Below are positions 1-64,000 of a stretch of 64,000 nt of DNA, in pieces. The stretch's first letter is position 1. Each line of letters starts with the position of its first letter. The notes under the pieces were generated by a model that was given only the letters and a program-made list of their open reading frames with translations, ran no database searches and was not told the DNA's origin. The translations under genes and the position numbers were made by a program. This stretch comes from an uncultured bacterium (GTDB taxonomy: Bacteria; JAGOEH01): assembly GCA_964632485.1 (NCBI GenBank), contig CAZWDO010000005.1, forward strand, positions 84,249 to 148,248, written 5' to 3'.

Positions 1-75
1 GAATGAAAATTTGGATTTATTCAAAAAGCTGATTAAAATCAGCAATTAATCTTATCTCATTGCGACATTTTGAGT

Positions 76-113
76 AAAAGAGCCGGTACTAAAAAAAGCC
101 GGCTCTTTTTTTT
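76..113 (+). terminator. Rho-independent terminator of an upstream gene
   Basis: Stem aaaagagccgg (76-86) / ccggctctttt (99-109) followed by a T-run. Confidence 0.75.
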
Positions 114-185
114 ATTGGATTACATCCATCAAAAATTTAAACCATCTGATAGAGTTACATATTGGAAAAAGGAATTTTTTAATAC

Positions 186-1508
186 ATGAGCCAAACCTTC
201 AAATACTGGAAACGCCATTTGTCGCTTGCGTTGCCGGTAACAGCGGGACAACTGGGGCACATGCTGACCAGCGTGGCCGATTCTGTCATGGTTGGACGAT
301 TAGGCAGTCTCTATCTGGGGGCTTCCACCTTCGNNNNNNNNNNTTTCGGTATCGGGATCGTCCTGGGTCTGACGCCTCAAATTGGTAAAGCGTGGGGAGC
401 AAAAGATTTCAAAAGATGCGCCGTTTTGCTCAAACATGGACTGATCATCAACACATTCGTTGGATTCGTGTTACTAATCGTTATGGCCGGATTTGCCTGG
501 TTATTGCCGTTCCTGGGGCAACCGGCGGAGGTAACCCGGTTGGCTATCCCTTTTTATCTGATATACATTCTAACCATTCCATTCTATCTGGTTTTTTTAA
601 CCGGAAAGCATTTCCTGGAGGGAATGGGTGAACCGCGCCCGGCAATGACCATCATCATCCTCGGCAACCTTTTCAATGTGGGTTTAAATTATCTCTTGAT
701 TTACGGAATATGGATATTCCCCGAATGGGGGCTATTGGGGGCTGCCTGGGCCACCCTGATATCCAGAAGCGGAATGCTGTTTGCCATGATAGGCTACTGG
801 TGGCATCGCCGGGATTTGCATCCCTATATTGTCAAATGGCGGAAAATCGATTTTTCCGGAAGCGCGGCCCGGGCTTATTTAAATATTGGCCTGCCAATTG
901 GTGGACAGCATATTTTAGAAGTCGGCATTTTTTCCGCCGGCGCTATCATGGTGGGATGGTTCGGGGCGATACCGCTGGCCGCTCACAACATTGCAATCAC
1001 TCTGGCCAGTATCACCTACATGGCAGCGACTGGAATTGCCGCCAGCGCCACCATCCAGACCAGTCAGGCGATGGGCCGTAAGGATTGGAGCCAAATCAGG
1101 GTTATCGCAAAAAGCGGCTTATTACTGGCCGTGATGTTTATGGGTTCCTGCGCGCTCGTTTTTGCTCTGTTCCGGCATTTCCTGCCTTATATTTTTATCC
1201 GCGAAACGGAAGTCATCGAATTAGCCGCTCAATTGTTGATTGTGGCTGCTTTTTTTCAACTTTTTGACGGACTGCAGTTGACAACACTGGGCATTTTACG
1301 CGGGCTCCACGACGTTAAAATCCCGATGTTCATCATTTTGGTCTCTTATTGGATTTTTGCTTTTCCATTATCGTACCTGTTTTCGGTCAAACTCGAACTG
1401 GGAGCGCACGGGGTCTGGCTGGGGTATTTGATTGGACTCGCTGTTGTCTCTGTGGGACTGATTGGACGCTATTACCACATTATAAAAAAAATTGATCCTG
1501 TTAATTGA
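186..1508 (+). CDS. MATE family efflux transporter (NorM-like)
   Basis: About 12 hydrophobic segments; DSVMVGRLG, FQLFDGLQ and GILRGLHD motifs; spans a 10-N gap at 334-343. Confidence 0.9.
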   Translation: MSQTFKYWKRHLSLALPVTAGQLGHMLTSVADSVMVGRLGSLYLGASTFXXXXFGIGIVLGLTPQIGKAWGAKDFKRCAVLLKHGLIINTFVGFVLLIVMAGFAWLLPFLGQPAEVTRLAIPFYLIYILTIPFYLVFLTGKHFLEGMGEPRPAMTIIILGNLFNVGLNYLLIYGIWIFPEWGLLGAAWATLISRSGMLFAMIGYWWHRRDLHPYIVKWRKIDFSGSAARAYLNIGLPIGGQHILEVGIFSAGAIMVGWFGAIPLAAHNIAITLASITYMAATGIAASATIQTSQAMGRKDWSQIRVIAKSGLLLAVMFMGSCALVFALFRHFLPYIFIRETEVIELAAQLLIVAAFFQLFDGLQLTTLGILRGLHDVKIPMFIILVSYWIFAFPLSYLFSVKLELGAHGVWLGYLIGLAVVSVGLIGRYYHIIKKIDPVN

Positions 1509-1568
1509 TCAATTCCCCGCCTCTGGCCTTATAAGGGAAGAGAATTCTCCCAAAGAGACCGAGAGCGG

Positions 1569-2537
1569 TCAGGGCGCAGGAATATACACGTCGTGCTGGA
1601 TTTCTGTATGATTCAAGGCCTGCAATACAATTTTCAAATCATCAAATTTCAGTTTGTTATTCCTTAAATCCAGATATTTCAACTGATGGAGTCCACATAA
1701 GGCATTCATATTCTTTTTCAGCTTATTACCCGCTAAGGTTAATTCGCTCAATGCCGACAAATCGGCGATTCCTGCCGCAAGCTCCGTTAATTTATTCCCG
1801 GATAAATCAAGGGCATGAAGATTGCGCAATGTCTGCAGATTTTGTGGCAGTTCCTTGATGCGATTATTGGAGAGATTCAGATAGCGCAAATTGGGAAATT
1901 TCTCCAATCCAACGGGAAAATTTTTAAAACTATTATCGGAAAGGTCGAGGATCGTCACTGACGCCGGAATATCATTTGGCAGGGATGAAATCCGTTGGCC
2001 TTTGAGAGAATAAACCACTTCATTGGCAACCGCTCCATCTCCATAAAGGGATAGCTTCCGCCGTTCATTAGCAATCGGGGCATTGATTCCAGGAGCATTC
2101 GCATTGGTTTGAAGGGGAAGATTATCAGTAAAACGGGTCGAAAGGACATCGCTATACTCGCAGGGACAACCCTGTTGAACCATCTGTCGTAAAATTGTTT
2201 CGACCGGGAGGGGACTTCCGTCATCCTGTTGGATCGCCCGTTGATACAATTGCAGCGCCTGCGCCATATATTCAACAGCTTGCCAGGTTTTTCCCTGGTC
2301 GCAATAGATGAAAGCGCCAAACTCATAAGCGACCGCGCGCCAATAATCATTGGGCGCGACTAATTTAAGGCCACTCTTAAAGTATTTTTCCGCCTGGGCA
2401 AAATTCCGGGTTTGGCGGTAAGTGTTGCCCAGTTTCAAATAACGGATTCCCTGTTCCAGTTTCGTTTCCCGGGCGCGGGATGCATTCATCGGAAACAGTA
2501 TTAAACCTATTAAAACTATCGGTAACAATCGTAACAT
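1569..2537 (-). CDS. Secreted TPR + leucine-rich-repeat protein
   Basis: Signal peptide MLRLLPIVLIGLILF after an AGGAG RBS; TPR-like helices (YLKLGNTY...AEKYF); LxxLxLSxNxI repeats. Confidence 0.8.
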   Translation of the reverse strand: MLRLLPIVLIGLILFPMNASRARETKLEQGIRYLKLGNTYRQTRNFAQAEKYFKSGLKLVAPNDYWRAVAYEFGAFIYCDQGKTWQAVEYMAQALQLYQRAIQQDDGSPLPVETILRQMVQQGCPCEYSDVLSTRFTDNLPLQTNANAPGINAPIANERRKLSLYGDGAVANEVVYSLKGQRISSLPNDIPASVTILDLSDNSFKNFPVGLEKFPNLRYLNLSNNRIKELPQNLQTLRNLHALDLSGNKLTELAAGIADLSALSELTLAGNKLKKNMNALCGLHQLKYLDLRNNKLKFDDLKIVLQALNHTEIQHDVYIPAP

Positions 2538-2603
2538 TTTCCGGCTCCTTTGTGTTTCAAATCTTGGGGTGGAATCAATTCCATACCGTTTAAACATTTT
2601 AGA

Positions 2604-3734
2604 TTAAAGGTTCCAAATTTTGAAACGGACACCCAGGTGGAGTTCATCCAGCAACGTCCTCTCATAATCGTAATTTCCGTTGGGGGAATGAAAAATGACA
2701 TTTTTGGTGGGAAAACTCAGGGAGTAACCGATGAAAATATCAATGGGGAAATAGATATCATGCCGAAAAGTGGCAATTTCAAAATTAACGGTTTGCCCGG
2801 TCAGGGTGCTTTTAGGGCTGGGATTATTTGGCAGCCGGGTTTCTCCCCAGAAAAAACCGCCTCCGGCTTTGATTTGAATATAGTTTTCCGGATAGATAGG
2901 TATTTGCCAAAGAATAATATTAATACCGGTAGTAAACCAATGCACGAGAAATTCTTCCTGATATGAATCGTCCCAATTTAAATCGCGTTTTATAAAAAGC
3001 CGGGGACGGATATAACGCAAAGCCAGTTCAAAATGATGGCCGTACCCCATTAAACGACTCAAAGCCAGATTGATACCAGCCCCAAAGCTGATATCTGAAT
3101 CCAGGGGCGACTCATGCGTAAACATGTTATGTCCCGAAAGAGAGCCGGTCAGAACGGGTACCGTTTTAATGATAAGCTTACGATCGGTGATTTCGCCGTG
3201 AGTGATGCATTGAATTAACTGCCCCTTCAATTCGCCGATACGAATCATCGCCGTATCCAGCAAGGCCCGTAAATACTCCTTATCGACTACATCCAGATTC
3301 AAGCGGTACAAACTGTCCTGCAGTATATAATTGTGATTACGGCTGTCGCGCAGGTCTTCCCGCAACTGTTCGTTGAGATGATAAACGACTTGACGATTGG
3401 ATTGCCGGATCAAGTCCTCATACTTTTTGGCTTGTTTATAATAACGGCGTAAAACATCTTCATCAACAGACGTCAGATCATCCATTGTGGGAATCTGAAC
3501 CCATACCGTATCGATACCCATCAACTGCAACTGAGTCTGTAAAATGACCGCATCCCGATAAAGTTCCAGTACTCTTAAGGCGAAAAGGCCTTCCGACTCG
3601 GTATAAAGCTCCATTACATCATCCGATGGAATCGCTTCAACTTCAACCAAAGGCTGGTCGCCCACTGCGATTCCCGTCAACATTATCAAGGAAACTAAAA
3701 AAACAGAAAAAAATAGCCGTAATTTGAATTGCAT
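2604..3734 (-). CDS. Secreted hypothetical protein with a coiled-coil N-terminus and a probable outer-membrane beta-barrel C-terminus
   Basis: Signal peptide; amphipathic beta-strand pattern ending LHLGVRFKIWNL; AGGAG RBS. Confidence 0.6.
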   Translation of the reverse strand: MQFKLRLFFSVFLVSLIMLTGIAVGDQPLVEVEAIPSDDVMELYTESEGLFALRVLELYRDAVILQTQLQLMGIDTVWVQIPTMDDLTSVDEDVLRRYYKQAKKYEDLIRQSNRQVVYHLNEQLREDLRDSRNHNYILQDSLYRLNLDVVDKEYLRALLDTAMIRIGELKGQLIQCITHGEITDRKLIIKTVPVLTGSLSGHNMFTHESPLDSDISFGAGINLALSRLMGYGHHFELALRYIRPRLFIKRDLNWDDSYQEEFLVHWFTTGINIILWQIPIYPENYIQIKAGGGFFWGETRLPNNPSPKSTLTGQTVNFEIATFRHDIYFPIDIFIGYSLSFPTKNVIFHSPNGNYDYERTLLDELHLGVRFKIWNL

Positions 3735-3976
3735 ACACTCTCCTTTGAATCCATGATTTTTAAGGGTATTTAGTTCCCTTAACGGTTAACCGTTCCAAAT
3801 CTGTTTGGAATTGTCCGTATAACTCATCCGATCTCAAGACAATCCCTACGCGGCTTGATTAAATAACAATTCAATCAACAATTCATTTTAAGTCCCATTT
3901 AATAAATTATAAACTTTATCCAAAATGTCAAGATTTTTTTTTTATCAGAATTGCTTTTATCAGAATAATTTTTTTG

Positions 3977-4005
3977 TTGACAAATTTGCTTTTACATATT
4001 ATGTT
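3977..4005 (+). promoter_or_regulatory. sigma70-type promoter
   Basis: TTGACA-17bp-TATGTT upstream of the 4068 ORF. Confidence 0.5.
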
Positions 4006-4067
4006 TAAACTACGTTTCTACCGTTTTGATTAAAGATCAGACTCAACCCACAAACCTAGGAGTTACC

Positions 4068-4289
4068 ATGAATATTAACAAAGCGCTCGACAAAGCGTAC
4101 GAGAAAGAGTTTGCAAACCGTTCGATGAACGAATTAGCCGATGCCCCGGTAGATGCGTTGCAGGGTGTCAGCAAAGGCGATGCGGAGTTGCTGCAAAAAG
4201 CGTTTGGCATCAAAACGATCCGCGATATGGCCAATTGCAAATATTTCCGCTGGGCGCAGGCGATTACCAATTTGTCGGACGCCAACTAA
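4068..4289 (+). CDS. Small conserved hypothetical protein (73 aa, helix-hairpin-helix-like)
   Basis: AGGAG RBS before the ATG; PVDALQGVSKGDAELLQKAFGIKTIRD is HhH-like; has its own promoter and downstream hairpin. Confidence 0.75.
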   Translation: MNINKALDKAYEKEFANRSMNELADAPVDALQGVSKGDAELLQKAFGIKTIRDMANCKYFRWAQAITNLSDAN

Positions 4290-4310
4290 TTCTATTCTGA
4301 GTTAAATACG

Positions 4311-4357
4311 AATTGCCCCGTTTGAGTTTATTTTAAGCGCTTCAAGCGGGGCAATTT
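4311..4357 (+). terminator. Stem-loop terminator
   Basis: Inverted repeat aattgccccgtttga / tcaagcggggcaatt. Confidence 0.6.
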
Positions 4358-4458
4358 GTCATTGCAAACCTTATCGCTGTTTTTCGAATTCAGAAAAGTG
4401 TAAAAATAATTACAATTGATAAGTTTATATCGATTTTAACAATAAGGTACGATAACTA

Positions 4459-5079
4459 ATGAAAAAATATTTTCTATTAACTGTAATTCTTATACTAAGC
4501 GTGTTCACACCCTATTGCGCAACACGCTCACAGACGGAACTGGTTGACCTGCAAAAACTGATGCCGGAGATAATCCTGGATATCCGCTATGCAACAGCCA
4601 ATAATTTCACCGGCCAGGTCCTCTACCCTTCCCCCCGCTGTTTTTTAGCCAAAGATGCAGCGCTGGCTTTGCAGTCGGTTCAGAAAGAGTTAGCGGATTC
4701 CGGGTATCAACTCATTGTTTTTGATGGTTATCGGCCCTTATCAGTTCAAAAACTGATGTGGGAAATTTTGCCCAATCCGCAATATGTCATGGATCCCGCC
4801 AAGGGATCGCGCCACAACAAAGGGTACGCAGTTGATGTATCGGTAGCCGATTTAAAAGGGGAACCCATCTCAATGCCGACTGAATATGACGATTTTACGC
4901 AAAAGGCCTCCCATCTCTATATGGAATTAACGGAAGAGGTACTCAACCATCGCCGCCTCCTGAAAACTCTGATGGAAAAACGAGGTTTTATATCGGTCAA
5001 ATCGGAATGGTGGCATTACGATTTCACCGGGTGGGAAGATAAACCGAACATCGATATCCCTATTGATTCACTCCGATGA
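4459..5079 (+). CDS. ddpX: D-alanyl-D-alanine dipeptidase (M15D, VanX/DdpX family), exported
   Basis: DIRYATANNFTG, FDGYRP, SRHNKGYAVD and EWWHY motifs; N-terminal signal peptide. Confidence 0.9.
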   Translation: MKKYFLLTVILILSVFTPYCATRSQTELVDLQKLMPEIILDIRYATANNFTGQVLYPSPRCFLAKDAALALQSVQKELADSGYQLIVFDGYRPLSVQKLMWEILPNPQYVMDPAKGSRHNKGYAVDVSVADLKGEPISMPTEYDDFTQKASHLYMELTEEVLNHRRLLKTLMEKRGFISVKSEWWHYDFTGWEDKPNIDIPIDSLR

Positions 5080-6365
5080 AATTAGCGATTAAACCCTACT
5101 TTCAAATAATCATCGGATTGGTTTTAGGAGCGCTGTTTGGGATGCTCGCCGTTGAAATGGGATGGCAAGCGTTTACGCGCAATTGGATCATGCCCTGGGG
5201 CGACATATTTTTGAACGCGCTTAAACTAATCGCTGTTCCCTTAGTCCTCTCATCGTTGGTCATGGGAGTCACCTCCCTTAAGGATATTCGAAAACTGTCG
5301 CGAATCGGCATCAAAACTCTGGTGTTGTACATATCGACGACTACCATAGCGGTAGTGATCGGACTCGTGGGCGTCAATCTGTTCAAGCCCGGCAAAGCGG
5401 TTCCTTCCCTCATGCGCGATCAACTCCAGCAGGCCTATCTGAAAGAGGCGTCCGGAGACTTGCAACAAGCCGAAATAACCCGACAAAAAGGACCATTGGC
5501 CTTAATCGTCGATTTAGTACCTGAAAATTTTTTCAATGCCGCCTCGAACAACCGTAATTTATTGCAAATCGTCATCATCTCGCTAATTTTAGGAATTGCT
5601 ATCTTGCGTCTCCCCCATCCGCAAAGTGAAACCATCATTGCTTTTTTCAATGGACTTTCGGAATCGATCATTCAGATTGTCAATTTAATTATGCTTTTCG
5701 CTCCATTGGGAGTCTTTGCAATTATGGCCAAAACTATCGTAGTTACCGCCGGAACCGATCTGAATTCAGTATGGCAGTTATTTTCCGCCCTGGGTTACTA
5801 TGGAATGGTGGTTGTGATAGGACTATTGATACAAGTCTATTGTATTTATCCCATTCTGATGACGATGATGAGCCGAATGCCACTGCAACAATATTTCCGG
5901 GCCGTATTGCCTGTTCAGCTTCTGGCCTTTTCCACCAGTTCAAGCGCGGCGACACTGCCCTACAGCATGGAACAATGCAAGGAGAAGTTGGGCCTCTCCA
6001 ATGAGGTCGTCTCATTTGTACTGCCATTGGGAGCGACGATTAACATGGACGGAACCGCTCTCTATCAGTCTGTGGCGGCGGTTTTTATCGCTCAGGCGCT
6101 GGGGATGGGATTATCGCTCAATGCGCAACTGACGATTATACTAACAGCCGTCATGAGCTCAATTGGCACCGCGGCTGTTCCGGGCGCGGGAATCGTCATG
6201 CTGATCATCATATTAGAGACGATACAAGTGCCGACAGCGGGGATTGCGCTGATACTGGGGATCGATCGCATTCTCGATATGATGCGGACCGCAGTCAATG
6301 TTACCGGAGATATCACGGTCGCCACCATCATCGATCAGCCTAAAAGATACAGCAATCCAAGCTGA
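5076..6365 (+). CDS. Dicarboxylate/amino acid:cation symporter (GltP/DAACS family)
   Basis: AFSTSSSAATLP, PLGATINMDGTALY and DRILDMMRTAVNVTGD signatures; ATGA overlap with ddpX. Confidence 0.92.
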   Translation: MKLAIKPYFQIIIGLVLGALFGMLAVEMGWQAFTRNWIMPWGDIFLNALKLIAVPLVLSSLVMGVTSLKDIRKLSRIGIKTLVLYISTTTIAVVIGLVGVNLFKPGKAVPSLMRDQLQQAYLKEASGDLQQAEITRQKGPLALIVDLVPENFFNAASNNRNLLQIVIISLILGIAILRLPHPQSETIIAFFNGLSESIIQIVNLIMLFAPLGVFAIMAKTIVVTAGTDLNSVWQLFSALGYYGMVVVIGLLIQVYCIYPILMTMMSRMPLQQYFRAVLPVQLLAFSTSSSAATLPYSMEQCKEKLGLSNEVVSFVLPLGATINMDGTALYQSVAAVFIAQALGMGLSLNAQLTIILTAVMSSIGTAAVPGAGIVMLIIILETIQVPTAGIALILGIDRILDMMRTAVNVTGDITVATIIDQPKRYSNPS

Positions 6366-6435
6366 TACCAACAAACAGCATTCGTTTTCGTAATGAAGCT
6401 GATTCTTTGAAATTCATGCGCCCGGGAAATCTCAT

Positions 6436-7881
6436 TTAATAAAAAAAGATAATTTGGCCTTTACGATCATCAGCATCGCCTTTTTTTTCGGTTTCCGCAT
6501 TTTGATTGGCCCAGACTTCGCCATATCCTTTGGGAATGATCAAATCTCCGGGAATATCGGCGTGGCGCATCAGATACCAACGGACGGCCCGCGCGCGTTG
6601 CAGGGAGAGCGCCATATTGATCGCGTCCGTGCCATAGGCATCGGCATATCCATGAACCAATACGCCTTTAACCTGATATTGATCGATGATCTCCTTAATT
6701 TTAGCGCGGTCTTCCTTATGGAGCCAAACCTGGCCGAAATCGAAATACACATCGACTGAGATAGTATTGAGGGGTTGATTATTTAATAGAGAAAGCTGGC
6801 CGTTGGGAAGTCCGTAATAAACCGAAGCGACCTGGATGGCCTGGGGTTTTAGCGGCCGTTTTTCCCAACGAAAAAGAATGGCGCTGTCGTCATACGGGAC
6901 ATCATCAAGTTGTACATCCCATAATAGATTATAGAAATAGGGCCAGCGACCGATATAAATCCGGTCAGGCGTTTCTGAAGACACTTTTCCGCTGAACGCT
7001 TCTCCATAAAGGTCATCTTCATTACCATAGGTACGCCAGGCAAAAATTGAACGGGGTAAAGAAGGAGCAGAAAAAAGAGCCTGTCGGGTAATTTTTTGGT
7101 CATCTGCATCCATGCGCGAGGCATCGTTATCGTCGATCATGATATCCAGTAACAGCATCAATCCCACTTCCCGTTCGGTGTCGCTTTTGTTTTGCAGCAT
7201 ATATTCGATCCGATAATACTGGCCGAACTGATTGAGCGGAACGGGTTGCCAGGCCGGATCAACCGGAATAAGACGCTGAATGATATCGACACCATGAAAA
7301 TGGTAGGCAATTTCAGTCTGAATTGAACCGGTTTCGCCCCGGGTGATTAACTCGCCTCGCAGATAAGCGGCCTTATTTTCAAAATGTGGTGAATTACAGG
7401 CAAATTGACCATCCACAACTACTACAAAATGCGAAGTGGAAAAAGGGATGGGATATCCGTAGAGCAAACGGCGATTGCCAGCGCCAATCGTAAAGCGTCC
7501 GTCATATTGTCCCCGGCTTACTGAATCATCCCAATGAATGATTGCCGGGGGTTCAATCACCGGTGAAGCCACCTGTATCTGGATGGTTTCCTCACAAACC
7601 GGATTGCTCTCGCGGGATACCTGCAGCGTTAAATAAGTCGTATTATCCGGTTTCATGGTGATATAACCGGTAGGAGGCAAAAGGTCGTCATACCCGGACA
7701 ACCGTATTTCCGAGTCTTTAGCATTTTCAACGATCCAGCGGATTTGGCATTCTTCTCCAGATTGAACTTTGGGGGGAACACAATCAAACATCTGAATGCG
7801 CGGCGGTTTGGATGCGCATTGGACCAAAACAATAAAGCTTACCATAAACAAAGGCAAAAAAACAGAATGTAATCGATACAT
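6436..7881 (-). CDS. OmpA-family domain lipoprotein
   Basis: Lipobox-like LVQC; C-terminal OmpA-like domain (VYFDFG, GYADAYG, NMALSLQRARAV, GYGE); GGAGG RBS. Confidence 0.8.
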   Translation of the reverse strand: MYRLHSVFLPLFMVSFIVLVQCASKPPRIQMFDCVPPKVQSGEECQIRWIVENAKDSEIRLSGYDDLLPPTGYITMKPDNTTYLTLQVSRESNPVCEETIQIQVASPVIEPPAIIHWDDSVSRGQYDGRFTIGAGNRRLLYGYPIPFSTSHFVVVVDGQFACNSPHFENKAAYLRGELITRGETGSIQTEIAYHFHGVDIIQRLIPVDPAWQPVPLNQFGQYYRIEYMLQNKSDTEREVGLMLLLDIMIDDNDASRMDADDQKITRQALFSAPSLPRSIFAWRTYGNEDDLYGEAFSGKVSSETPDRIYIGRWPYFYNLLWDVQLDDVPYDDSAILFRWEKRPLKPQAIQVASVYYGLPNGQLSLLNNQPLNTISVDVYFDFGQVWLHKEDRAKIKEIIDQYQVKGVLVHGYADAYGTDAINMALSLQRARAVRWYLMRHADIPGDLIIPKGYGEVWANQNAETEKKGDADDRKGQIIFFY

Positions 7882-7949
7882 ATCTTCCTCCGATTTTATT
7901 AAAATATACGCCAAATTCAAGAATTGTCAAGTTATTTTTTTGTTTTGGC

Positions 7950-7978
7950 TTGACTTTAAAGAGCATGCGTATTATTTT
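7950..7978 (+). promoter_or_regulatory. sigma70-type promoter for the folE2 operon
   Basis: TTGACT-17bp-TATTTT. Confidence 0.4.
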
Positions 7979-8044
7979 GTAGTTTAGCAACCGCTGAAAC
8001 CTGAAACCCGGCGAACAAACGCCTGGCGTAAAATAAGGAAATAT

Positions 8045-8833
8045 ATGCAGGATATCCAAAATGAACCGGATCTCCGGGAAATTCTGATCGATCAAGTCGG
8101 GGTCAAAGAACTCAGTTACCCGATCATTGTCGAAGACAAGGCCAATCAATTCCAATCGACCGTCGCGCAAATCGAAATGTCTGTCCGGCTACCCCATCAC
8201 TACCGGGGAACTCACATGAGCCGGTTTATTGAAATTTTGAACCAGTATCGGGGCCATCTGAGCGAGCGCACCATTTTTGATTTACTAACTGATATGGAAA
8301 AAAAACTGCATAGTGAAGCCGCATTCTTCCGCGCTCATTTTCCATATTTTATAGAAAAGAGGGCGCCGGTATCGCAGGCCAAATCCTTATTGAACTATCA
8401 GGGCATTTTTCTGGCCGAAAAACAGTTGCAAGGATCGCCCGTATTCCGTCTGGGGGCGCGTGTACCCGTTACTACCCTATGTCCCTGTTCCAAAGCCATC
8501 AGCGAGACNNNNNNNNNNCATAGCGCCCACAATCAACGCAGTATGATCCAGGTGACTATCGAGTACCAAACCATGGTCTGGCTGGAAGATCTGATCAGTT
8601 GGATCGAAAATTCCGCCAGTTGTGAGATATATCCCCTCCTCAAACGCGATGACGAAAAACATGTAACTGAAAAAGCATACGCCACCCCCCGTTTTGTGGA
8701 GGATATGGTACGCGACTTGGCCCATCGATTTAAAAATGATCTGAATATTCGCTACTTTCATATTGAAGCCGAACATTTCGAAAGCATCCACAATCATAAT
8801 GTATTCGCGCGAATCGAATGGAACCGCCCGTGA
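8045..8833 (+). CDS. folE2: GTP cyclohydrolase IB (FolE2)
   Basis: GTHMSRF, TLCPCSKAIS, AHNQRS, LKRxDEK and ESIHNHN motifs; 10-N gap at 8509-8518. Confidence 0.93.
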   Translation: MQDIQNEPDLREILIDQVGVKELSYPIIVEDKANQFQSTVAQIEMSVRLPHHYRGTHMSRFIEILNQYRGHLSERTIFDLLTDMEKKLHSEAAFFRAHFPYFIEKRAPVSQAKSLLNYQGIFLAEKQLQGSPVFRLGARVPVTTLCPCSKAISEXXXXHSAHNQRSMIQVTIEYQTMVWLEDLISWIENSASCEIYPLLKRDDEKHVTEKAYATPRFVEDMVRDLAHRFKNDLNIRYFHIEAEHFESIHNHNVFARIEWNRP

Positions 8834-9813
8834 GGATCGGTTTTACTTCAACCATCCCCGTAGAAATGATCTACGCCATCGATGCAACCCCCGTGGACCT
8901 CAACAACATTTTCATCACTCATTCTGAAGCGCCGGAACTGGTGGCGCAAGCAGAGGAAACGGGATTGCCCCGGAATGTATGCGCCTGGATCAAAGGGCTT
9001 TATATCGTCGGCAGCCGCTTACGATCGGTCGAAAAGATCGTGGCGGTCATGGAGGGAGATTGCAGTAATACGCGGGTTTTAATGGAACTCTTACGCGATG
9101 ACGGCATCGATACCATCCCCTTCACGTATCCGACAGAACACACGTATGAGCAGGTAAAAATAGCGCTGGCCAAATTTGCCGCGCAATTGAACGCCCTCCC
9201 GGCCCGGATACGGGAAGTCAAGCGCGCGCTCGATCATATTCGATGCAAACTGATTGAACTGGATCGGCTAACCTGGCAGGAAAATCGAATCAGCGGAGAG
9301 GAAAACCATTTTTTTCTGGTCAATGCCAGTGATTTTATGGGTAATCCTACCCAATTTGAACATCAATTAGATGAATTAATTTATAAAGCGGATCATCGCA
9401 ATCCGCGAACTCAACCGATACGGCTGGCCTTCCTGGGAGTGCCACCGATTTGCAGCGATCTTTACCAACAGATTGAACGCTTTGATGGCAACGTTGTTTT
9501 CAACGAAATCCAACGGCAATTTTCCATGCCGTTCCATACCGATGATATTGTCGAACAATATTACAGTTATACCTATCCCTATGATTTTAACTGGAGAATA
9601 GAAGCGATTATCCCCGAACTGAAAAAACGCGGAATCCATGGAATCATTCATTATGTCCAATCATTTTGCCATCGGCAGTTGGAGGATATTTTGCTAAGGC
9701 GCAAAATCAAGCTTCCGATTCTGACTCTGGAAGGCGAACTGCCCGGGCCGCTGGACGAACGGTCCAAAATCCGGCTGCAAGGGTTTATCCGTATGTTGAA
9801 AGATCAAATATGA
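8830..9813 (+). CDS. 2-hydroxyacyl-CoA dehydratase family (HgdB/FldB-like) Fe-S protein
   Basis: IGFTSTIPVE, NVCAWIKG, GDCSN, YVQSFCHR and LPILTLEGE motifs; GTGA overlap with the folE2 stop. Confidence 0.85.
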   Translation: MRIGFTSTIPVEMIYAIDATPVDLNNIFITHSEAPELVAQAEETGLPRNVCAWIKGLYIVGSRLRSVEKIVAVMEGDCSNTRVLMELLRDDGIDTIPFTYPTEHTYEQVKIALAKFAAQLNALPARIREVKRALDHIRCKLIELDRLTWQENRISGEENHFFLVNASDFMGNPTQFEHQLDELIYKADHRNPRTQPIRLAFLGVPPICSDLYQQIERFDGNVVFNEIQRQFSMPFHTDDIVEQYYSYTYPYDFNWRIEAIIPELKKRGIHGIIHYVQSFCHRQLEDILLRRKIKLPILTLEGELPGPLDERSKIRLQGFIRMLKDQI

Positions 9814-10574
9814 TGGTTCATGGGATTGATCTGGGAAGCCGCCAGGTAAAACTGATCAGCCGTTGCGCTGAAACGGGTTCCATTCAGAGACGACTGAAAT
9901 TCCACACCCTTGAATTTTACCGCCAGTACAGCCGCCATCAGGGGAATCAATTAGAAATCGACCTCAATGCGCTGGGTATCGAAAACGGCCCGATCGTTTC
10001 GACGGGTTACGGCCGCTTTCATATCCAGGTGGCGCATGCAGAAAATATTCCCGAACTGCAAGCCCATGTTTATGGAGCGATTGAACAAAGCGGGTTTAAA
10101 GATTTTCTCCTGGTTGATCTGGGAGGACAGGATAGCAAGATCATCCAGGTGGAAAACCGCGCCATGGTCGATTTCGCAATGAATGATAAATGCGCGGCTT
10201 CGACCGGGCGATTTCTGGAAAATATGGCGCAGGCCCTACAGCTTAGTCTGGAGGAGCTATCGGAATGTTATGAAAATCCCTGCGTTATCTCCAGCACCTG
10301 CGCGGTTTTCAGTGAAACGGAAAGCCTGTCGTTACTTTTCAATGGAACGCCGATCCGTGAAATCGCCGCCGGAATTAATCTCGCTCTTTTCAAACGTCTG
10401 ATGCCTATGATCGGACGTTTCAAATTTCCTTACCTGCTTCTCAGCGGAGGAGCCGCTCAATCGAAAGCCTTACACTATTTTTTCCAGCAAAAATACCCAG
10501 TGCCGGTTGAACTCCTCCCTGATCCGATATTCAACGGGGCTATTGGCTGCTGCGCTTATTACAATCGATCATAA
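9810..10574 (+). CDS. Acyl-CoA dehydratase activase (HgdC/BcrAD ASKHA ATPase, archerase)
   Basis: GIDLGS, STGYGR, DLGGQDSK, MNDKCAASTGRFLE and STCAVFSE motifs; ATGA overlap with the preceding gene. Confidence 0.92.
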   Translation: MMVHGIDLGSRQVKLISRCAETGSIQRRLKFHTLEFYRQYSRHQGNQLEIDLNALGIENGPIVSTGYGRFHIQVAHAENIPELQAHVYGAIEQSGFKDFLLVDLGGQDSKIIQVENRAMVDFAMNDKCAASTGRFLENMAQALQLSLEELSECYENPCVISSTCAVFSETESLSLLFNGTPIREIAAGINLALFKRLMPMIGRFKFPYLLLSGGAAQSKALHYFFQQKYPVPVELLPDPIFNGAIGCCAYYNRS

Positions 10575-10587
10575 AAAAGGAGTGAAA

Positions 10588-13272
10588 ATGAAACAATATA
10601 TAATCATCTGGATTTGCCTGAGCGGTTTTTTCTTCCAAACCCTTTCCGGCAACGAAGTCCTGCTCGTACTGGGTTCCGATACCGGAATTTGGGAAGGATT
10701 GAACACCAACCATTATTTTTGCACCCTTAAAACGGGTTTGTACAGTGACCCGGCCCGAAATGGATATGGCGTGATGGCCCCATCTTTTCGCAACCGACTG
10801 CTTGACTTCTATGGCGTACCGATGAAACTAACCTGGTGGATGATGGCCGGCAATATGTTTCGCTACGCCACCAACTGCAATGTGCCTATCGCCAACAGCA
10901 TGCCATTTTATCTGATGCAACGCTATCATGGCGATGCGATCAAGCAATACGGCGATGAAATTTCACTGCATTATCATACTTTTTACTGGTCCGATTATGA
11001 TCAGGATGGGCAATGGTGGTGGAACCAGGCCCAAACATTCGATGAATCTAAGGAGGATTTCGATTTCACTTTAGCCCAGGTATTATTGGACGAGGGAATT
11101 TTCCCGGTTTCATTTCGTAGCGGATGGCATTATATGGACAACAGTTGGCAAAATTATTTAGAACAGATACTACTCTATTCCATGCACAACGATTATCCCA
11201 GCAAACGTACCAGTGATCCGGAACCGATTGATAATATTTATGACTGGTCCCAGGCGCCCCATACATTTCAACCCTATCATCCTTCGGCGGAAAACTACCA
11301 GGTCCCGGGCAATCTCAAAGGTTGGAACCTGCGTTCAGCTCATTTTAACACGGTTCGCAGCCGCAATATGATGGATACCCTCTTTGCCCAGGCTGCCCAG
11401 GGGAATCGTCAAATGGCGTGCTTCTGGGGCCATCTGCCTGAAACCGATTTTTTAGCCAATCTTGAAATCATGGACAGCTTAGCCCATCAAAAAAGCCGCG
11501 AGTTTGGCAATATTCCGTTTCGCTATTGCAGCGCCATTGAAGCAATGCAGCGTTGGCGCAACATTACGGACACAACTTCTCCCGAGCTGCAATTAACCGC
11601 TATTCCCACTGGAGATATCGCCACTATCCGTGTGACCACTAATGAACCCTTGTTTCAACCGCTTCCCTGGGTGGCAATGAAAGACCGAAAAAGCGGCTAC
11701 CACTGGCTAAAAATGACCCCTGTCAACGAGTACACCTGGGAAAGCGCGCCGCTGACGGTGGCGCAAATTGCCAAAATTGCTGTTGCCGCTTGCGATACGG
11801 CAGGGAATCTGACAACCCGATTTCTCTCATGGATCGGTGAAGATATTTTTATCGATGATGATGATCCGCAGTTCCAAGGTTCCGTCGGCAACTGGATCAC
11901 GCTTTCCGCGGATTATTGGGAACGAAACGCCCGTTATGCAACAGTGGGTGAGGATAGCGCTATCGCCACTTTTCAAACCACAATCCCAGCGAACGGGGCC
12001 TCGGCATTCTATTACCAGCGTCCCGATCTATCGCTCCCGGTGACAGAATACTGCTGGAGCCTGTCTCTCAACGGATTGGAGCAAAAACACCTTGTAGAAA
12101 GTTACCCGGATGCCAAAAAATGGCATTACCTGACAACTGTTTTAGCCCATGAGGGCGATCTACTCCAACTCCGCCTGGCTGCGGGTGGCGCGGAACAAAA
12201 TGGACGGCAAATCGGGGCGGATGTGATAAAAATTTCATCTTATGTTTGTGAACGCCATTTGGCGCTATCCAACGATTTGTTAATGATTGGCCCTCTATGC
12301 CAATCCGATACCGTCCATTATAAGTTGGTATTAGAAAATCGGGGCATTTTGCCATTATCCGTCTCGGGAATTAGCAGTCAAAACAATCAATTCACACTGG
12401 ACCATCCATTTCCGATTGAAATTGACGGCGCGGAATCAACAGAAATCAGCCTTTCCGTTAATACCGCTCAAACCGGAATATTCACAGACACGCTCATTAT
12501 TCTCAGCAATGACGATCTAACGCCCATCCAGCAAATCCCATGTGAAATCATTGTCGAACCCTATTTTTCCATTGTTGACAATGCGGATACTGAAAATTAT
12601 CAGGAAACCGGACAATGGGCAACCAGCAATTCCACAGCCTATGGCGTCAGCAGCCGCTACGCCTTTCTGGGGCAGAATCCCCGCGCCTCGGTGGAATTCC
12701 ACACTCAATTGCGGCAAAGCGGCACATATCGGATTCTGTATATATTGCCCACCACAGTCAATGCCGCCACTCACGCTGAATATACGTTATTTATAAACCA
12801 AACGCCCGTCGATACGCTCATTATCGATCAAAATGCCGGCAGTGGAAGCTGGCTGATGTTAGGTGAATGGAATCTGCCGGCGAACCAGCCGATCACCTTA
12901 CGCATCCGAGACAGCGGACTCTCCACCGGAGGATTAGTTTTGCGAGCGGACGCCATCAAATTTTCTTCGGATTTAAGTGTGTATATGGATGAAACCCATC
13001 CATCTTCAGCCCAGCCTTTCACAGTCTCCTTCTTTCCTAACCCTTTCAGTGAAACATTGCATGCTAAAATTATTTCCAATAAATCAGAATCTTTAAAAAT
13101 TGAAATCTATAACATCCTGGGACGGATTGTCTATTCAAAATCCTGCCAAATTTCACAATCGGTGGTTCAAGAATGGTCATGGACACCGGACAGACTATCC
13201 AACGGACTTTATTTTTGCAGAATTTCCAATGGAAAAGAAAGCTGTATCCGCAAAATTTGCCTTATTCGCTGA
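10588..13272 (+). CDS. Large secreted protein: deacetylase-like N-terminal domain, golvesin/Xly-CBD-like and Ig-like domains, T9SS/Por-type C-terminal sorting domain
   Basis: Signal peptide; EISLHYH and PVSFRSGW; IVDNAD...ADAIKF modules; CTD FPNPF...IYNILGR...SNGLYFCRI...RKICLIR. Confidence 0.75.
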   Translation: MKQYIIIWICLSGFFFQTLSGNEVLLVLGSDTGIWEGLNTNHYFCTLKTGLYSDPARNGYGVMAPSFRNRLLDFYGVPMKLTWWMMAGNMFRYATNCNVPIANSMPFYLMQRYHGDAIKQYGDEISLHYHTFYWSDYDQDGQWWWNQAQTFDESKEDFDFTLAQVLLDEGIFPVSFRSGWHYMDNSWQNYLEQILLYSMHNDYPSKRTSDPEPIDNIYDWSQAPHTFQPYHPSAENYQVPGNLKGWNLRSAHFNTVRSRNMMDTLFAQAAQGNRQMACFWGHLPETDFLANLEIMDSLAHQKSREFGNIPFRYCSAIEAMQRWRNITDTTSPELQLTAIPTGDIATIRVTTNEPLFQPLPWVAMKDRKSGYHWLKMTPVNEYTWESAPLTVAQIAKIAVAACDTAGNLTTRFLSWIGEDIFIDDDDPQFQGSVGNWITLSADYWERNARYATVGEDSAIATFQTTIPANGASAFYYQRPDLSLPVTEYCWSLSLNGLEQKHLVESYPDAKKWHYLTTVLAHEGDLLQLRLAAGGAEQNGRQIGADVIKISSYVCERHLALSNDLLMIGPLCQSDTVHYKLVLENRGILPLSVSGISSQNNQFTLDHPFPIEIDGAESTEISLSVNTAQTGIFTDTLIILSNDDLTPIQQIPCEIIVEPYFSIVDNADTENYQETGQWATSNSTAYGVSSRYAFLGQNPRASVEFHTQLRQSGTYRILYILPTTVNAATHAEYTLFINQTPVDTLIIDQNAGSGSWLMLGEWNLPANQPITLRIRDSGLSTGGLVLRADAIKFSSDLSVYMDETHPSSAQPFTVSFFPNPFSETLHAKIISNKSESLKIEIYNILGRIVYSKSCQISQSVVQEWSWTPDRLSNGLYFCRISNGKESCIRKICLIR

Positions 13273-13295
13273 ATTAGATTATACAAAGGATTAAA
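13229..13295 (+). repeat. Direct repeat copy 1 (attL-like), 67 bp
   Basis: atggaaaagaaagctgtatccgcaaaatttgccttattcgctgaattagattatacaaaggattaaa; 64/67 identical to 53957-54023. Confidence 0.95.
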
Positions 13296-13434
13296 AGAGT
13301 GGAATCTTTGTCGGAGTACACTTTATCTCACAATCGAAGAGGCAATATAAGATTTTTCAGGCGATGTTTGGAATTGAGTGGATCGAAGTAATTTATTATC
13401 CGGATGGAGAAAATAAATATTGGCTTTGAGTTAA

Positions 13435-13566
13435 CCAGTATATAAAGATATGCCCAAATCGTTTACCAAAGGAATGAACCAAGAGTATAGTTGAGCTGAA
13501 ATCATTTTTAATCGTTTCTATATCATACAGATTCTCCATCGGACTGTCGATGAAGTCCGCCGAACC
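13435..13566 (+). pseudogene. ISL3-family transposase remnant
   Basis: Manual translation PVYKDMPKSFTKGMNQEYS*AEIIFNRFYIIQILHRTVDEVRRT follows the ISL3 pattern DMSxAF...AxIxFDRFH...AVDEVRR; internal TGA at 13492. Confidence 0.7.
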
Positions 13567-13663
13567 GTATACCGGCACGAATCCATAACCTCAATCCCCA
13601 CAATCTACCACTTAAATTGCCAAAGAGCTTTAAATTTATTTCCATAATTATTTAGTTTTTCAC

Positions 13664-13692
13664 TTGACAGTTGTCCCGATTTATCTTATATT
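13664..13692 (+). promoter_or_regulatory. sigma70-type promoter
   Basis: TTGACA-17bp-TATATT. Confidence 0.55.
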
Positions 13693-13736
13693 CTTGGAAG
13701 CGTCATTTTTAAATTATTCTATTAATTAAACTGATT

Positions 13737-14645
13737 ATGCAAGAAATAATGACAGATGAAATCAGCAAAATTGCTCTGGCTTGTTATGGAAAGACGCCGG
13801 GGATTTCTCGTTTTTACAGCGTGAACAATAGCGTATTTCTACTTAAATATGATAATGAAGATAAAGTTCTTAAAATTGAGCGCGATGGTGATTTACAATG
13901 GAAAATAAAGAATGAAATTGCAATGATTGCTCTTGCGCAGCAACAAGGCCTTCCAGTTCCCGTTATCGAACATATTGGCACTGATGGCAACATCATCCCA
14001 AATCACTGGTACATCATGAAACGTGCGGGATCATTGAATCTTCATGGTTGCTTTTTACATAAAAATGACAAAAATACCAGGGAGTTATACAGTGAATTCG
14101 GGAGGATTCTCGGTCGCATTCATCAGGTTACTTTACAACGCCAGGGTTACCTAAAAGCAGACCGCATCAATGAGTTTATTTTTGGAGAAGTTATTAATAA
14201 AAGGTTCGAACGATGCATTAGAAAACTTAGCGGACAATTGGCTAATAAAGAGATTCACAAGTTAACTAATATAATCGGAAGTTTCAAAGAGAGTAAACAA
14301 ACAAGATTGTGCCATAAAGATTTTGGACCATGGCATGCGATTATAGATAAGAATAAAATTGTCGCAATCATCGACTGGGAATTTGCCGAGGGTTCAGACG
14401 AAATTTATGATTTTGTTAAGTCTGAATTATTTCTATATATTTATTCTGGAAATCTTGAAGAGTTTAGAGAAGGATACTGTGAAATTCAGCCATTACCTCC
14501 TGATTTTGAATCGGTTGCTATGCCTTATCGAGTAATCGAAACCTTGAATTTGATGACATTTGTAAAAAATAATCAAAACTTGTTTTTTAAAATCAAGAAA
14601 GTCCTGGATAGCATCATCACCAGTAATGGGTTAGTTTGGAGATAA
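13737..14645 (+). CDS. Aminoglycoside phosphotransferase/choline kinase-like (APH family) protein
   Basis: VLKI lysine, LCHKDFGPWH (Brenner motif variant) and IIDWE. Confidence 0.8.
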   Translation: MQEIMTDEISKIALACYGKTPGISRFYSVNNSVFLLKYDNEDKVLKIERDGDLQWKIKNEIAMIALAQQQGLPVPVIEHIGTDGNIIPNHWYIMKRAGSLNLHGCFLHKNDKNTRELYSEFGRILGRIHQVTLQRQGYLKADRINEFIFGEVINKRFERCIRKLSGQLANKEIHKLTNIIGSFKESKQTRLCHKDFGPWHAIIDKNKIVAIIDWEFAEGSDEIYDFVKSELFLYIYSGNLEEFREGYCEIQPLPPDFESVAMPYRVIETLNLMTFVKNNQNLFFKIKKVLDSIITSNGLVWR

Positions 14646-14727
14646 TGATTAAATAATTAATGTTTTGTTTCAGATAAAAATAGAGAGTCGTGCTGAATTC
14701 ACTATAGACTGGGAAGAAGCTTCTTGC

Positions 14728-14832
14728 CTGGGGCTGTTCCAAACCAGGGGTAAGGCGGGGAACAGCCCCAGACGCCGCGCAAATCGCCCCTTCAATGGCA
14801 TGAGGGAGAAAACTTTTTTAGTTTTCTCCCTC
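14728..14832. repeat. Two perfect 13-bp inverted repeats
   Basis: ctggggctgttcc (14728-14740) / ggaacagccccag (14759-14771); gagggagaaaact (14802-14814) / agttttctccctc (14820-14832). Confidence 0.8.
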
Positions 14833-14878
14833 CAGAATGTATCTTCATGTATCAATTAGACCATAGAAAGGATGCTGT

Positions 14879-15043
14879 ATGGAGATTAAACGATACACTC
14901 CAGAAAAGAAGGCTCAAATTAACCGGGAAATCATACTTGAACATAAATCGGTCAGCCATGTAGCTATAGAATTCAATAGTACTCCAGCTACTATCTATAA
15001 GTGGCAGAAAACATTAATGGAAAAAGCAGTCGATCTATTCTGA
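14879..15043 (+). pseudogene. IS3-family transposase OrfA fragment (HTH), OrfB absent
   Basis: MEIKRYTPEKKAQINREIILEHKSVSHVAIEFNSTPATIYKWQKTLMEKAVDLF*, typical of the IS3 OrfA HTH. Confidence 0.7.
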
Positions 15044-15081
15044 ATAAATGACACTGAAGGACACCAATACTATAGGATAAT

Positions 15082-15951
15082 ATGGAACCCAAAATATCAA
15101 TTATAACTCCATCATTAAATTCAGCAAAATATATTGAAAACGCAATAAAAAGTGTTCTTGAACAAAATTATCAAAATATAGAGCATATTATTATGGATGG
15201 CGGATCCTCGGATGGTACACTTAGAATATTAAAGAAATACTCTCACCTTAAGTGGGTATCTGAAGCTGATTCTGGACAATCTAATGCAATGAATAAAGGA
15301 TTTTTAATTTCGACAGGAGAAATAATCGGTTATTTAAATTCAGATGATTATTATTTACCAGGCGCCTTTTCAGCCATTTTGCCATACTTTGAAAATAAAG
15401 AAAAATTTGTTGTTGGAAACATCAAAGTTGTAATGGATGATGGATCATTTTGGATCAATAATGCTCGCATAGGACATGAAGATATGTTAAAACACTGGGA
15501 ACCTGAAGCATTTTGTGTCAATTCTGTTGGATATTTTTACCATCGAGAAGTTCAGGAAAAAGTCGGAGGATTTAATGAATGCAATCATTTTGCTATGGAT
15601 TTAGAATTTTTATTATCAGCATCGAAGTATTTTAAATTTCATAAAATTGATTCATTATTAGGAGTATTTCGTTATATCACAGGTACAGTTACAAGCCAAA
15701 GTCAGAAATCAGAAAATGTTTGGACAAAAAAAAACTTTCAATTTATTGATCGCTTTTTGAATGGAATGCCTGAGGATTTTATAATTGATTTTGAAAAAAA
15801 GCGAGAACAAGGTTACTTATTACGAAAAAATTGGCAAGCCCATGAAAAAAACAAAGAAAAGAATTATCAAAAAAGATTCAACGGGAAAACAAAATGTAGT
15901 TGGATACGCTATGTAATTGAAAAAGCGAAAAAATTAAAAATATTATCTTGA
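15082..15951 (+). CDS. Glycosyltransferase family 2
   Basis: ISIITPSLN, DGGSSDGT and YLNSDD motifs. Confidence 0.92.
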   Translation: MEPKISIITPSLNSAKYIENAIKSVLEQNYQNIEHIIMDGGSSDGTLRILKKYSHLKWVSEADSGQSNAMNKGFLISTGEIIGYLNSDDYYLPGAFSAILPYFENKEKFVVGNIKVVMDDGSFWINNARIGHEDMLKHWEPEAFCVNSVGYFYHREVQEKVGGFNECNHFAMDLEFLLSASKYFKFHKIDSLLGVFRYITGTVTSQSQKSENVWTKKNFQFIDRFLNGMPEDFIIDFEKKREQGYLLRKNWQAHEKNKEKNYQKRFNGKTKCSWIRYVIEKAKKLKILS

Positions 15952-17447
15952 ATATAAAGGAGTTCAAAACCTGGATGACGAACGGTGTAAGTATCACAAT
16001 TTGTACACATAATGGAGAGAAATTATTGCCATCGACAATTGATAATCTTAATCAACTCGCGGTAGATAAACAAATTCCATGGGAAGTAATCATTATTGAT
16101 AATAATTCCACTGATAAATCCGCAGAAATCGCTATGGGGTGCTGGAAAAGAACGGAATCTTTCAGAATTATCAAAGAACCCGAACTGGGATTAATTCATG
16201 CCAGAATTCGAGGGATACGGGAATCGCGTTATGAATATATTTCATTTATTGATGATGATAATTGGATATCGCCAGATTGGGTAAACATAGTTCATGATAT
16301 TTTTCAAAACCATCCAGAGGTTGGCATTTGTGGTGGTGATATTGATCCCGAATTTGAAACTCCCCCCCCTAGTTGGTTTGATGCGTATAAAAACAACTAT
16401 GCGGTGGGTGTTCAAGGCAATGAATCGGGTGATGTTACAGAATCGCGTGGTTTTGTTTGGGGGGCTGGTATCAGTATAAGAAAATCTCCTGTAGAAAATC
16501 TTTTTAAAGATGGTTTTATTTTTAGTTTAATTGGCAGGAAAGGTAATAAACTAATGGCTGGAGAAGATACCGAATTATGTTATGCACTTCGAATCAAAGG
16601 TTGGCGAATTTGGTATGATAAACGACTACGGCTTCGCCATTATATCCCTGAAAAAAGGTTAGAGTGGGATTACCTTTGCGGCATGTACCATGGATTCGGT
16701 GCATCTCATGCTATTTTAGATATCTATCAACAAGTCCAAATGAATCGATTTCATCAACCTGAGCATTATATAAAAACTTTTTTAAAAAAATTTATTCTAC
16801 TTATGAGTCGAAAAAAGTATTTTTTCTCCAGGAAAAACTCTGATGGAAATGTTGAGAGATTACAATTTGAGTTTTATCGGTCATATCTATATCATTTAAT
16901 ACGCATAATTTTTATTTATAAAACAATATATTCTAAAATTCATGCGCTTATTCCAATTCAAGATTTTATGGAACAGAATATTTATAAATTTGGACAGGAG
17001 ATTATTTTTGATAAATCCGCCTCAAAATACTTAGTGGAAGGTTGGAGCCAACCCGATAGTTGGATATCACCTGATGGTTTTAAAAAAATCCATTATACCA
17101 GAGCATTAGGAAAAAAAGCCACGATAATTTTTTCATTAAATGAGATTCCCAACGCTTCATTGTTCTTATTAAATCTTGAATTTATTATTGTTTATATTCA
17201 TCCACAAAAATTAAAAAAGCAACGAATTAAAATATATCTAAACAATAAAAAAATTGCCGATTGGATATTTACTGAAAGAGGCTACCATAAAAAAACAGCA
17301 ATAATTCCATCGTCGCTTCTAAAGAAATTCCCTACAGCTATTTTTTTGTTTAAACTTCCAAACGCCGCATCACCAGAATCATTGGGAGATATTCCTGAAA
17401 AAAGGGTGTTATCAATTAGCTTATGCACTCTCCAGATTACGTGTTAA
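15948..17447 (+). CDS. Glycosyltransferase family 2 with a C-terminal beta-rich extension
   Basis: ITICTHN, DNNSTD, FIDDD and GEDTEL motifs; C-terminal GWSQPD-type domain. Confidence 0.88.
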   Translation: MNIKEFKTWMTNGVSITICTHNGEKLLPSTIDNLNQLAVDKQIPWEVIIIDNNSTDKSAEIAMGCWKRTESFRIIKEPELGLIHARIRGIRESRYEYISFIDDDNWISPDWVNIVHDIFQNHPEVGICGGDIDPEFETPPPSWFDAYKNNYAVGVQGNESGDVTESRGFVWGAGISIRKSPVENLFKDGFIFSLIGRKGNKLMAGEDTELCYALRIKGWRIWYDKRLRLRHYIPEKRLEWDYLCGMYHGFGASHAILDIYQQVQMNRFHQPEHYIKTFLKKFILLMSRKKYFFSRKNSDGNVERLQFEFYRSYLYHLIRIIFIYKTIYSKIHALIPIQDFMEQNIYKFGQEIIFDKSASKYLVEGWSQPDSWISPDGFKKIHYTRALGKKATIIFSLNEIPNASLFLLNLEFIIVYIHPQKLKKQRIKIYLNNKKIADWIFTERGYHKKTAIIPSSLLKKFPTAIFLFKLPNAASPESLGDIPEKRVLSISLCTLQITC

Positions 17448-17457
17448 AGGAAAAAAT

Positions 17458-18435
17458 ATGAAAATATCGATTGTTACTCCCTGTTATAATGCAGAACAAT
17501 TTATTGCTAATACTATTGAAAGTATCATTTTTCAAAAGGGAGATTTTGAAATTGAATACATCATTATTGACGGTTCATCTAAAGATAGAACAATTGAAAT
17601 CGCTGAACAATACCAGAAAAAAATAAACAAAAAAGAAACCCCTTATTATTGTAAAAATGCTTCAATAAAGCTTGTTTCAGAAAAAGATAAAGGAATGTAT
17701 GATGCTTTAGTTAAAGGTTTTAAAATGGCTACAGGGGAAGTGATTGCGTATCTTAATGCAGATGATTTCTACAAACAAAATGCCTTTAGTGTAATTTATG
17801 ATTTATTTAAAAATCTACCTAACCTGATGTGGCTGACAGGAATTCCTACTTTTTATAATGAAAATGGAATTATTATTGAATGTGACTGGCCATTCATTTA
17901 CGACAATGATTTCATTCGAAAAGGATTATATAATAACAAAGCCCTACCTTATCTTCAGCAGGAATCAATTTTTTTCAGAACACCCACTCTTGACTGTATT
18001 GACTTTGATCAATTAAAGAAAATCAACTATGCTGGAGATTATTATTTATGGACTGGTTTTTCAAAAAAATATCCACTTTTTATCATTTCTGCAATTCTCT
18101 CCGGCTATCGGATGCACTCGAAAAATTTAATGCTATCATACGGAAATTCATATAATGAGGAAATGAAATCCATTCAAGATAAACCTATTTTATCAGAGAA
18201 TGAATATGATTATCTTTTATTTCTACATTATACCTGGTGGAGAGAAAGCAAATTGGCAAAAGAAACCAATAATAACAGATATATAATATGGAATACTACG
18301 AAACGACATTGGAAAACAGATCATTTAGTATATAGTATAGACTATAAAATACAAAAACTCAGTAGCTATATTGAATTTATGAGTGGAAAACCATCGGATT
18401 ATGCAAAGGAATATGCTATAAAATACTTATTATGA
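17458..18435 (+). CDS. Glycosyltransferase family 2
   Basis: ISIVTPCYN, DKGMYDAL and YLNADD motifs. Confidence 0.9.
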   Translation: MKISIVTPCYNAEQFIANTIESIIFQKGDFEIEYIIIDGSSKDRTIEIAEQYQKKINKKETPYYCKNASIKLVSEKDKGMYDALVKGFKMATGEVIAYLNADDFYKQNAFSVIYDLFKNLPNLMWLTGIPTFYNENGIIIECDWPFIYDNDFIRKGLYNNKALPYLQQESIFFRTPTLDCIDFDQLKKINYAGDYYLWTGFSKKYPLFIISAILSGYRMHSKNLMLSYGNSYNEEMKSIQDKPILSENEYDYLLFLHYTWWRESKLAKETNNNRYIIWNTTKRHWKTDHLVYSIDYKIQKLSSYIEFMSGKPSDYAKEYAIKYLL

Positions 18436-18584
18436 AATTATTAAAGTTTTTTAAATCAAAATCGAGTATGACAGATGTAATATTAGTTTCAAAATTTGAA
18501 AATCCCAAAAATCGAACTGTTTTTGACACTATAGATAAAACATTAAATCCAATTGGAGATGATTATCCAAATCCAATTTTCTAA
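18432..18584 (+). CDS. Possible 50-aa small ORF
   Basis: ATGA overlap with the upstream stop; fills the gap before the FkbM gene; no recognisable motif. Confidence 0.3.
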   Translation: MKLLKFFKSKSSMTDVILVSKFENPKNRTVFDTIDKTLNPIGDDYPNPIF

Positions 18585-18609
18585 CATATTCTAATTAATC
18601 GGAGATAAT

Positions 18610-19803
18610 ATGGATTCAAAATTAATTTATGATGTAGGCATGCATATTGGTCAAGATTCTGAATTTTATTTAAAAAAGGGTTTTGATGTAATAGCAATAG
18701 AAGCAAATCCAAAACTTGTCGAAGAACAAAAAGTAAGATTTTCCAAATATATTGAAAATGGACGGTTGAAAATTATTAATGTTGGTATTGGACAAAAAAA
18801 AGGAAAATGCACCTTCTATGTGAATGATTATTTAAGTGAATGGAGTTCCTTCGACAAAACAATTGGAACCAGGGAAGGAAAATTCCATGAAATCGAAGTA
18901 ACAATGGTTCCTTTGGAAGATGTATTGCGTGAACATGGTATTCCATACTATTTAAAAATCGATATCGAAGGATATGACTTCATTGCTCTCCAATCAATCC
19001 AATTCATACCCGATAAACCTCGCTATATTTCGGTCGAAAACGGGCAGAAGCCATTCCTGGATTTTTTATATTCCGAAGGTTATACCCATTTCAAATTCAT
19101 TAATCAACAAAAAGTTCCTAATCAAATCGTTAAATACCCTCCATTGGAAGGAGTTTTTTCACAGCATATTTTCCCTCATGGCGCCAGTGGATTATTTGGA
19201 GAAGAAACTCCTGGCGAATGGCTTGATTATGATAATGTTTTAGCTCTTATCAGTTCCTATTGGGGAAATCCTAATCGTGATGCAAATATTCATGGTTGGT
19301 TTGATCTTCACGCAAAAAGAGAGTGTAACAATTCTTTTTATTTATTTAACAGATCTTCAGATAATAAAGACTCCTTTTCATCAATTCCCAGAAGTATTCG
19401 AATCTCAAGTTTTTCAGATGATAAAGAATGGAAAAACGGTATTTATCTCAAAGATACTCATATTTTTTTTATCATAATAGCCAAGGAAGATAAATCACCC
19501 ATTGAAAAAGGGAATATTCTAAGATTTAATAACGCAAATAATTCGGTAGTAATAAAAGTATTTCGAGTGGAAAACGCATGCAATTCCAGTATTTTTATTA
19601 CAGTTGATAAGCATCTCGATCCAGAAAAAGATGGAAGTCCTAATCAGGTCCTATTTATTGACCATCAAGAAAAGAATTTGAAAACAATATTAAAACAATT
19701 TAGTTTTGCAAATCTAATGAAACAGCTTGAAATTTTGAAAAAAATGAAGCTCAATTTTTTTATTAAAATTCAACGTATATTATCCAAAATTTTTAATAGA
19801 TAG
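18610..19803 (+). CDS. FkbM family methyltransferase
   Basis: IYDVGMHIGQD, AIEANP and LKIDIEGYD motifs. Confidence 0.88.
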   Translation: MDSKLIYDVGMHIGQDSEFYLKKGFDVIAIEANPKLVEEQKVRFSKYIENGRLKIINVGIGQKKGKCTFYVNDYLSEWSSFDKTIGTREGKFHEIEVTMVPLEDVLREHGIPYYLKIDIEGYDFIALQSIQFIPDKPRYISVENGQKPFLDFLYSEGYTHFKFINQQKVPNQIVKYPPLEGVFSQHIFPHGASGLFGEETPGEWLDYDNVLALISSYWGNPNRDANIHGWFDLHAKRECNNSFYLFNRSSDNKDSFSSIPRSIRISSFSDDKEWKNGIYLKDTHIFFIIIAKEDKSPIEKGNILRFNNANNSVVIKVFRVENACNSSIFITVDKHLDPEKDGSPNQVLFIDHQEKNLKTILKQFSFANLMKQLEILKKMKLNFFIKIQRILSKIFNR

Positions 19804-19819
19804 TTTCCTTATATTTACA

Positions 19820-20521
19820 TCAGTTTTCGAGATTATCCATAAGTTGGTTCAAATCATGGAACATAATAGAAGAATTCTGTATTTGCTTTTCATCCATATA
19901 CTTTTTATATCTCCCGATTTTACCGACATTGAATTCCCATATTTTTTCACTTAAATTTCCAGAAAATTTGTCCATCACGTTTGGTACATTTACTTCTATA
20001 CCCAGATAATCACGAATTCTTATTGCTGCTTCCATAGATTTTTCAGCTAAAAGATTATAACTCAGTTTTAATACACAAGGATGAGTCAACCATGGCGTAA
20101 GAATTGGTTCATATTTTTTAAAATAATCCAAAGCCTGTTCGATATTCCATATTTCAGAAAAAGGTCTATTCTTTTTCAATCTTCTGTCTTTTTCACCAGA
20201 ATCAAGAAGAGAAACAGCAGCATCACGAACATCTCTAAATGTTGCTGTGGCTTTAATTCTTCCGGATTTTAATAATTGATCGATTGAGTTGCTGAGTTTA
20301 GAATGTGTTTTAATAATCAGTATCTTATCATTAGGTATACATTCAACAATTTTAAAAATGTCTTCATTATCGAACACCATGAACGCAACATGCAATGATT
20401 CAGGTAAAAAATTTTTACAAATATCATCACGAATATGTCCAGCCTGCCGAAGCATGCTTTCAGCAAGCTGATAACAAAACGTACTAGCTGATTTAGGCAT
20501 ACCATAACTTAAATATATCAA
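19820..20521 (-). CDS. Sulfotransferase-like protein (tandem paralog 2)
   Basis: GMPKSAST 5'-PSB-like loop, IKTH, RDVRDAAVS 3'-PB-like motif, C-terminal FNVGKIGRY. Confidence 0.7.
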   Translation of the reverse strand: MIYLSYGMPKSASTFCYQLAESMLRQAGHIRDDICKNFLPESLHVAFMVFDNEDIFKIVECIPNDKILIIKTHSKLSNSIDQLLKSGRIKATATFRDVRDAAVSLLDSGEKDRRLKKNRPFSEIWNIEQALDYFKKYEPILTPWLTHPCVLKLSYNLLAEKSMEAAIRIRDYLGIEVNVPNVMDKFSGNLSEKIWEFNVGKIGRYKKYMDEKQIQNSSIMFHDLNQLMDNLEN

Positions 20522-20588
20522 AATTTTTTTAGTATCTTTTAAATATTAATAGATGCTTATCGAGCAGATTAACATGAAGTTGAACTCA

Positions 20589-21302
20589 CTATATTTTGAA
20601 TCGATCATCTAATAAATTCATTATAAAGATTAAGTCTTTAAATTCACTAAAAAATTTTTTCTTCTGCGTTTCCGACATATATTCTTTGTACCTTCCAACT
20701 TTACCAATATTGAATTCCCATATTTTTTTTTTAGGGTTTTCAGAATACTTTGCAACAATTGGCGTTACATCAACATCGATATCTAAATAATTTCGTATTC
20801 TTAATGCTGCCTCTATCGGATCGAGCGCCAACAAATTAAAACTAATTTTTAGCACATTTGTATGAGTGAGCCATTGGATGAAGTTATATTTAGCATATTT
20901 ATAGACCAAAAAAGCATCTTCTAAATCATTAATTTCATTAAATTTTCTAAACTTATTTAATTTCCGATCATTCTCACCAGCATCAACCAGTGAAATAGCT
21001 GCATCCCGAGGATCGCGAAATGTTGCAGAAGCTTTTATTCTTCCTGAGTCAAGTAAATGATTTATCGATTTACTAAGCTTTGCATGTGTTTTTATTATAA
21101 GGATTTTATCAAAAGGTAAATAGTGATCAATTTGAACAATTTCATCATGGTTTAGTGTCATGAATGCTGAATGAAATGATTCAGGTAAAAACTTTTTACA
21201 AATTTCTTCGCGAATATGACCAGCTTGCCGAAGCATGCTTTCAGCAAGCTGATAACAAAACGTGCTAGCTGATTTAGGCATACCATAACTTAAATAAATC
21301 AT
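20589..21302 (-). CDS. Sulfotransferase-like protein (tandem paralog 1)
   Basis: N-terminus identical to the neighbour; RDPRDAAIS. Confidence 0.7.
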   Translation of the reverse strand: MIYLSYGMPKSASTFCYQLAESMLRQAGHIREEICKKFLPESFHSAFMTLNHDEIVQIDHYLPFDKILIIKTHAKLSKSINHLLDSGRIKASATFRDPRDAAISLVDAGENDRKLNKFRKFNEINDLEDAFLVYKYAKYNFIQWLTHTNVLKISFNLLALDPIEAALRIRNYLDIDVDVTPIVAKYSENPKKKIWEFNIGKVGRYKEYMSETQKKKFFSEFKDLIFIMNLLDDRFKI

Positions 21303-21450
21303 TTAATGCTCCTTTTGGTGCAACTAAGACATGATAAGATATGTTTTTACCACTATATATTAGATTACAGATTTTTAGTTTGATGTACTCAATTGCAGTG
21401 TCAAAAAAATATTTAACTTTATACAGATCACCATTATATGTCCAAGTAAA

Positions 21451-21484
21451 GGTTTTGCTATAAATCTCCCATCGTAGCAAAACC
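21451..21484 (-). terminator. Stem-loop downstream of rffA
   Basis: ggttttgcta / tagcaaaacc 10-bp stem, followed by T residues on the minus strand. Confidence 0.55.
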
Positions 21485-21488
21485 GCCT

Positions 21489-22631
21489 TCAAATTGACAG
21501 ATGCTTTAAAGTCACTGTCAATGCCTTTACAATTTGCTCCAAATCTTCTTCCAAACCCAACCACAATGGTAATCTCAACAGTCGTTCCGCCGCATGTTCG
21601 GTATGGGGTAAACGACCGTGGACACGGGCTAAGCGTTTTCCAGCCGGAGATAAATGCAAGGGAACATAGTGAAATATAGTATTAATATTAACTGTCATTA
21701 ATTCCTGAATCACATGGCTGCGCACAAACAAATTATTGAGGAGGATATAATACATGTGCGCATTATGCCGACAACTATCAGAAACAATAGGACGGCGTAG
21801 CAGACCGGCAATCTCCAATGGGGCCAACGCATCATGGTATTGTTTCCATATTGCCAGCCGCCGCTCAGTAATGGCCTCGGCTTCTTCCATCTGCGCCCAC
21901 AGGAAGGCGGCAATTATTTCACCTGGCAAGTAGGACGAGCCGATATCTACCCATGTATATTTATCGACCTGCCCGCGAAAATATTGGCTGCGATTGGTAC
22001 CCTTTTCCCAGATGATCTCGGCGCGTTCAATAAAGCGTTCATCATTGATCAGAAGAGCCCCTCCTTCGCCTGAAATAATGTTCTTGGTCTCGTGAAAAGA
22101 GAATCCACCCAAGTGGCCGATAGCGCCAACCGGCTTACCTTTGTAAGAAGACATGATTCCCTGCGCCGCATCTTCAATGACCAGCAGGTTATGACGATTT
22201 GCGATATCCATGATAACATCCATTTCGCAAGCCACTCCTGCGTAATGCACTGGCACAATTGCTTTAGTCCGGGATGTAATAGCGGCTTCTATTTTCATCT
22301 CATCAATATTGAGCGTATCCGGGCGAATATCCACAAATACCGGCACACCACCACGCAGGGCAAAGGCATTAGCTGTCGAAACAAAGGAATACGAAGGCAT
22401 GATCACCTCATCGCCCTGCTTAATATCAGCCAGAATCGCCGCCATCTCAAGCGCGGCAGTGCACGAATGAGTGAGCAAGGCTTTTCGCGTACCCGTACGC
22501 CCTTCAAGCCAAGCGTGGCATTTTTTTGTAAAATCGCCATCGCCAGCGAGTTGTCCATCGGCGTGCGCCTGTGTAATGTAAAAAAGCTCGCGGCCGGTTA
22601 TATAGGGTTTATTGAAAGGAATATAATTCAT
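21489..22631 (-). CDS. rffA: dTDP-4-amino-4,6-dideoxygalactose transaminase
   Basis: IPFNKP, HSCTAALEM, SFHETKN (PLP lysine), EKGTNRSQ and HYVPLH motifs. Confidence 0.93.
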   Translation of the reverse strand: MNYIPFNKPYITGRELFYITQAHADGQLAGDGDFTKKCHAWLEGRTGTRKALLTHSCTAALEMAAILADIKQGDEVIMPSYSFVSTANAFALRGGVPVFVDIRPDTLNIDEMKIEAAITSRTKAIVPVHYAGVACEMDVIMDIANRHNLLVIEDAAQGIMSSYKGKPVGAIGHLGGFSFHETKNIISGEGGALLINDERFIERAEIIWEKGTNRSQYFRGQVDKYTWVDIGSSYLPGEIIAAFLWAQMEEAEAITERRLAIWKQYHDALAPLEIAGLLRRPIVSDSCRHNAHMYYILLNNLFVRSHVIQELMTVNINTIFHYVPLHLSPAGKRLARVHGRLPHTEHAAERLLRLPLWLGLEEDLEQIVKALTVTLKHLSI

Positions 22632-22655
22632 ACTTAATATCTCAGAGATTTAAAC

Positions 22656-23531
22656 CTATTTTTCAATCTTTACGGCTACGATCAGCCGCGAACCACCTAC
22701 GGAAAATGAAATACCCGCCCGAATCAAAAATAGCTCCAGGAGTAAGAACCATTCAAAAATTCGGTTCAATATTGGATTAATCCGAAATTCCCCAATGGGA
22801 TCAAAATTCTTGTATTTCTTGCGCTGAAATAATCTGGATATCAACATGAACGGCAAAAGGCTTGTGACGAAGGAGGTACTCTTCACGATAGCAAAACCAG
22901 CGCGTGTTATCTTGTTATGTAGTTCCTGACTATTGTAGCGACGGACATGACAGGCATTTGCGTCTGTGGCGCTCCATAGCCAACGATGTTGTGGCACTGT
23001 GAGCATTAACAAACCATCGGGTTTCAAGGCTTGATGTATCTGCTGCAGAACTGCTTCATCCTCTTCAATATGTTCAAGCAAATCAAATGCTCCGACGCCA
23101 TCAAATTCAGAGATAAATGGAATCTCTCTGGCATCCATTTGCATAAATTCACTACCCATGATTCTTTCAGCAGCATAGATGAGCCCTTCAGCATATATCT
23201 CACTGCCCACAAGACGAATTTTTGGAAAGTTACAGTCGATGCCTTTTAAAACAAACCCCGTACCGCACCCGATCTCCATGAATGAAGCGACATCAGCGCC
23301 ATACTTTCCAAGCGCCCAGACAATCAAGGCATTGCGACCGCGAAACCAGAAATAATCTTCTTCCAGCATAGCAAGTGGCGCAAAAAAAGAGGGTTTGAAT
23401 CCATTGTTTTTTTCTGATAATTCCGATGAGAAAAAAAACAAGTCGCCGATTCTTTCTGGTTGCCACCCACACCGCGGACAATGCCAGTCAATGCTTTCAA
23501 ATGCCTGGGAGCAATGAAGACAGCGCTTCAT
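22656..23531 (-). CDS. Class I SAM-dependent methyltransferase with an N-terminal Zn-ribbon
   Basis: CxxC...CxxC; FWFRGRN; EIGCGTG; FDLLEHI; HVRRY. Confidence 0.88.
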   Translation of the reverse strand: MKRCLHCSQAFESIDWHCPRCGWQPERIGDLFFFSSELSEKNNGFKPSFFAPLAMLEEDYFWFRGRNALIVWALGKYGADVASFMEIGCGTGFVLKGIDCNFPKIRLVGSEIYAEGLIYAAERIMGSEFMQMDAREIPFISEFDGVGAFDLLEHIEEDEAVLQQIHQALKPDGLLMLTVPQHRWLWSATDANACHVRRYNSQELHNKITRAGFAIVKSTSFVTSLLPFMLISRLFQRKKYKNFDPIGEFRINPILNRIFEWFLLLELFLIRAGISFSVGGSRLIVAVKIEK

Positions 23532-23800
23532 AAAGCCTGCGCGCAAAGCATCGAGATTTTCTTAACCGTGAAAACCCAGTACTTTTGCATCCCAAAAAGT
23601 AACGAGACCCATCCTATAATGTCCATTACATGCGCGTTGAGGCGCCAATTGCTGAGATGACCGCTGAAAAAACTGAATGACCATTTTTTAATAAAATAAG
23701 AAAAAAATTCGATAGAAATAAGATAGAAGATACTGATTACTAAAACCAGGTTTAAATCCAGTATCGTAAAAAAGTCGTTGAATAAGAATTCGAAATCCAC
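23528..23800 (-). pseudogene. Possible GtrA-like remnant or small membrane protein
   Basis: Hydrophobic; C-terminal LLFGMQKYWVF resembles GtrA-family ends; overlaps the methyltransferase start. Confidence 0.35.
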
Positions 23801-23894
23801 TGACTAACCTTTTCGAACCATTTTCACACATCCTTTTGTATAAAATCAATCACTGTCTAACTGACAGCGGCGATACTAGTCGGGCAGCAACCTT

Positions 23895-24127
23895 GAAACT
23901 CCAATAAAGTTGAGCGCCTGGATAAACTTAGATGGTACCTGAAAACTTATACCCTGTTCCACAGCTAATTTCAAGAAAATAGCGAAATATTTTATCAGTA
24001 TTTTCTAACCAACTAAGGATCAATTGGTTATGACTTCAATACTAATAATTAATGTTTTCAGTCGAGCAAAATAGGTAAAGAAGACGGCCTCAAAACCGGC
24101 GGACCCATCCTGAGCCAGAGCAGGAAG
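23895..24127 (-). pseudogene. Decayed paralog of the adjacent SAM methyltransferase
   Basis: Manual translation LPALAQDGSAGFEAVFFTYFARL / NY*Y*SHNQLILSWLE...FLEISCGTGYKFSGTI*VYPGAQLYWS aligns with the 22656-23531 N-terminus; stops and a frameshift. Confidence 0.7.
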
Positions 24128-24139
24128 ACAAGTTGATAT

Positions 24140-25672
24140 TTAGCGTTTAATCATAGAGGGGGTTTTAAATAAACGCATCCAGCGAACAATAAAATAGGGC
24201 AAATTGGTAGTGTCCCCACGAAATACTCGTTTAACTGCAACGGTTAGATATCTTAATATCTTAAAAAAAGCTAATATAAAAGAAGGAATCGAAGGGTCTT
24301 TTCTCAAAACTACTTTTGGCGTGAATAATTTTAAAAGCCATGGCGGAATATGGAAAACACCATAGATCATATACAATAGATTAATATAATTAGACTTTAC
24401 CGATAAGTAATTGATAGCATTTAAATAATTTTCTTCAGGTAAATACCCTTCTGTCTTCGCTTTTTCATATAATTCTGTCCCTTCAAAGAAGGTCATGCCG
24501 AACAAATTCAAGATGTGAGGTTTGCTCATATAACTCAACAGTTTTAAACCTTCCAGCTTGTGCTGCCATGTTTCCCAGGGATTGTCTAATATAAAATCAT
24601 AATCACACTCTGGTATTTTTTTTTGTGAAATAATTTCTGAAATTTGAATCAGTAATTTATTGCTATATTTACGCTGCAATATATCATATCGAATTTGTTC
24701 ACTACCTGATTGGATTCCCACTCTTATCCTTTGTAAACCTACTCCCAAAAGATAGTCCATTTTTTTTTCGTTAAAATTAAGCGGTGAAACTCCCAAAACA
24801 GTAAATGGCAGGCCAAGAAGTTTTCTCCACTGTTCAGAAAATTCTTTAATCGCATGAATACTTAATGAGAAAAAACTATCATCCTGAAATATAACAGATG
24901 TAATCTGATATTTACAACATAAATCACTTAAATAACTCAGATATTTTTTTATTGAATAAGCTCTAACTAGAGCGTATTCTCCATTATAATTTATTAGCGC
25001 AGAATTTGCGCAATAGGTACATCTCATTGGACATCCTTGCGTCAGAAGCGCATGAAATGTTCCACCAAAAAATTGTGTTTCTTTTTCTTTGTTTAGCGGC
25101 ATAATTTTATTTCCTTCAAAAATAAAACAACCATCCCCATGTAGGGGATATCCCAGTTGATCTAAATCTTTCTCAAGAGGCCGTATTCCGCTTCCATATA
25201 TTTTATTGTTTTTTATTTGATAAATCCCAGGAACATTGACGCAAAAATTATTATTTTCTATTTGCTTCAAAAATTCTACCAAACTATATTCACCTTCTCC
25301 CACACAAATATAATCAGCCCATTTTAAACAACGTTCACCAGATGCAGTAGTATGCGCGCCTCCCCAAATAATGATCTTCGCCGGATATTCTTGTTTGATT
25401 TTCTCCGATAATTGGGCAGCAACTTTCTCACCGACAAGCATTACCGAAAAAGCGATAACTTGGGCATTTGATATTAATTCCAGGATACTTTTAATTTTTT
25501 CATTATTTAGAGTATAATAGGTTTGATGCTGTGAAAACAAAGGATGCCGCATGGAAGAAAGAAATAATATTTCAGAAACCCAGGAAGAATGCGCATTAAC
25601 AAAAGCGGATAACCGCCTTGTTGCAAAACCATAAATATCACTTGATGTATCAATTAAAATAAGCTTTTTCAT
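24140..25672 (-). CDS. B12-binding radical SAM protein (class B methyltransferase-like)
   Basis: WGGAHTT and GEGE cobalamin-binding region; GCPMRCTYC; GIQSGSE. Confidence 0.9.
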   Translation of the reverse strand: MKKLILIDTSSDIYGFATRRLSAFVNAHSSWVSEILFLSSMRHPLFSQHQTYYTLNNEKIKSILELISNAQVIAFSVMLVGEKVAAQLSEKIKQEYPAKIIIWGGAHTTASGERCLKWADYICVGEGEYSLVEFLKQIENNNFCVNVPGIYQIKNNKIYGSGIRPLEKDLDQLGYPLHGDGCFIFEGNKIMPLNKEKETQFFGGTFHALLTQGCPMRCTYCANSALINYNGEYALVRAYSIKKYLSYLSDLCCKYQITSVIFQDDSFFSLSIHAIKEFSEQWRKLLGLPFTVLGVSPLNFNEKKMDYLLGVGLQRIRVGIQSGSEQIRYDILQRKYSNKLLIQISEIISQKKIPECDYDFILDNPWETWQHKLEGLKLLSYMSKPHILNLFGMTFFEGTELYEKAKTEGYLPEENYLNAINYLSVKSNYINLLYMIYGVFHIPPWLLKLFTPKVVLRKDPSIPSFILAFFKILRYLTVAVKRVFRGDTTNLPYFIVRWMRLFKTPSMIKR

Positions 25673-25757
25673 TTAAACAACATTTCTTCGATAGTTTGAA
25701 CACTTAAATGTTAGTATTCGCAATGTCCGGAACCAATAACAAATGGAAACACTAATA

Positions 25758-26678
25758 TCAACCCATTACCGAATTGAACTCCTCTATTGTATGAAAAGTG
25801 ACTGTTCGCCCATAAATACCTGATAGTTTAATTAATTGATGAAGATTAAATCTGAGTTCGTCAATCGAATATGCAACGAGAGGATGTCCAATCCCCCCTC
25901 TAATAGGAACCACTTCATCGGGATGTAGTATACAAATCAAATAAGAATTAGAATTAATCAGCCGAGGTAGATTTTGCCAAAGGAAGCCACGATACATACA
26001 TGGATTCAAGTATCGGAGAAGCGGAGCGGAATCATAAGGCGCCTTTATTGGGAGCACGGAAATTGGCACTTCGAGAATATTCAAATGAGGTATGCCAGGT
26101 TTTCTATAATCTTTTAATGACGGATAATAAGCTTCTTCCGGTGTTCCCATCCAGTTCATACGCCAACCGGAATCCTCTTTTATTCTGCCTGGAACTGCCG
26201 AGCTGTCAAATTGTATTTTAAGATCATTTAAATTTTTCATTGTTGTGTTATCGTGAAAACAGTCACCCATCCTTACACTTCTTGGATATATGCCTTCTTT
26301 TACTAGTACACCATGTGTTATAGATAAGTCTTCATAATCAATCATTATATGCTGCAATGAAGAATAAACCTGTGGCATCCATCCTACTTCGTGTCCTTGA
26401 AGAATCATACGATGAACAAAATCATAAAATTTCTTGAAAATTGAAAATCTATCGCCAAACTGTGCCGCAATCAATCTATCAGCCCTAAAAAACCAGGTTG
26501 GGGCTATTTTTAATCCAAATATATCTTCTGTCGATCGAAATATATCAGACAGAATTTCCAGACCATCCGCCGTTCTGGTCCACTCACCGCTATCAGTATG
26601 ACCTTCACCCAGAGTAGCGCCTGCTGGACCTACATCAATGGTTAAAAATAATGCCAGCTTTTGATTCACTACGATCAC
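25758..26678 (-). CDS. Polysaccharide deacetylase-like protein
   Basis: LTIDV, TWFFRAD, GHEVG, SVRMG, DSSAVPG and LHPDE motifs. Confidence 0.6.
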   Translation of the reverse strand: MIVVNQKLALFLTIDVGPAGATLGEGHTDSGEWTRTADGLEILSDIFRSTEDIFGLKIAPTWFFRADRLIAAQFGDRFSIFKKFYDFVHRMILQGHEVGWMPQVYSSLQHIMIDYEDLSITHGVLVKEGIYPRSVRMGDCFHDNTTMKNLNDLKIQFDSSAVPGRIKEDSGWRMNWMGTPEEAYYPSLKDYRKPGIPHLNILEVPISVLPIKAPYDSAPLLRYLNPCMYRGFLWQNLPRLINSNSYLICILHPDEVVPIRGGIGHPLVAYSIDELRFNLHQLIKLSGIYGRTVTFHTIEEFNSVMG

Positions 26679-27328
26679 CCCTTTCTAATAACTATTGTAA
26701 AATCATACAGCGAATAGTCATGATAAAGGGCTACATTTTTTGAGTATCGTCGCTTACACAGATCAAAATACATGCATGGATCAGCGTAATACAATTCATG
26801 TTTTTTTTTATCCGCTTCAGAATAAGAAGTAAGCATATTAAACGCAAAACCCCTGATGCTTTTAGCGTTAATAAAATCCAGAGTATCCATAACGTATCTA
26901 CGCCAAATTCTATCAGAATAATCGAAGCGTAATCCGAATAAACCGCTCGCAAGAGAATATGTTGTGGCGAAGATATGTTCAAGTGGCTTAAATATTGCCA
27001 TATTATTGTTCGGCTTCTGAATGAAACTTCTAGCAGTTTCAATCATTTTATTTGATACATCGTATCCATAATACTGAATTTTACGTTTCCTTTTATTCAA
27101 GTAGTACCACAACGCGCCATAGCCACAACCAACATCATTTATACTAACAGTTTCCTTATAACCTGCCCGAATTACTTTTATTAACTGATCAAATCTGGTT
27201 ATTTGAGCCTCAGAGCTATTCCAACCAACTCCTCGGGGTGTTGTGGCATAATTTAATATCTGTTCGTCATTGAACGTTTTCACCTGATCCAGAATAGAAG
27301 CATACCGCGCGAAATAATTATTTTCCAT
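26675..27328 (-). CDS. Class I SAM-dependent methyltransferase
   Basis: GVGWNS...RF, DVGCGYG and GFAFNMLT motifs. Confidence 0.85.
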   Translation of the reverse strand: MENNYFARYASILDQVKTFNDEQILNYATTPRGVGWNSSEAQITRFDQLIKVIRAGYKETVSINDVGCGYGALWYYLNKRKRKIQYYGYDVSNKMIETARSFIQKPNNNMAIFKPLEHIFATTYSLASGLFGLRFDYSDRIWRRYVMDTLDFINAKSIRGFAFNMLTSYSEADKKKHELYYADPCMYFDLCKRRYSKNVALYHDYSLYDFTIVIRKG

Positions 27329-27335
27329 CTATAGC

Positions 27336-28280
27336 CTATTTATTATTCATATTTTTCAAATATGATGAATCATATACATCCTTAATGATCGTATATGGAC
27401 GATGTTTAGCCTCAGAAAAAACCTTAGACAAATATATTCCTATAATTCCGATAAATGCAATAACAAGGCCACCGAGTAGCCAAATTGAGGCCATTACCGA
27501 AGTCCATCCGCTAGGAGGTTTTTCAAAAAAAAACCAAAGAATAATAAGATATCCTATAAAAAAAACCGCAATCAGTGAAATAGCAATTCCAATATAAAAA
27601 ATCATAACAAGTGGAGCGCTGCTAAATGATGTTATAGAATCGACCAAGGCATTCATTTTAAGAGCAAACGTATAAGTTGTTTGACTTGATGAGTGCTTTT
27701 TAACCGGGTAGGATATCTGATCAAAACCTGTGATCAGCCATAATCCACATAAATCCATTTCCCGCTCCTCAAAACTTGTAAGAGCATCTACATAACGCCT
27801 CGACATTAATCTGGCTGTAACGAGGTTAAACGGAATTTGCAGCCCAGTTAGTGATCGGTAAGCAAGATAATAGAGTTGCCCCAAAAAGCGCTCTATTACG
27901 CCCCCGCGTCGTTTTGATTGTACACCATAAACAACATCCACTCCGCTTTCTTTTAACCTCTCCCAAAAGAGAATCAACCACTCTGGTTCTTCTTCGAGAT
28001 CAATATCTATTAAAAAAATATAATCCCCGCTGGAATACTTCAATCCAGTCATCATCGCTTTGTCATGACCAAAATTTCGGGATAGATCTATTATTATTAA
28101 ATTGTCATGCTTGTCTGCATACTGTTTCGCGATTTGCAGGGAATTATCGGGTGAACCGTCGTTTACCAAGACTATCTCATAATCTTCCGTCAAGGTTCTT
28201 GCCACCACAGATACTCTTTCGCAGAACTCTGTAACGTAAACTTCCGATTTATAAAGTGTTGCAACTATAGATAGTTTCAT
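27336..28280 (-). CDS. GT2 undecaprenyl-phosphate glycosyltransferase (GtrB/ArnC-like)
   Basis: NDGSPD, LSRNFGH, DIDLEE; two C-terminal TM helices; GIYLSKVFSEAKHRP. Confidence 0.9.
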   Translation of the reverse strand: MKLSIVATLYKSEVYVTEFCERVSVVARTLTEDYEIVLVNDGSPDNSLQIAKQYADKHDNLIIIDLSRNFGHDKAMMTGLKYSSGDYIFLIDIDLEEEPEWLILFWERLKESGVDVVYGVQSKRRGGVIERFLGQLYYLAYRSLTGLQIPFNLVTARLMSRRYVDALTSFEEREMDLCGLWLITGFDQISYPVKKHSSSQTTYTFALKMNALVDSITSFSSAPLVMIFYIGIAISLIAVFFIGYLIILWFFFEKPPSGWTSVMASIWLLGGLVIAFIGIIGIYLSKVFSEAKHRPYTIIKDVYDSSYLKNMNNK

Positions 28281-28293
28281 TATTCCACCAAAT

Positions 28294-29496
28294 TCAGGTT
28301 AAATTGACGATGATATGATCATCCATACTATCGATCTTGGAAAGCATCTCCGTGTACGTATCGAAAGTAAGAATCAAGCAACCAAGCATTTGATTACCCA
28401 TTTTAAACTTCAGAACCGTATCACCCCGTGCAGCATATAGCTTTTCATCCACAATATTTTTTCTAATACTTTCAAGATATTCGATAGATTCAAGAATTCC
28501 ATTACGCTTGGCATGAATAGAATATGTCGCATAGTAATGATTTACTTCTTTAGCTAATATCACACGTCGGCCAAGAGCGACTTCCACAGTGGCTGCAATT
28601 GTATCTGCTTTATTTGCATAGATGATCGCCTCGGGGATTCTGTTACCCCCATTTCTGGGGCCTATTTCGATCACGAAAATTTCGCCATCCAGAGTAAACA
28701 TTAAATCAAAATTAAACGGGCCCTGACGCATATTCAAATCATTAAAAATGTGCTGGAGAGTGTTGACGGCTCTATCTACTAACCTTTCATCGAATATAGA
28801 TGGAAAACTTTCACCGACAGGGACAACGAAGCCTGGGCAAAAATGCTCATTTGCAAATGCATGAAATATAATCTTACCATCTTGCAGAAAACCCTCTCCA
28901 CAAACTTGATATCCTGATGGGTCTATCAACTGTTCCACAATCATATTACCACTGCGAGAAAACTCCCGCGCGTATTTTAGCGCATCATTAAGCTGCGATA
29001 GGCTATAAACTTTAGTGACACCCTTGCAGCCGCTTGCATCTACAGGTTTGACAATTACTGGAAATTTTAAAACTTTATCCATCTTACCTTGTAATGTCTT
29101 TTTATTGATCAAATCATTACGATCAAATAATATATTCTTCGGCGTAAAATAACCATACTTTTCTTGAAACTGTCTAAATAGCATTTTGTTCGTTAAAACA
29201 CAGACAGCTTCAAGAGGATTCCCCGGAATACCTAATTTCTCGGATATATACGCTGCTGTCGGCGTTGCCACATCACTCGCATAGCAGACCACCGCATCAA
29301 TTTTCTCGTTAATAGCTACATCTAAAACTCCTTGAAAATCAGTAGTGCTCACATTATATGATTTGTCTGCTAAACTATGGCCTGGATTATTTGGTCGGTT
29401 ATCACATGTAACAATACGATAGCCAACATTTTTTGCATATTCTATCGGCGCAAGTTGTTGGTGCGAAGCGCCTAAGAATAGTACTGTTTTTTTCAT
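28294..29496 (-). CDS. ATP-grasp domain protein
   Basis: NKMLFR, PVIVKPVDASGCKGV and EIGPRNGG motifs. Confidence 0.85.
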   Translation of the reverse strand: MKKTVLFLGASHQQLAPIEYAKNVGYRIVTCDNRPNNPGHSLADKSYNVSTTDFQGVLDVAINEKIDAVVCYASDVATPTAAYISEKLGIPGNPLEAVCVLTNKMLFRQFQEKYGYFTPKNILFDRNDLINKKTLQGKMDKVLKFPVIVKPVDASGCKGVTKVYSLSQLNDALKYAREFSRSGNMIVEQLIDPSGYQVCGEGFLQDGKIIFHAFANEHFCPGFVVPVGESFPSIFDERLVDRAVNTLQHIFNDLNMRQGPFNFDLMFTLDGEIFVIEIGPRNGGNRIPEAIIYANKADTIAATVEVALGRRVILAKEVNHYYATYSIHAKRNGILESIEYLESIRKNIVDEKLYAARGDTVLKFKMGNQMLGCLILTFDTYTEMLSKIDSMDDHIIVNLT

Positions 29497-29620
29497 TGAT
29501 AATAAATTGCTTTCATTACTTCAAATATTACGGACAAATCAAAATTTAAATCTAAGGACAGGCTGACTTTCACCGGGTTAACGATATGTCAATAGCCATT
29601 TTTTTTATTTTTTTATAGAT

Positions 29621-30202
29621 TTACAAAGTTTCTTCTATTTCAGTGAACTCTGTCTGGGTTCCATAGCCGACATATCCAACCCGTTTTATTTCAGAAATCG
29701 GCTGCTTTAGTTTGGATCTCAAGGTCATGCCGTTTATTATCGCGGTTACTTCCTGTTTCTTTAGATCAATTTCAAGTTCAATGGAGAAAATCCCGTTTGC
29801 ATCAAAATCAACATTTTTCTCAGTTTGCAACTCCACTGCATTGCCGCCGAGCTGATACGTCCGGGCGCCAATCCATACACCGGCATTTATTGTCTGCCCC
29901 TGGCTTGCGACTGCCTGAATAAAACCATTACGTTTACCTGATTGCTGATGGGATTTTAGTTTAATTTTAAAGACGGCTTTATCTGTATATATTTTGCGCG
30001 TATTTCTCATTGCCTTAAAATCAGTACTATCCGATTTAAGAACATAGCCAATCCCACCGCTGGACATTTCTCCCTTGAGAACTTCATATTGCCCAAATTT
30101 CTCTGTTTCCGCAGCCGGTTGTTTAGCTTCTTTATTGTCTTTGTTACAGGACATAACACACACCAGAAGCATCGAAGAAAACATAACAATTAACTTTTTC
30201 AT
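29621..30202 (-). CDS. Lipoprotein with a beta-rich domain shared with the C-terminus of 43370-45553
   Basis: MKK signal peptide with VMSC lipobox; 156-aa domain about 75% identical to the paralog. Confidence 0.7.
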   Translation of the reverse strand: MKKLIVMFSSMLLVCVMSCNKDNKEAKQPAAETEKFGQYEVLKGEMSSGGIGYVLKSDSTDFKAMRNTRKIYTDKAVFKIKLKSHQQSGKRNGFIQAVASQGQTINAGVWIGARTYQLGGNAVELQTEKNVDFDANGIFSIELEIDLKKQEVTAIINGMTLRSKLKQPISEIKRVGYVGYGTQTEFTEIEETL

Positions 30203-30243
30203 GTCAATCCTTTCCATATTATTATAGTCTGAGAAGCAAAATT

Positions 30244-31776
30244 TTATTTACCATTATCATATTTTTTAATTTTCTTAAATAATCTTTTTAAAATTGATGC
30301 GGGGAATACTATTATTTTGCCTACTCTATAAGAATAACTATTTTTGATTTCCTTTAGTTGCTGATCCTTCTGATTTATTTTCACTGCTCTGTTGTTCATT
30401 TGTTCGTCTTTCTGTCTTAGCAGGCTATCATTTTTTTTGGTCTGCTCGTTTATCCGCTGAATTTGCTGATCCATCTGCTGAATTTGACTTTCTTTGCTTT
30501 GTATTACCTGATCTTTATCCTGTATTTGCTGATCCTTCTGGTTTATGATCACTGCCCTATTGTCCAGTTGTTCGTCTTTCTGCCTTAGCAAGGCATCCTT
30601 ATTTTTGATCTGTTCTTTTATCTGCTGAATTTGTCGACCCATCTGCTGGATTTGGCTTTCTTTGCTTTGTATTACCTGATCTTTATCCCGCAACTCATGA
30701 TCTTTCTGGTGAAGGAAACTATTTTTATTTTGTATTTCTTGATCTTGTTCATGTAAACGCTGATCCATCTGTCTGATATGTTCGTTTTTCTGTCGAAGCT
30801 GTGAATCTCTCTGTTGAAGCTGTAGCTGAAGCAATTTTTTTTCCAGAAAAGCGTCGCGGGTATTATCAAGAAGCGCAAATAAACTAACAGATGTTTTATC
30901 TATATCTACCACAGGTTCGTTATCTAGCAGCACCTCATCAAGTGAACTAAAGGAATATCCCATTCTATTAATTCTATCCTCACCCAGATAATTGAGATAT
31001 TCTCTCATAACACGCCAAACCTGAGGGTTTTTTAGATACTGTGTCCATTTATCAGAATGCAAAGCATCTGGCTTGCCTTTCTCGTATACTGTCTTTTGAT
31101 CGCCATATTGCCATTTGGGTAAGCCACTGTTACCATATCCAATCATATTTTGATCATACATGATTCCTATATAATCACACACTTTTTTGATCTCGAATTC
31201 AGGATTAGCGAGGATATCTTCATACTGAATACGGAATCCGGCATCACCAAGTTGCGTAATAGCTTTCAACAAGCATCCCGGAGCATGAAGCAGATCTGAT
31301 TTGAATCGACTGAGCGTAAACCAATCCTGCTTGATCCATGTGTCCACTACTGACATCAGAACCGCCAGAGGATTTCTGATAAGTATTATATATTTTGCAT
31401 CAGGGAATAAATCATAAAGTTCGTTAATAATAAAATAGTAACGGGGAGTCTTATCTAAAAAAAACTTTTTCCCAGTCGGCTCGAGCAGTCGATCATAAAG
31501 CGATCCATACATCTGCCGCATTTTTTCACAATATTCAGTACGGCCATTATCTATTTGACTAAGAAACTCGCTCAACCCACGAATAGCAAGATCAACTGAA
31601 TACTCGGTTTCAATGCCAGTAGTTTTCATGGAATAAAGAGGATGCAGCATCACCCAAGGTTCAGAGGTTGTATATATTTGCGAATGCGAACCAAGGATTC
31701 GCTGCAACATGGTTGACCCTGCCCGGGGCTGGGATATAAGGAAGATGAGATTCTTGCCTGTCTTCATTTTATTCAA
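30244..31776 (-). CDS. Sulfotransferase with a long heptad coiled coil and an amphipathic C-terminus
   Basis: QPRAGSTML, LDKTPRY and RNPLAV motifs; KDxxIQx heptads; SYSYRVGKIIVFP tail. Confidence 0.85.
   Translation of the reverse strand: MNKMKTGKNLIFLISQPRAGSTMLQRILGSHSQIYTTSEPWVMLHPLYSMKTTGIETEYSVDLAIRGLSEFLSQIDNGRTEYCEKMRQMYGSLYDRLLEPTGKKFFLDKTPRYYFIINELYDLFPDAKYIILIRNPLAVLMSVVDTWIKQDWFTLSRFKSDLLHAPGCLLKAITQLGDAGFRIQYEDILANPEFEIKKVCDYIGIMYDQNMIGYGNSGLPKWQYGDQKTVYEKGKPDALHSDKWTQYLKNPQVWRVMREYLNYLGEDRINRMGYSFSSLDEVLLDNEPVVDIDKTSVSLFALLDNTRDAFLEKKLLQLQLQQRDSQLRQKNEHIRQMDQRLHEQDQEIQNKNSFLHQKDHELRDKDQVIQSKESQIQQMGRQIQQIKEQIKNKDALLRQKDEQLDNRAVIINQKDQQIQDKDQVIQSKESQIQQMDQQIQRINEQTKKNDSLLRQKDEQMNNRAVKINQKDQQLKEIKNSYSYRVGKIIVFPASILKRLFKKIKKYDNGK
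30355..30690 (-). repeat. 168-bp (56-aa) intragenic tandem duplication
   Basis: tttgctttgtattacctgatctttatcc at both 30493 and 30661 (168 bp apart). Confidence 0.85.
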
Positions 31777-31966
31777 GTGACTTTAAAATCTTGATTTAGA
31801 TATGTTTATATATTCTTTATAAAACATTAAATCACGTATGGATCCCGCTAAAAGCATTAAAGCTTAGCAAAACATGTTTTAAAATAAGTTATTGACATAT
31901 TATCCCGGAATTATCATGTTTTGAAAGCCCTCTTTAGATAAAGTGTTGCAACATATTTTCGGTTCA

Positions 31967-33028
31967 TCATAGCCGGTTACGGGCGCTTTCAAAAAGCTGT
32001 AATAAAATATCAGACAATGTAAAACGATATTTCCAATGAGGATAATGACGCCGAAACTTGCGCACATCGCTGATATACCAAACATGATCGCCGCTTCGCG
32101 CATGATCGAGATAAGTTACATCCATGCTCTTGCCGACGATTTCTTCGCACATCGCAATGGCCTCTAGCATAGAACAGTGGCTGTAACGGCTGCCACCGAC
32201 ATTGTAGACTTCACCGGATTGCGGCGCTAAATAAAACTGCCAGAACATATTAACCAGGTCATAACTATGGATATTATCCCGCACTTGTTTGCCTTTGTAA
32301 CCAAAAATCTTATAAGGCTGCCCGGTTATAGCGCACTTCATCAGAAAGGATAAAAAACCATGTAGCATTGTACCTGAATGATTGGGGCCGGTCAGACAGC
32401 CACAGCGAAAAATTCCAGTTTTCAGTCCAAAATATCGGCCATACTCCTGAGTGATCACATCGGCTGCCAACTTGGAGGCTCCAAAAATGGAATGCATGGT
32501 TTGATCGATACTCATTTGCTCATCAATGCCTTGTTCAGCATAAGGATGCGCAGGATCAATTTCCCATCGCGTTTCTTTTTCAATAAGCGGCAGGAAGTTG
32601 GGTGTGTCTCCGTAAACCTTATTAGTGGAAGTAAAAATAAAAACTGCATCCGGGCAATATTTACGGGTCGCTTCCAACAGAGTCAACGTGCCTCCGGCAT
32701 TGACCGAAAAATCAATGTGCGGATCATTGAACGCCCAATCATGAGAAGGCTGTGCAGCGGTATGCGCCACCAGCCTTATATCGCTGTTATATTCGGAAAA
32801 AAGAGCTTCCATGGCCGCCCGATCACGAATGTCGTCATCCAGATGACGGTATGCGGACACCTCTGCCATTAAGCGTTGCTTTTGCCATAAAGTGGAGGCA
32901 TCGTTACCGAAAAAAAAGCGCCGCATATCATTGTCCACACCGACAACCTGAAAACCCTTTTGCGCCAAAAACCTGACCAATTCTGATCCGACCAATCCGG
33001 ACGAGCCGGTCACGATGGCTATTTTCAT
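31967..33028 (-). CDS. NAD-dependent epimerase (CDP-paratose 2-epimerase/RfbE-like)
   Basis: [25 protein letters not shown] and GKQVRDNIH motifs. Confidence 0.85.
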
Positions 33029-33264
33029 TGTATCACTCCAAAACTTGATGCCGTTTTATTTCTGTTGTACGACCTTTAAATTATCAAAAATTTGTTCAGG
33101 ATTTCATTTTCTCAACAGCGTGTGAATGAAGTGTCCATAAAAAGATCAAGTCAGCGAATAACCTTCAAATATAATGCCATAATGATTTACAATAGAAAAT
33201 GCGCTCGAGGTTGGCAGTAATAAAATGCTAATTATTTATTGTCGTTGCTAATCCTATTGGATTT

Positions 33265-36072
33265 TCACCTGTTAAAGTACTTCCAGACTTCATCCACTCC
33301 GATCATGTTGAATGGAGGTTTTCGAAGAAAATCTCTATCACTATGAAAATGACCACTATTTGCGCCCAGACCGCAGTTGTAAACCACTCTTTCGGAAGTC
33401 TTACAATGAGACATTCCGAGAATGGCAGATAAAAGAGCGGTGGTACTATCCCAACTGAATTGCCTGTTAAGCACTTTGATTACATCCCGCCCTGGCGTTA
33501 CATCAAGCCTGGCAATGACTTCAGTGGTAAGCGCCGTAGCTGTCCATTTCAAATATTCCGGCTCTGGCAACATGAACAGCGACTTCAATTGTAATAGAAC
33601 CGGCATCAGTTTCTTTTGGGTCGTCGCCCAGCCCCACCCCTGGAACCGAGAAAAAACTTTGCCTTCATTCGGTACTTCAAAATGATGACCATAAACCGAA
33701 TAGACTGATGGGTCATTCTCTATTTCTGCCAGGTGATCCAGGAATAGTCTGATGGCATTGTTTGTAGGAAAGCAATCATCCTCCAGGATAATGATTTTTT
33801 CATACTGCCGCGCCATAAACGACAGGCCGTCAATCATGAGCTTATCAATGCCCAAATGTCCTACATGAAATTGCCAGTAAGCCTGTGGATAATCAACCTC
33901 CAAGCCTTGACAACCATCTACCTCTTCCTTTAGTTCCGGGGTATACGAATACCCGTCGATCCATACATGTGTGAGCGGCAAAATGTTCTGGCGTTTCAAA
34001 CTCTCCAGCACACTCTGCAGGTGCTGTTTACGGCGATAACCAAAAACGATTATTCCGAATTGTTTTAACATCTGTCCGGAGCGCGTGAACGATAAATTAT
34101 CAGAAAAGTTAATTACATGCCCAGAATTTTTATTTAATCCGTTGTAATCTAACTGGTTGCAAACAGCCAGATCAGGGGCAACTTTATCTTTCTCGCGCAG
34201 CAAAAATTCCGTCAGCATTCCAAGCTCAAAAAAAATATTTAGATTCTTGAACTCCAGTAAATAATTCTCCGGGTAAGGATATTTCTCCTTATCGCGTCTC
34301 AATAGCGCTAAATTAAACTCTTCCATCGCTTTCTTGAGCAAAACCGGCAAATCATGCAGATTCTTTCCTAAACAGGCAGATTCCCAAATATCCAGTCCGT
34401 CTGCACCAGCCTGGTACTTGGCTAGTAGGTAATAGGCAAGGCTTTTTTTATAGTCCGGAAGGATATCAGATACCAGCAGTTCGCGCGAATAGAAAACAGT
34501 TTTTTTTTCCTTCAACGCGCGAAAAACCAGTTGTGTTTCTTCATGATAGCCGAGATGATCTCCCTTCATACCAAATCGCGAGTCGAATCCCCCATATTCC
34601 AGCAGCAATTCTTTGCGGAAAAAAATATTAGTGCCAATAATAAAGCCCTTTTCAAGCCAACCGGTCTCCCCCATATCCCCGCGAATGCCGTATTCCTGTT
34701 TAAACCAAACCGGCTCTTCGCCATTTAGGATTGGATACACCGGTCCACCGAAGATGTCCGGCCTTTTTTCCGCGATAATTCGCAAGGCTTCTTCAAGCCA
34801 ATGGCTATCAGCGATGGAATCATCATCCATGAACGCAATATATTCGGCCCGGGCTTTAGATAGTCCCATGTTTCTGGCCAGGCTCAACCCCTGATTGGGT
34901 TCCCGATAATATTTGAAATTGGCATATTTTTTTGTGAACCCAGCGCAGAGATCAGGTGTCCGGTCGGAGGAGTTATTGTCTATCATGAGCACTTCGTAGG
35001 AATCGTTAGATATTGTCTGGTCTGCCAGTGCTTGCAAACAATCAGACAATAGTCTTTCGCGGTTGAATGTGCAGACAATAACCGATATCATCGGCACGAC
35101 GTTCCCCGTGGTTACAGAGTGACCGGCTACAGCTCCTTCCGCCAATCTTTTACTTACATTTTTCAGATTATCAGCGTGAAAAAAATAGTGGGACAGTGTC
35201 GGGAATAGCTGGTGCTTTTCTAACACTGCCCGCCGCGCCTCGGAGATTGCCGCTAACCTCTTTTCCCATGGATCATCACGTAAAATACGCAAAATAATTT
35301 CAATGGCCTGGCCGGGGTTGCCAATATCGATATTGATAAATGATCCAGCCGGGAAATACTCCTCCAAATTTGTACAGCCGAAATAAATCGGCATAGTCCA
35401 GGCCAGGAAACAATCGGCCAGTTTTTCCGTCCAGTAATCGGGACCGCTGAAATTCTCGATAGCCAGCGAATACTTATATGGGGCAAGCCCTGCCCACTTG
35501 TCTTCAACCATGCAGAACCCCAGTTGCTGTTGCTCGATCGCATTTTTTCTGCGGGCTTCCGGATTGACAATGTGATGAACCTGTGTGCCCAGTAAATCCA
35601 GAGCAGCAATATTCCCAGATATGGCCCTCAAAAAATCCATGCGTCTCCGGTGGCCGGGCAGTATATCTTTAGTGCTGGTAATCCAGGACAGAAGAGCTGT
35701 CTTGGGGGAAATCGCCGTTCGCGTCAGAAAATCATAGTCGCGATTGATGTGCCAGGGCACTAAAGGATGACTTCGAACATATTTCACCCCGCTACATTCT
35801 GGATCACAAGTGAATGTTTTTATCGAGTAGGAGGGATTAACATGCCATTTCTTAAAAAATTCTGTGGGCGGTTCCTGCACTACGCGAAAAACCCTCTCTG
35901 GCGGAAAGGGAATCTCCTCTCCTGCCCCCAGGTTATTCAAGATAACGCAAAAATCGCAATCCTGCGTCTTCTCTTCTGTGAATTGGACATCCTGCCATAT
36001 TCCCGTTCGCCCCGGCGTTTGCTGAAGCAAATCCGGCCATTTCCAGTTCCGTATTATTCTTACATGTTTCAT
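33265..36072 (-). CDS. Three-domain glycosyltransferase fusion (GT10 fucosyltransferase-like + GT2 + GT-A)
   Basis: YKYSLAIEN...DYWTEKLAD (GT10); VIVCTFNR/FMDDD (GT2); IILEDDC/GWGWAT (third domain). Confidence 0.85.
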   Translation of the reverse strand: MKHVRIIRNWKWPDLLQQTPGRTGIWQDVQFTEEKTQDCDFCVILNNLGAGEEIPFPPERVFRVVQEPPTEFFKKWHVNPSYSIKTFTCDPECSGVKYVRSHPLVPWHINRDYDFLTRTAISPKTALLSWITSTKDILPGHRRRMDFLRAISGNIAALDLLGTQVHHIVNPEARRKNAIEQQQLGFCMVEDKWAGLAPYKYSLAIENFSGPDYWTEKLADCFLAWTMPIYFGCTNLEEYFPAGSFINIDIGNPGQAIEIILRILRDDPWEKRLAAISEARRAVLEKHQLFPTLSHYFFHADNLKNVSKRLAEGAVAGHSVTTGNVVPMISVIVCTFNRERLLSDCLQALADQTISNDSYEVLMIDNNSSDRTPDLCAGFTKKYANFKYYREPNQGLSLARNMGLSKARAEYIAFMDDDSIADSHWLEEALRIIAEKRPDIFGGPVYPILNGEEPVWFKQEYGIRGDMGETGWLEKGFIIGTNIFFRKELLLEYGGFDSRFGMKGDHLGYHEETQLVFRALKEKKTVFYSRELLVSDILPDYKKSLAYYLLAKYQAGADGLDIWESACLGKNLHDLPVLLKKAMEEFNLALLRRDKEKYPYPENYLLEFKNLNIFFELGMLTEFLLREKDKVAPDLAVCNQLDYNGLNKNSGHVINFSDNLSFTRSGQMLKQFGIIVFGYRRKQHLQSVLESLKRQNILPLTHVWIDGYSYTPELKEEVDGCQGLEVDYPQAYWQFHVGHLGIDKLMIDGLSFMARQYEKIIILEDDCFPTNNAIRLFLDHLAEIENDPSVYSVYGHHFEVPNEGKVFSRFQGWGWATTQKKLMPVLLQLKSLFMLPEPEYLKWTATALTTEVIARLDVTPGRDVIKVLNRQFSWDSTTALLSAILGMSHCKTSERVVYNCGLGANSGHFHSDRDFLRKPPFNMIGVDEVWKYFNR

Positions 36073-36089
36073 AATATATAGGTATGTTA

Positions 36090-36817
36090 TTATTGATTAA
36101 TCAGCATTTTATAGTAGTATTCATTATTTATTAGTAAATATTCATATATCTCATCATAGTTTACAATTATATCACGCAATAATTGCGGATTAGATTGTGT
36201 TTCATCACTATAATCATCGAGTTCATCTTCGATGTTTAAAAACTTGAATAGATCACACAAAATAGATTTATTGTTAGCAAACAGTGATTCATAAGTAATT
36301 TCATATTTGCTAATGTTATATGAATCAATAAGCTTAATAACAAACTCTTTAGTAAGACGGCGCCACTCCAATCTTCTAAGAAAATGCTCTGGTTTTAATT
36401 CAATTGTAAGATTATTCGAAACTAATGTTTGGGTTACGCGTGAATGCCATCTATTAAATCTTTGAGCTAATTGGTCTGACACTTCTGCACGAACTGAATT
36501 GTCGCGCGTTAATACAATAAAAAAAGAACCTTTACAACATTCAATAAAGGAATAAAATCCATAAACCTACCCACCTGAGAAAATAGTATTTTACAGCCAT
36601 AATATTTAGTCTTACAATCAACGAAATAGCTTTCAAAATATTGGTCATTTTGGTGAAAATTGAAAGTGTTATTTCTCTCAAGGTATGATTTTATTTTTTT
36701 TTCCTGAAATATCTCTTTTAGCATTGTTATTTGGGAGTGGCAATTAAGAGTTTCAACAAGCCAGTTAGAACCTGCCCGTGATTCAGAAATAACAAACAAT
36801 CGCTGGCTGCCAACCAT
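36090..36817 (-). pseudogene. Stf0-like sulfotransferase split by a single-base frameshift
   Basis: N-terminal half has SRAGSNWL; the alternate frame from ~36555 reads SFIECCKGSFFIVLTRDNSVRAEVS and runs into ORF 36090-36482. Confidence 0.7.
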
Positions 36818-36818
36818 G

Positions 36819-37496
36819 TTAATAGAACCTTATATTTAGATGATTTTCAAGTCTATTATCAATATTAAATACGATCTCCGATATTTTTCGTCCGTATTTT
36901 ATGGCAAACGCCAAACGAAGTTTCTCATAATCTATCGATTTATTAATCACCTGCTGATCATGTGTTGTTTTATTTTTTACCTCTTCCTTTGTTACTGTTT
37001 TAACCGCTTTATCGAGTTTTTCATAATCGATGATTTGATTGAAATGATCGCAGACTTTCTTAAACTCTTGGTTCATATCTTTTTTCATACCCTCATACAT
37101 CAGTATCGTTTTTTTCTTCGTGAAGGACTCTTCGATTAACCATTTACGCAGATGCCTGCCGTAGAGCGTCGCCCAATGCTCGATCCGCACGGTATCGAAT
37201 GGATCTTCGCAATAATAATTCATCTGTGAATAAACCGTGTCTACCGGATGCCGGTAAAGGTACAAAACGTTTTTCCGGGTTACACTCAGATCGTCATCAT
37301 GGCGGTGATAGCAAGTAAATCGCGTGGCATCTTTAAAATAAAAAATCCGCACTAGCGACGGTATCTCAAAGTAAAGCTCCATTACCATGCGCAACCAGTG
37401 ACTTCCTGTACGAGGGAAGCTTATAAGGTAAGGAAACTCAGAATCTGAAATAATTTTATTTATCAACGCGTGATCATTTACCTGAATGGAACTCAT
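36819..37496 (-). CDS. Sulfotransferase domain protein
   Basis: SFPRTGSHW, YRHPVDTVYS and YE motifs. Confidence 0.8.
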   Translation of the reverse strand: MSSIQVNDHALINKIISDSEFPYLISFPRTGSHWLRMVMELYFEIPSLVRIFYFKDATRFTCYHRHDDDLSVTRKNVLYLYRHPVDTVYSQMNYYCEDPFDTVRIEHWATLYGRHLRKWLIEESFTKKKTILMYEGMKKDMNQEFKKVCDHFNQIIDYEKLDKAVKTVTKEEVKNKTTHDQQVINKSIDYEKLRLAFAIKYGRKISEIVFNIDNRLENHLNIRFY

Positions 37497-37510
37497 AATT
37501 ATCCTTATTT

Positions 37511-38212
37511 CTATTTAAAATATGAATTATTTAAATAAATTGCATCACCGGCTGTCAACTGACCATCTTGCTGTGTCCATAATTCATACAAATTAAAAAG
37601 CTGGAAATTATTTTCCCTAAGAAAAAAATCAATATCAGAAAATAGTGCCTGATTTTTATATAATGCAATAAACTCTACTTCGACAGTTATAGTCTTTATT
37701 CTTTTAAGGATCCCTTGCGCTCCTTTCAAAGCTTCCAATTCATAGCCTTGAATATCTAATTTAACTATATCGATCTCAATATCTTGCAGCTCAGCTATAC
37801 TATCAATCCTGATTTGTTCTACCTCAATACTCTCTTTTATATCCATCTTGCTACCATGGTATTTATAAAGTAATTCACTTGGCGTTAAAATTGATGAAGA
37901 AACAATATTGTTGACCACATTAAATATAACATGACAATTTGAAGCTCCCAAAGCCTTTTCGAATATATAGATATTATTATATTTTGAAAACCGGTTCCTT
38001 AATATACTAACAGAATCAGGGAATGGTTCAAAAACATAAATAGTTGGATTTTGATATGATGATAAAAAATTCTGTATTATATTGCCCTGGTAGGCTCCTC
38101 CATCAATGATAACCGGGTTATTTTTCTGAATTTTCATTTTCAGGTCAATAAAACGATCTCGTTTAGCCATTCTGCCAAATTGATTATTTTGTGAAAGTGA
38201 ACTCTCTGCCAT
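37511..38212 (-). CDS. FkbM family methyltransferase
   Basis: IDGGAYQG, FEP and KLDIQGYEL motifs. Confidence 0.9.
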   Translation of the reverse strand: MAESSLSQNNQFGRMAKRDRFIDLKMKIQKNNPVIIDGGAYQGNIIQNFLSSYQNPTIYVFEPFPDSVSILRNRFSKYNNIYIFEKALGASNCHVIFNVVNNIVSSSILTPSELLYKYHGSKMDIKESIEVEQIRIDSIAELQDIEIDIVKLDIQGYELEALKGAQGILKRIKTITVEVEFIALYKNQALFSDIDFFLRENNFQLFNLYELWTQQDGQLTAGDAIYLNNSYFK

Positions 38213-38345
38213 TATATATAGTCCTATGCTATATTTTAAAGGTTAAATATTCGTGTTTGAATTCATTTTAGATGATTTGAAACTATTCGCGCTTGCCAAC
38301 AGATACAGGTTAATCTTATTTATCTTGTGAATCTGTTATTTTTTT

Positions 38346-39134
38346 CTATTTATGCCACCGGACAGGACCAGGTAGTTGGAACATAGATCTTACCAATATA
38401 AATATTTTTTTTGCAATTTTAAATTTGATTTTTTCTTCGCGCGCATCAATATAATGATAATTAAAAAAAGCCATAAAACTTGGGCATTTTTTTAATACAT
38501 GGTTGATTTCAAAAATATCACCATTAGTCAAATGCGAAATCCGTTCGTGATTTAAATTTATAATATCCATAGATTTTCCGGATACATCAAATTTCTTCTT
38601 TGGGTTTAATATCCCCACCTGAGGTATAAAATCCATAATTTTATGGCAGACTATATCTGGCTCGTCAGTCAGATATTCATACGTAAACCACAACTTATGT
38701 TTTAAATTTTTTGTATTTTCAATCTGATACCCGGCGCAAATGGACCAGTATTTAGCTAGATTATTATAGGTGAATCTCTTACCCCATCTTTGTTTAACGC
38801 TTACACAAAAGGCATAAGGATTTCTCACCATGATTAAAAAGTAGCTATCCGGAAAATTTGTTTCCAGTTGTTTTGCGCGAATCAGATGCGGTGGGCTTTT
38901 TTCCAGCAGGATGGGTTTGTTCAAATCCCACTTTTCTAACCATTTCTCCTTAACGATATCCCAAGGTACAACTTTTTCCGGGTTCCATCTGTCTTTGGTA
39001 AATAAAATAGACTTTACTAACGCCTGTCCTTCGGTATTAAAATCCGATATATGAGGCGATGTTTTCATTATATGCTGAAGAAGCGTCGAACCGGAAGACG
39101 GCGGACAAAGAATAAAAATATGTTTTCTTTCCAT
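38346..39134 (-). CDS. Sulfotransferase family protein
   Basis: PPSSGSTLL, LEKSPPH and VRNPYA motifs. Confidence 0.82.
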   Translation of the reverse strand: MERKHIFILCPPSSGSTLLQHIMKTSPHISDFNTEGQALVKSILFTKDRWNPEKVVPWDIVKEKWLEKWDLNKPILLEKSPPHLIRAKQLETNFPDSYFLIMVRNPYAFCVSVKQRWGKRFTYNNLAKYWSICAGYQIENTKNLKHKLWFTYEYLTDEPDIVCHKIMDFIPQVGILNPKKKFDVSGKSMDIINLNHERISHLTNGDIFEINHVLKKCPSFMAFFNYHYIDAREEKIKFKIAKKIFILVRSMFQLPGPVRWHK

Positions 39135-39219
39135 AATTGCAGATCGATAATATAATTTTTTTTTATTCTAAAGTATACATAACGGTTGCAGCATACCACC
39201 TCTTCTTTGGCATAATACA

Positions 39220-39909
39220 TCACTGCTTAGAAATCAATCCGACATCTATCCAGCTCCGGGCATTTTCCTGCGAAATAGTTACCCCAATAAATGCGCCCAA
39301 TCGTTCAATCTCATTCTTCGTAGATTCAAAAATAGAATCAAAATCAAATTCTATTGATTCGAAGGGATACTCACGGTAAATATTATCAGAGAACATGATC
39401 CATTTTTCTACATAATCTCGGATATCATCACTACTACAGTTTTTCTGCGAGTCATTCCCGAAGCTCTTCCATACTTTTTTAATTGATCTAACCTGATCTT
39501 CAATATCTCTTGTGAGCCGGATAATCCTTATGTCAAAGCGGTCCTTTAAAGTGAAAGCCAAAGGCAGAGATAGGCATCGTGGCGATTTCAGCGCTAAAGG
39601 GTACTTGTCGGTAGCAACTTCAGTCAAATATTCATAATAAGATGTAGCATAGCGCTTAGCAATGCTGCTTACTAAATCAAGAGAGGGCGGTTCGCCAGTA
39701 TCTGGATAATATCCTTTATAAAATCTACTCAAGAGATGATTATGCTTCTTGATTTCAAATATCCCTTTTTTGTTGATTACTGAAGGCTTACGAATAACTC
39801 CGGTTCCGGTATTAAGTCCGGCATTTTCAAGCAGCCCCATCATCATTGATGATCCGACTCTACCCATATAATAGGATACAAAAACTATCATATTACTTTT
39901 ATGATGCAA
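39220..39909 (-). CDS. Sulfotransferase-like protein
   Basis: GRVGSSM, NKKGIFE, LKSPR and RDIEDQVRS motifs. Confidence 0.65.
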   Translation of the reverse strand: MHHKSNMIVFVSYYMGRVGSSMMMGLLENAGLNTGTGVIRKPSVINKKGIFEIKKHNHLLSRFYKGYYPDTGEPPSLDLVSSIAKRYATSYYEYLTEVATDKYPLALKSPRCLSLPLAFTLKDRFDIRIIRLTRDIEDQVRSIKKVWKSFGNDSQKNCSSDDIRDYVEKWIMFSDNIYREYPFESIEFDFDSIFESTKNEIERLGAFIGVTISQENARSWIDVGLISKQ

Positions 39910-39996
39910 AATACAGTACTCCTTCTATCCGATTCTTCAGTAGCAGAATTTGGTAGCTGAGCTTGACCTCAAAACAAATCATGAATCCAAAAATTA

Positions 39997-40770
39997 CTAA
40001 TTCTTTACAGCTAAAACACATCTGGAACTCAGATCATTAGAAACAATTAAGCGTATTTCTTTTGTAGTATCCCCGTCAATATCTGTGTCTAACGGATGCC
40101 GCGTATGTGTCAGAGGAAAAACATATTCCCCTGTGGCAATAGTACCAAGCAATGCTGATTTCTTTATATAAATAACATTCTGAGATAATTTCAACAACTT
40201 GATATAGCTATAGATAAGGATTTGTTCATCCAGTTGATGCTCATGCAAGCGGGAATCGGATTCGACAATAATCACTTCAGGGGCGTAAATACTCAAGTCA
40301 AGTCCCATGAGCGCCTGAATCTCATAGCCTTCAATATCCAGCGAAAGTAGATTTATTGTTGAAAGCTGATACTCTGCAAAAATGGAGTCAAGCGTCCTTT
40401 TTTTTACAATCTGCTCTTTAAATCCGGAAAAGAAGTGAGGAAATTTGGTTTTAAACTCTTCTTCTTTCGTCTTATCCAATGTTGAAAGACTGCCACGCGC
40501 GTTGGCGTAAAATACAACTTGATCTTTGTCATCTTCCCCAACAGCGCAATGCGCAATTTTCGAATTGGGTCTGTTTCGCTCAAGCAAATTGATATAGTCC
40601 CCGTGAGCTTCAATACAAAGTCCTGACCATCCCTTCTCTTCAAAATGCAGCGTATTGCTAAAACGTCTTCCGTCAATGCAACCCACCTCAACAAAACAAC
40701 CCTCATTTTTCCCGGAAAAAAGCTGTTCGAGCAAATAGTCCTCTCCATGCTGGCTATAATAGCAGCGCAT
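39997..40770 (-). CDS. FkbM family methyltransferase
   Basis: YSQHGED, VEVGCIDG...SNT and SLDIEGYE motifs. Confidence 0.9.
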   Translation of the reverse strand: MRCYYSQHGEDYLLEQLFSGKNEGCFVEVGCIDGRRFSNTLHFEEKGWSGLCIEAHGDYINLLERNRPNSKIAHCAVGEDDKDQVVFYANARGSLSTLDKTKEEEFKTKFPHFFSGFKEQIVKKRTLDSIFAEYQLSTINLLSLDIEGYEIQALMGLDLSIYAPEVIIVESDSRLHEHQLDEQILIYSYIKLLKLSQNVIYIKKSALLGTIATGEYVFPLTHTRHPLDTDIDGDTTKEIRLIVSNDLSSRCVLAVKN

Positions 40771-40830
40771 CTATAACCTCTAACGGAATTTTACAGGTTT
40801 CGTTTATCGAAATGACCCCATCCATGTAAT

Positions 40831-42228
40831 TTATGATATAAACACTTTCTGATTAAGGCTGACCAACCCGCCATTGTTGCGATTGTCTGAAATCACCCGG
40901 AATATGCATGCATCGACAATCCGGTTGACAATAATGCTTTCAGCGCCAGCAAATGTCCGCAAACCGATATTCAGGTAATAATTCTTACCACCAGTAAGAA
41001 GACAATCAAACAGCATTTTATATGTTACCACAGTGCCTTCCAATATTTGTTTTTCGATATATTTGTCTTTATCAGGATAAGCAAACCCTGCAATATTTTG
41101 GCCTTTCTCAGTTTTTATCGAATTTGTAAACTGAATAGCATCCAGCGTTACGTTGAAAATAACCTTGTATCGCAGATAATACTTTTCTCCATGAACCAGA
41201 ACATTCACACAGGTACCATCTTCAGTAAGTATTCTAATATCCGAAATACTAACGTCATAATTTCGGTATTCCACAACCGATTTAGAAACAAATTCAGGAA
41301 GGTAATATGGCTTTAACACACTGCCCAAGGCCGGTTTATTGATCAAATCCTCCCTTGTCAGAAAATCGTTCATTTCATTATCTATCTCAGTCTGAAGGAT
41401 TTCACCGGACATTTCATCAAAATTTTCCTTACGCGCAATATTGGAATTGATCTCTTTAATCTCCTCAATTATCGCTGATTGCTGCTCTTTACGAGAATAA
41501 AGCATCTTCTGATAATACATAGTCACCATTTTCGGAGGACCATTGAGAATGCATTCCCCTTTATCCAGCAATATTGCCCTTGTACAGAGTTGGTTTATAG
41601 AGTTTGCATCGTGGCTGGCAAAAAGTATGGTTTTCCCGCTCTTGAAAAACTCCTCCATGCGGGCGTAGCATTTCCGCCTAAAGAGATCATCACCTACTGC
41701 TAATACTTCATCCAATATTAAAATGTCCGGGTTGACATGAACTGATGCCGCAAAGGCTAATCTTGCTTTCATACCGCTTGAATATATTTTTAATGGTTGG
41801 TGAATAAAATCCCCAATGTTAGCAAACTGTATGATACTTTCAATTTGTTCATTAATCTTTTTTTTACCAACTCCTATGACTGAACAATAGAAAAAAATAT
41901 TTTCCAGACCCGTTAATTCTGGATTGAATCCAGAACCTAATTCCAACAAAGCAACCACATTACCGGATACTTCAAGCTTTCCTGAACTCGGTGTCAATAC
42001 TCCGGAAATGATCTTTAAAAGTGTGGATTTACCAGCGCCATTAGTTCCAATTATCCCTAAGATTTCACCTTTGTAAATATTAAGATTAATATTTTTTAAT
42101 GAAAAAAATTCTTTATGATATTTTCGTTTAAATGGATCAATTGATTCATAAAATCTATGCGATTTTTTAGAGAATAATTGATATTTTTTTGAAATCTGAT
42201 TTAATGAAATTACTATTTGTTTATCCAT
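40831..42228 (-). CDS. wzt: Polysaccharide ABC transporter ATPase Wzt with a C-terminal carbohydrate-binding domain
   Basis: GTNGAGKST, YSSGMKARLAF and LDEVLAVGD motifs; Wzt_C-like beta domain. Confidence 0.92.
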   Translation of the reverse strand: MDKQIVISLNQISKKYQLFSKKSHRFYESIDPFKRKYHKEFFSLKNINLNIYKGEILGIIGTNGAGKSTLLKIISGVLTPSSGKLEVSGNVVALLELGSGFNPELTGLENIFFYCSVIGVGKKKINEQIESIIQFANIGDFIHQPLKIYSSGMKARLAFAASVHVNPDILILDEVLAVGDDLFRRKCYARMEEFFKSGKTILFASHDANSINQLCTRAILLDKGECILNGPPKMVTMYYQKMLYSRKEQQSAIIEEIKEINSNIARKENFDEMSGEILQTEIDNEMNDFLTREDLINKPALGSVLKPYYLPEFVSKSVVEYRNYDVSISDIRILTEDGTCVNVLVHGEKYYLRYKVIFNVTLDAIQFTNSIKTEKGQNIAGFAYPDKDKYIEKQILEGTVVTYKMLFDCLLTGGKNYYLNIGLRTFAGAESIIVNRIVDACIFRVISDNRNNGGLVSLNQKVFIS

Positions 42229-42232
42229 TGAA

Positions 42233-43042
42233 TTAAATAACATCTGCAAAATGAGGTCGTAGTTTTGTAAAAACTTTTGTTCCAACAATTAGAAACACTA
42301 TAACCAGTGACCAAAAATAAATCAATAATATAGGTTCATTCCAAAAAGGATTAGAAAATAGCAAACTATCCCTATACCCATTTACAATATAAAACATAGG
42401 ATTATACTTTAAAATAGTTTGAAATTTTTTTGGAAGCATGAATATATTCCAAAATATTGGTGTTAAATAAAACATAATTCTGATGATGATATGTAGTATA
42501 TTAGATAAATCAGGAAAAAATAAGCTTGTAGATGAAATAAAAAGCGATAAACCTAATGTAAACAAAAACATTGAAAAAAAATAATAAATTAATTGCAACC
42601 AAAAAATATTTGGATGAAAACCATGAAATATTAATACTACTATTGTAATTACTAAAAATATCAAATGCATTATGCTTTCTGATATCATTTTAACCAGCGG
42701 TATGACACTTACTCTAAAGTTTACTTGTTTAATTAGATAGGAAAAATTTCTGATTGAACTACAATTTTGTGTGATCGAAATTTGAAAAAAAAGAAATGCA
42801 ATATATCCTGGTAACATATACGTAATAAAAGGAACTTCCAAATGTTTACCTGCTCTTAAGCCAAAACTAAAGATAAACCAAAAGACTATAATTGAGGCAA
42901 ACGGTTCTATTATTGCCCAAGTAAGTCCGAATTTGTTAGAAGCATATTTTTGTTTGAAATCTCGTTTTATCAGTTCAACAATCAAACCTCTATTATTCAT
43001 TAAATGATGAAAAAAAGTATAAAATTTTTTTAATAAAGCCAT
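42233..43042 (-). CDS. wzm: Polysaccharide ABC transporter permease Wzm
   Basis: RDFKQKY...GLTW, YLTPIFW, NPMFYIVNGYR and FADVI motifs. Confidence 0.92.
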   Translation of the reverse strand: MALLKKFYTFFHHLMNNRGLIVELIKRDFKQKYASNKFGLTWAIIEPFASIIVFWFIFSFGLRAGKHLEVPFITYMLPGYIAFLFFQISITQNCSSIRNFSYLIKQVNFRVSVIPLVKMISESIMHLIFLVITIVVLIFHGFHPNIFWLQLIYYFFSMFLFTLGLSLFISSTSLFFPDLSNILHIIIRIMFYLTPIFWNIFMLPKKFQTILKYNPMFYIVNGYRDSLLFSNPFWNEPILLIYFWSLVIVFLIVGTKVFTKLRPHFADVI

Positions 43043-43369
43043 ATTTCTTCTTAATTCAAAAATTAACCTAAATTAGCATAGAAAGAAAATTGAGAAAGCT
43101 TCCCTTTATATTAGGGAAGACGATCAAATTTTACAGAAATATAGGTATAACGTGAATAAACACTTAAGCAACCAGAAATTAGCGATGAGTTTTATAGAAA
43201 AAATTCCTCAGCGCCACCCAAAGTATTGCCTTTCTTTTACATAATGGTAGATCCGCTACAAAGCAACAGGGAGCGTTGGGGACGCTGAGAGCATAAAATG
43301 ATCATACGGTTTCTATCAAACACCTATTAAGTGCATTGGCTCCTATTCCCGGGATAAACGCGCCATTTC

Positions 43370-45553
43370 TTATAGGGATAAAGCTTCTTCTATTTCAGTG
43401 AACTCTGTCTGAGTTTCATAACCGACATATCCAACATATTCTATTTCTGAAATCGGCTTTATTAGTTTAGATCTCAAAATCATACCGTTTATTGTCGCAG
43501 TTACTACTTGTTCCTTCAAATCAATTTCAAGTACAATATAAAAAATCCCGTTTGTATTTAAATCGACATACTTTTTAGTTTGTACTTTCACGACATTGCC
43601 GCCGAGCTGATACGTACGAGCGCCAATCCATACGCCTACTTCTATTGTCTTCCCAGCGCTTGTAAATGCCTGGATAAATCCATTACGTTTGCCTGTCAGT
43701 TGATGGGCTTTGAGCTTGACTTTAAAAACGGCTTTATCTGTATATTTTTTGTGTGTTTCTCTCATTGCCTGAAAATGAGTACTATCCGCTTTGAGAACAT
43801 AACCTATTCCACCGATTTCCATCTCTCCATTGAGCACTTCATATTGTTCATTTTTTTTTGTTTCAGATGTAGTTTGTTTAGTATACTTCAAACGTATCCG
43901 CTCCTCTGCCGTTGGGAGACCACCCCATAGAATATTCGATTGATGAATTCCTTTATTTTGTAAAGCTAATATTGTCAATTCATATTCTTTCATACTCACG
44001 CCGGAAAAAATTGGAAACAATGTGCCGGTTGTTTTATCTGCCTGTAATATTGTCCATGGGGCATCCATTGTTTCACCCCGCCATTGTAATGCATATTCAA
44101 ATTGCTGTAACTGGCCATTTTTTTTATCTATCCCAAAAAGAAAAACAGGTTGACTCATAGATAGCCCTATTTCAAAATAATTTTTATAATTAAAATACTC
44201 GGCTGACGGTGTATAAAAAAAACCACTAATATCCTTACGTTTTAAGGCATATTTTAATAAGCCACTTGATAACTTCCATTGATACTCTATATACTCCTTA
44301 TTATCAGCATTTGAAATTCCCTTTACTCCGAAAATAACAATTTGAGAATGGGGAGGAAATTCTTTTTTGGCAAGTTCATTCCTGATAATGGAGAAATCTA
44401 TATTTATTAGAGAGTACATTTTATCAAGATTGTAATACCTTAAAACACCAGAAAAAATGATTACGATAATAAATACAGGAATATGCAGCTTGAATTTAGT
44501 TCGAGAAAATGAATACAAAATTATATATATAGAAAATACAAAAATCGCGTTTAATCCAAACGAAGAAATATACACAAGTCGTGGGGTATAAAAAGGACTT
44601 ATAAAAATAAAGGCAAAAATATTAAAAACAGCCCAGGCTATAAAAAAAATATAAAGAAAAAGCCTTTGTGTAAAAAATGTATTATCGCTTTGTTTCAAAA
44701 ATAGAATAAAGCCGGTTGAAATCAATACAGAAAAAATTAATACAATATATTCAGGAGATATGTTTGGAAAAGGCAGGCTCCATTGAAAATAAAACAAAAA
44801 ACGATTAACTATTTCATTTAGGGGTATAAAGTAAACTTTTGCTGAGTTCCGCGGATTAATTATAGCGCGTATTAATTGTGGAATAGCAGTCAAAGTAAAT
44901 AATGACATCAGAAGAATACTTTTTCTAGCAAATTTTTTATATCCCCAAAATGCCAGACCAAAAGAAGGAAGTAAAAATAATGCCTGCTCCATGAGTTGCG
45001 TGGAAATAAAAAAGCACAGACTGGCCGCCGCTAACCTAATCCAGTTTTTTGAAGTTTCTTTTTCTAAATATTGAAACCCTATAATTAACGATACAAGCGC
45101 CGGTAAAAGCCCCCAGAGCACATACGACATATTAATTCCGGCAGGGATTTGCCTCTGCATTGGCAATATATTGGGAAGAACGGCCGCAGTAAACGCCGTC
45201 ATCCGGGAAAATCCGAATCTATTCTTTAGGAAATAATAAAAGCAACAGGATATGGGAACCATTAGAAAAACAGTATATAAAAAGCGGGCAAGATTCAGCG
45301 AATATACCATCAAATTCCATGCTAACCATTCTGTAAATGGACTTAATAAACTGAACTTCATCATCCACCAGGGAAATTTCCCATTTAAGACTTCGGTGTA
45401 CATGATCGGATCATCACCTAAAAGAATGTCAAGACCAAAAATGGCTTTGAGATTAAACAAAATTACCGTAAAGGCTATTCCCAGATAAACAAAACCAGAC
45501 TGAATACCCTCTTGAGATAATAAACGTTTTGCGAAACTTTCGCTTAATTTCAA
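43370..45553 (-). CDS. Multi-TM membrane protein (GT-C-like) with a periplasmic C-terminus
   Basis: GDD after TM1; about 11 TM segments; C-terminal domain paralogous to lipoprotein 29621. Confidence 0.55.
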   Translation of the reverse strand: MKLSESFAKRLLSQEGIQSGFVYLGIAFTVILFNLKAIFGLDILLGDDPIMYTEVLNGKFPWWMMKFSLLSPFTEWLAWNLMVYSLNLARFLYTVFLMVPISCCFYYFLKNRFGFSRMTAFTAAVLPNILPMQRQIPAGINMSYVLWGLLPALVSLIIGFQYLEKETSKNWIRLAAASLCFFISTQLMEQALFLLPSFGLAFWGYKKFARKSILLMSLFTLTAIPQLIRAIINPRNSAKVYFIPLNEIVNRFLFYFQWSLPFPNISPEYIVLIFSVLISTGFILFLKQSDNTFFTQRLFLYIFFIAWAVFNIFAFIFISPFYTPRLVYISSFGLNAIFVFSIYIILYSFSRTKFKLHIPVFIIVIIFSGVLRYYNLDKMYSLINIDFSIIRNELAKKEFPPHSQIVIFGVKGISNADNKEYIEYQWKLSSGLLKYALKRKDISGFFYTPSAEYFNYKNYFEIGLSMSQPVFLFGIDKKNGQLQQFEYALQWRGETMDAPWTILQADKTTGTLFPIFSGVSMKEYELTILALQNKGIHQSNILWGGLPTAEERIRLKYTKQTTSETKKNEQYEVLNGEMEIGGIGYVLKADSTHFQAMRETHKKYTDKAVFKVKLKAHQLTGKRNGFIQAFTSAGKTIEVGVWIGARTYQLGGNVVKVQTKKYVDLNTNGIFYIVLEIDLKEQVVTATINGMILRSKLIKPISEIEYVGYVGYETQTEFTEIEEALSL

Positions 45554-45638
45554 CTTTTTATCCTCTTCTTTTGGCGATAATTCGTAAAAATTTTCACGCT
45601 ATTCTTTCTTTTCAAAAATGAATTCTTCAGAAATTAGA

Positions 45639-46586
<948 letters not shown>

Positions 46587-46636
46587 TTATCCTGACTTTT
46601 TTGATATTATATTTGTTGATAGGTTAAGAATCAGAA

Positions 46637-47323
46637 TTATTTTTTAGATCTTCGTTGATCTAAAACTGTTTTTATTACTTGCAGATAATCAGTTTGGGAT
46701 TGCTTTTCCCGATGGGTTAAATTGTCTCTATGAATTCGCCGTCTCATGACAATCTGATTGAGAATTCCAGATTTTAATTCAAGTTCCCGCGAGCGAGCAT
46801 ACCACGCAATAAATTCACCCATTTTTAGATCAGTCCTGAACAATCCAACCCGATCGAAAGACTTTCGTTTAATGAGCATTGCGCCAACGTGAACTCCGTT
46901 CATGACATGCCGATTATCAGGTAAAAAGGGATGCTGTTCCATCGGAATATCAGGACTAATGAACTGCTCAATTTGACCAAATACCATATCCTGATTCGGA
47001 TGATCCTCCAAATATCGGAATTGGGCGGATAATTTTCCCGGAGTCCAAATATCGTCAGCATCCAGAAATGCAAGCCAGTCACCCCGAGAATTTGTAACCC
47101 CAGTATTTCGCGCATATCCTGGTCCTTGATGGTCCTGCCTAAAAAAACGAACTGTCGAGTCGGATTCAATCCGATCCATTCCGCCATCAGTCGATCCATC
47201 ATCTACTACAATGATTTCAATCGGGAAATAATCTTGATTCTGAATGCTTAACAAGGCATCCATAACGTACTTTACCGCATTATATAGCGGAATAATCACA
47301 CTGATCAATGGACTCAACGACAA
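46637..47323 (-). CDS. Glycosyltransferase family 2
   Basis: VIIPLYN, DDGSTD, FLDADD and RRRIH motifs. Confidence 0.9.
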   Translation of the reverse strand: MSLSPLISVIIPLYNAVKYVMDALLSIQNQDYFPIEIIVVDDGSTDGGMDRIESDSTVRFFRQDHQGPGYARNTGVTNSRGDWLAFLDADDIWTPGKLSAQFRYLEDHPNQDMVFGQIEQFISPDIPMEQHPFLPDNRHVMNGVHVGAMLIKRKSFDRVGLFRTDLKMGEFIAWYARSRELELKSGILNQIVMRRRIHRDNLTHREKQSQTDYLQVIKTVLDQRRSKK

Positions 47324-48189
47324 TTAACCCGTGTAAAAAAAGTCTTATAAAATTCCGATAGGGAATCTTTAACAATATAGTAATATTGGCGAATTCTCAA
47401 GTTACGTTCCGGGCAGGCCAGCTTGATAAAACGAATTCGAATCAGAGGATTGGAATAATTCTTGTGTGAAAAATAACTGCGCAAGCGTTCAAAGTATGAT
47501 TTTCCCCTGAACCCACGGAAACCGGATGGTTCCTGATGAGTCCACACCTTTATCTCATCCGAGCACAACAAACTAAATCCCCGATAATGGGCGCGGATAG
47601 AAAACTCGAAATCTGCCTGGTAGTGAGGCAATCGCTCCGGATAAAAACCGCCCAGTTCCACGAAATCCCTGGCCTTAATCCATAATCCCCGCCCGGAAAG
47701 ACAATTGATCCGACAGACTGATTCAATATGATGGACAGGCTGATACAGTTTCAGTTTTTGCCAGTCTACATACCCCCCCATGTCTAAAGGTTGATTGGTC
47801 TCCAAATCATAACAGGCCGATTGAATCAGGGTCTTATCGCTATCTTTTATCAGATGATACCCCTTAAACAAATAATCCTTTTCAAAAACAACATCATCGT
47901 TGATTAAAAGAACGATATCATTTAGGATTTCATTTTCTCTTTTTTTCAGCCATTGATATCCATATTCCATGGCTCCCGACCACCACCAGTGATTTTGACC
48001 GGTATTACGGATAATTATGGTCTGATTCAGAGCTGATTTTACCATTTCAGCCGTTCCATCGATGGATGCATCATCCAGTAGCAATAACCGATAATCCGAG
48101 AAGCTTTGTTCGAGCAGTCTCTCCATAAAACGCTGTGTCAGACGAATCCGATTATGGACCGGCAGCAGGATATAAATTACGTGCCTCAT
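47314..48189 (-). CDS. Glycosyltransferase family 2
   Basis: LPVHNR, DDASIDGT, WWSG, INDD and PHYQAD motifs. Confidence 0.88.
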   Translation of the reverse strand: MRHVIYILLPVHNRIRLTQRFMERLLEQSFSDYRLLLLDDASIDGTAEMVKSALNQTIIIRNTGQNHWWWSGAMEYGYQWLKKRENEILNDIVLLINDDVVFEKDYLFKGYHLIKDSDKTLIQSACYDLETNQPLDMGGYVDWQKLKLYQPVHHIESVCRINCLSGRGLWIKARDFVELGGFYPERLPHYQADFEFSIRAHYRGFSLLCSDEIKVWTHQEPSGFRGFRGKSYFERLRSYFSHKNYSNPLIRIRFIKLACPERNLRIRQYYYIVKDSLSEFYKTFFTRVNCR

Positions 48190-48962
48190 TTAACCTGTTT
48201 TTTTCGATCGATAGACCGCTTCAATGCCAAAAGCAGCTCAGCATTGTTTTGGATATAATTCAAGGAGGTGTTCTGATCATGGACTCGCTTATGCAATAAT
48301 ACTTTTTCAACCAAATGACAATGCAGTTTCGCATCCTGTGCGCGCGCAAACCAATCCGCATCTGAAGCTATCGCCATAGCTGTATCAAAAAAACCGATGC
48401 GATTGAAAACATTCCTTTTAACCATCAGGGTTTCCATGAATTTCCCGATATGGTGAGAATTCAGTAACTCTTTTCGGAAAGCGGGTGAGGGTTTACTGTT
48501 CGAATCCATAAAATAATCGAACCAGGTGATACTATAATCCAGTTCGGAATCGTCCAGAAATTGCTGAAACTGAATTTGAAGCTTATCAGCCTCCCAGACA
48601 TCATCATGTGAGATAAACGCTAAATATTTAGCGGTTGCGGATTGGATACCCAGGTTATAGGCCTCAGAAATCCCTTGTCCTGGTTGAACTATCCAGGTAA
48701 CCCCGGGGAATGAACAGGCGATCGATGAAGTTGCGTCGGTGGAATGACCATCGACAACCAGAATTTCATGAGGCTGGGCATCCTGATTCTTGATGCTTTC
48801 AATGGCTTGCCGGATATAGCGTTCACCGTTTTTTACAACCAGTATTACGCTGACCGGACAATCTGATATCATAATTATTGAATTCTCTTTTTTCTCACGA
48901 AAATTTTGGGGATATGAAGGAATAACCGAAACGCTCGTTTGGCTGTTTTCCGTATTATCCAC
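48186..48962 (-). CDS. Glycosyltransferase family 2
   Basis: VVKNGERY, DGHSTD, SHDD and KRVH motifs; true start may be ~48875. Confidence 0.88.
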   Translation of the reverse strand: MDNTENSQTSVSVIPSYPQNFREKKENSIIMISDCPVSVILVVKNGERYIRQAIESIKNQDAQPHEILVVDGHSTDATSSIACSFPGVTWIVQPGQGISEAYNLGIQSATAKYLAFISHDDVWEADKLQIQFQQFLDDSELDYSITWFDYFMDSNSKPSPAFRKELLNSHHIGKFMETLMVKRNVFNRIGFFDTAMAIASDADWFARAQDAKLHCHLVEKVLLHKRVHDQNTSLNYIQNNAELLLALKRSIDRKKQVK

Positions 48963-50083
48963 ATGGCAAAGTTTAAAAAACTGGTCTGAGCGGACACATA
49001 ATAGGCGAACGTAAACAGTCCAAGTGGGAAAAAAGGCACTTTGCGCAGATGAGGATCATCCATCTGACCGCGATATCGAAAATAGCGGTTGATCATGTGC
49101 AAGGCATCTCCGAAAGAAGTTACCGGACGGGTTCTGATCTTCCACTCCCATAGCATATATCGCTTGACAGGAAGCCTGGAAAGCTTGTCCAGAAAAGCGA
49201 CCGGGATGTTTCTATAAAATGTCTCATACAAATAAGTCAATGATTTATAAAGAATCAGATTCAGGCTGTATTTTTGGGCTACATATACAATACGGTCCCA
49301 ATCGATAGTATCTCCCGATTTATCAATGATCATGATAGCATCCGCGATCCAGCGGACAGGAGGAACGACATTGCCGCTAATGCCATGGGCGCAGATATGG
49401 ATAATCTGATCGGAAGCATTCAGCGTCTTAGTTTTAATACCGAAGACGACCAGATCATCAGCGCCATTCCAGAAAAAATCATTCGCTTCCAATGTCAGGC
49501 ATTCATACATGGTATGCCAGTGAAGATCAACGTTCTGCTTGGCTGGATTGATAAATCCCCATGAATGTTGGATATTCAAGAAAGATTCCGATAGTCGTGA
49601 TTTAGATAAAATGACCGGATAAAAGCCATTTGTCCGCAGGAGATTAATTGCTTCCCGCCGATGCCGGATTGGTACCAGAATATCAAAATCCTGCATGGAA
49701 CGCAATCCCAAATCCTGATAGTAGCGCAATGCCAGGGCCGCGCCTTTCAGCACCAGGGTTTTAATTCCTTGATTTTCAAAAAGATGCAGAATATGCTTTG
49801 AGGTGATGAACAAAAAATTATTCTTGACCCAGGTCTGCTTGTAAATACCTTTCAGCTTTCCAAGTAAAGGGTCATTGATTCCATTCTTCTTGAGACTGTT
49901 GTACAGCAAGGGCAACAGCCGATATGAACCCGGATCAATATCGGTTTCAAAATTTACCGTTTTTTTCCAGTCATTGAAGGCATGAAACTGAGCATCGTTT
50001 TGCCCAAAGATCGCCCGCAGCAGCAGGAGTTGCTGATGAGAGGGGAAAGCGCCAGTCCGCTCGTATTTCAAAGTTTTGATCAT
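48875..50083 (-). CDS. Nucleotidyltransferase (NTP_transf_5 family)
   Basis: LVLKGAAL, RSMQDFDILV, VDLHWH and RWIADA motifs. Confidence 0.85.
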   Translation of the reverse strand: MIKTLKYERTGAFPSHQQLLLLRAIFGQNDAQFHAFNDWKKTVNFETDIDPGSYRLLPLLYNSLKKNGINDPLLGKLKGIYKQTWVKNNFLFITSKHILHLFENQGIKTLVLKGAALALRYYQDLGLRSMQDFDILVPIRHRREAINLLRTNGFYPVILSKSRLSESFLNIQHSWGFINPAKQNVDLHWHTMYECLTLEANDFFWNGADDLVVFGIKTKTLNASDQIIHICAHGISGNVVPPVRWIADAIMIIDKSGDTIDWDRIVYVAQKYSLNLILYKSLTYLYETFYRNIPVAFLDKLSRLPVKRYMLWEWKIRTRPVTSFGDALHMINRYFRYRGQMDDPHLRKVPFFPLGLFTFAYYVSAQTSFLNFAMWIIRKTAKRAFRLFLHIPKIFVRKKRIQ

Positions 50084-50086
50084 GCT

Positions 50087-51139
50087 TCACAATCCAATGA
50101 TAAAATTTCTAATGCTTGCTCCGATTTCACGGGGAGAATTGCTGAGATTGACCCAATATGATTTGACTTTTTTCACGAAATCCGCCATTATCACCAGTTC
50201 GGACTGACCGGCAAACGGCAACTGAAAGATGGTAGTAACAGCCAATGCCTGCAAGGTTTCGCTGGTACCCGCCCGCGAAAAAGTTGTCACATCCGAATGA
50301 GTGATGCGGGGCAATAAAATTGCTTTAACCGGCAGTTCTTTTACAAGTCGGGACGGGTATAATTTCTGGATGCTCAAAATAATTTTATCCTGATCCGACA
50401 CCGGATCGGGATTCAGTTCAGGAAAATTATCAAGTAACGGATATGAGAGATTGCGTTTCAGCTTGATGGAATTATAGACACTAAAGACCCTGGGTGGGTG
50501 ATCCGTGCGCAGCAGACAATAATCATCCCCCAGGTAGCTCATGTTTTCCATTACACACGACATAGCAGCGCTGGATTTTCCGCTGCCACCCTTGCCAACC
50601 AATAAAACCGCTTTACCTTCAACCCCGACTGCCGCCGCATGAACCATCTGGTATCCTCTCGGGTGAAGCCACCATTGGAAAATCGGCCGAAAAGGAGCTG
50701 CTTTCTCATAGCTGGGATATCGAGAGGGATTGGGGATCCATTGGATGGCCGATTGGGCAAGTTGATTGTAAATGCTCAACAATCCATTCTCCTGCAGGTA
50801 AGAAATTCTGCAGTTTTCATCCACAAAATCTTTGATTTCTCCGCGGGATTTATAATAATCGGAACTCCACGGCAATCTCCCAATTTTCATCCCCGTTGAA
50901 AACGAATCCCACAAATAGATGGTAAAATCCGCCGAAGTTTGGGTTCCAGTAGTCAACAAATGTTCCAAGGATGGAATAATCGATGACACAAGGGATTCAC
51001 CGGCAAAACAAAGCCTGATCGTAAAATCATGTATCCTCAACGTATAATCAATGGATTCCGAACCATTGTTAGTGGCTCGGAAATATTTATCTATTAATTG
51101 ATGATAGAATTCAATGGGAGAAATCATATTTAAAATCAT
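50087..51139 (-). CDS. HPr kinase-related P-loop kinase
   Basis: HAAAV, LLVGKGGSGKSS and YLGDDY motifs. Confidence 0.85.
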   Translation of the reverse strand: MILNMISPIEFYHQLIDKYFRATNNGSESIDYTLRIHDFTIRLCFAGESLVSSIIPSLEHLLTTGTQTSADFTIYLWDSFSTGMKIGRLPWSSDYYKSRGEIKDFVDENCRISYLQENGLLSIYNQLAQSAIQWIPNPSRYPSYEKAAPFRPIFQWWLHPRGYQMVHAAAVGVEGKAVLLVGKGGSGKSSAAMSCVMENMSYLGDDYCLLRTDHPPRVFSVYNSIKLKRNLSYPLLDNFPELNPDPVSDQDKIILSIQKLYPSRLVKELPVKAILLPRITHSDVTTFSRAGTSETLQALAVTTIFQLPFAGQSELVIMADFVKKVKSYWVNLSNSPREIGASIRNFIIGL

Positions 51140-51607
51140 TCAGTTTTGTTCAAGGGTCGAATTTGGCCACCCCTCTTCATTAACATCATGAATTGGATCC
51201 AACAATAAAAGATCCTGCATATCCGTATAGCGGTTCAGCTTTAAGCCATTCCATTTTGAGGGGTTATCAATTTCCAGTCCTTCAATGGCAGTTTTATACG
51301 AGATGGGACTAAAATTGACTTTATCCTCTGTAATTGATAGCAATCCTTCGCTGTGAAGAATTGCGAGAAAATCTAAAATTTCTTTTCGGATTTGTATGGA
51401 ATTTTCATTATAACGTTCAGTTATCAGACTGATCATCTGATCAACTGAACAATGAGAGTCAATCATCTTCCATAATGCAATTCCTAATCCTTCAATATTG
51501 TAATATACACCGCTCTCTAAATTAATAATGACGATTTCATTATCCATAACCTGATAGATCACTGAAGGACTATTAATCCTATAATTGCGCGGACTATTTT
51601 TTTCCAT
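51140..51607 (-). CDS. PqqD/RRE-family protein with a C-terminal peptide extension
   Basis: DNEIVIINLESGVYYNI...LWKMI...FLAILHSEGLL RRE pattern; tail RYTDMQDLLLLDPIHDVNEEGWP. Confidence 0.85.
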   Translation of the reverse strand: MEKNSPRNYRINSPSVIYQVMDNEIVIINLESGVYYNIEGLGIALWKMIDSHCSVDQMISLITERYNENSIQIRKEILDFLAILHSEGLLSITEDKVNFSPISYKTAIEGLEIDNPSKWNGLKLNRYTDMQDLLLLDPIHDVNEEGWPNSTLEQN

Positions 51608-51871
51608 AATCATTCCTTTAGGGATTAGTTATTTATAGCGCTCAGCTTCAGATGATTTTCATCATTTAAATTTATTGAATCAGTACCTGACCAACGCATG
51701 ATTCCCAATTACTACAAAGATCAAAATTATTCAACTGTTTACTGAAAATTAAGCAGGTATTTTCAAATGGCTTAAAAGCGCCAGTTTTCTGCCCTATTTC
51801 CACAATAAAAACTTCAAGAATTATTAATACCCCTTCAGCGCCAGAGGCGCTTCTCTGATAAAATTCAATCT

Positions 51872-53533
51872 TCATTTGTTAATCAGATTGTGTTCCAATT
51901 TTCGGATAATTGTTTCAATCTGAGGTTTCATCTCGGCCGGGCACTTTTCTATATACTTATTGAACCAAAAAAGGCTTTTATCATATTTTTTCTCCTGATA
52001 ATATGAAATAGCCAGAATATAGTTCCCATCAATTTCCTCAGGAACCATCCGTTTTAAACTGAAGATCAAACTCCTGGCTTCTTCAAATCGATTCTCTTTA
52101 AAATAAAGATAGGCCAGCTCCACATACGCCGGAGCAGTCGGGCGATAGGAACTAAAAACTGCTTTTTGAAACTCTCTCTTAGCTTCTTCGGTTTGTCCTT
52201 TTTTCATCAGGAGTTCGCCATAACGATATGTAAACCAGGAATTATTCGAACGCTCATTAATCTTGGCAATATCACCAAAAATCCAATAATAACCAGCTAT
52301 TAACACAACTATCCACAAAATATCCAAATATTTTTTATTAAAAATCAATCGATAACTGGAATAAACTGCATATCCACTGACAGGTACCAGAAAAGGTATA
52401 GTCGCCAATCGATAACGGGACGAAGGAATGGTCAGAATAAAACTCAGACTGAGCAAAATAAAGCATAACCCTATAAAGATAATAAACAGATTTACTTTTT
52501 GGGTTCGGACAAGCTGTATCATTCCAATCAGATAAAAAGCGCATAACAGCGCATAATCCAATCGCATCAGCTTAAGAATCCAGGAAAATGAGCGGAATTG
52601 ATAATAATCGACATTATCAGGTATTTCGTAGCCCCCCAGCCAATTAGCAATATCCGGGATATGACCCGCGATGATGTCTTTCAGAGTTCCCCTCAACAAG
52701 ATTTCCTTCCGCCCCTTCGGATTGTCATACAAAAACGTATCGCCATCAAAATTTTTGGTTTCACTCCAGGCTCGGGTGAGAAACTGTTTAGGATTTTCGA
52801 TTTTTTTCAAAACTCTAAACACTGACTGCTGATAATATCTTCCTCTAATAAGAAACGGCGCGGAAAAAATGACAAGCGCCAAAATAAAAGTTGAGGAAAT
52901 CAATACTCTTTTCTTGATTGACATTTTATATCTAAAAAAAAGAATCAAAAAAAAAATAAATGACAAAAGTAAAAGGGGAGCAAAGTTTATCCGATTCAAA
53001 ACAGCCAGGATATTGCTCATACTAAAAAAGAAAACATTTATTACCGAAAAACGTTTCATTAATCCATAAAATGAAACTATGATAGCGGTAGAGCAGAAAA
53101 CAGAAAAAAATTCGCGCAGAATTATCATCGCATACATCCAGACTGGACCGAACAGGATCAGAAGAGTGACGGCAATAAAGGAGACCGCTTTTATATGGAA
53201 TAAATCCAATGTAAGGGAGAAAATCATCATGCCCATAATTCCAAGTAATATAATATGAAAAACGAGGATGATCTCATATCTGGAATTAACTTTCAGCAAA
53301 AACGATATTATATCGGGATAAATACTTCGAGAACTGAAATCAGTCGGATTTGCAAACAGGCCATAATCCGCGTAGTGTTTCCCAGATTTATAAATATTCA
53401 CCATATCACATCCGTTTTCCAAATTAAAATCCAATAAATGGGTGTTATTCTTCAATTCAAAAAACAATCCAAATCCTATGACTAGACAGAGAATGAAAGT
53501 ATATATCTGATACTTATATTGCGTAAGTTTCAC
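51872..53533 (-). CDS. GT-C (ArnT/PMT-like) membrane glycosyltransferase with C-terminal TPRs
   Basis: Multi-TM; YP..., ILRE and RYRL motifs; TPR helices (YVELAYLY, LAISYYQ). Confidence 0.65.
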   Translation of the reverse strand: MKLTQYKYQIYTFILCLVIGFGLFFELKNNTHLLDFNLENGCDMVNIYKSGKHYADYGLFANPTDFSSRSIYPDIISFLLKVNSRYEIILVFHIILLGIMGMMIFSLTLDLFHIKAVSFIAVTLLILFGPVWMYAMIILREFFSVFCSTAIIVSFYGLMKRFSVINVFFFSMSNILAVLNRINFAPLLLLSFIFFLILFFRYKMSIKKRVLISSTFILALVIFSAPFLIRGRYYQQSVFRVLKKIENPKQFLTRAWSETKNFDGDTFLYDNPKGRKEILLRGTLKDIIAGHIPDIANWLGGYEIPDNVDYYQFRSFSWILKLMRLDYALLCAFYLIGMIQLVRTQKVNLFIIFIGLCFILLSLSFILTIPSSRYRLATIPFLVPVSGYAVYSSYRLIFNKKYLDILWIVVLIAGYYWIFGDIAKINERSNNSWFTYRYGELLMKKGQTEEAKREFQKAVFSSYRPTAPAYVELAYLYFKENRFEEARSLIFSLKRMVPEEIDGNYILAISYYQEKKYDKSLFWFNKYIEKCPAEMKPQIETIIRKLEHNLINK

Positions 53534-53842
53534 GGAATAACAGCATTTCTATGTTTATACTGAAATAAATTTTATTATGGATCACTTGTCTTCCCATTGT
53601 TGCTTATAACAAGATAAAATAATAAGTCATCGATACTTGATTCACAATGCCCAAAATATTAAATAGCATATAGCTGTCGCTTGGTCAATGTAATATTTAT
53701 TTACGTTCACTTTCCATAATATACCCTGAAAATTGATCGTAACAATAAGTAAAACTTGAGAAACGGTCCATATTTTATTATGATACAGAAAAATAAAACC
53801 TAAATCATCAATCAACGGAGGATCGCTTGACAAGGGAAACAA

Positions 53843-53871
53843 AATATAACATAAAACAGCGAATTAGTCAA
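53843..53871 (-). promoter_or_regulatory. sigma70-type promoter heading the minus-strand glycan operon
   Basis: On the minus strand TTGACT-17bp-TATATT with an extended TGn. Confidence 0.5.
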
Positions 53872-53956
53872 GCAGAAAATATCAGGATCGAGTATTCTCA
53901 GACGAATTTGACCAACTATAGAGGATTGGTTCCGATCCGCCAAAGCAATATAAGGG

Positions 53957-54023
53957 ATGGAAAAGAAAGCTATATCCGCAAAATTTGCCTGATTCGCTGA
54001 ATTAGATTATACAAAGGGTTAAA
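53957..54023 (+). repeat. Direct repeat copy 2 (attR-like), 67 bp
   Basis: atggaaaagaaagctatatccgcaaaatttgcctgattcgctgaattagattatacaaagggttaaa. Confidence 0.95.
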
Positions 54024-54049
54024 TGGACAAAACACCGCAACCCTTTTTT
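54013..54049 (+). terminator. Hairpin plus T-run, probably the original terminator of the secreted-protein gene
   Basis: aaagggtt (54013-54020) / aacccttt (54039-54046) followed by T residues. Confidence 0.45.
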
Positions 54050-54071
54050 ATATATAGCAGTCAAATATAAA

Positions 54072-54099
54072 GAATCCCGGAGAGTGAATTCCGGGATTC
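54072..54099 (-). terminator. Terminator of the TerB-ABC/lipoprotein operon
   Basis: gaatcccgga / tccgggattc 10-bp stem; T-rich tail on the minus strand. Confidence 0.6.
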
Positions 54100-54153
54100 C
54101 AAAATCATTCCATTTCCTTGAAATAACGTTCAAGAGTTACGCATTAACAGACT

Positions 54154-54957
54154 CTATTTAAAAGTCGCCAGAATTCCCTGCGAAAGTTCCACTAATTTAT
54201 TGATTTGTTCCTGGCTGTACAAATCATTTTCGGTTTGATTCAGGACCCCTTGAATATCAGTCAGGGAGGTTTTAATAGTCTGAACTCCTTCGATCTGGTT
54301 TAAGCTTTCGCTGAAAGTACACATATTCGACAACAAATGATCGATAAATCCTTTCTTGTCAAAAATGACTTTCGTATAATCCTGTTTATAATTTTTTTGG
54401 ATCAGCTTTGTGGTCCAAAAAAGGCCTTCGACCCAACCGCCAATCTGGATAAAGGTCAACTGATCGACATCGGAAAGGGCCATCATCGTATTTTCTACCT
54501 GGGATTGGCACGATTCGAGCGCCGGAACCAATCCTTCAAAAGAACCGCCCTGGATTAGCTGATTCATGGAATCGACGATCATTACAATTGAATCTTTGAT
54601 TCCCAGAACCTCAGCAATGCTCAGGATATCAGCCGAGATCGCTACAATTGCGTCTTTGTTTTTGGCTTTAACTGAAATGATACCATCAGCCACGGCAACG
54701 CCCAGATTCAGGGCATACTTGTAATTCGCATCGACCGACAGTACGTAATTTTTAGCCTGTACAGCCGAAAAATCGCTCTCCTGCAAATGATCCAGGCTAT
54801 TCAGCATGGCGCTCAGGGAGGGTATGGCAACAAAATTAACAGTAACTTGTCCCTGCTCCTGGGCCGTATCCGACACTACGTTTTGAGTTTCCTGTTTCTT
54901 GCCGCAGGCAAAGGCTAAAAAAGCGGACACAACGAAAATGAGTGACAAACGATACAT
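54154..54957 (-). CDS. Hypothetical alpha-helical lipoprotein
   Basis: AGGAGG RBS; lipobox LAFAC; GGWVEGL motif. Confidence 0.75.
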   Translation of the reverse strand: MYRLSLIFVVSAFLAFACGKKQETQNVVSDTAQEQGQVTVNFVAIPSLSAMLNSLDHLQESDFSAVQAKNYVLSVDANYKYALNLGVAVADGIISVKAKNKDAIVAISADILSIAEVLGIKDSIVMIVDSMNQLIQGGSFEGLVPALESCQSQVENTMMALSDVDQLTFIQIGGWVEGLFWTTKLIQKNYKQDYTKVIFDKKGFIDHLLSNMCTFSESLNQIEGVQTIKTSLTDIQGVLNQTENDLYSQEQINKLVELSQGILATFK

Positions 54958-55039
54958 GTTTCCTCCTTTTAAGGAATGTGTTAAAGACACAAACGGGATG
55001 AGTGTTTAACTCATGACGTAATTGACCACAACCTACATT

Positions 55040-58000
55040 CTAATAATTCATCCGTTTCAACCGAAAAAAAGTAATACAATTTAAAACCAACGCATACAGA
55101 ACAACGACAAGGGCATTGAGATACCAGGTGGAAATTTTGAGTGATCCCCATTGACGGAAACTGCTCAGGAAATAGTTGCGACTGTTTCGCAAGGCTTTCG
55201 AATCCATGGCATCGATCGTTAACTGAATTTTTTCATTCACATAGCGATCGGGTTTGTGATGGCTCAAAAACCGGTTCTGGTTGTTTTGCAGGAGTTCCAG
55301 CTTGATTTTGAAATTCTGAAAATCGATACTGTTTTCATTCAGCAAGCGGTTTAATTCCACTTTTTCTGCCAGGATTCTTTGATTGCCCTGAACAAAAGGG
55401 TTGAGTTTGGCTTCCCCAGTGTAAAGTCCTTCGAAAATCCAACGGGAAGGCATTAATTGGCAAAATTCGGGAATGACGTCTTCATCGAATACTTTAACCC
55501 TCAGGTTCATATCTTCAAAAGAAATGAGAGCGCCGCTGAAAATAATCTGGGGAATCAGGATCATGGGGACAAAATTATAGGCGGCTTTCATGCCAGAAAT
55601 AAAAGCAGAAATCAGCAATCCGGCGGAAAAACCGATAGTGTAAGACAAAAAAAAATAGGAAACATAGAGTCCGATATTTTTCCCCACCCCGATAATCAGG
55701 TTAGAAAAAATCAGAAAAAGAGAGATTCCAATCAAACCGAAAATTGACAAGGTAATGATTTTTGAAAGAAGAAACAACAAATTGGAACGTCCCAGATTTT
55801 TTTCCCTGAAAAAGGCCCGTTTCTCTGATAATATTTCTTCTATGCTATTCATAAGTCCTGAAAAAATAAAGATAATAATTGAAATAAAAAGAAAAATCGG
55901 CGCATTGATATTCAGTCGGTATGAATATTCCTGCCCGGGAACAGAATAGCGCAATATATAAGAGATCACAATAGCCAGCAATGGCGCCTGAATAAAAGTG
56001 ATAATAACGTTTAACCGGTCGCGGAGCTTGTTTTTGAAGTTACGGATAAACAAATATTTAAACTGGTGGAATTGTCCAAATTTTTGAGTTAAACCCGGTG
56101 AGGCGGGTATTGAAACGGATGCCGCAAAATTTTTTGCATCTTTAACGAAATAACTGTAAATCATTTTTTTCTGATATTTCTGCCGCCAATAATCAGGCGG
56201 GAATTGACGGATCAGATGCGTATGTTGGAGTTGATCAAGCTGGATCATCGAATCTCCGTGGGCATCACTTTTCCGATATTCAAGTATATGGAAGATATAT
56301 TCCGGATTGCCGGCTTGTTTTTGTTGAGACAGAATCTCCTTATCCCGAGAGATGAGGGCAAGTTCATCGTCAAAGTAATTGAATATATCAGCGACGCTAC
56401 CAAAATAGACTTGTTTTCCCCCTTTATCCAGCAGTAAAAGGCGATCGAAACGATTTAAAAGGGATGAGCTGGGCTGATGGATCGTCACGATGATAATTTT
56501 ACCCTGGGATTGGTAAGTTCCCAGCAGGTTCATCACCTGTTCCGAATCACTGGATGACAACCCGGAAGTCGGTTCATCCAGGATAAATAACGAGGGATCG
56601 TAAAGCGCTTCGATACCAATATTGAGGCGTTTCCGTTCGCCTCCACTCAGCCGTTTATCAGCAATCGAACCCACCAACAAATCCCGTTTGTCAGCCAAGC
56701 GAATCTGATTGAGAATCATATTAATGCGGCGGTTGATATCGTCCTTGGCATTATTTGGCAGATACAAACGCCCAAAATAATATAGATTTTCATAAACCGT
56801 CAAATTTTCAAAAAGCAGGTCTTCCTGCGGCACATAGCCGATCGCGCGCTTAAAAAAAATAAAATCCTTATAGAGAGAAATACCGTTGAGCAGAATGTCG
56901 CCATCCGTGGGGTGATATTCGCCAACTAACATTTTAAGCAGGGTTGTCTTACCACAGCCACTGGGCCCCATAATGGCCATCAGATGCCCGGAATCGATCG
57001 CAAAAGATAAATGGTCCAGACCGATATTTTTATCCTGGAACTGGTAATGGAGTTCATCGATTTGAACCTGATTAATTTTATACCCCTGATACAAAATATC
57101 ACCCTGTTCGGAAAGAGCAAAACTAAACAACTGGAAATCGATCAGATCGCGAGTGGGCAAAATTTTTGTGGATCCCTGAATTATCTCGCCATTAACTTGA
57201 AAACTCATGGCCGGTTGAGGCGTGAGTATAAAATATTTCCCCTGCCACTCAATCCCGGCAATTGTGTCCGAATGCCGTTCCAGAGAACGTTCAATCCTAC
57301 CATTCAAATAATTAATATAAAAGCTGGAACGGCGACTAACATCTGAGAGACGGCGCCAATCCCAAAATGAAAGATCATCGAGCTTTAACAAGACGTTGCC
57401 ATTAAACTCGATATCGACTGGAAAAAACAACCGAATGCGTTGATTTTTTCTAATTTTTTTCTGATTGAGTGAGATAGACTGCCCCAGATTCTTCAGAAAA
57501 TGATTCGTGCCGGTACGGAAAATCTGAAAAGAAATATCATCATTTTGATATAAGAGGTCCTGCTTCATCCTAAGAGACCGTTCCTCAAAAAGCCGCCCCA
57601 TCATCGTCAGATCCAGGATAAAACCTTTGATGGCAATCGTTTGATCCTGAATCACTGAATAGGTACAACCGGAAGACAATGGTTTTTGATCACAATAGAC
57701 AAAATTTTCAGCAACGGGTTGAATTAAAATGACCTCACCCAGTTTGATAATAGCGGCCATCATAACGGACGAGTTATGATGGATCAAAAAATCCGCATGG
57801 GTGTCGGATCCGACAAACAGGATACTTTCACCTTGTTGAAATGGTTCTGTCAGAGTGGAAAGACGGGGATGAGCCTGAAAAGCGACACTTTGTTCGCGAG
57901 CCGCCAGTATCAATTCAACATCATGTTTATCAAGTTCAAGCGCATCTATAATTTCCATGATCATCACTTCTTCGTTGCGATGCAGTACCCAATCGCTCAA

Positions 58001-58288
58001 CGCCAGCTTATAAAGATAATAAACAATTTGCAGCCGTTCAAAATAATGAAAGGAAGTCCGTATTTGGTCAACAGCGCTATCGAAGTATTCGTTGGAATTC
58101 CTTTCTATCAGTCGTCGGATTGAGCCGATCGCCAATAATCGATTATGATAGACATGGAAAAGAAAATCATAAAAGAGTTCGATTTCTTTGGCAGTAACCT
58201 GTTGATCAATGCGAATCAGATGGATAAAAACAGTGGCGATAGCTTCAATCTGTTTAACAATTAACGCGCTGCCGGATAATTTTTGAAT
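55040..58288 (-). CDS. ABCG-like transporter: TerB-like N-terminal domain, FHA-like linker, ATPase and ABC2 membrane domain
   Basis: GPSGCGKT, LSGGERKR, LDEPTSGL and TIHQP motifs; TM domain with PQIIFSG; frame open upstream to an ATT at 58288 after GGAGG (the ORF track starts at 58135). Confidence 0.85.
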   Translation of the reverse strand: MQKLSGSALIVKQIEAIATVFIHLIRIDQQVTAKEIELFYDFLFHVYHNRLLAIGSIRRLIERNSNEYFDSAVDQIRTSFHYFERLQIVYYLYKLALSDWVLHRNEEVMIMEIIDALELDKHDVELILAAREQSVAFQAHPRLSTLTEPFQQGESILFVGSDTHADFLIHHNSSVMMAAIIKLGEVILIQPVAENFVYCDQKPLSSGCTYSVIQDQTIAIKGFILDLTMMGRLFEERSLRMKQDLLYQNDDISFQIFRTGTNHFLKNLGQSISLNQKKIRKNQRIRLFFPVDIEFNGNVLLKLDDLSFWDWRRLSDVSRRSSFYINYLNGRIERSLERHSDTIAGIEWQGKYFILTPQPAMSFQVNGEIIQGSTKILPTRDLIDFQLFSFALSEQGDILYQGYKINQVQIDELHYQFQDKNIGLDHLSFAIDSGHLMAIMGPSGCGKTTLLKMLVGEYHPTDGDILLNGISLYKDFIFFKRAIGYVPQEDLLFENLTVYENLYYFGRLYLPNNAKDDINRRINMILNQIRLADKRDLLVGSIADKRLSGGERKRLNIGIEALYDPSLFILDEPTSGLSSSDSEQVMNLLGTYQSQGKIIIVTIHQPSSSLLNRFDRLLLLDKGGKQVYFGSVADIFNYFDDELALISRDKEILSQQKQAGNPEYIFHILEYRKSDAHGDSMIQLDQLQHTHLIRQFPPDYWRQKYQKKMIYSYFVKDAKNFAASVSIPASPGLTQKFGQFHQFKYLFIRNFKNKLRDRLNVIITFIQAPLLAIVISYILRYSVPGQEYSYRLNINAPIFLFISIIIFIFSGLMNSIEEILSEKRAFFREKNLGRSNLLFLLSKIITLSIFGLIGISLFLIFSNLIIGVGKNIGLYVSYFFLSYTIGFSAGLLISAFISGMKAAYNFVPMILIPQIIFSGALISFEDMNLRVKVFDEDVIPEFCQLMPSRWIFEGLYTGEAKLNPFVQGNQRILAEKVELNRLLNENSIDFQNFKIKLELLQNNQNRFLSHHKPDRYVNEKIQLTIDAMDSKALRNSRNYFLSSFRQWGSLKISTWYLNALVVVLYALVLNCITFFRLKRMNY

Positions 58289-58538
58289 AAGCGTTCCTCC
58301 CTTAATGGATTACCGGTAACAATCGCTTTAAACATAGTAAATTATAATGTATAAATGGAAAAAAAACAAGTTATAAATTTTAAAATTTAAAAAAGGAACG
58401 GGCTTTTTGACCATCCATAATTGAAGCGCCCACGACATATCGGAGAATAATGGAGGATACGCCTTCAACGTACATAGAAATTATAACTCTTAAGCTCCCT
58501 GTCGTTTGACGGCACATTTCCATTTTTGAAAATTTCTA

Positions 58539-58566
58539 TTGACATTTTGTGAATTTTTTGTATAAT
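58539..58566 (+). promoter_or_regulatory. Consensus sigma70 promoter of the arg operon
   Basis: TTGACA-16bp-TATAAT. Confidence 0.65.
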
Positions 58567-58655
58567 TAAACGGTTGTCAACCCGAAATGATCGGGACCTT
58601 GTAATTTGAGCCCAAGCAGACCTTTCATTCTGCGCACCAATTTTCGGAGGAACGT

Positions 58656-59657
58656 ATGCGTCATTTTTTAGCGATTGAAGATTATTCCCAGACTGAAATC
58701 CAGGCCATGCTTGATTTGGCCAAGGAACTCAAACGTTACCGCTACCAGGATTTACTGAATAAACGATCGATGGTTTCCATGTTTTTCAATCCATCGACCC
58801 GGACCCGGACGTCGATGGAACTGGCGATTTCCCAATTGGGCGGTCATCATATCACCCTGGAACCGGGCAAATCTTCCTGGGGTATCGAGGTTAATGACGG
58901 TATCGTTATGTTGGGCGATGCGGAAGAACACATGCGCGAAGTCGCCGGAGTTCTCAGCCGTTATGTCGATATTATCGGTATCCGCTGTTTCCCTACCTTT
59001 AAGGATTGGTCCTATGATCGTCAGGATCCGGTGATTAAAAGCCTGGCGCGGCACTCCTCTGTTCCGGTAGTTAACCTGGAGACAATCAGCCATCCCTGCC
59101 AGGCGTTGGCCATGATGCAGACGATCCAGGAGAAAACGGACACCCAGAAGAATAAAAATTTTACACTTACGTGGGTCTATCACCCCCGCGGGCTCAATAC
59201 GGCTGTTGCCAATTCAGCCGGGGTCATGGCTTCTTTAATGGGCATGAACATTACTATTGCGCATCCTCCGGGATATGACCTGGATGAACGCTATATCTCC
59301 TATATGAAAAACCAATGCCACTCGCAGGGTACCCGATTTCGGATCACGCACAACATGGATGAAGCGATGGAAGGCGCGCATTTCGTCTATGCCAAAAGCT
59401 GGGGATCCCTTCAGCAGTACGGCAATTTCCAGGCGGATATCCACCAGCAATATCAGTACTGGATCGTCAACAGCGCGCGCATGAAGAAAACCGACAATGG
59501 ATATTTCAGCCACTGCCTGCCATTACGCCGCAACGTTAAAGCCACCGATGAGGTGCTCGACTCGCCGCAATCCCTGGTCATTGACGAAGCCGAAAACCGC
59601 TTACACGTCCAAAAAGCAGTATTGGTTACTCTTGAAAGGGAGCGGCATCATGACTAA
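58656..59657 (+). CDS. argF': N-acetylornithine carbamoyltransferase (ArgF')
   Basis: FFNPSTRT, GDAEEH, HPCQ, YHPRGLNTAVANS and HCLPLRRNV motifs, AOTCase-type. Confidence 0.9.
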   Translation: MRHFLAIEDYSQTEIQAMLDLAKELKRYRYQDLLNKRSMVSMFFNPSTRTRTSMELAISQLGGHHITLEPGKSSWGIEVNDGIVMLGDAEEHMREVAGVLSRYVDIIGIRCFPTFKDWSYDRQDPVIKSLARHSSVPVVNLETISHPCQALAMMQTIQEKTDTQKNKNFTLTWVYHPRGLNTAVANSAGVMASLMGMNITIAHPPGYDLDERYISYMKNQCHSQGTRFRITHNMDEAMEGAHFVYAKSWGSLQQYGNFQADIHQQYQYWIVNSARMKKTDNGYFSHCLPLRRNVKATDEVLDSPQSLVIDEAENRLHVQKAVLVTLERERHHD

Positions 59658-60828
59658 ACGGGTTGTTCTTGCCTTTTCCGGCGGTTTGGATACTTCATTC
59701 TGTGTGGTCTATCTCAAGGAACAGGGTTATGAAGTCATTACCGTGGCAGTGGATACGGGAGGATTTTCTCACGAGCAGTTGCGTCAGATCGAACAACGGG
59801 CGCTTTCTTTGGGCGCCATCGAACATTTCAGCATTGATGCCCGCGAAAAAATTTATGAACAGATCATTCAATATTTAATCAAGTTAAACGGCCTCTATGA
59901 AAACGATTACCCGGTCATGTGCGCGGATCGCTATGTGATCGCCGAGGAAACGATCCGTATCGCCCGTGAGAAACAGGCCAATTTCATTGCCCACGGGAGC
60001 ACGGCCATGGGGAATGACCAGGTCCGTTTCGATGCAACCTTTTTAACCTTAGCTTCCGATCTATTGATAATCACCCCCATTAAAGAACTTGGTATCAGCC
60101 GCGCCAAAGAGATACAATTCCTCGAAGAACGCGGATTCGAAGTGGACAAACGGGTTAAACAATACACTATTAATGAAAATGTGTTCGGAATCACGGCGTC
60201 GGGCGGCGAAATCGATGAAGGTACCGAACCCGCGCCTCAGGCGTACCAGCTTACGAAACTAGATCCGATACTCACCATCCATGATCAGGAATATTTGACA
60301 ATCGAGTTTAAAAATGGCCTGCCAATCGCCGTCAATCAGCAGGAACAGTCAGGACTGGCATTACTGCAGACTTTAAATGAACGGGTGGGACGTTGGGGAT
60401 TCGGCAGTCGCATCTATACCGGTGATTGCATCATCGGCATCAAGGGGCGCATTCTGTTCGAAGCGCCCGGGCTGTTCACTCTGATCGAAGCGCATCGTAA
60501 ACTGGAACAACAAATATTGACAAAAGCCGAATTTTCGTTTAATGAAATTGCGAGACACCAATGGGCCGATCTGGTTTATGGCGGACGTTATTACGAACCC
60601 CTGGTGAAACATCTTGAACGCTATGCCGATTCCGCCCAGCAGCGAGTCAACGGTGTCGTTACGATAAAACTGATGCCCCGTCAATTAGCGATTGTTTCGA
60701 CCGCATCTGCCAATTCTATGATCCGTCCCGACATTGCGGTTTACGCCCAGCAATCGTCGTGGGACGCCACTCAGGCCAACGGATTTATCAAACTTTATAC
60801 CATGCAGCAGGTACTGGCGAATCGATGA
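59650..60828 (+). CDS. argG: Argininosuccinate synthase
   Basis: LAFSGGLDTS, GNDQVRF and KGRILFEAPG motifs. Confidence 0.93.
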   Translation: MTKRVVLAFSGGLDTSFCVVYLKEQGYEVITVAVDTGGFSHEQLRQIEQRALSLGAIEHFSIDAREKIYEQIIQYLIKLNGLYENDYPVMCADRYVIAEETIRIAREKQANFIAHGSTAMGNDQVRFDATFLTLASDLLIITPIKELGISRAKEIQFLEERGFEVDKRVKQYTINENVFGITASGGEIDEGTEPAPQAYQLTKLDPILTIHDQEYLTIEFKNGLPIAVNQQEQSGLALLQTLNERVGRWGFGSRIYTGDCIIGIKGRILFEAPGLFTLIEAHRKLEQQILTKAEFSFNEIARHQWADLVYGGRYYEPLVKHLERYADSAQQRVNGVVTIKLMPRQLAIVSTASANSMIRPDIAVYAQQSSWDATQANGFIKLYTMQQVLANR

Positions 60829-61826
60829 TTGACCTGTTACGGCAATTGATGACCGAAAGTCACCGGGGTGACTATCGCCCCATTTTCGGGGTGATCAGAC
60901 AGTTTCTGGAATCCCATACTCAGGCGAGGATTGTAGTACAATCCATTAATGAGACCAAAGCCAATCTGATTGCAGTATTCGGCAACGGTGAGCATTTGAT
61001 CAATGCGCACATGGACACGGTTCCACCTGCGGGGAAATGGTCGGTTCCCATTTATGAACCCACTCTTCGAAGCGCTAGGGTTTACGGGCTGGGCGCCTGC
61101 GATACCAAGGGAAATATCGCGGCTCTGTTGGCAGCATGCCGGGACTCGCAACCCCGCAATCTGATGCTGCTTTTCAGTTTCGACGAGGAATCAGGCAAGG
61201 TTGAATCCGGCGTAACCCATTTTCTTAAAAGCTCATTAGCGCAACGCATCCAAACCGCAATTGTTTGCGAACCGACCGAGAACCGCATCGCCAGCCGCCA
61301 TCCTGGTTATGCGTCTTTTGTGGCGCGAATTTGCCGGCGAGCCGGCCATAGTTCCGTCAGCGGCGTGGAAAACGCAATTACGCTTGCCGCGGGATTAATT
61401 ACCCGACTGGTCAACGCCGATTTTCAGGTCAACAAAATTCAAGGCGGGATGGCCGGAAATATTGCTGCCAGTGAATGCGAATTTAAAATCAGTTGCCGCA
61501 ATTATCAGTCATGGTCGGAAAATTTGACCAATATCAGAACAATAGCGGGTCAAATCCCCGGATTAGCGCTGAAACCCTGGTTCAAAGGGCCAGCTTTCTG
61601 CAATCTGTCACAATGCTTTATCCCTAACATGGAACCGATCGAAGTACCATTCTGGAGCGAAGCGGGATTGTTTCAGGAACGGGGTATCGCCACGTTAATC
61701 TATGGCGCGGGCTCGATTCGCCAGGCTCATCGCGCCGATGAATGGGTCAACCTGCAACAACTTAATAAGGCCTATCATTTTTTTATCCGCCGGGGAAAGG
61801 CTCAGCATGAAAAATCTTATACTTGA
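60825..61826 (+). CDS. argE: M20 acetylornithine/acetylcitrulline deacetylase
   Basis: AHMDTV, GLGACDTKG, DEE, CEPT and QAHRADEWV motifs; operon context. Confidence 0.85.
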   Translation: MIDLLRQLMTESHRGDYRPIFGVIRQFLESHTQARIVVQSINETKANLIAVFGNGEHLINAHMDTVPPAGKWSVPIYEPTLRSARVYGLGACDTKGNIAALLAACRDSQPRNLMLLFSFDEESGKVESGVTHFLKSSLAQRIQTAIVCEPTENRIASRHPGYASFVARICRRAGHSSVSGVENAITLAAGLITRLVNADFQVNKIQGGMAGNIAASECEFKISCRNYQSWSENLTNIRTIAGQIPGLALKPWFKGPAFCNLSQCFIPNMEPIEVPFWSEAGLFQERGIATLIYGAGSIRQAHRADEWVNLQQLNKAYHFFIRRGKAQHEKSYT

Positions 61827-63054
61827 TTTTCTAAAAAAAACCGGTCGCGAGGCCGAATTCAAACTCTTTCTGGATACAATCCATCATACTCAACGCGAAA
61901 AATTCGCGCTTCTCAAAGTCAGCGGCAAAATTCTCGAAGAAAAACAAACTATTTTAATTAATGATATTGCTTATTTAAACCAGTTGGATATCTATCCCAT
62001 GCTCGTACATGGCGCGGGCAGCCGCCTGGATACGGCGCTCCCCCACTCGCAAAAAATCGATGGATACCGGGTAACCTCCAAGGAAGACATGTATATCATC
62101 GATTATATATTCCAGGAGATTGCCAGCGAACTGGTAACGCAAATAGAACAGGCCGGCGGCCGGGCTCGCCATATGCCACCGCTCTTTACCTGTCGTCTGC
62201 TTCCGCGACTGGAGATGGTCGGTGAAATACTGGAAGTCAATACAGAACCGATTCTGCAGGCATTACGCGACAACTGCACACCGATTATCAGCCCCATTGG
62301 CCTCGTTGATGGGCAAAAGGTCAATATCAACGCGGATACGGCGGCTAAAGCCGTTGTCGCCGCCTTGAAAACCCGGAAATTTATCCTGCTGACCGAAAGC
62401 GGCGGGATACTGGACCCTCATCAACGAATCATCCCTTCTATCAATCTTTCCTCTCCCGGAGATATTTCTTTTATCACCGGAGGGATGAAACTCAAACTAA
62501 ATGAAATTGAATCCTTTCTCAAAGATCATTCTTATTGTGAAGTCGTTATTACCTCTCCGGAAAATCTTCTGAAGGAAATCTTCACGATCAAGGGCCACGG
62601 TACATTCATTAAATATTTTCAGATTCACAAAACGGATCACTGGGAAGGGATTGACCTGGAAAAAGTACGCGACCTGCTGGAAACCTCATTTAGAAAAAAA
62701 CTGGTAGAGGGATATTTCAATCGATTGGTGAAATCAATCTATTATCAGCAGGATTATGAAGGAATTGCAATTGTTTCAGATTTGGAAGGCTTGAACTATC
62801 TTGATAAAATCGCCGTTTCGCAACTACGACAGGGAACGGGACTTGGAAAATCAATCTGGGAAAACATAGTGGCCGATTATCCGCAACTCATCTGGCGGGC
62901 GGCTCTGAATAACCCCATCAATCCCTTTTATATGCAGCATTGCGATGGGATGGTTAAAGGCAAGGAGTGGATTGTTTATTGGAAAGAGTACGATTTCAAA
63001 GAGATCATTCCGGCCATGAAAATTGTCAGCGCCAAAGAACGAACCCTGATATAG
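61807..63054 (+). CDS. argB: Acetylglutamate kinase fused to a NAT (DUF619-type) domain (NAGS-K-like)
   Basis: VHGAG, YRVT and NINADTAA AAK motifs; C-terminal YLDKIAV...QGTGLG...LIWRA...NPINPFY. Confidence 0.85.
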   Translation: MKNLILDFLKKTGREAEFKLFLDTIHHTQREKFALLKVSGKILEEKQTILINDIAYLNQLDIYPMLVHGAGSRLDTALPHSQKIDGYRVTSKEDMYIIDYIFQEIASELVTQIEQAGGRARHMPPLFTCRLLPRLEMVGEILEVNTEPILQALRDNCTPIISPIGLVDGQKVNINADTAAKAVVAALKTRKFILLTESGGILDPHQRIIPSINLSSPGDISFITGGMKLKLNEIESFLKDHSYCEVVITSPENLLKEIFTIKGHGTFIKYFQIHKTDHWEGIDLEKVRDLLETSFRKKLVEGYFNRLVKSIYYQQDYEGIAIVSDLEGLNYLDKIAVSQLRQGTGLGKSIWENIVADYPQLIWRAALNNPINPFYMQHCDGMVKGKEWIVYWKEYDFKEIIPAMKIVSAKERTLI

Positions 63055-63062
63055 GAGCAGAT

Positions 63063-63959
63063 ATGTTACGTGTTGGAATCGTTGGAGCGGCAGGATATAC
63101 GGGACGGGAATTAATCCGTTGGCTAAGCCGACATCCTCGCGCGCGCATTGAACTGGTGACCAGTGAAAGTCAGGCCGGCAAGGCGGTGGGTGAGGTTTTT
63201 CCTGAGTTCGAATTTCTTAGAGAGATGGTATTTGCCAAGCCCGATATTGAAACTATCAACCACATGGACATGGTGTTTCTGGCCGTGCCACATGGCGCAG
63301 CCCAAGAGTGGGCGCCGAAAATTAGAATTCCAATCATCGACCTGAGTACGGATCATCGGCTCAGCCATCCCTATGGACTGCCCGAAATATATGGAGATCA
63401 ATTACGAGGAAAACCCCTGATTGCCAATCCCGGCTGTTATGCCACCTGTTCTATACTATCCGCCTGGCCCTTACGGGAGCGCATCCAGTATGCTGTATTC
63501 GATGCCATCAGCGGCTATTCCGGCGGAGGCCAAAACCATGGATATGATTATGACGAAAACCTGATCGCCTATAAACTGACCGACCACCGCCATATACCTG
63601 AAATGGAACAGCAGTTGGGTATCCCTTTCAGTTTTACGCCGCATGTCGCCAATCTGTTCCGTGGCATGATGGTAACAGCGCATCTCATGCTGAAGGAACC
63701 CATGTCCGTGGACCGGATACGCGCAATTTACGACCAGGCATATCTCGGCGCGCTAACCCGTGTGGTGGATCATATTCCTACGGCCAAAGAGGTTGCCAAT
63801 ACTCCTTTTTGCCTGATTGGCGGCTTTACCATCGATAAAAACGGAGTATTGTGTGTAGTCAGCGCGTTGGACAACCTGCTCAAGGGAGCTGTAACCCAGG
63901 CAATCGAAAACATGAACCGACAGCAGGGATTTCTCCCGACCGACGGTTTGATTGACTGA
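63063..63959 (+). CDS. argC: N-acetyl-gamma-glutamyl-phosphate reductase
   Basis: GAAGYTG, ANPGCYAT, HRHIPE and DNLLKGA motifs. Confidence 0.93.
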   Translation: MLRVGIVGAAGYTGRELIRWLSRHPRARIELVTSESQAGKAVGEVFPEFEFLREMVFAKPDIETINHMDMVFLAVPHGAAQEWAPKIRIPIIDLSTDHRLSHPYGLPEIYGDQLRGKPLIANPGCYATCSILSAWPLRERIQYAVFDAISGYSGGGQNHGYDYDENLIAYKLTDHRHIPEMEQQLGIPFSFTPHVANLFRGMMVTAHLMLKEPMSVDRIRAIYDQAYLGALTRVVDHIPTAKEVANTPFCLIGGFTIDKNGVLCVVSALDNLLKGAVTQAIENMNRQQGFLPTDGLID

Positions 63960-64000
63960 AATTAACTCTTTGAGTTCACAAATTAAGCAGTGGCCTTCCG

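Follow-up and report, generated by a model that had tools for sequence, protein, structure and literature searches.

The six minus-strand genes described here, found in a 64,000-nucleotide stretch of DNA from an uncultured bacterium (the window), are best explained as a stand-alone offshoot of the module of RRE, HprK-like kinase and NTP_transf_5 protein that tailors phosphorylated lasso peptides and linear polyphosphorylated peptides (LPPs). What is special about this cassette is a leader-like peptide built into the RRE protein itself. Because the same genes appear together, with no lasso enzymes among them, in hundreds of bacterial species, the cassette looks like an undescribed relative of the phosphorylated ribosomal peptide pathways. 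It is highly probable that the cassette is independent of lasso biosynthesis and carries its leader in cis; the whole chain of events, including self-modification of the RRE-tail protein, is put forward tentatively, as quite possible though short of probable. A sequence-only reading of the window had made the underlying observation, which is confirmed, and had offered an interpretation that, as a whole, is partly supported.

All six open reading frames, tightly packed or overlapping and with the RRE and its tail coming first, are present with the positions and annotations that had been given for them (Table 1). The stop of the RRE-tail gene touches the start of the kinase gene, and the kinase and NTase genes overlap by 4 bases. 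The start of GT2 (a) is uncertain, as its GTG frame overlaps the end of the NTase gene by 88 bases and its Pfam domain begins at residue 38. Counted from the second ATG, at 51607, the RRE-tail protein has 155 aa. The glycan-locus setting is also borne out: downstream of the cassette lie a GDP-fucose-synthase-like gene, Wzm, Wzt with its Wzt_C domain, FkbM methyltransferases, sulfotransferases and a GT2/GT10 protein. In the upstream neighbour Pfam finds TPRs only, while Atlas structure matches relate it to PMT_2+TPR clusters (TM 0.77-0.80). A relative of this protein occurs in only 1 of 80 related loci, and it is possibly linked to the cassette in the window's lineage only; on another contig of the same genome (C4), a paralogue adjoins a tail-less PqqD and a paralogue of the NTP_transf_5 protein.

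Table 1. Features of the cassette and its surroundings (positions in the window).
Feature	Position	Strand	Remarks
RRE-tail protein	51140..51613	-	157 aa; Pfam PqqD, residues 26-92, E 3.3e-13
RRE (winged-helix) domain	51329..51586	-	residues 10-95; AlphaFold block
Variable linker of RRE-tail protein	51254..51328	-	residues 96-120; no conserved columns
Leader-like motif W121-N-G-L-K-L126	51236..51253	-	rare variant of family [F/Y/W]xxPx[L]
Near-invariant tail block Y129-T-D-M-Q-D-L-L-L-L-D-P-I-H-D-V-N-E-E-G-W-P150	51164..51229	-	
HPr-kinase-like peptide kinase	50087..51139	-	350 aa; weak Hpr_kinase_C and HprK_rel_A
NTP_transf_5 nucleotidyltransferase-like protein (PsmN/LppN/BsfN type)	48875..50083	-	402 aa; Pfam E 3.5e-40
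Small soluble GT2 (a)	48186..48962	-	Glycos_transf_2, E 1.6e-23
GT2 (b)	47314..48189	-	most divergent of the three; Glycos_transf_2, E 5.4e-14
Small soluble GT2 (c)	46637..47323	-	Glycos_transf_2, E 2.1e-30
Upstream neighbour, multi-pass membrane protein with C-terminal TPRs	51872..53533	-	PMT_2-like (GT-C) by structure
Wzm (ABC2_membrane) and Wzt (ABC_tran and Wzt_C) glycan exporter	40831..43042	-	same operon

The closest PDB fold to the RRE-tail protein is that of TbiB1 with its leader (5v1v, TM 0.88), and the family profile matches the known RREs TbiB1 (1.5e-17), PbaB1 (4.6e-14) and LppB (1.6e-6). The protein has 295 relatives near its length. Its most conserved part is the tail, which no NCBIfam model covers. 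The consensus of 322 distinct tails opens with [F/Y/W]xxPx[L] and continues with YTDMQDLLLLDPIHEVDExGWP, which hardly varies. Position 121 is F in 274 of these tails, Y in 36 and W in 7; position 124 is P in 316, L in 3 and V in 3; position 126 is always hydrophobic (L 285, I 13, F 11, V 10, M 3). This pattern supports the proposal that WNGLKL is a degenerate copy of a leader-like motif found family-wide. The window's own motif has no proline (L124). The sequence-only reading depended on a conserved tail, and the tail is indeed near-invariant: in 115 sequences D131, L136-L138, D139, P140, H142, G148, W149 and P150 do not vary. Position 130 carries T or S in 286/322 tails and E or D in 13/322, and 11/322 have no hydroxyl residue at either 129 or 130. 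In the window's tail, T130 is the only hydroxyl residue near the motif.

The RRE-tail protein is encoded in 388 species genomes from many phyla, and a profile of the tail alone matches 2970 cluster representatives at E<=0.001. The expected association with kinase, NTase and GT2s was recovered in 51 loci whose sequence runs on for 9 kb or more downstream of the RRE-tail gene: the kinase is found in 46, NTP_transf_5 in 42, one or more GT2s in 50 and all three in 39, with at least two GT2s in 44. Several GT2s, epimerases and sulfotransferases are also held by related loci. Neither a relative of the lasso cyclase nor an SpI-like peptidase was found in any of 80 related loci; the conserved genes of the cassette include neither a peptidase nor a priming (polyprenyl-phosphate) transferase, and an MsbA-like exporter occurs in 31/80. 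Transglut_core3 has no match in 22/45 cassette-bearing genomes, which, being MAGs, may be incomplete. In the window's own genome it matches on contig C31 only, and a tblastn search with the B2 and the cyclase of that genome gave no match on the window's stretch of its contig (C5), so the window holds no detectable lasso cyclase or peptidase, as had been claimed.

The absence of a free precursor also held: between 44 and 56 kb, none of the small ORFs encoded on the operon strand has a plausibly placed [YWF]xxPx[LVIFA] motif. Among the related loci no conserved free precursor was found, the largest families of small ORFs spanning only 3 closely related loci each, and ORFs with a leader motif are not enriched on the operon strand (35/623, against 33/650 antisense). 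A word search for the tail gave a sole short match (82 aa), which begins within the last helix of the RRE, and no match among longer proteins. When the tail was searched exhaustively, 7 of the 10 shortest matches were single-member clusters, and the remaining 3 fall into a 90% cluster alongside one full-length protein (135-157 aa). In these searches the tail thus stays fused to the RRE, with no convincing unfused case.

AlphaFold places the window's RRE domain at pLDDT 80-95, with strands at 10-13, 18-22, 26-31 and 36-41 and three helices. After a disordered linker (pLDDT about 61-62; 52-53 in a canonical member), the motif block 121-130 rises to pLDDT 87 and DSSP assigns a strand at 125-129; for the canonical member the corresponding values are pLDDT 89 and a strand at 131-134. 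Both models thus support the claim of a leader bound in cis, the motif being predicted as a confident strand on its own RRE, and the docking is judged from pLDDT and DSSP because the models yielded no coordinates. A modelled complex of the kinase with the RRE-tail protein reached an ipSAE of 0.86, against 0.00 for the best of 3 controls; that value is attained by 58/80 solved complexes and 2/110 mismatched pairs. Between runs, 59% or more of the contacts recur, with partner pLDDT of at least 71. Kinase residues 291-323 are predicted to touch the beta-sheet of the RRE (15-39), and the interface, listed per side and unpaired, also includes kinase 98-99 and P-loop residue 183 and tail residues 129, 131-132 and 135-137. 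The model would therefore set tail residues 129-137 beside the P-loop, within an interface listed without residue pairing. When the kinase profile was compared with solved structures, only HPrK P-loop regions matched, and no kinase-RRE complex.

The kinase matches Hpr_kinase_C (E 7.5e-5) and HprK_rel_A (6e-8) weakly, in both cases under cut-off. Its family alignment keeps H167, G182, G185, G187, K188, S189, D205 and D206, with a spacing identical to the catalytic motif of lasso peptide kinases, as given for BsfK (PMC10368454). In the NTP_transf_5 protein, D132 and D134 are each kept in 41/47 relatives and D248 in 44/47; the D134A/D136A form of PsmN is inactive (PMC6993621). GT2 (c) keeps D46, D90 and D91 in 146-147 of 147 relatives, GT2 (b) has relatives in 33/80 loci, and fusions of the types K-GT2 and K-GT2-GT2 are known.

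We propose that the [F/Y/W]xxPxL motif with which the tail begins would fold back into the leader groove of its own RRE, and that, as the controlled complex model predicts, the C-terminal helices of the kinase would dock on the RRE beta-sheet. Y129-T130-D-M-Q-D-L-L-L would then be held at the P-loop and T130 phosphorylated; the NTP_transf_5 protein, by analogy with PsmN, would add a sugar to the phosphate, and the small GT2s would extend it. By these steps the RRE-tail protein would itself be the substrate, or would serve as carrier for the assembly of a phospho-glycan, with the DLLLLDPIH...GWP block as a handle recognised by each enzyme in turn. Phosphorylation, nucleotidylation and glycosylation of the tail, as the sequence-only reading suggested, are thus inferred from characterised relatives. 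Against self-modification, the candidate acceptor T130 is not invariant, and the tail residues that are (D, L, P, H, G, W) do not usually serve as acceptors for kinases. Nor does the cassette have a conserved peptidase, despite the MsbA-like exporter of some loci. An exporter of that kind is not expected to carry a folded 17 kDa protein. The register also differs: by our own count the phosphorylated Ser of BsfA and LppA lies 13-14 residues past the last hydrophobic position of the motif (PMC10368454, PMC13381572), and T130 only 4 past L126. Moreover, the core is invariant across phyla, unlike RiPP cores, which are described as variable (PMC13381572).

These objections feed a different explanation, which we consider rather doubtful yet worth weighing: the tail would be a built-in pseudo-leader or docking handle, whose motif in cis keeps an otherwise unstable RRE folded and the kinase active, while the tail's invariant acidic-hydrophobic block draws in NTP_transf_5 and the GT2s, the enzymes then acting on a glycan or lipid-linked intermediate of the polysaccharide locus around the cassette or on a leaderless peptide. 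A tail that varies so little between phyla suits a multi-partner interface better than a RiPP core, and the obligate fusion, the missing peptidase, the hydroxyl at position 130 that some members do without and the K-GT2 fusions point the same way. Enzymes fused to a leader have been engineered to act on leaderless substrates. LppB is reported to be insoluble without its peptide and PbaB1 to fold fully only once its leader is bound, and LPP and paeninodin clusters, like the window's cassette in its Wzm/Wzt operon, lie in capsule loci (PMC13381572). On the other hand, the characterised kinase relatives in the literature consulted all phosphorylate peptides and none glycans (PMC6993621, PMC10368454, PMC13381572), the complex model would set the tail beside the P-loop and not on a distant surface, no priming transferase is conserved, and the retention of a peptide-binding domain is left unexplained.

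The genome does hold a lasso cluster elsewhere, as the sequence-only reading had named among the findings that would count against it. Contig C31 encodes a B2, two precursors, a cyclase, two HprK-like kinases and a sulfotransferase, and no PqqD gene was found near it. The RRE-tail protein could be its missing B1, with kinase, NTase and GT2s tailoring in trans and the tail as a competitor or regulator of leader binding, which we regard as improbable. The precursors carry WNCPVL and WNRPVL, comparable to the W-N start of WNGLKL that is rare in the family, and Transglut_core3 is over cut-off in 20/45 cassette-bearing genomes against 1/14 control genomes. However, many cassette-bearing genomes have no such match, C31 has kinases of its own, and the lasso B1 model scores the tail-less PqqD on C4 above the RRE of the window (74.8 against 53.6 bits), so the C31 cluster is not evidently cognate. 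Furthermore, lasso-type sets that adjoin the cassette bring their own short PqqD and kinase: in an Oscillatoria genome the adjoining lasso cluster is complete, and in two loci (L059, L063) NTP_transf_5 and a B2-like gene accompany them, with no cyclase seen. Ordinary polysaccharide biosynthesis, in which kinase and NTase would make a sugar-1-phosphate and then an NDP-sugar for the GT2s, with the PqqD-like protein a bystander, would suit the glycan operon and the GT2s, epimerases and sulfotransferases of related loci, and the PsmN authors left open that its product is a substrate for a host glycosyltransferase (PMC6993621). We hold it to be very improbable, since the RRE-tail gene leads the cassette at almost every one of the 80 loci and, in the window, shows translational coupling to the kinase gene, the kinase has a peptide-kinase motif, its complex with the RRE is modelled with high confidence, and sugar activation needs no invariant 22-residue peptide.

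A non-lasso peptide system of RRE, kinase and NTase in capsule loci is already published as the LPP family of Bacillota, the closest known system (LppA, LppB, LppK, LppN, LppS, LppD; Popov et al., Nat Commun 2026, PMC13381572). As in the cassette, the LPP module has an aromatic-xxP-x-hydrophobic leader motif and is set within glycosyltransferase-rich polysaccharide loci. The cassette differs from it in having no SpI-like peptidase in the 80 loci and no free precursor, the leader-like motif being fused to the RRE; in the invariant sequence that follows the motif, unlike that of LPPs; in F, not Y, as the usual first residue; and in two or more small GT2s as core genes. Moreover, LppB is a weaker match to the cassette's RRE profile than the lasso B1s are, and the cassette extends to many phyla outside Bacillota, the group to which LPPs are stated to be confined (PMC13381572).

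The pseudomycoidin (PsmB1/PsmK/PsmN; PMC6993621) and Bsf (BsfB1/BsfK/BsfN; PMC10368454) systems use the same three protein families. The sequence-only reading had credited the trio to paeninodin as well as pseudomycoidin; this stands for the latter, but the paeninodin cluster is described as having no psmN-like NTase gene (PMC6993621), so that the full trio belongs to pseudomycoidin, Bsf and LPP and not to paeninodin. Phosphorylation by BsfK is strongly enhanced by BsfB1 (PMC10368454), and the hexoses on the phosphate of pseudomycoidin require PsmN (PMC6993621). Compared with these phosphorylated lasso sets, the cassette has no B2 peptidase, cyclase or precursor gene, and its RRE has a 62-residue extension (96-157) that is absent from the tail-less B1-type PqqDs compared. 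Pairs of PqqD-like protein and HprK-like kinase outside lasso clusters are represented by HprK-related kinase A/PqqD and SynChlorMet (TIGR04352, TIGR04248/04249), whose matches are weak and far under curated cut-offs (32 bits against 200; 24 against 100). The RREs of lasso peptides and LPPs recognise [Y/W]xxPx[L/V/I/F/A] (PMC13381572), and the RRE domain finds its best matches, in fold and in sequence, among lasso B1 proteins with their leaders (TbiB1-TbiA 5v1v/5v1u, TfuB1 6jx3, PbaB1 9x90), which bind through a motif of this kind. There the leader is a chain of its own, whereas in the cassette the motif belongs to the same polypeptide, 25-35 residues past the domain.

The tail that follows the PqqD/RRE domain in the first protein of the cassette is, as alignments show, the most conserved part of that protein. 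A word-indexed search returned 295 relatives of near length (about 90% coverage, 30-44% identity, with one at 68%). Alignments of 25 and of 115 sequences show only moderate conservation in the RRE domain and none in the linker. D131, L136-L138, D139, P140, H142, G148, W149 and P150 are invariant in both alignments, and M132 (112 of 115), D134 (103 of 115) and L135 (113 of 115) are nearly so. In 322 distinct tails, the leader-like motif consists of F (274), Y (36) or W (7), two variable residues, P (316), one variable residue and then L (285), I, F, V or M; it continues as x-[K/R]-[Y/F]-[T/S]-D-M-Q-D-L-L-L-L-D-P-[I/V]-H-[E/D]-V-D-E-x-G-W-P, with Y in 258 and F in 59 tails, and T in 247 and S in 39. 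Its first six positions reproduce the aromatic-xxP-x-hydrophobic pattern of the leaders of lasso peptides and of the linear polyphosphorylated peptides (LPP) of Bacillota, which is the motif reported to bind those leaders to RREs (PMC10368454, PMC13381572, text available in part). Hardly a letter of the tail changes from cyanobacteria to Chloroflexota, Acidobacteriota, Nitrospirota and Chlamydiota. The WNGLKL of the window (residues 121-126) is a rare variant, since W occurs in 7 of the 322 tails and L replaces P in 3. Position 130 is T or S in 286 of the 322 and E or D in 13, and 11 tails have no hydroxyl at either 129 or 130. In four related loci (L010, L019, L022 and L081), the equivalent of T130 is an E or D preceding the invariant D-M, a residue of the phosphate-mimic type, and the kinase is still present.

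The domain that bears this tail has the winged-helix PqqD fold related to lasso B1, the discrete RRE of lasso systems. The best Foldseek match in the PDB is TbiB1 with its leader (TM 0.88), TfuB1 with its leader also being found, and the family profile matches TbiB1 (1.5e-17), PbaB1 (4.6e-14), TfuB1 (2e-7) and LppB (1.6e-6). The lasso_PqqD_Bac model gives the window's RRE 53.6 bits, under its cut-off of 80. AlphaFold2, supplied with a 115-row alignment, gives a pLDDT of 80-95 in the RRE domain and of about 61-62 in the linker; confidence rises to 87 in block 121-130, where DSSP assigns a strand to residues 125-129, and the remaining tail falls to 43-62. A canonical member from Oscillatoria, with the motif FEPPKL, gives the same picture, with the linker at 52-53, the motif block at 89 and a strand at 131-134. 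A strand assigned by DSSP must pair with another, and the RRE supplies the only others; the models therefore place the motif on the RRE in cis. The sequence-only reading had taken WNGLKL for a degenerate leader bound in cis, and both the comparison of 322 tails and the AlphaFold models lend support to this predicted arrangement.

The kinase is predicted to bind the same protein. When the kinase (46-row alignment) was modelled with the RRE-tail protein (115 rows), the pair scored 0.86 against 0.00 for the best control, a mark reached by 58 of 80 solved complexes and by 2 of 110 mismatched pairs, although these counts are rough with own alignments. The runs share at least 59% of their contacts, with a partner pLDDT of at least 71. 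In the modelled interface, kinase helices 291-323 lie on RRE residues 15-39; kinase residues 98-99 and 183 and tail residues 129, 131-132 and 135-137 also take part, residue 183 falling within the kinase P-loop G182-S189. The interface list gives residues without pairings, and we do not put forward a contact between K183 and the tail as proof of a phospho-acceptor. The PDB holds no solved kinase-RRE complex that resembles the kinase by sequence, so we judge it unlikely that the score merely reproduces a known structure. The model supports binding of the kinase to the RRE, with the tail placed at the P-loop.

Across 46 cassette kinases, six residues of the motif H...G-x2-G-x-G-K-S...D-D do not vary (H167, G182, G185, G187, K188 and D206) and two more, S189 and D205, persist in at least 90%; the spacing is identical to that of H148-G163-G166-G168-K169-S170-D186-D187 in BsfK. 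The cassette kinase thus carries the motif of the HprK-like RiPP peptide kinases PadeK, PsmK, BsfK and LppK. According to the accessible text on BsfK, its activity on Ser3 of the peptide BsfA is greatly enhanced by the RRE BsfB1 (PMC10368454). In the NTP_transf_5 protein, the metal-binding D132-x-D134 is kept in 41 of 47 relatives. PsmN, of the same family, is described as needed for the addition of one to two hexoses to the phosphate on the C-terminal Ser of pseudomycoidin, and its D134A/D136A variant as inactive; the available part of the same paper presents the paeninodin cluster as having no psmN-like gene (PMC6993621).

ORF calls, Pfam and NCBIfam matches and tblastn bear out the six-gene minus-strand cassette, set in a glycan locus and with no lasso peptidase or cyclase in the window, that had been recognised from the sequence. 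The same-strand operon extends on both sides. Directly upstream, the membrane protein with TPRs has an Atlas structure model similar to clusters of PMT_2 + TPR proteins (GT-C, protein-mannosyltransferase-like; TM 0.77-0.80), and just one of the 80 related loci has a relative. Downstream come a GDP-fucose-synthase-like gene, a 727-aa ORF, Wzm, Wzt with a Wzt_C domain, FkbM methyltransferases, sulfotransferases and a GT2/GT10 protein. An ABC-2 permease with an ATPase that carries the Wzt_C glycan-binding domain defines a Wzm/Wzt glycan locus, which we use as context only. The stretch from Wzm onwards looks like a locus for a glycan that depends on an ABC transporter and ends in methyl or sulfate caps. 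Horizontal transfer was sought in the composition of the cassette genes and Wzm, and no clear signal emerged: G+C is 41-44% from the kinase to the third GT2 gene, 35% in the RRE gene and 25% in Wzm, the genome mean being 43.8%.

Features of the cassette, its surroundings and related stretches (window positions unless a locus or contig is named; C2, C4 and C31 are other contigs of the same genome, L handles denote related loci or own-genome stretches)
Feature	Position	Remark	Basis
Cassette, six ORFs	46637-51613	abutting or overlapping	Pfam and NCBIfam
RRE-tail protein, 157 aa	PqqD over residues 26-92		Pfam, E 3.3e-13
Kinase, 350 aa			weak HPr-kinase C-terminal match; HprK_rel_A under cut-off
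NTP_transf_5 (PF14907) nucleotidyltransferase-like protein			Pfam, E 3.5e-40
Three family-2 glycosyltransferases (GT2)		in cassette	Pfam/NCBIfam
Membrane protein, 553 aa, C-terminal TPRs	51872-53533	directly upstream of RRE gene	Pfam: TPRs only
67-aa ORF	51672-51875		no family match, no leader motif
727-aa ORF	43370-45553	between fucose-synthase-like gene and Wzm	0 Pfam/NCBIfam matches at E<=0.01
Wzm, ABC2_membrane	42233-43042	ABC-transporter-dependent glycan locus	
Wzt, ABC_tran + Wzt_C	40831-42288		Wzt_C, E 8.5e-21
Wzm/Wzt, then two FkbM methyltransferases, three sulfotransferase-domain proteins, 935-aa GT10/GT2 protein	30244-43042		
Natural kinase-GT2 and kinase-GT2-GT2 fusions, 598-839 aa	L032:11652-13445; L024:14391-16274; L059:11660-14134; L053:7549-10065	related loci	
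Lasso cluster of own genome	C31 (L001:1-2004, ~9320-15161)		
Tail-less 95-aa PqqD and neighbours	C4 200673-204138 (L082:1489-1776)		lasso_PqqD_Bac, 74.8 bits
Adjacent PqqD-like ORFs, 99 and 138 aa	C2 173122-174964 (L084/L085)		
Lasso locus of Oscillatoria sp. PCC 10802	L168:4695-16565	10-25 kb upstream of RRE-tail cassette	

A survey of species-representative genomes with the pattern DLLLLDP[IV]H and tblastn confirmation, of which the 80 best loci were kept, found the RRE-tail protein in 388 genomes. Their lineages include Chloroflexota, Cyanobacteria, Acidobacteriota, Nitrospirota, Desulfobacterota-type 'delta' lineages, Bacteroidota, Ignavibacteriota, Verrucomicrobiota, Actinomycetota, Chlamydiota and others; the protein is absent from both of the genomes searched from the family or order of the window organism. 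The C-terminal 586 residues of RpoB are only 59-61% identical to those of Calditrichales, Ignavibacteriales, Fibrobacteraceae and Solibacter MAGs. The RRE-tail gene stands first in nearly all of the 80 loci; the kinase, NTP_transf_5 and between two and six small GT2s come after it on the same strand, in varying order. Where at least 9 kb of sequence lies downstream (51 loci), the kinase is present in 46, NTP_transf_5 in 42, at least one GT2 in 50 and at least two in 44, and all three families occur together in 39. The kinase is also found naturally fused to one or two GT2s. Recurrent neighbours in the 80 loci are an ABC_membrane + ABC_tran exporter of about 569 aa (31 loci; the window's cassette is without one and is followed by Wzm/Wzt instead), GT1/GT4 enzymes, an epimerase (13) and a sulfotransferase (9).

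The tail itself seems to occur only as part of this fusion. A tail-only profile, run against 1.84 billion cluster representatives, matched 2970 at E<=0.001 and 1436 at E<=1e-10, which makes this a large family without specific annotation: source annotations call its members only 'PqqD family protein' or 'hypothetical protein', and no Pfam or NCBIfam model covers the tail. Among the best 150 of the 2970 hits, 120 are proteins of 100-227 aa with the tail near the C-terminus and 30 are under 100 aa. Twenty hits of 46-80 aa were examined; many begin within the last helix of the RRE or in the linker, and they look like cut genes. Of the ten shortest hits, seven are single-member clusters and three fall into a 90% cluster that also contains one full-length protein; a genuinely split form, if there is any, would be rare. 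The word search gave one tail match in proteins under 86 aa, a fragment starting inside the last RRE helix, and none in proteins over 275 aa. Stand-alone or otherwise fused tails were therefore rejected, there being only fragments among the short proteins and none among the long ones. A free precursor fared no better: clustering of the 1273 small ORFs, of 20-110 aa, that surround the cassette in the 80 loci gave cross-locus families of three loci each at most, made up of close relatives or cut GT2 genes. ORFs bearing a leader motif showed no strand enrichment around the cassette, and between 44 and 56 kb of the window there is no separately encoded precursor ORF with such a motif. The 67-aa ORF was likewise discarded as a precursor.

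With regard to lasso enzymes, phmmer with the genome's own cyclase found no macrolactam cyclase (C) in the 80 related loci, and the leader peptidase B2 (Transglut_core3) was found in one. Among 45 cassette-bearing genomes, Transglut_core3 exceeds the Pfam cut-off in 20, mostly away from the cassette, and has no match in 22, which are MAGs and possibly incomplete. The cassette has no cyclase, no B2 and no separate precursor with a ring-forming Asp/Glu core, and gene content indicates that it is independent of lasso genes. Where lasso-type gene sets lie adjacent, they bring their own tail-less PqqD and their own kinase. In Oscillatoria sp. PCC 10802 the lasso locus is complete, with B1, B2, two kinases and two cyclases as well as three YxxPxL precursors and an ABC exporter; it neighbours the cassette, but each of the two has its own RRE and kinases. 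Two further related loci (L059 and L063) have an extra NTP_transf_5, an 88-aa PqqD, a kinase and a B2-like gene, and no cyclase was found there.

The genome of the window does encode lasso enzymes, and the expectation of the sequence-only reading that a cognate lasso cyclase, peptidase and precursor would not be found elsewhere in it formally failed. By tblastn, the cyclase is on contig C31, two asparagine-synthase-like matches are on C6 and C2, and none is in the window; B2 is on C31 only. The C31 cluster comprises a 178-aa B2 (NCBIfam lasso_biosyn_B2, 90 bits), a 624-aa cyclase, a sulfotransferase and a pair of HprK-like kinases; its two precursor-like ORFs, of 64 and 62 aa, have leaders that read WNCPVL and WNRPVL, and no PqqD/B1 gene lies nearby. 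If the Thr-x cleavage rule holds, the precursor cores begin with unusual residues. The W-N start common to these leaders and to the motif of the window's tail offers a lead for cross-talk. That the cassette is simply the missing part of the C31 cluster is argued against by the four other PqqD hits in the genome, by the better score on the lasso B1 model of a tail-less PqqD on C4 (74.8 vs 53.6 bits) and by the family-wide occurrence of the cassette without lasso genes. A role for it in trans on behalf of C31 is improbable. The PqqD on C4 adjoins paralogues of the window's membrane/TPR protein and NTP_transf_5, so that these three families adjoin one another at two places in the genome. On C2, the two adjacent PqqD-like ORFs stand beside a 368-aa protein with a radical-SAM-like Cys motif, CNMSCKHC, and may belong to another RiPP-type cluster.

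RREs are usually seen as adapters that catch a separately made precursor; here, adapter and caught peptide are one polypeptide. The RRE-tail protein could be its own substrate or carrier, a reading that is credible and yet falls short of probable. T130, the only nearby hydroxyl, would be phosphorylated by the kinase, the NTP_transf_5 protein would place a sugar on the tail phosphate, and the GT2s would extend that sugar. The modelled complex brings the tail to the P-loop of the kinase; however, the candidate acceptor is not invariant, its register differs from that in BsfA and LppA, a peptidase is lacking even though many loci have an exporter, and the invariant 'core' is unlike those of RiPPs. 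Alternatively, the tail may be only a pseudo-leader or docking handle, which is possible if doubtful, and would give a natural counterpart to the engineered leader-enzyme fusions that make RiPP enzymes act without a leader. Plain sugar activation by the cassette is very hard to credit; its kinase seems to be of the peptide-kinase type.

If the tail is modified, as the self-substrate reading requires, it would represent a novel form of protein phospho-glycosylation assembled from parts of lasso-peptide systems, and would provide a handle on the role of NTP_transf_5, which the accessible text of the pseudomycoidin, Bsf and LPP papers leaves open. It is conceivable, albeit unlikely, that the fusion of an RRE with its own leader and 'core' makes a self-recognising protein primer, on which the kinase phosphorylates, NTP_transf_5 starts a phospho-sugar linkage and the GT2s build an oligosaccharide. 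Such a primer would yield a protein-borne phosphoglycan, either kept on the protein or handed to the cell envelope. In that case, many phyla would use RiPP machinery for a conserved, housekeeping-like task and not for a variable natural product.

The closest known system is the LPP family, non-lasso RiPPs found in capsule loci of Bacillota and phosphorylated on Ser3, whose RRE, LppB, is insoluble without its peptide (PMC13381572, available in part). The cassette shares with LPP a core of discrete RRE, HprK-like kinase and NTP transferase, with no cyclase. In contrast to LPP, it has no SpI peptidase (the archaeal-type signal peptidase I, LppS): TIGR02228, the LppS-type model, exceeds its cut-off in 6 of 45 cassette-bearing genomes other than that of the window, the four hits fetched are on contigs other than the cassette's, and ORFs from those four places match none of the 5059 ORFs of the 80 loci. 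The accessible text also describes for LPP a free precursor with an N-terminal YxxPxVLxHQxIxFETxxS and a variable C-terminus, whereas none was found for the cassette, and the fused tail agrees with that motif in its first six positions only. LPP has the MsbA-like exporter LppD, to which the ABC_membrane + ABC_tran protein of the cassette loci may be compared. Searches of the open literature, with subscription journals and the LPP supplements outside their scope, turned up neither an RRE fused to a leader nor this tail. Taken together, the cassette is a module that works like LPP or phospho-lasso tailoring and fails two defining LPP features, the SpI peptidase and the free precursor. It is genuine, occurs widely and lacks annotation, and it is a variant of a type of system described only recently, to which it adds a fused leader-like tail, an invariant block after the motif and GT2s as core genes.
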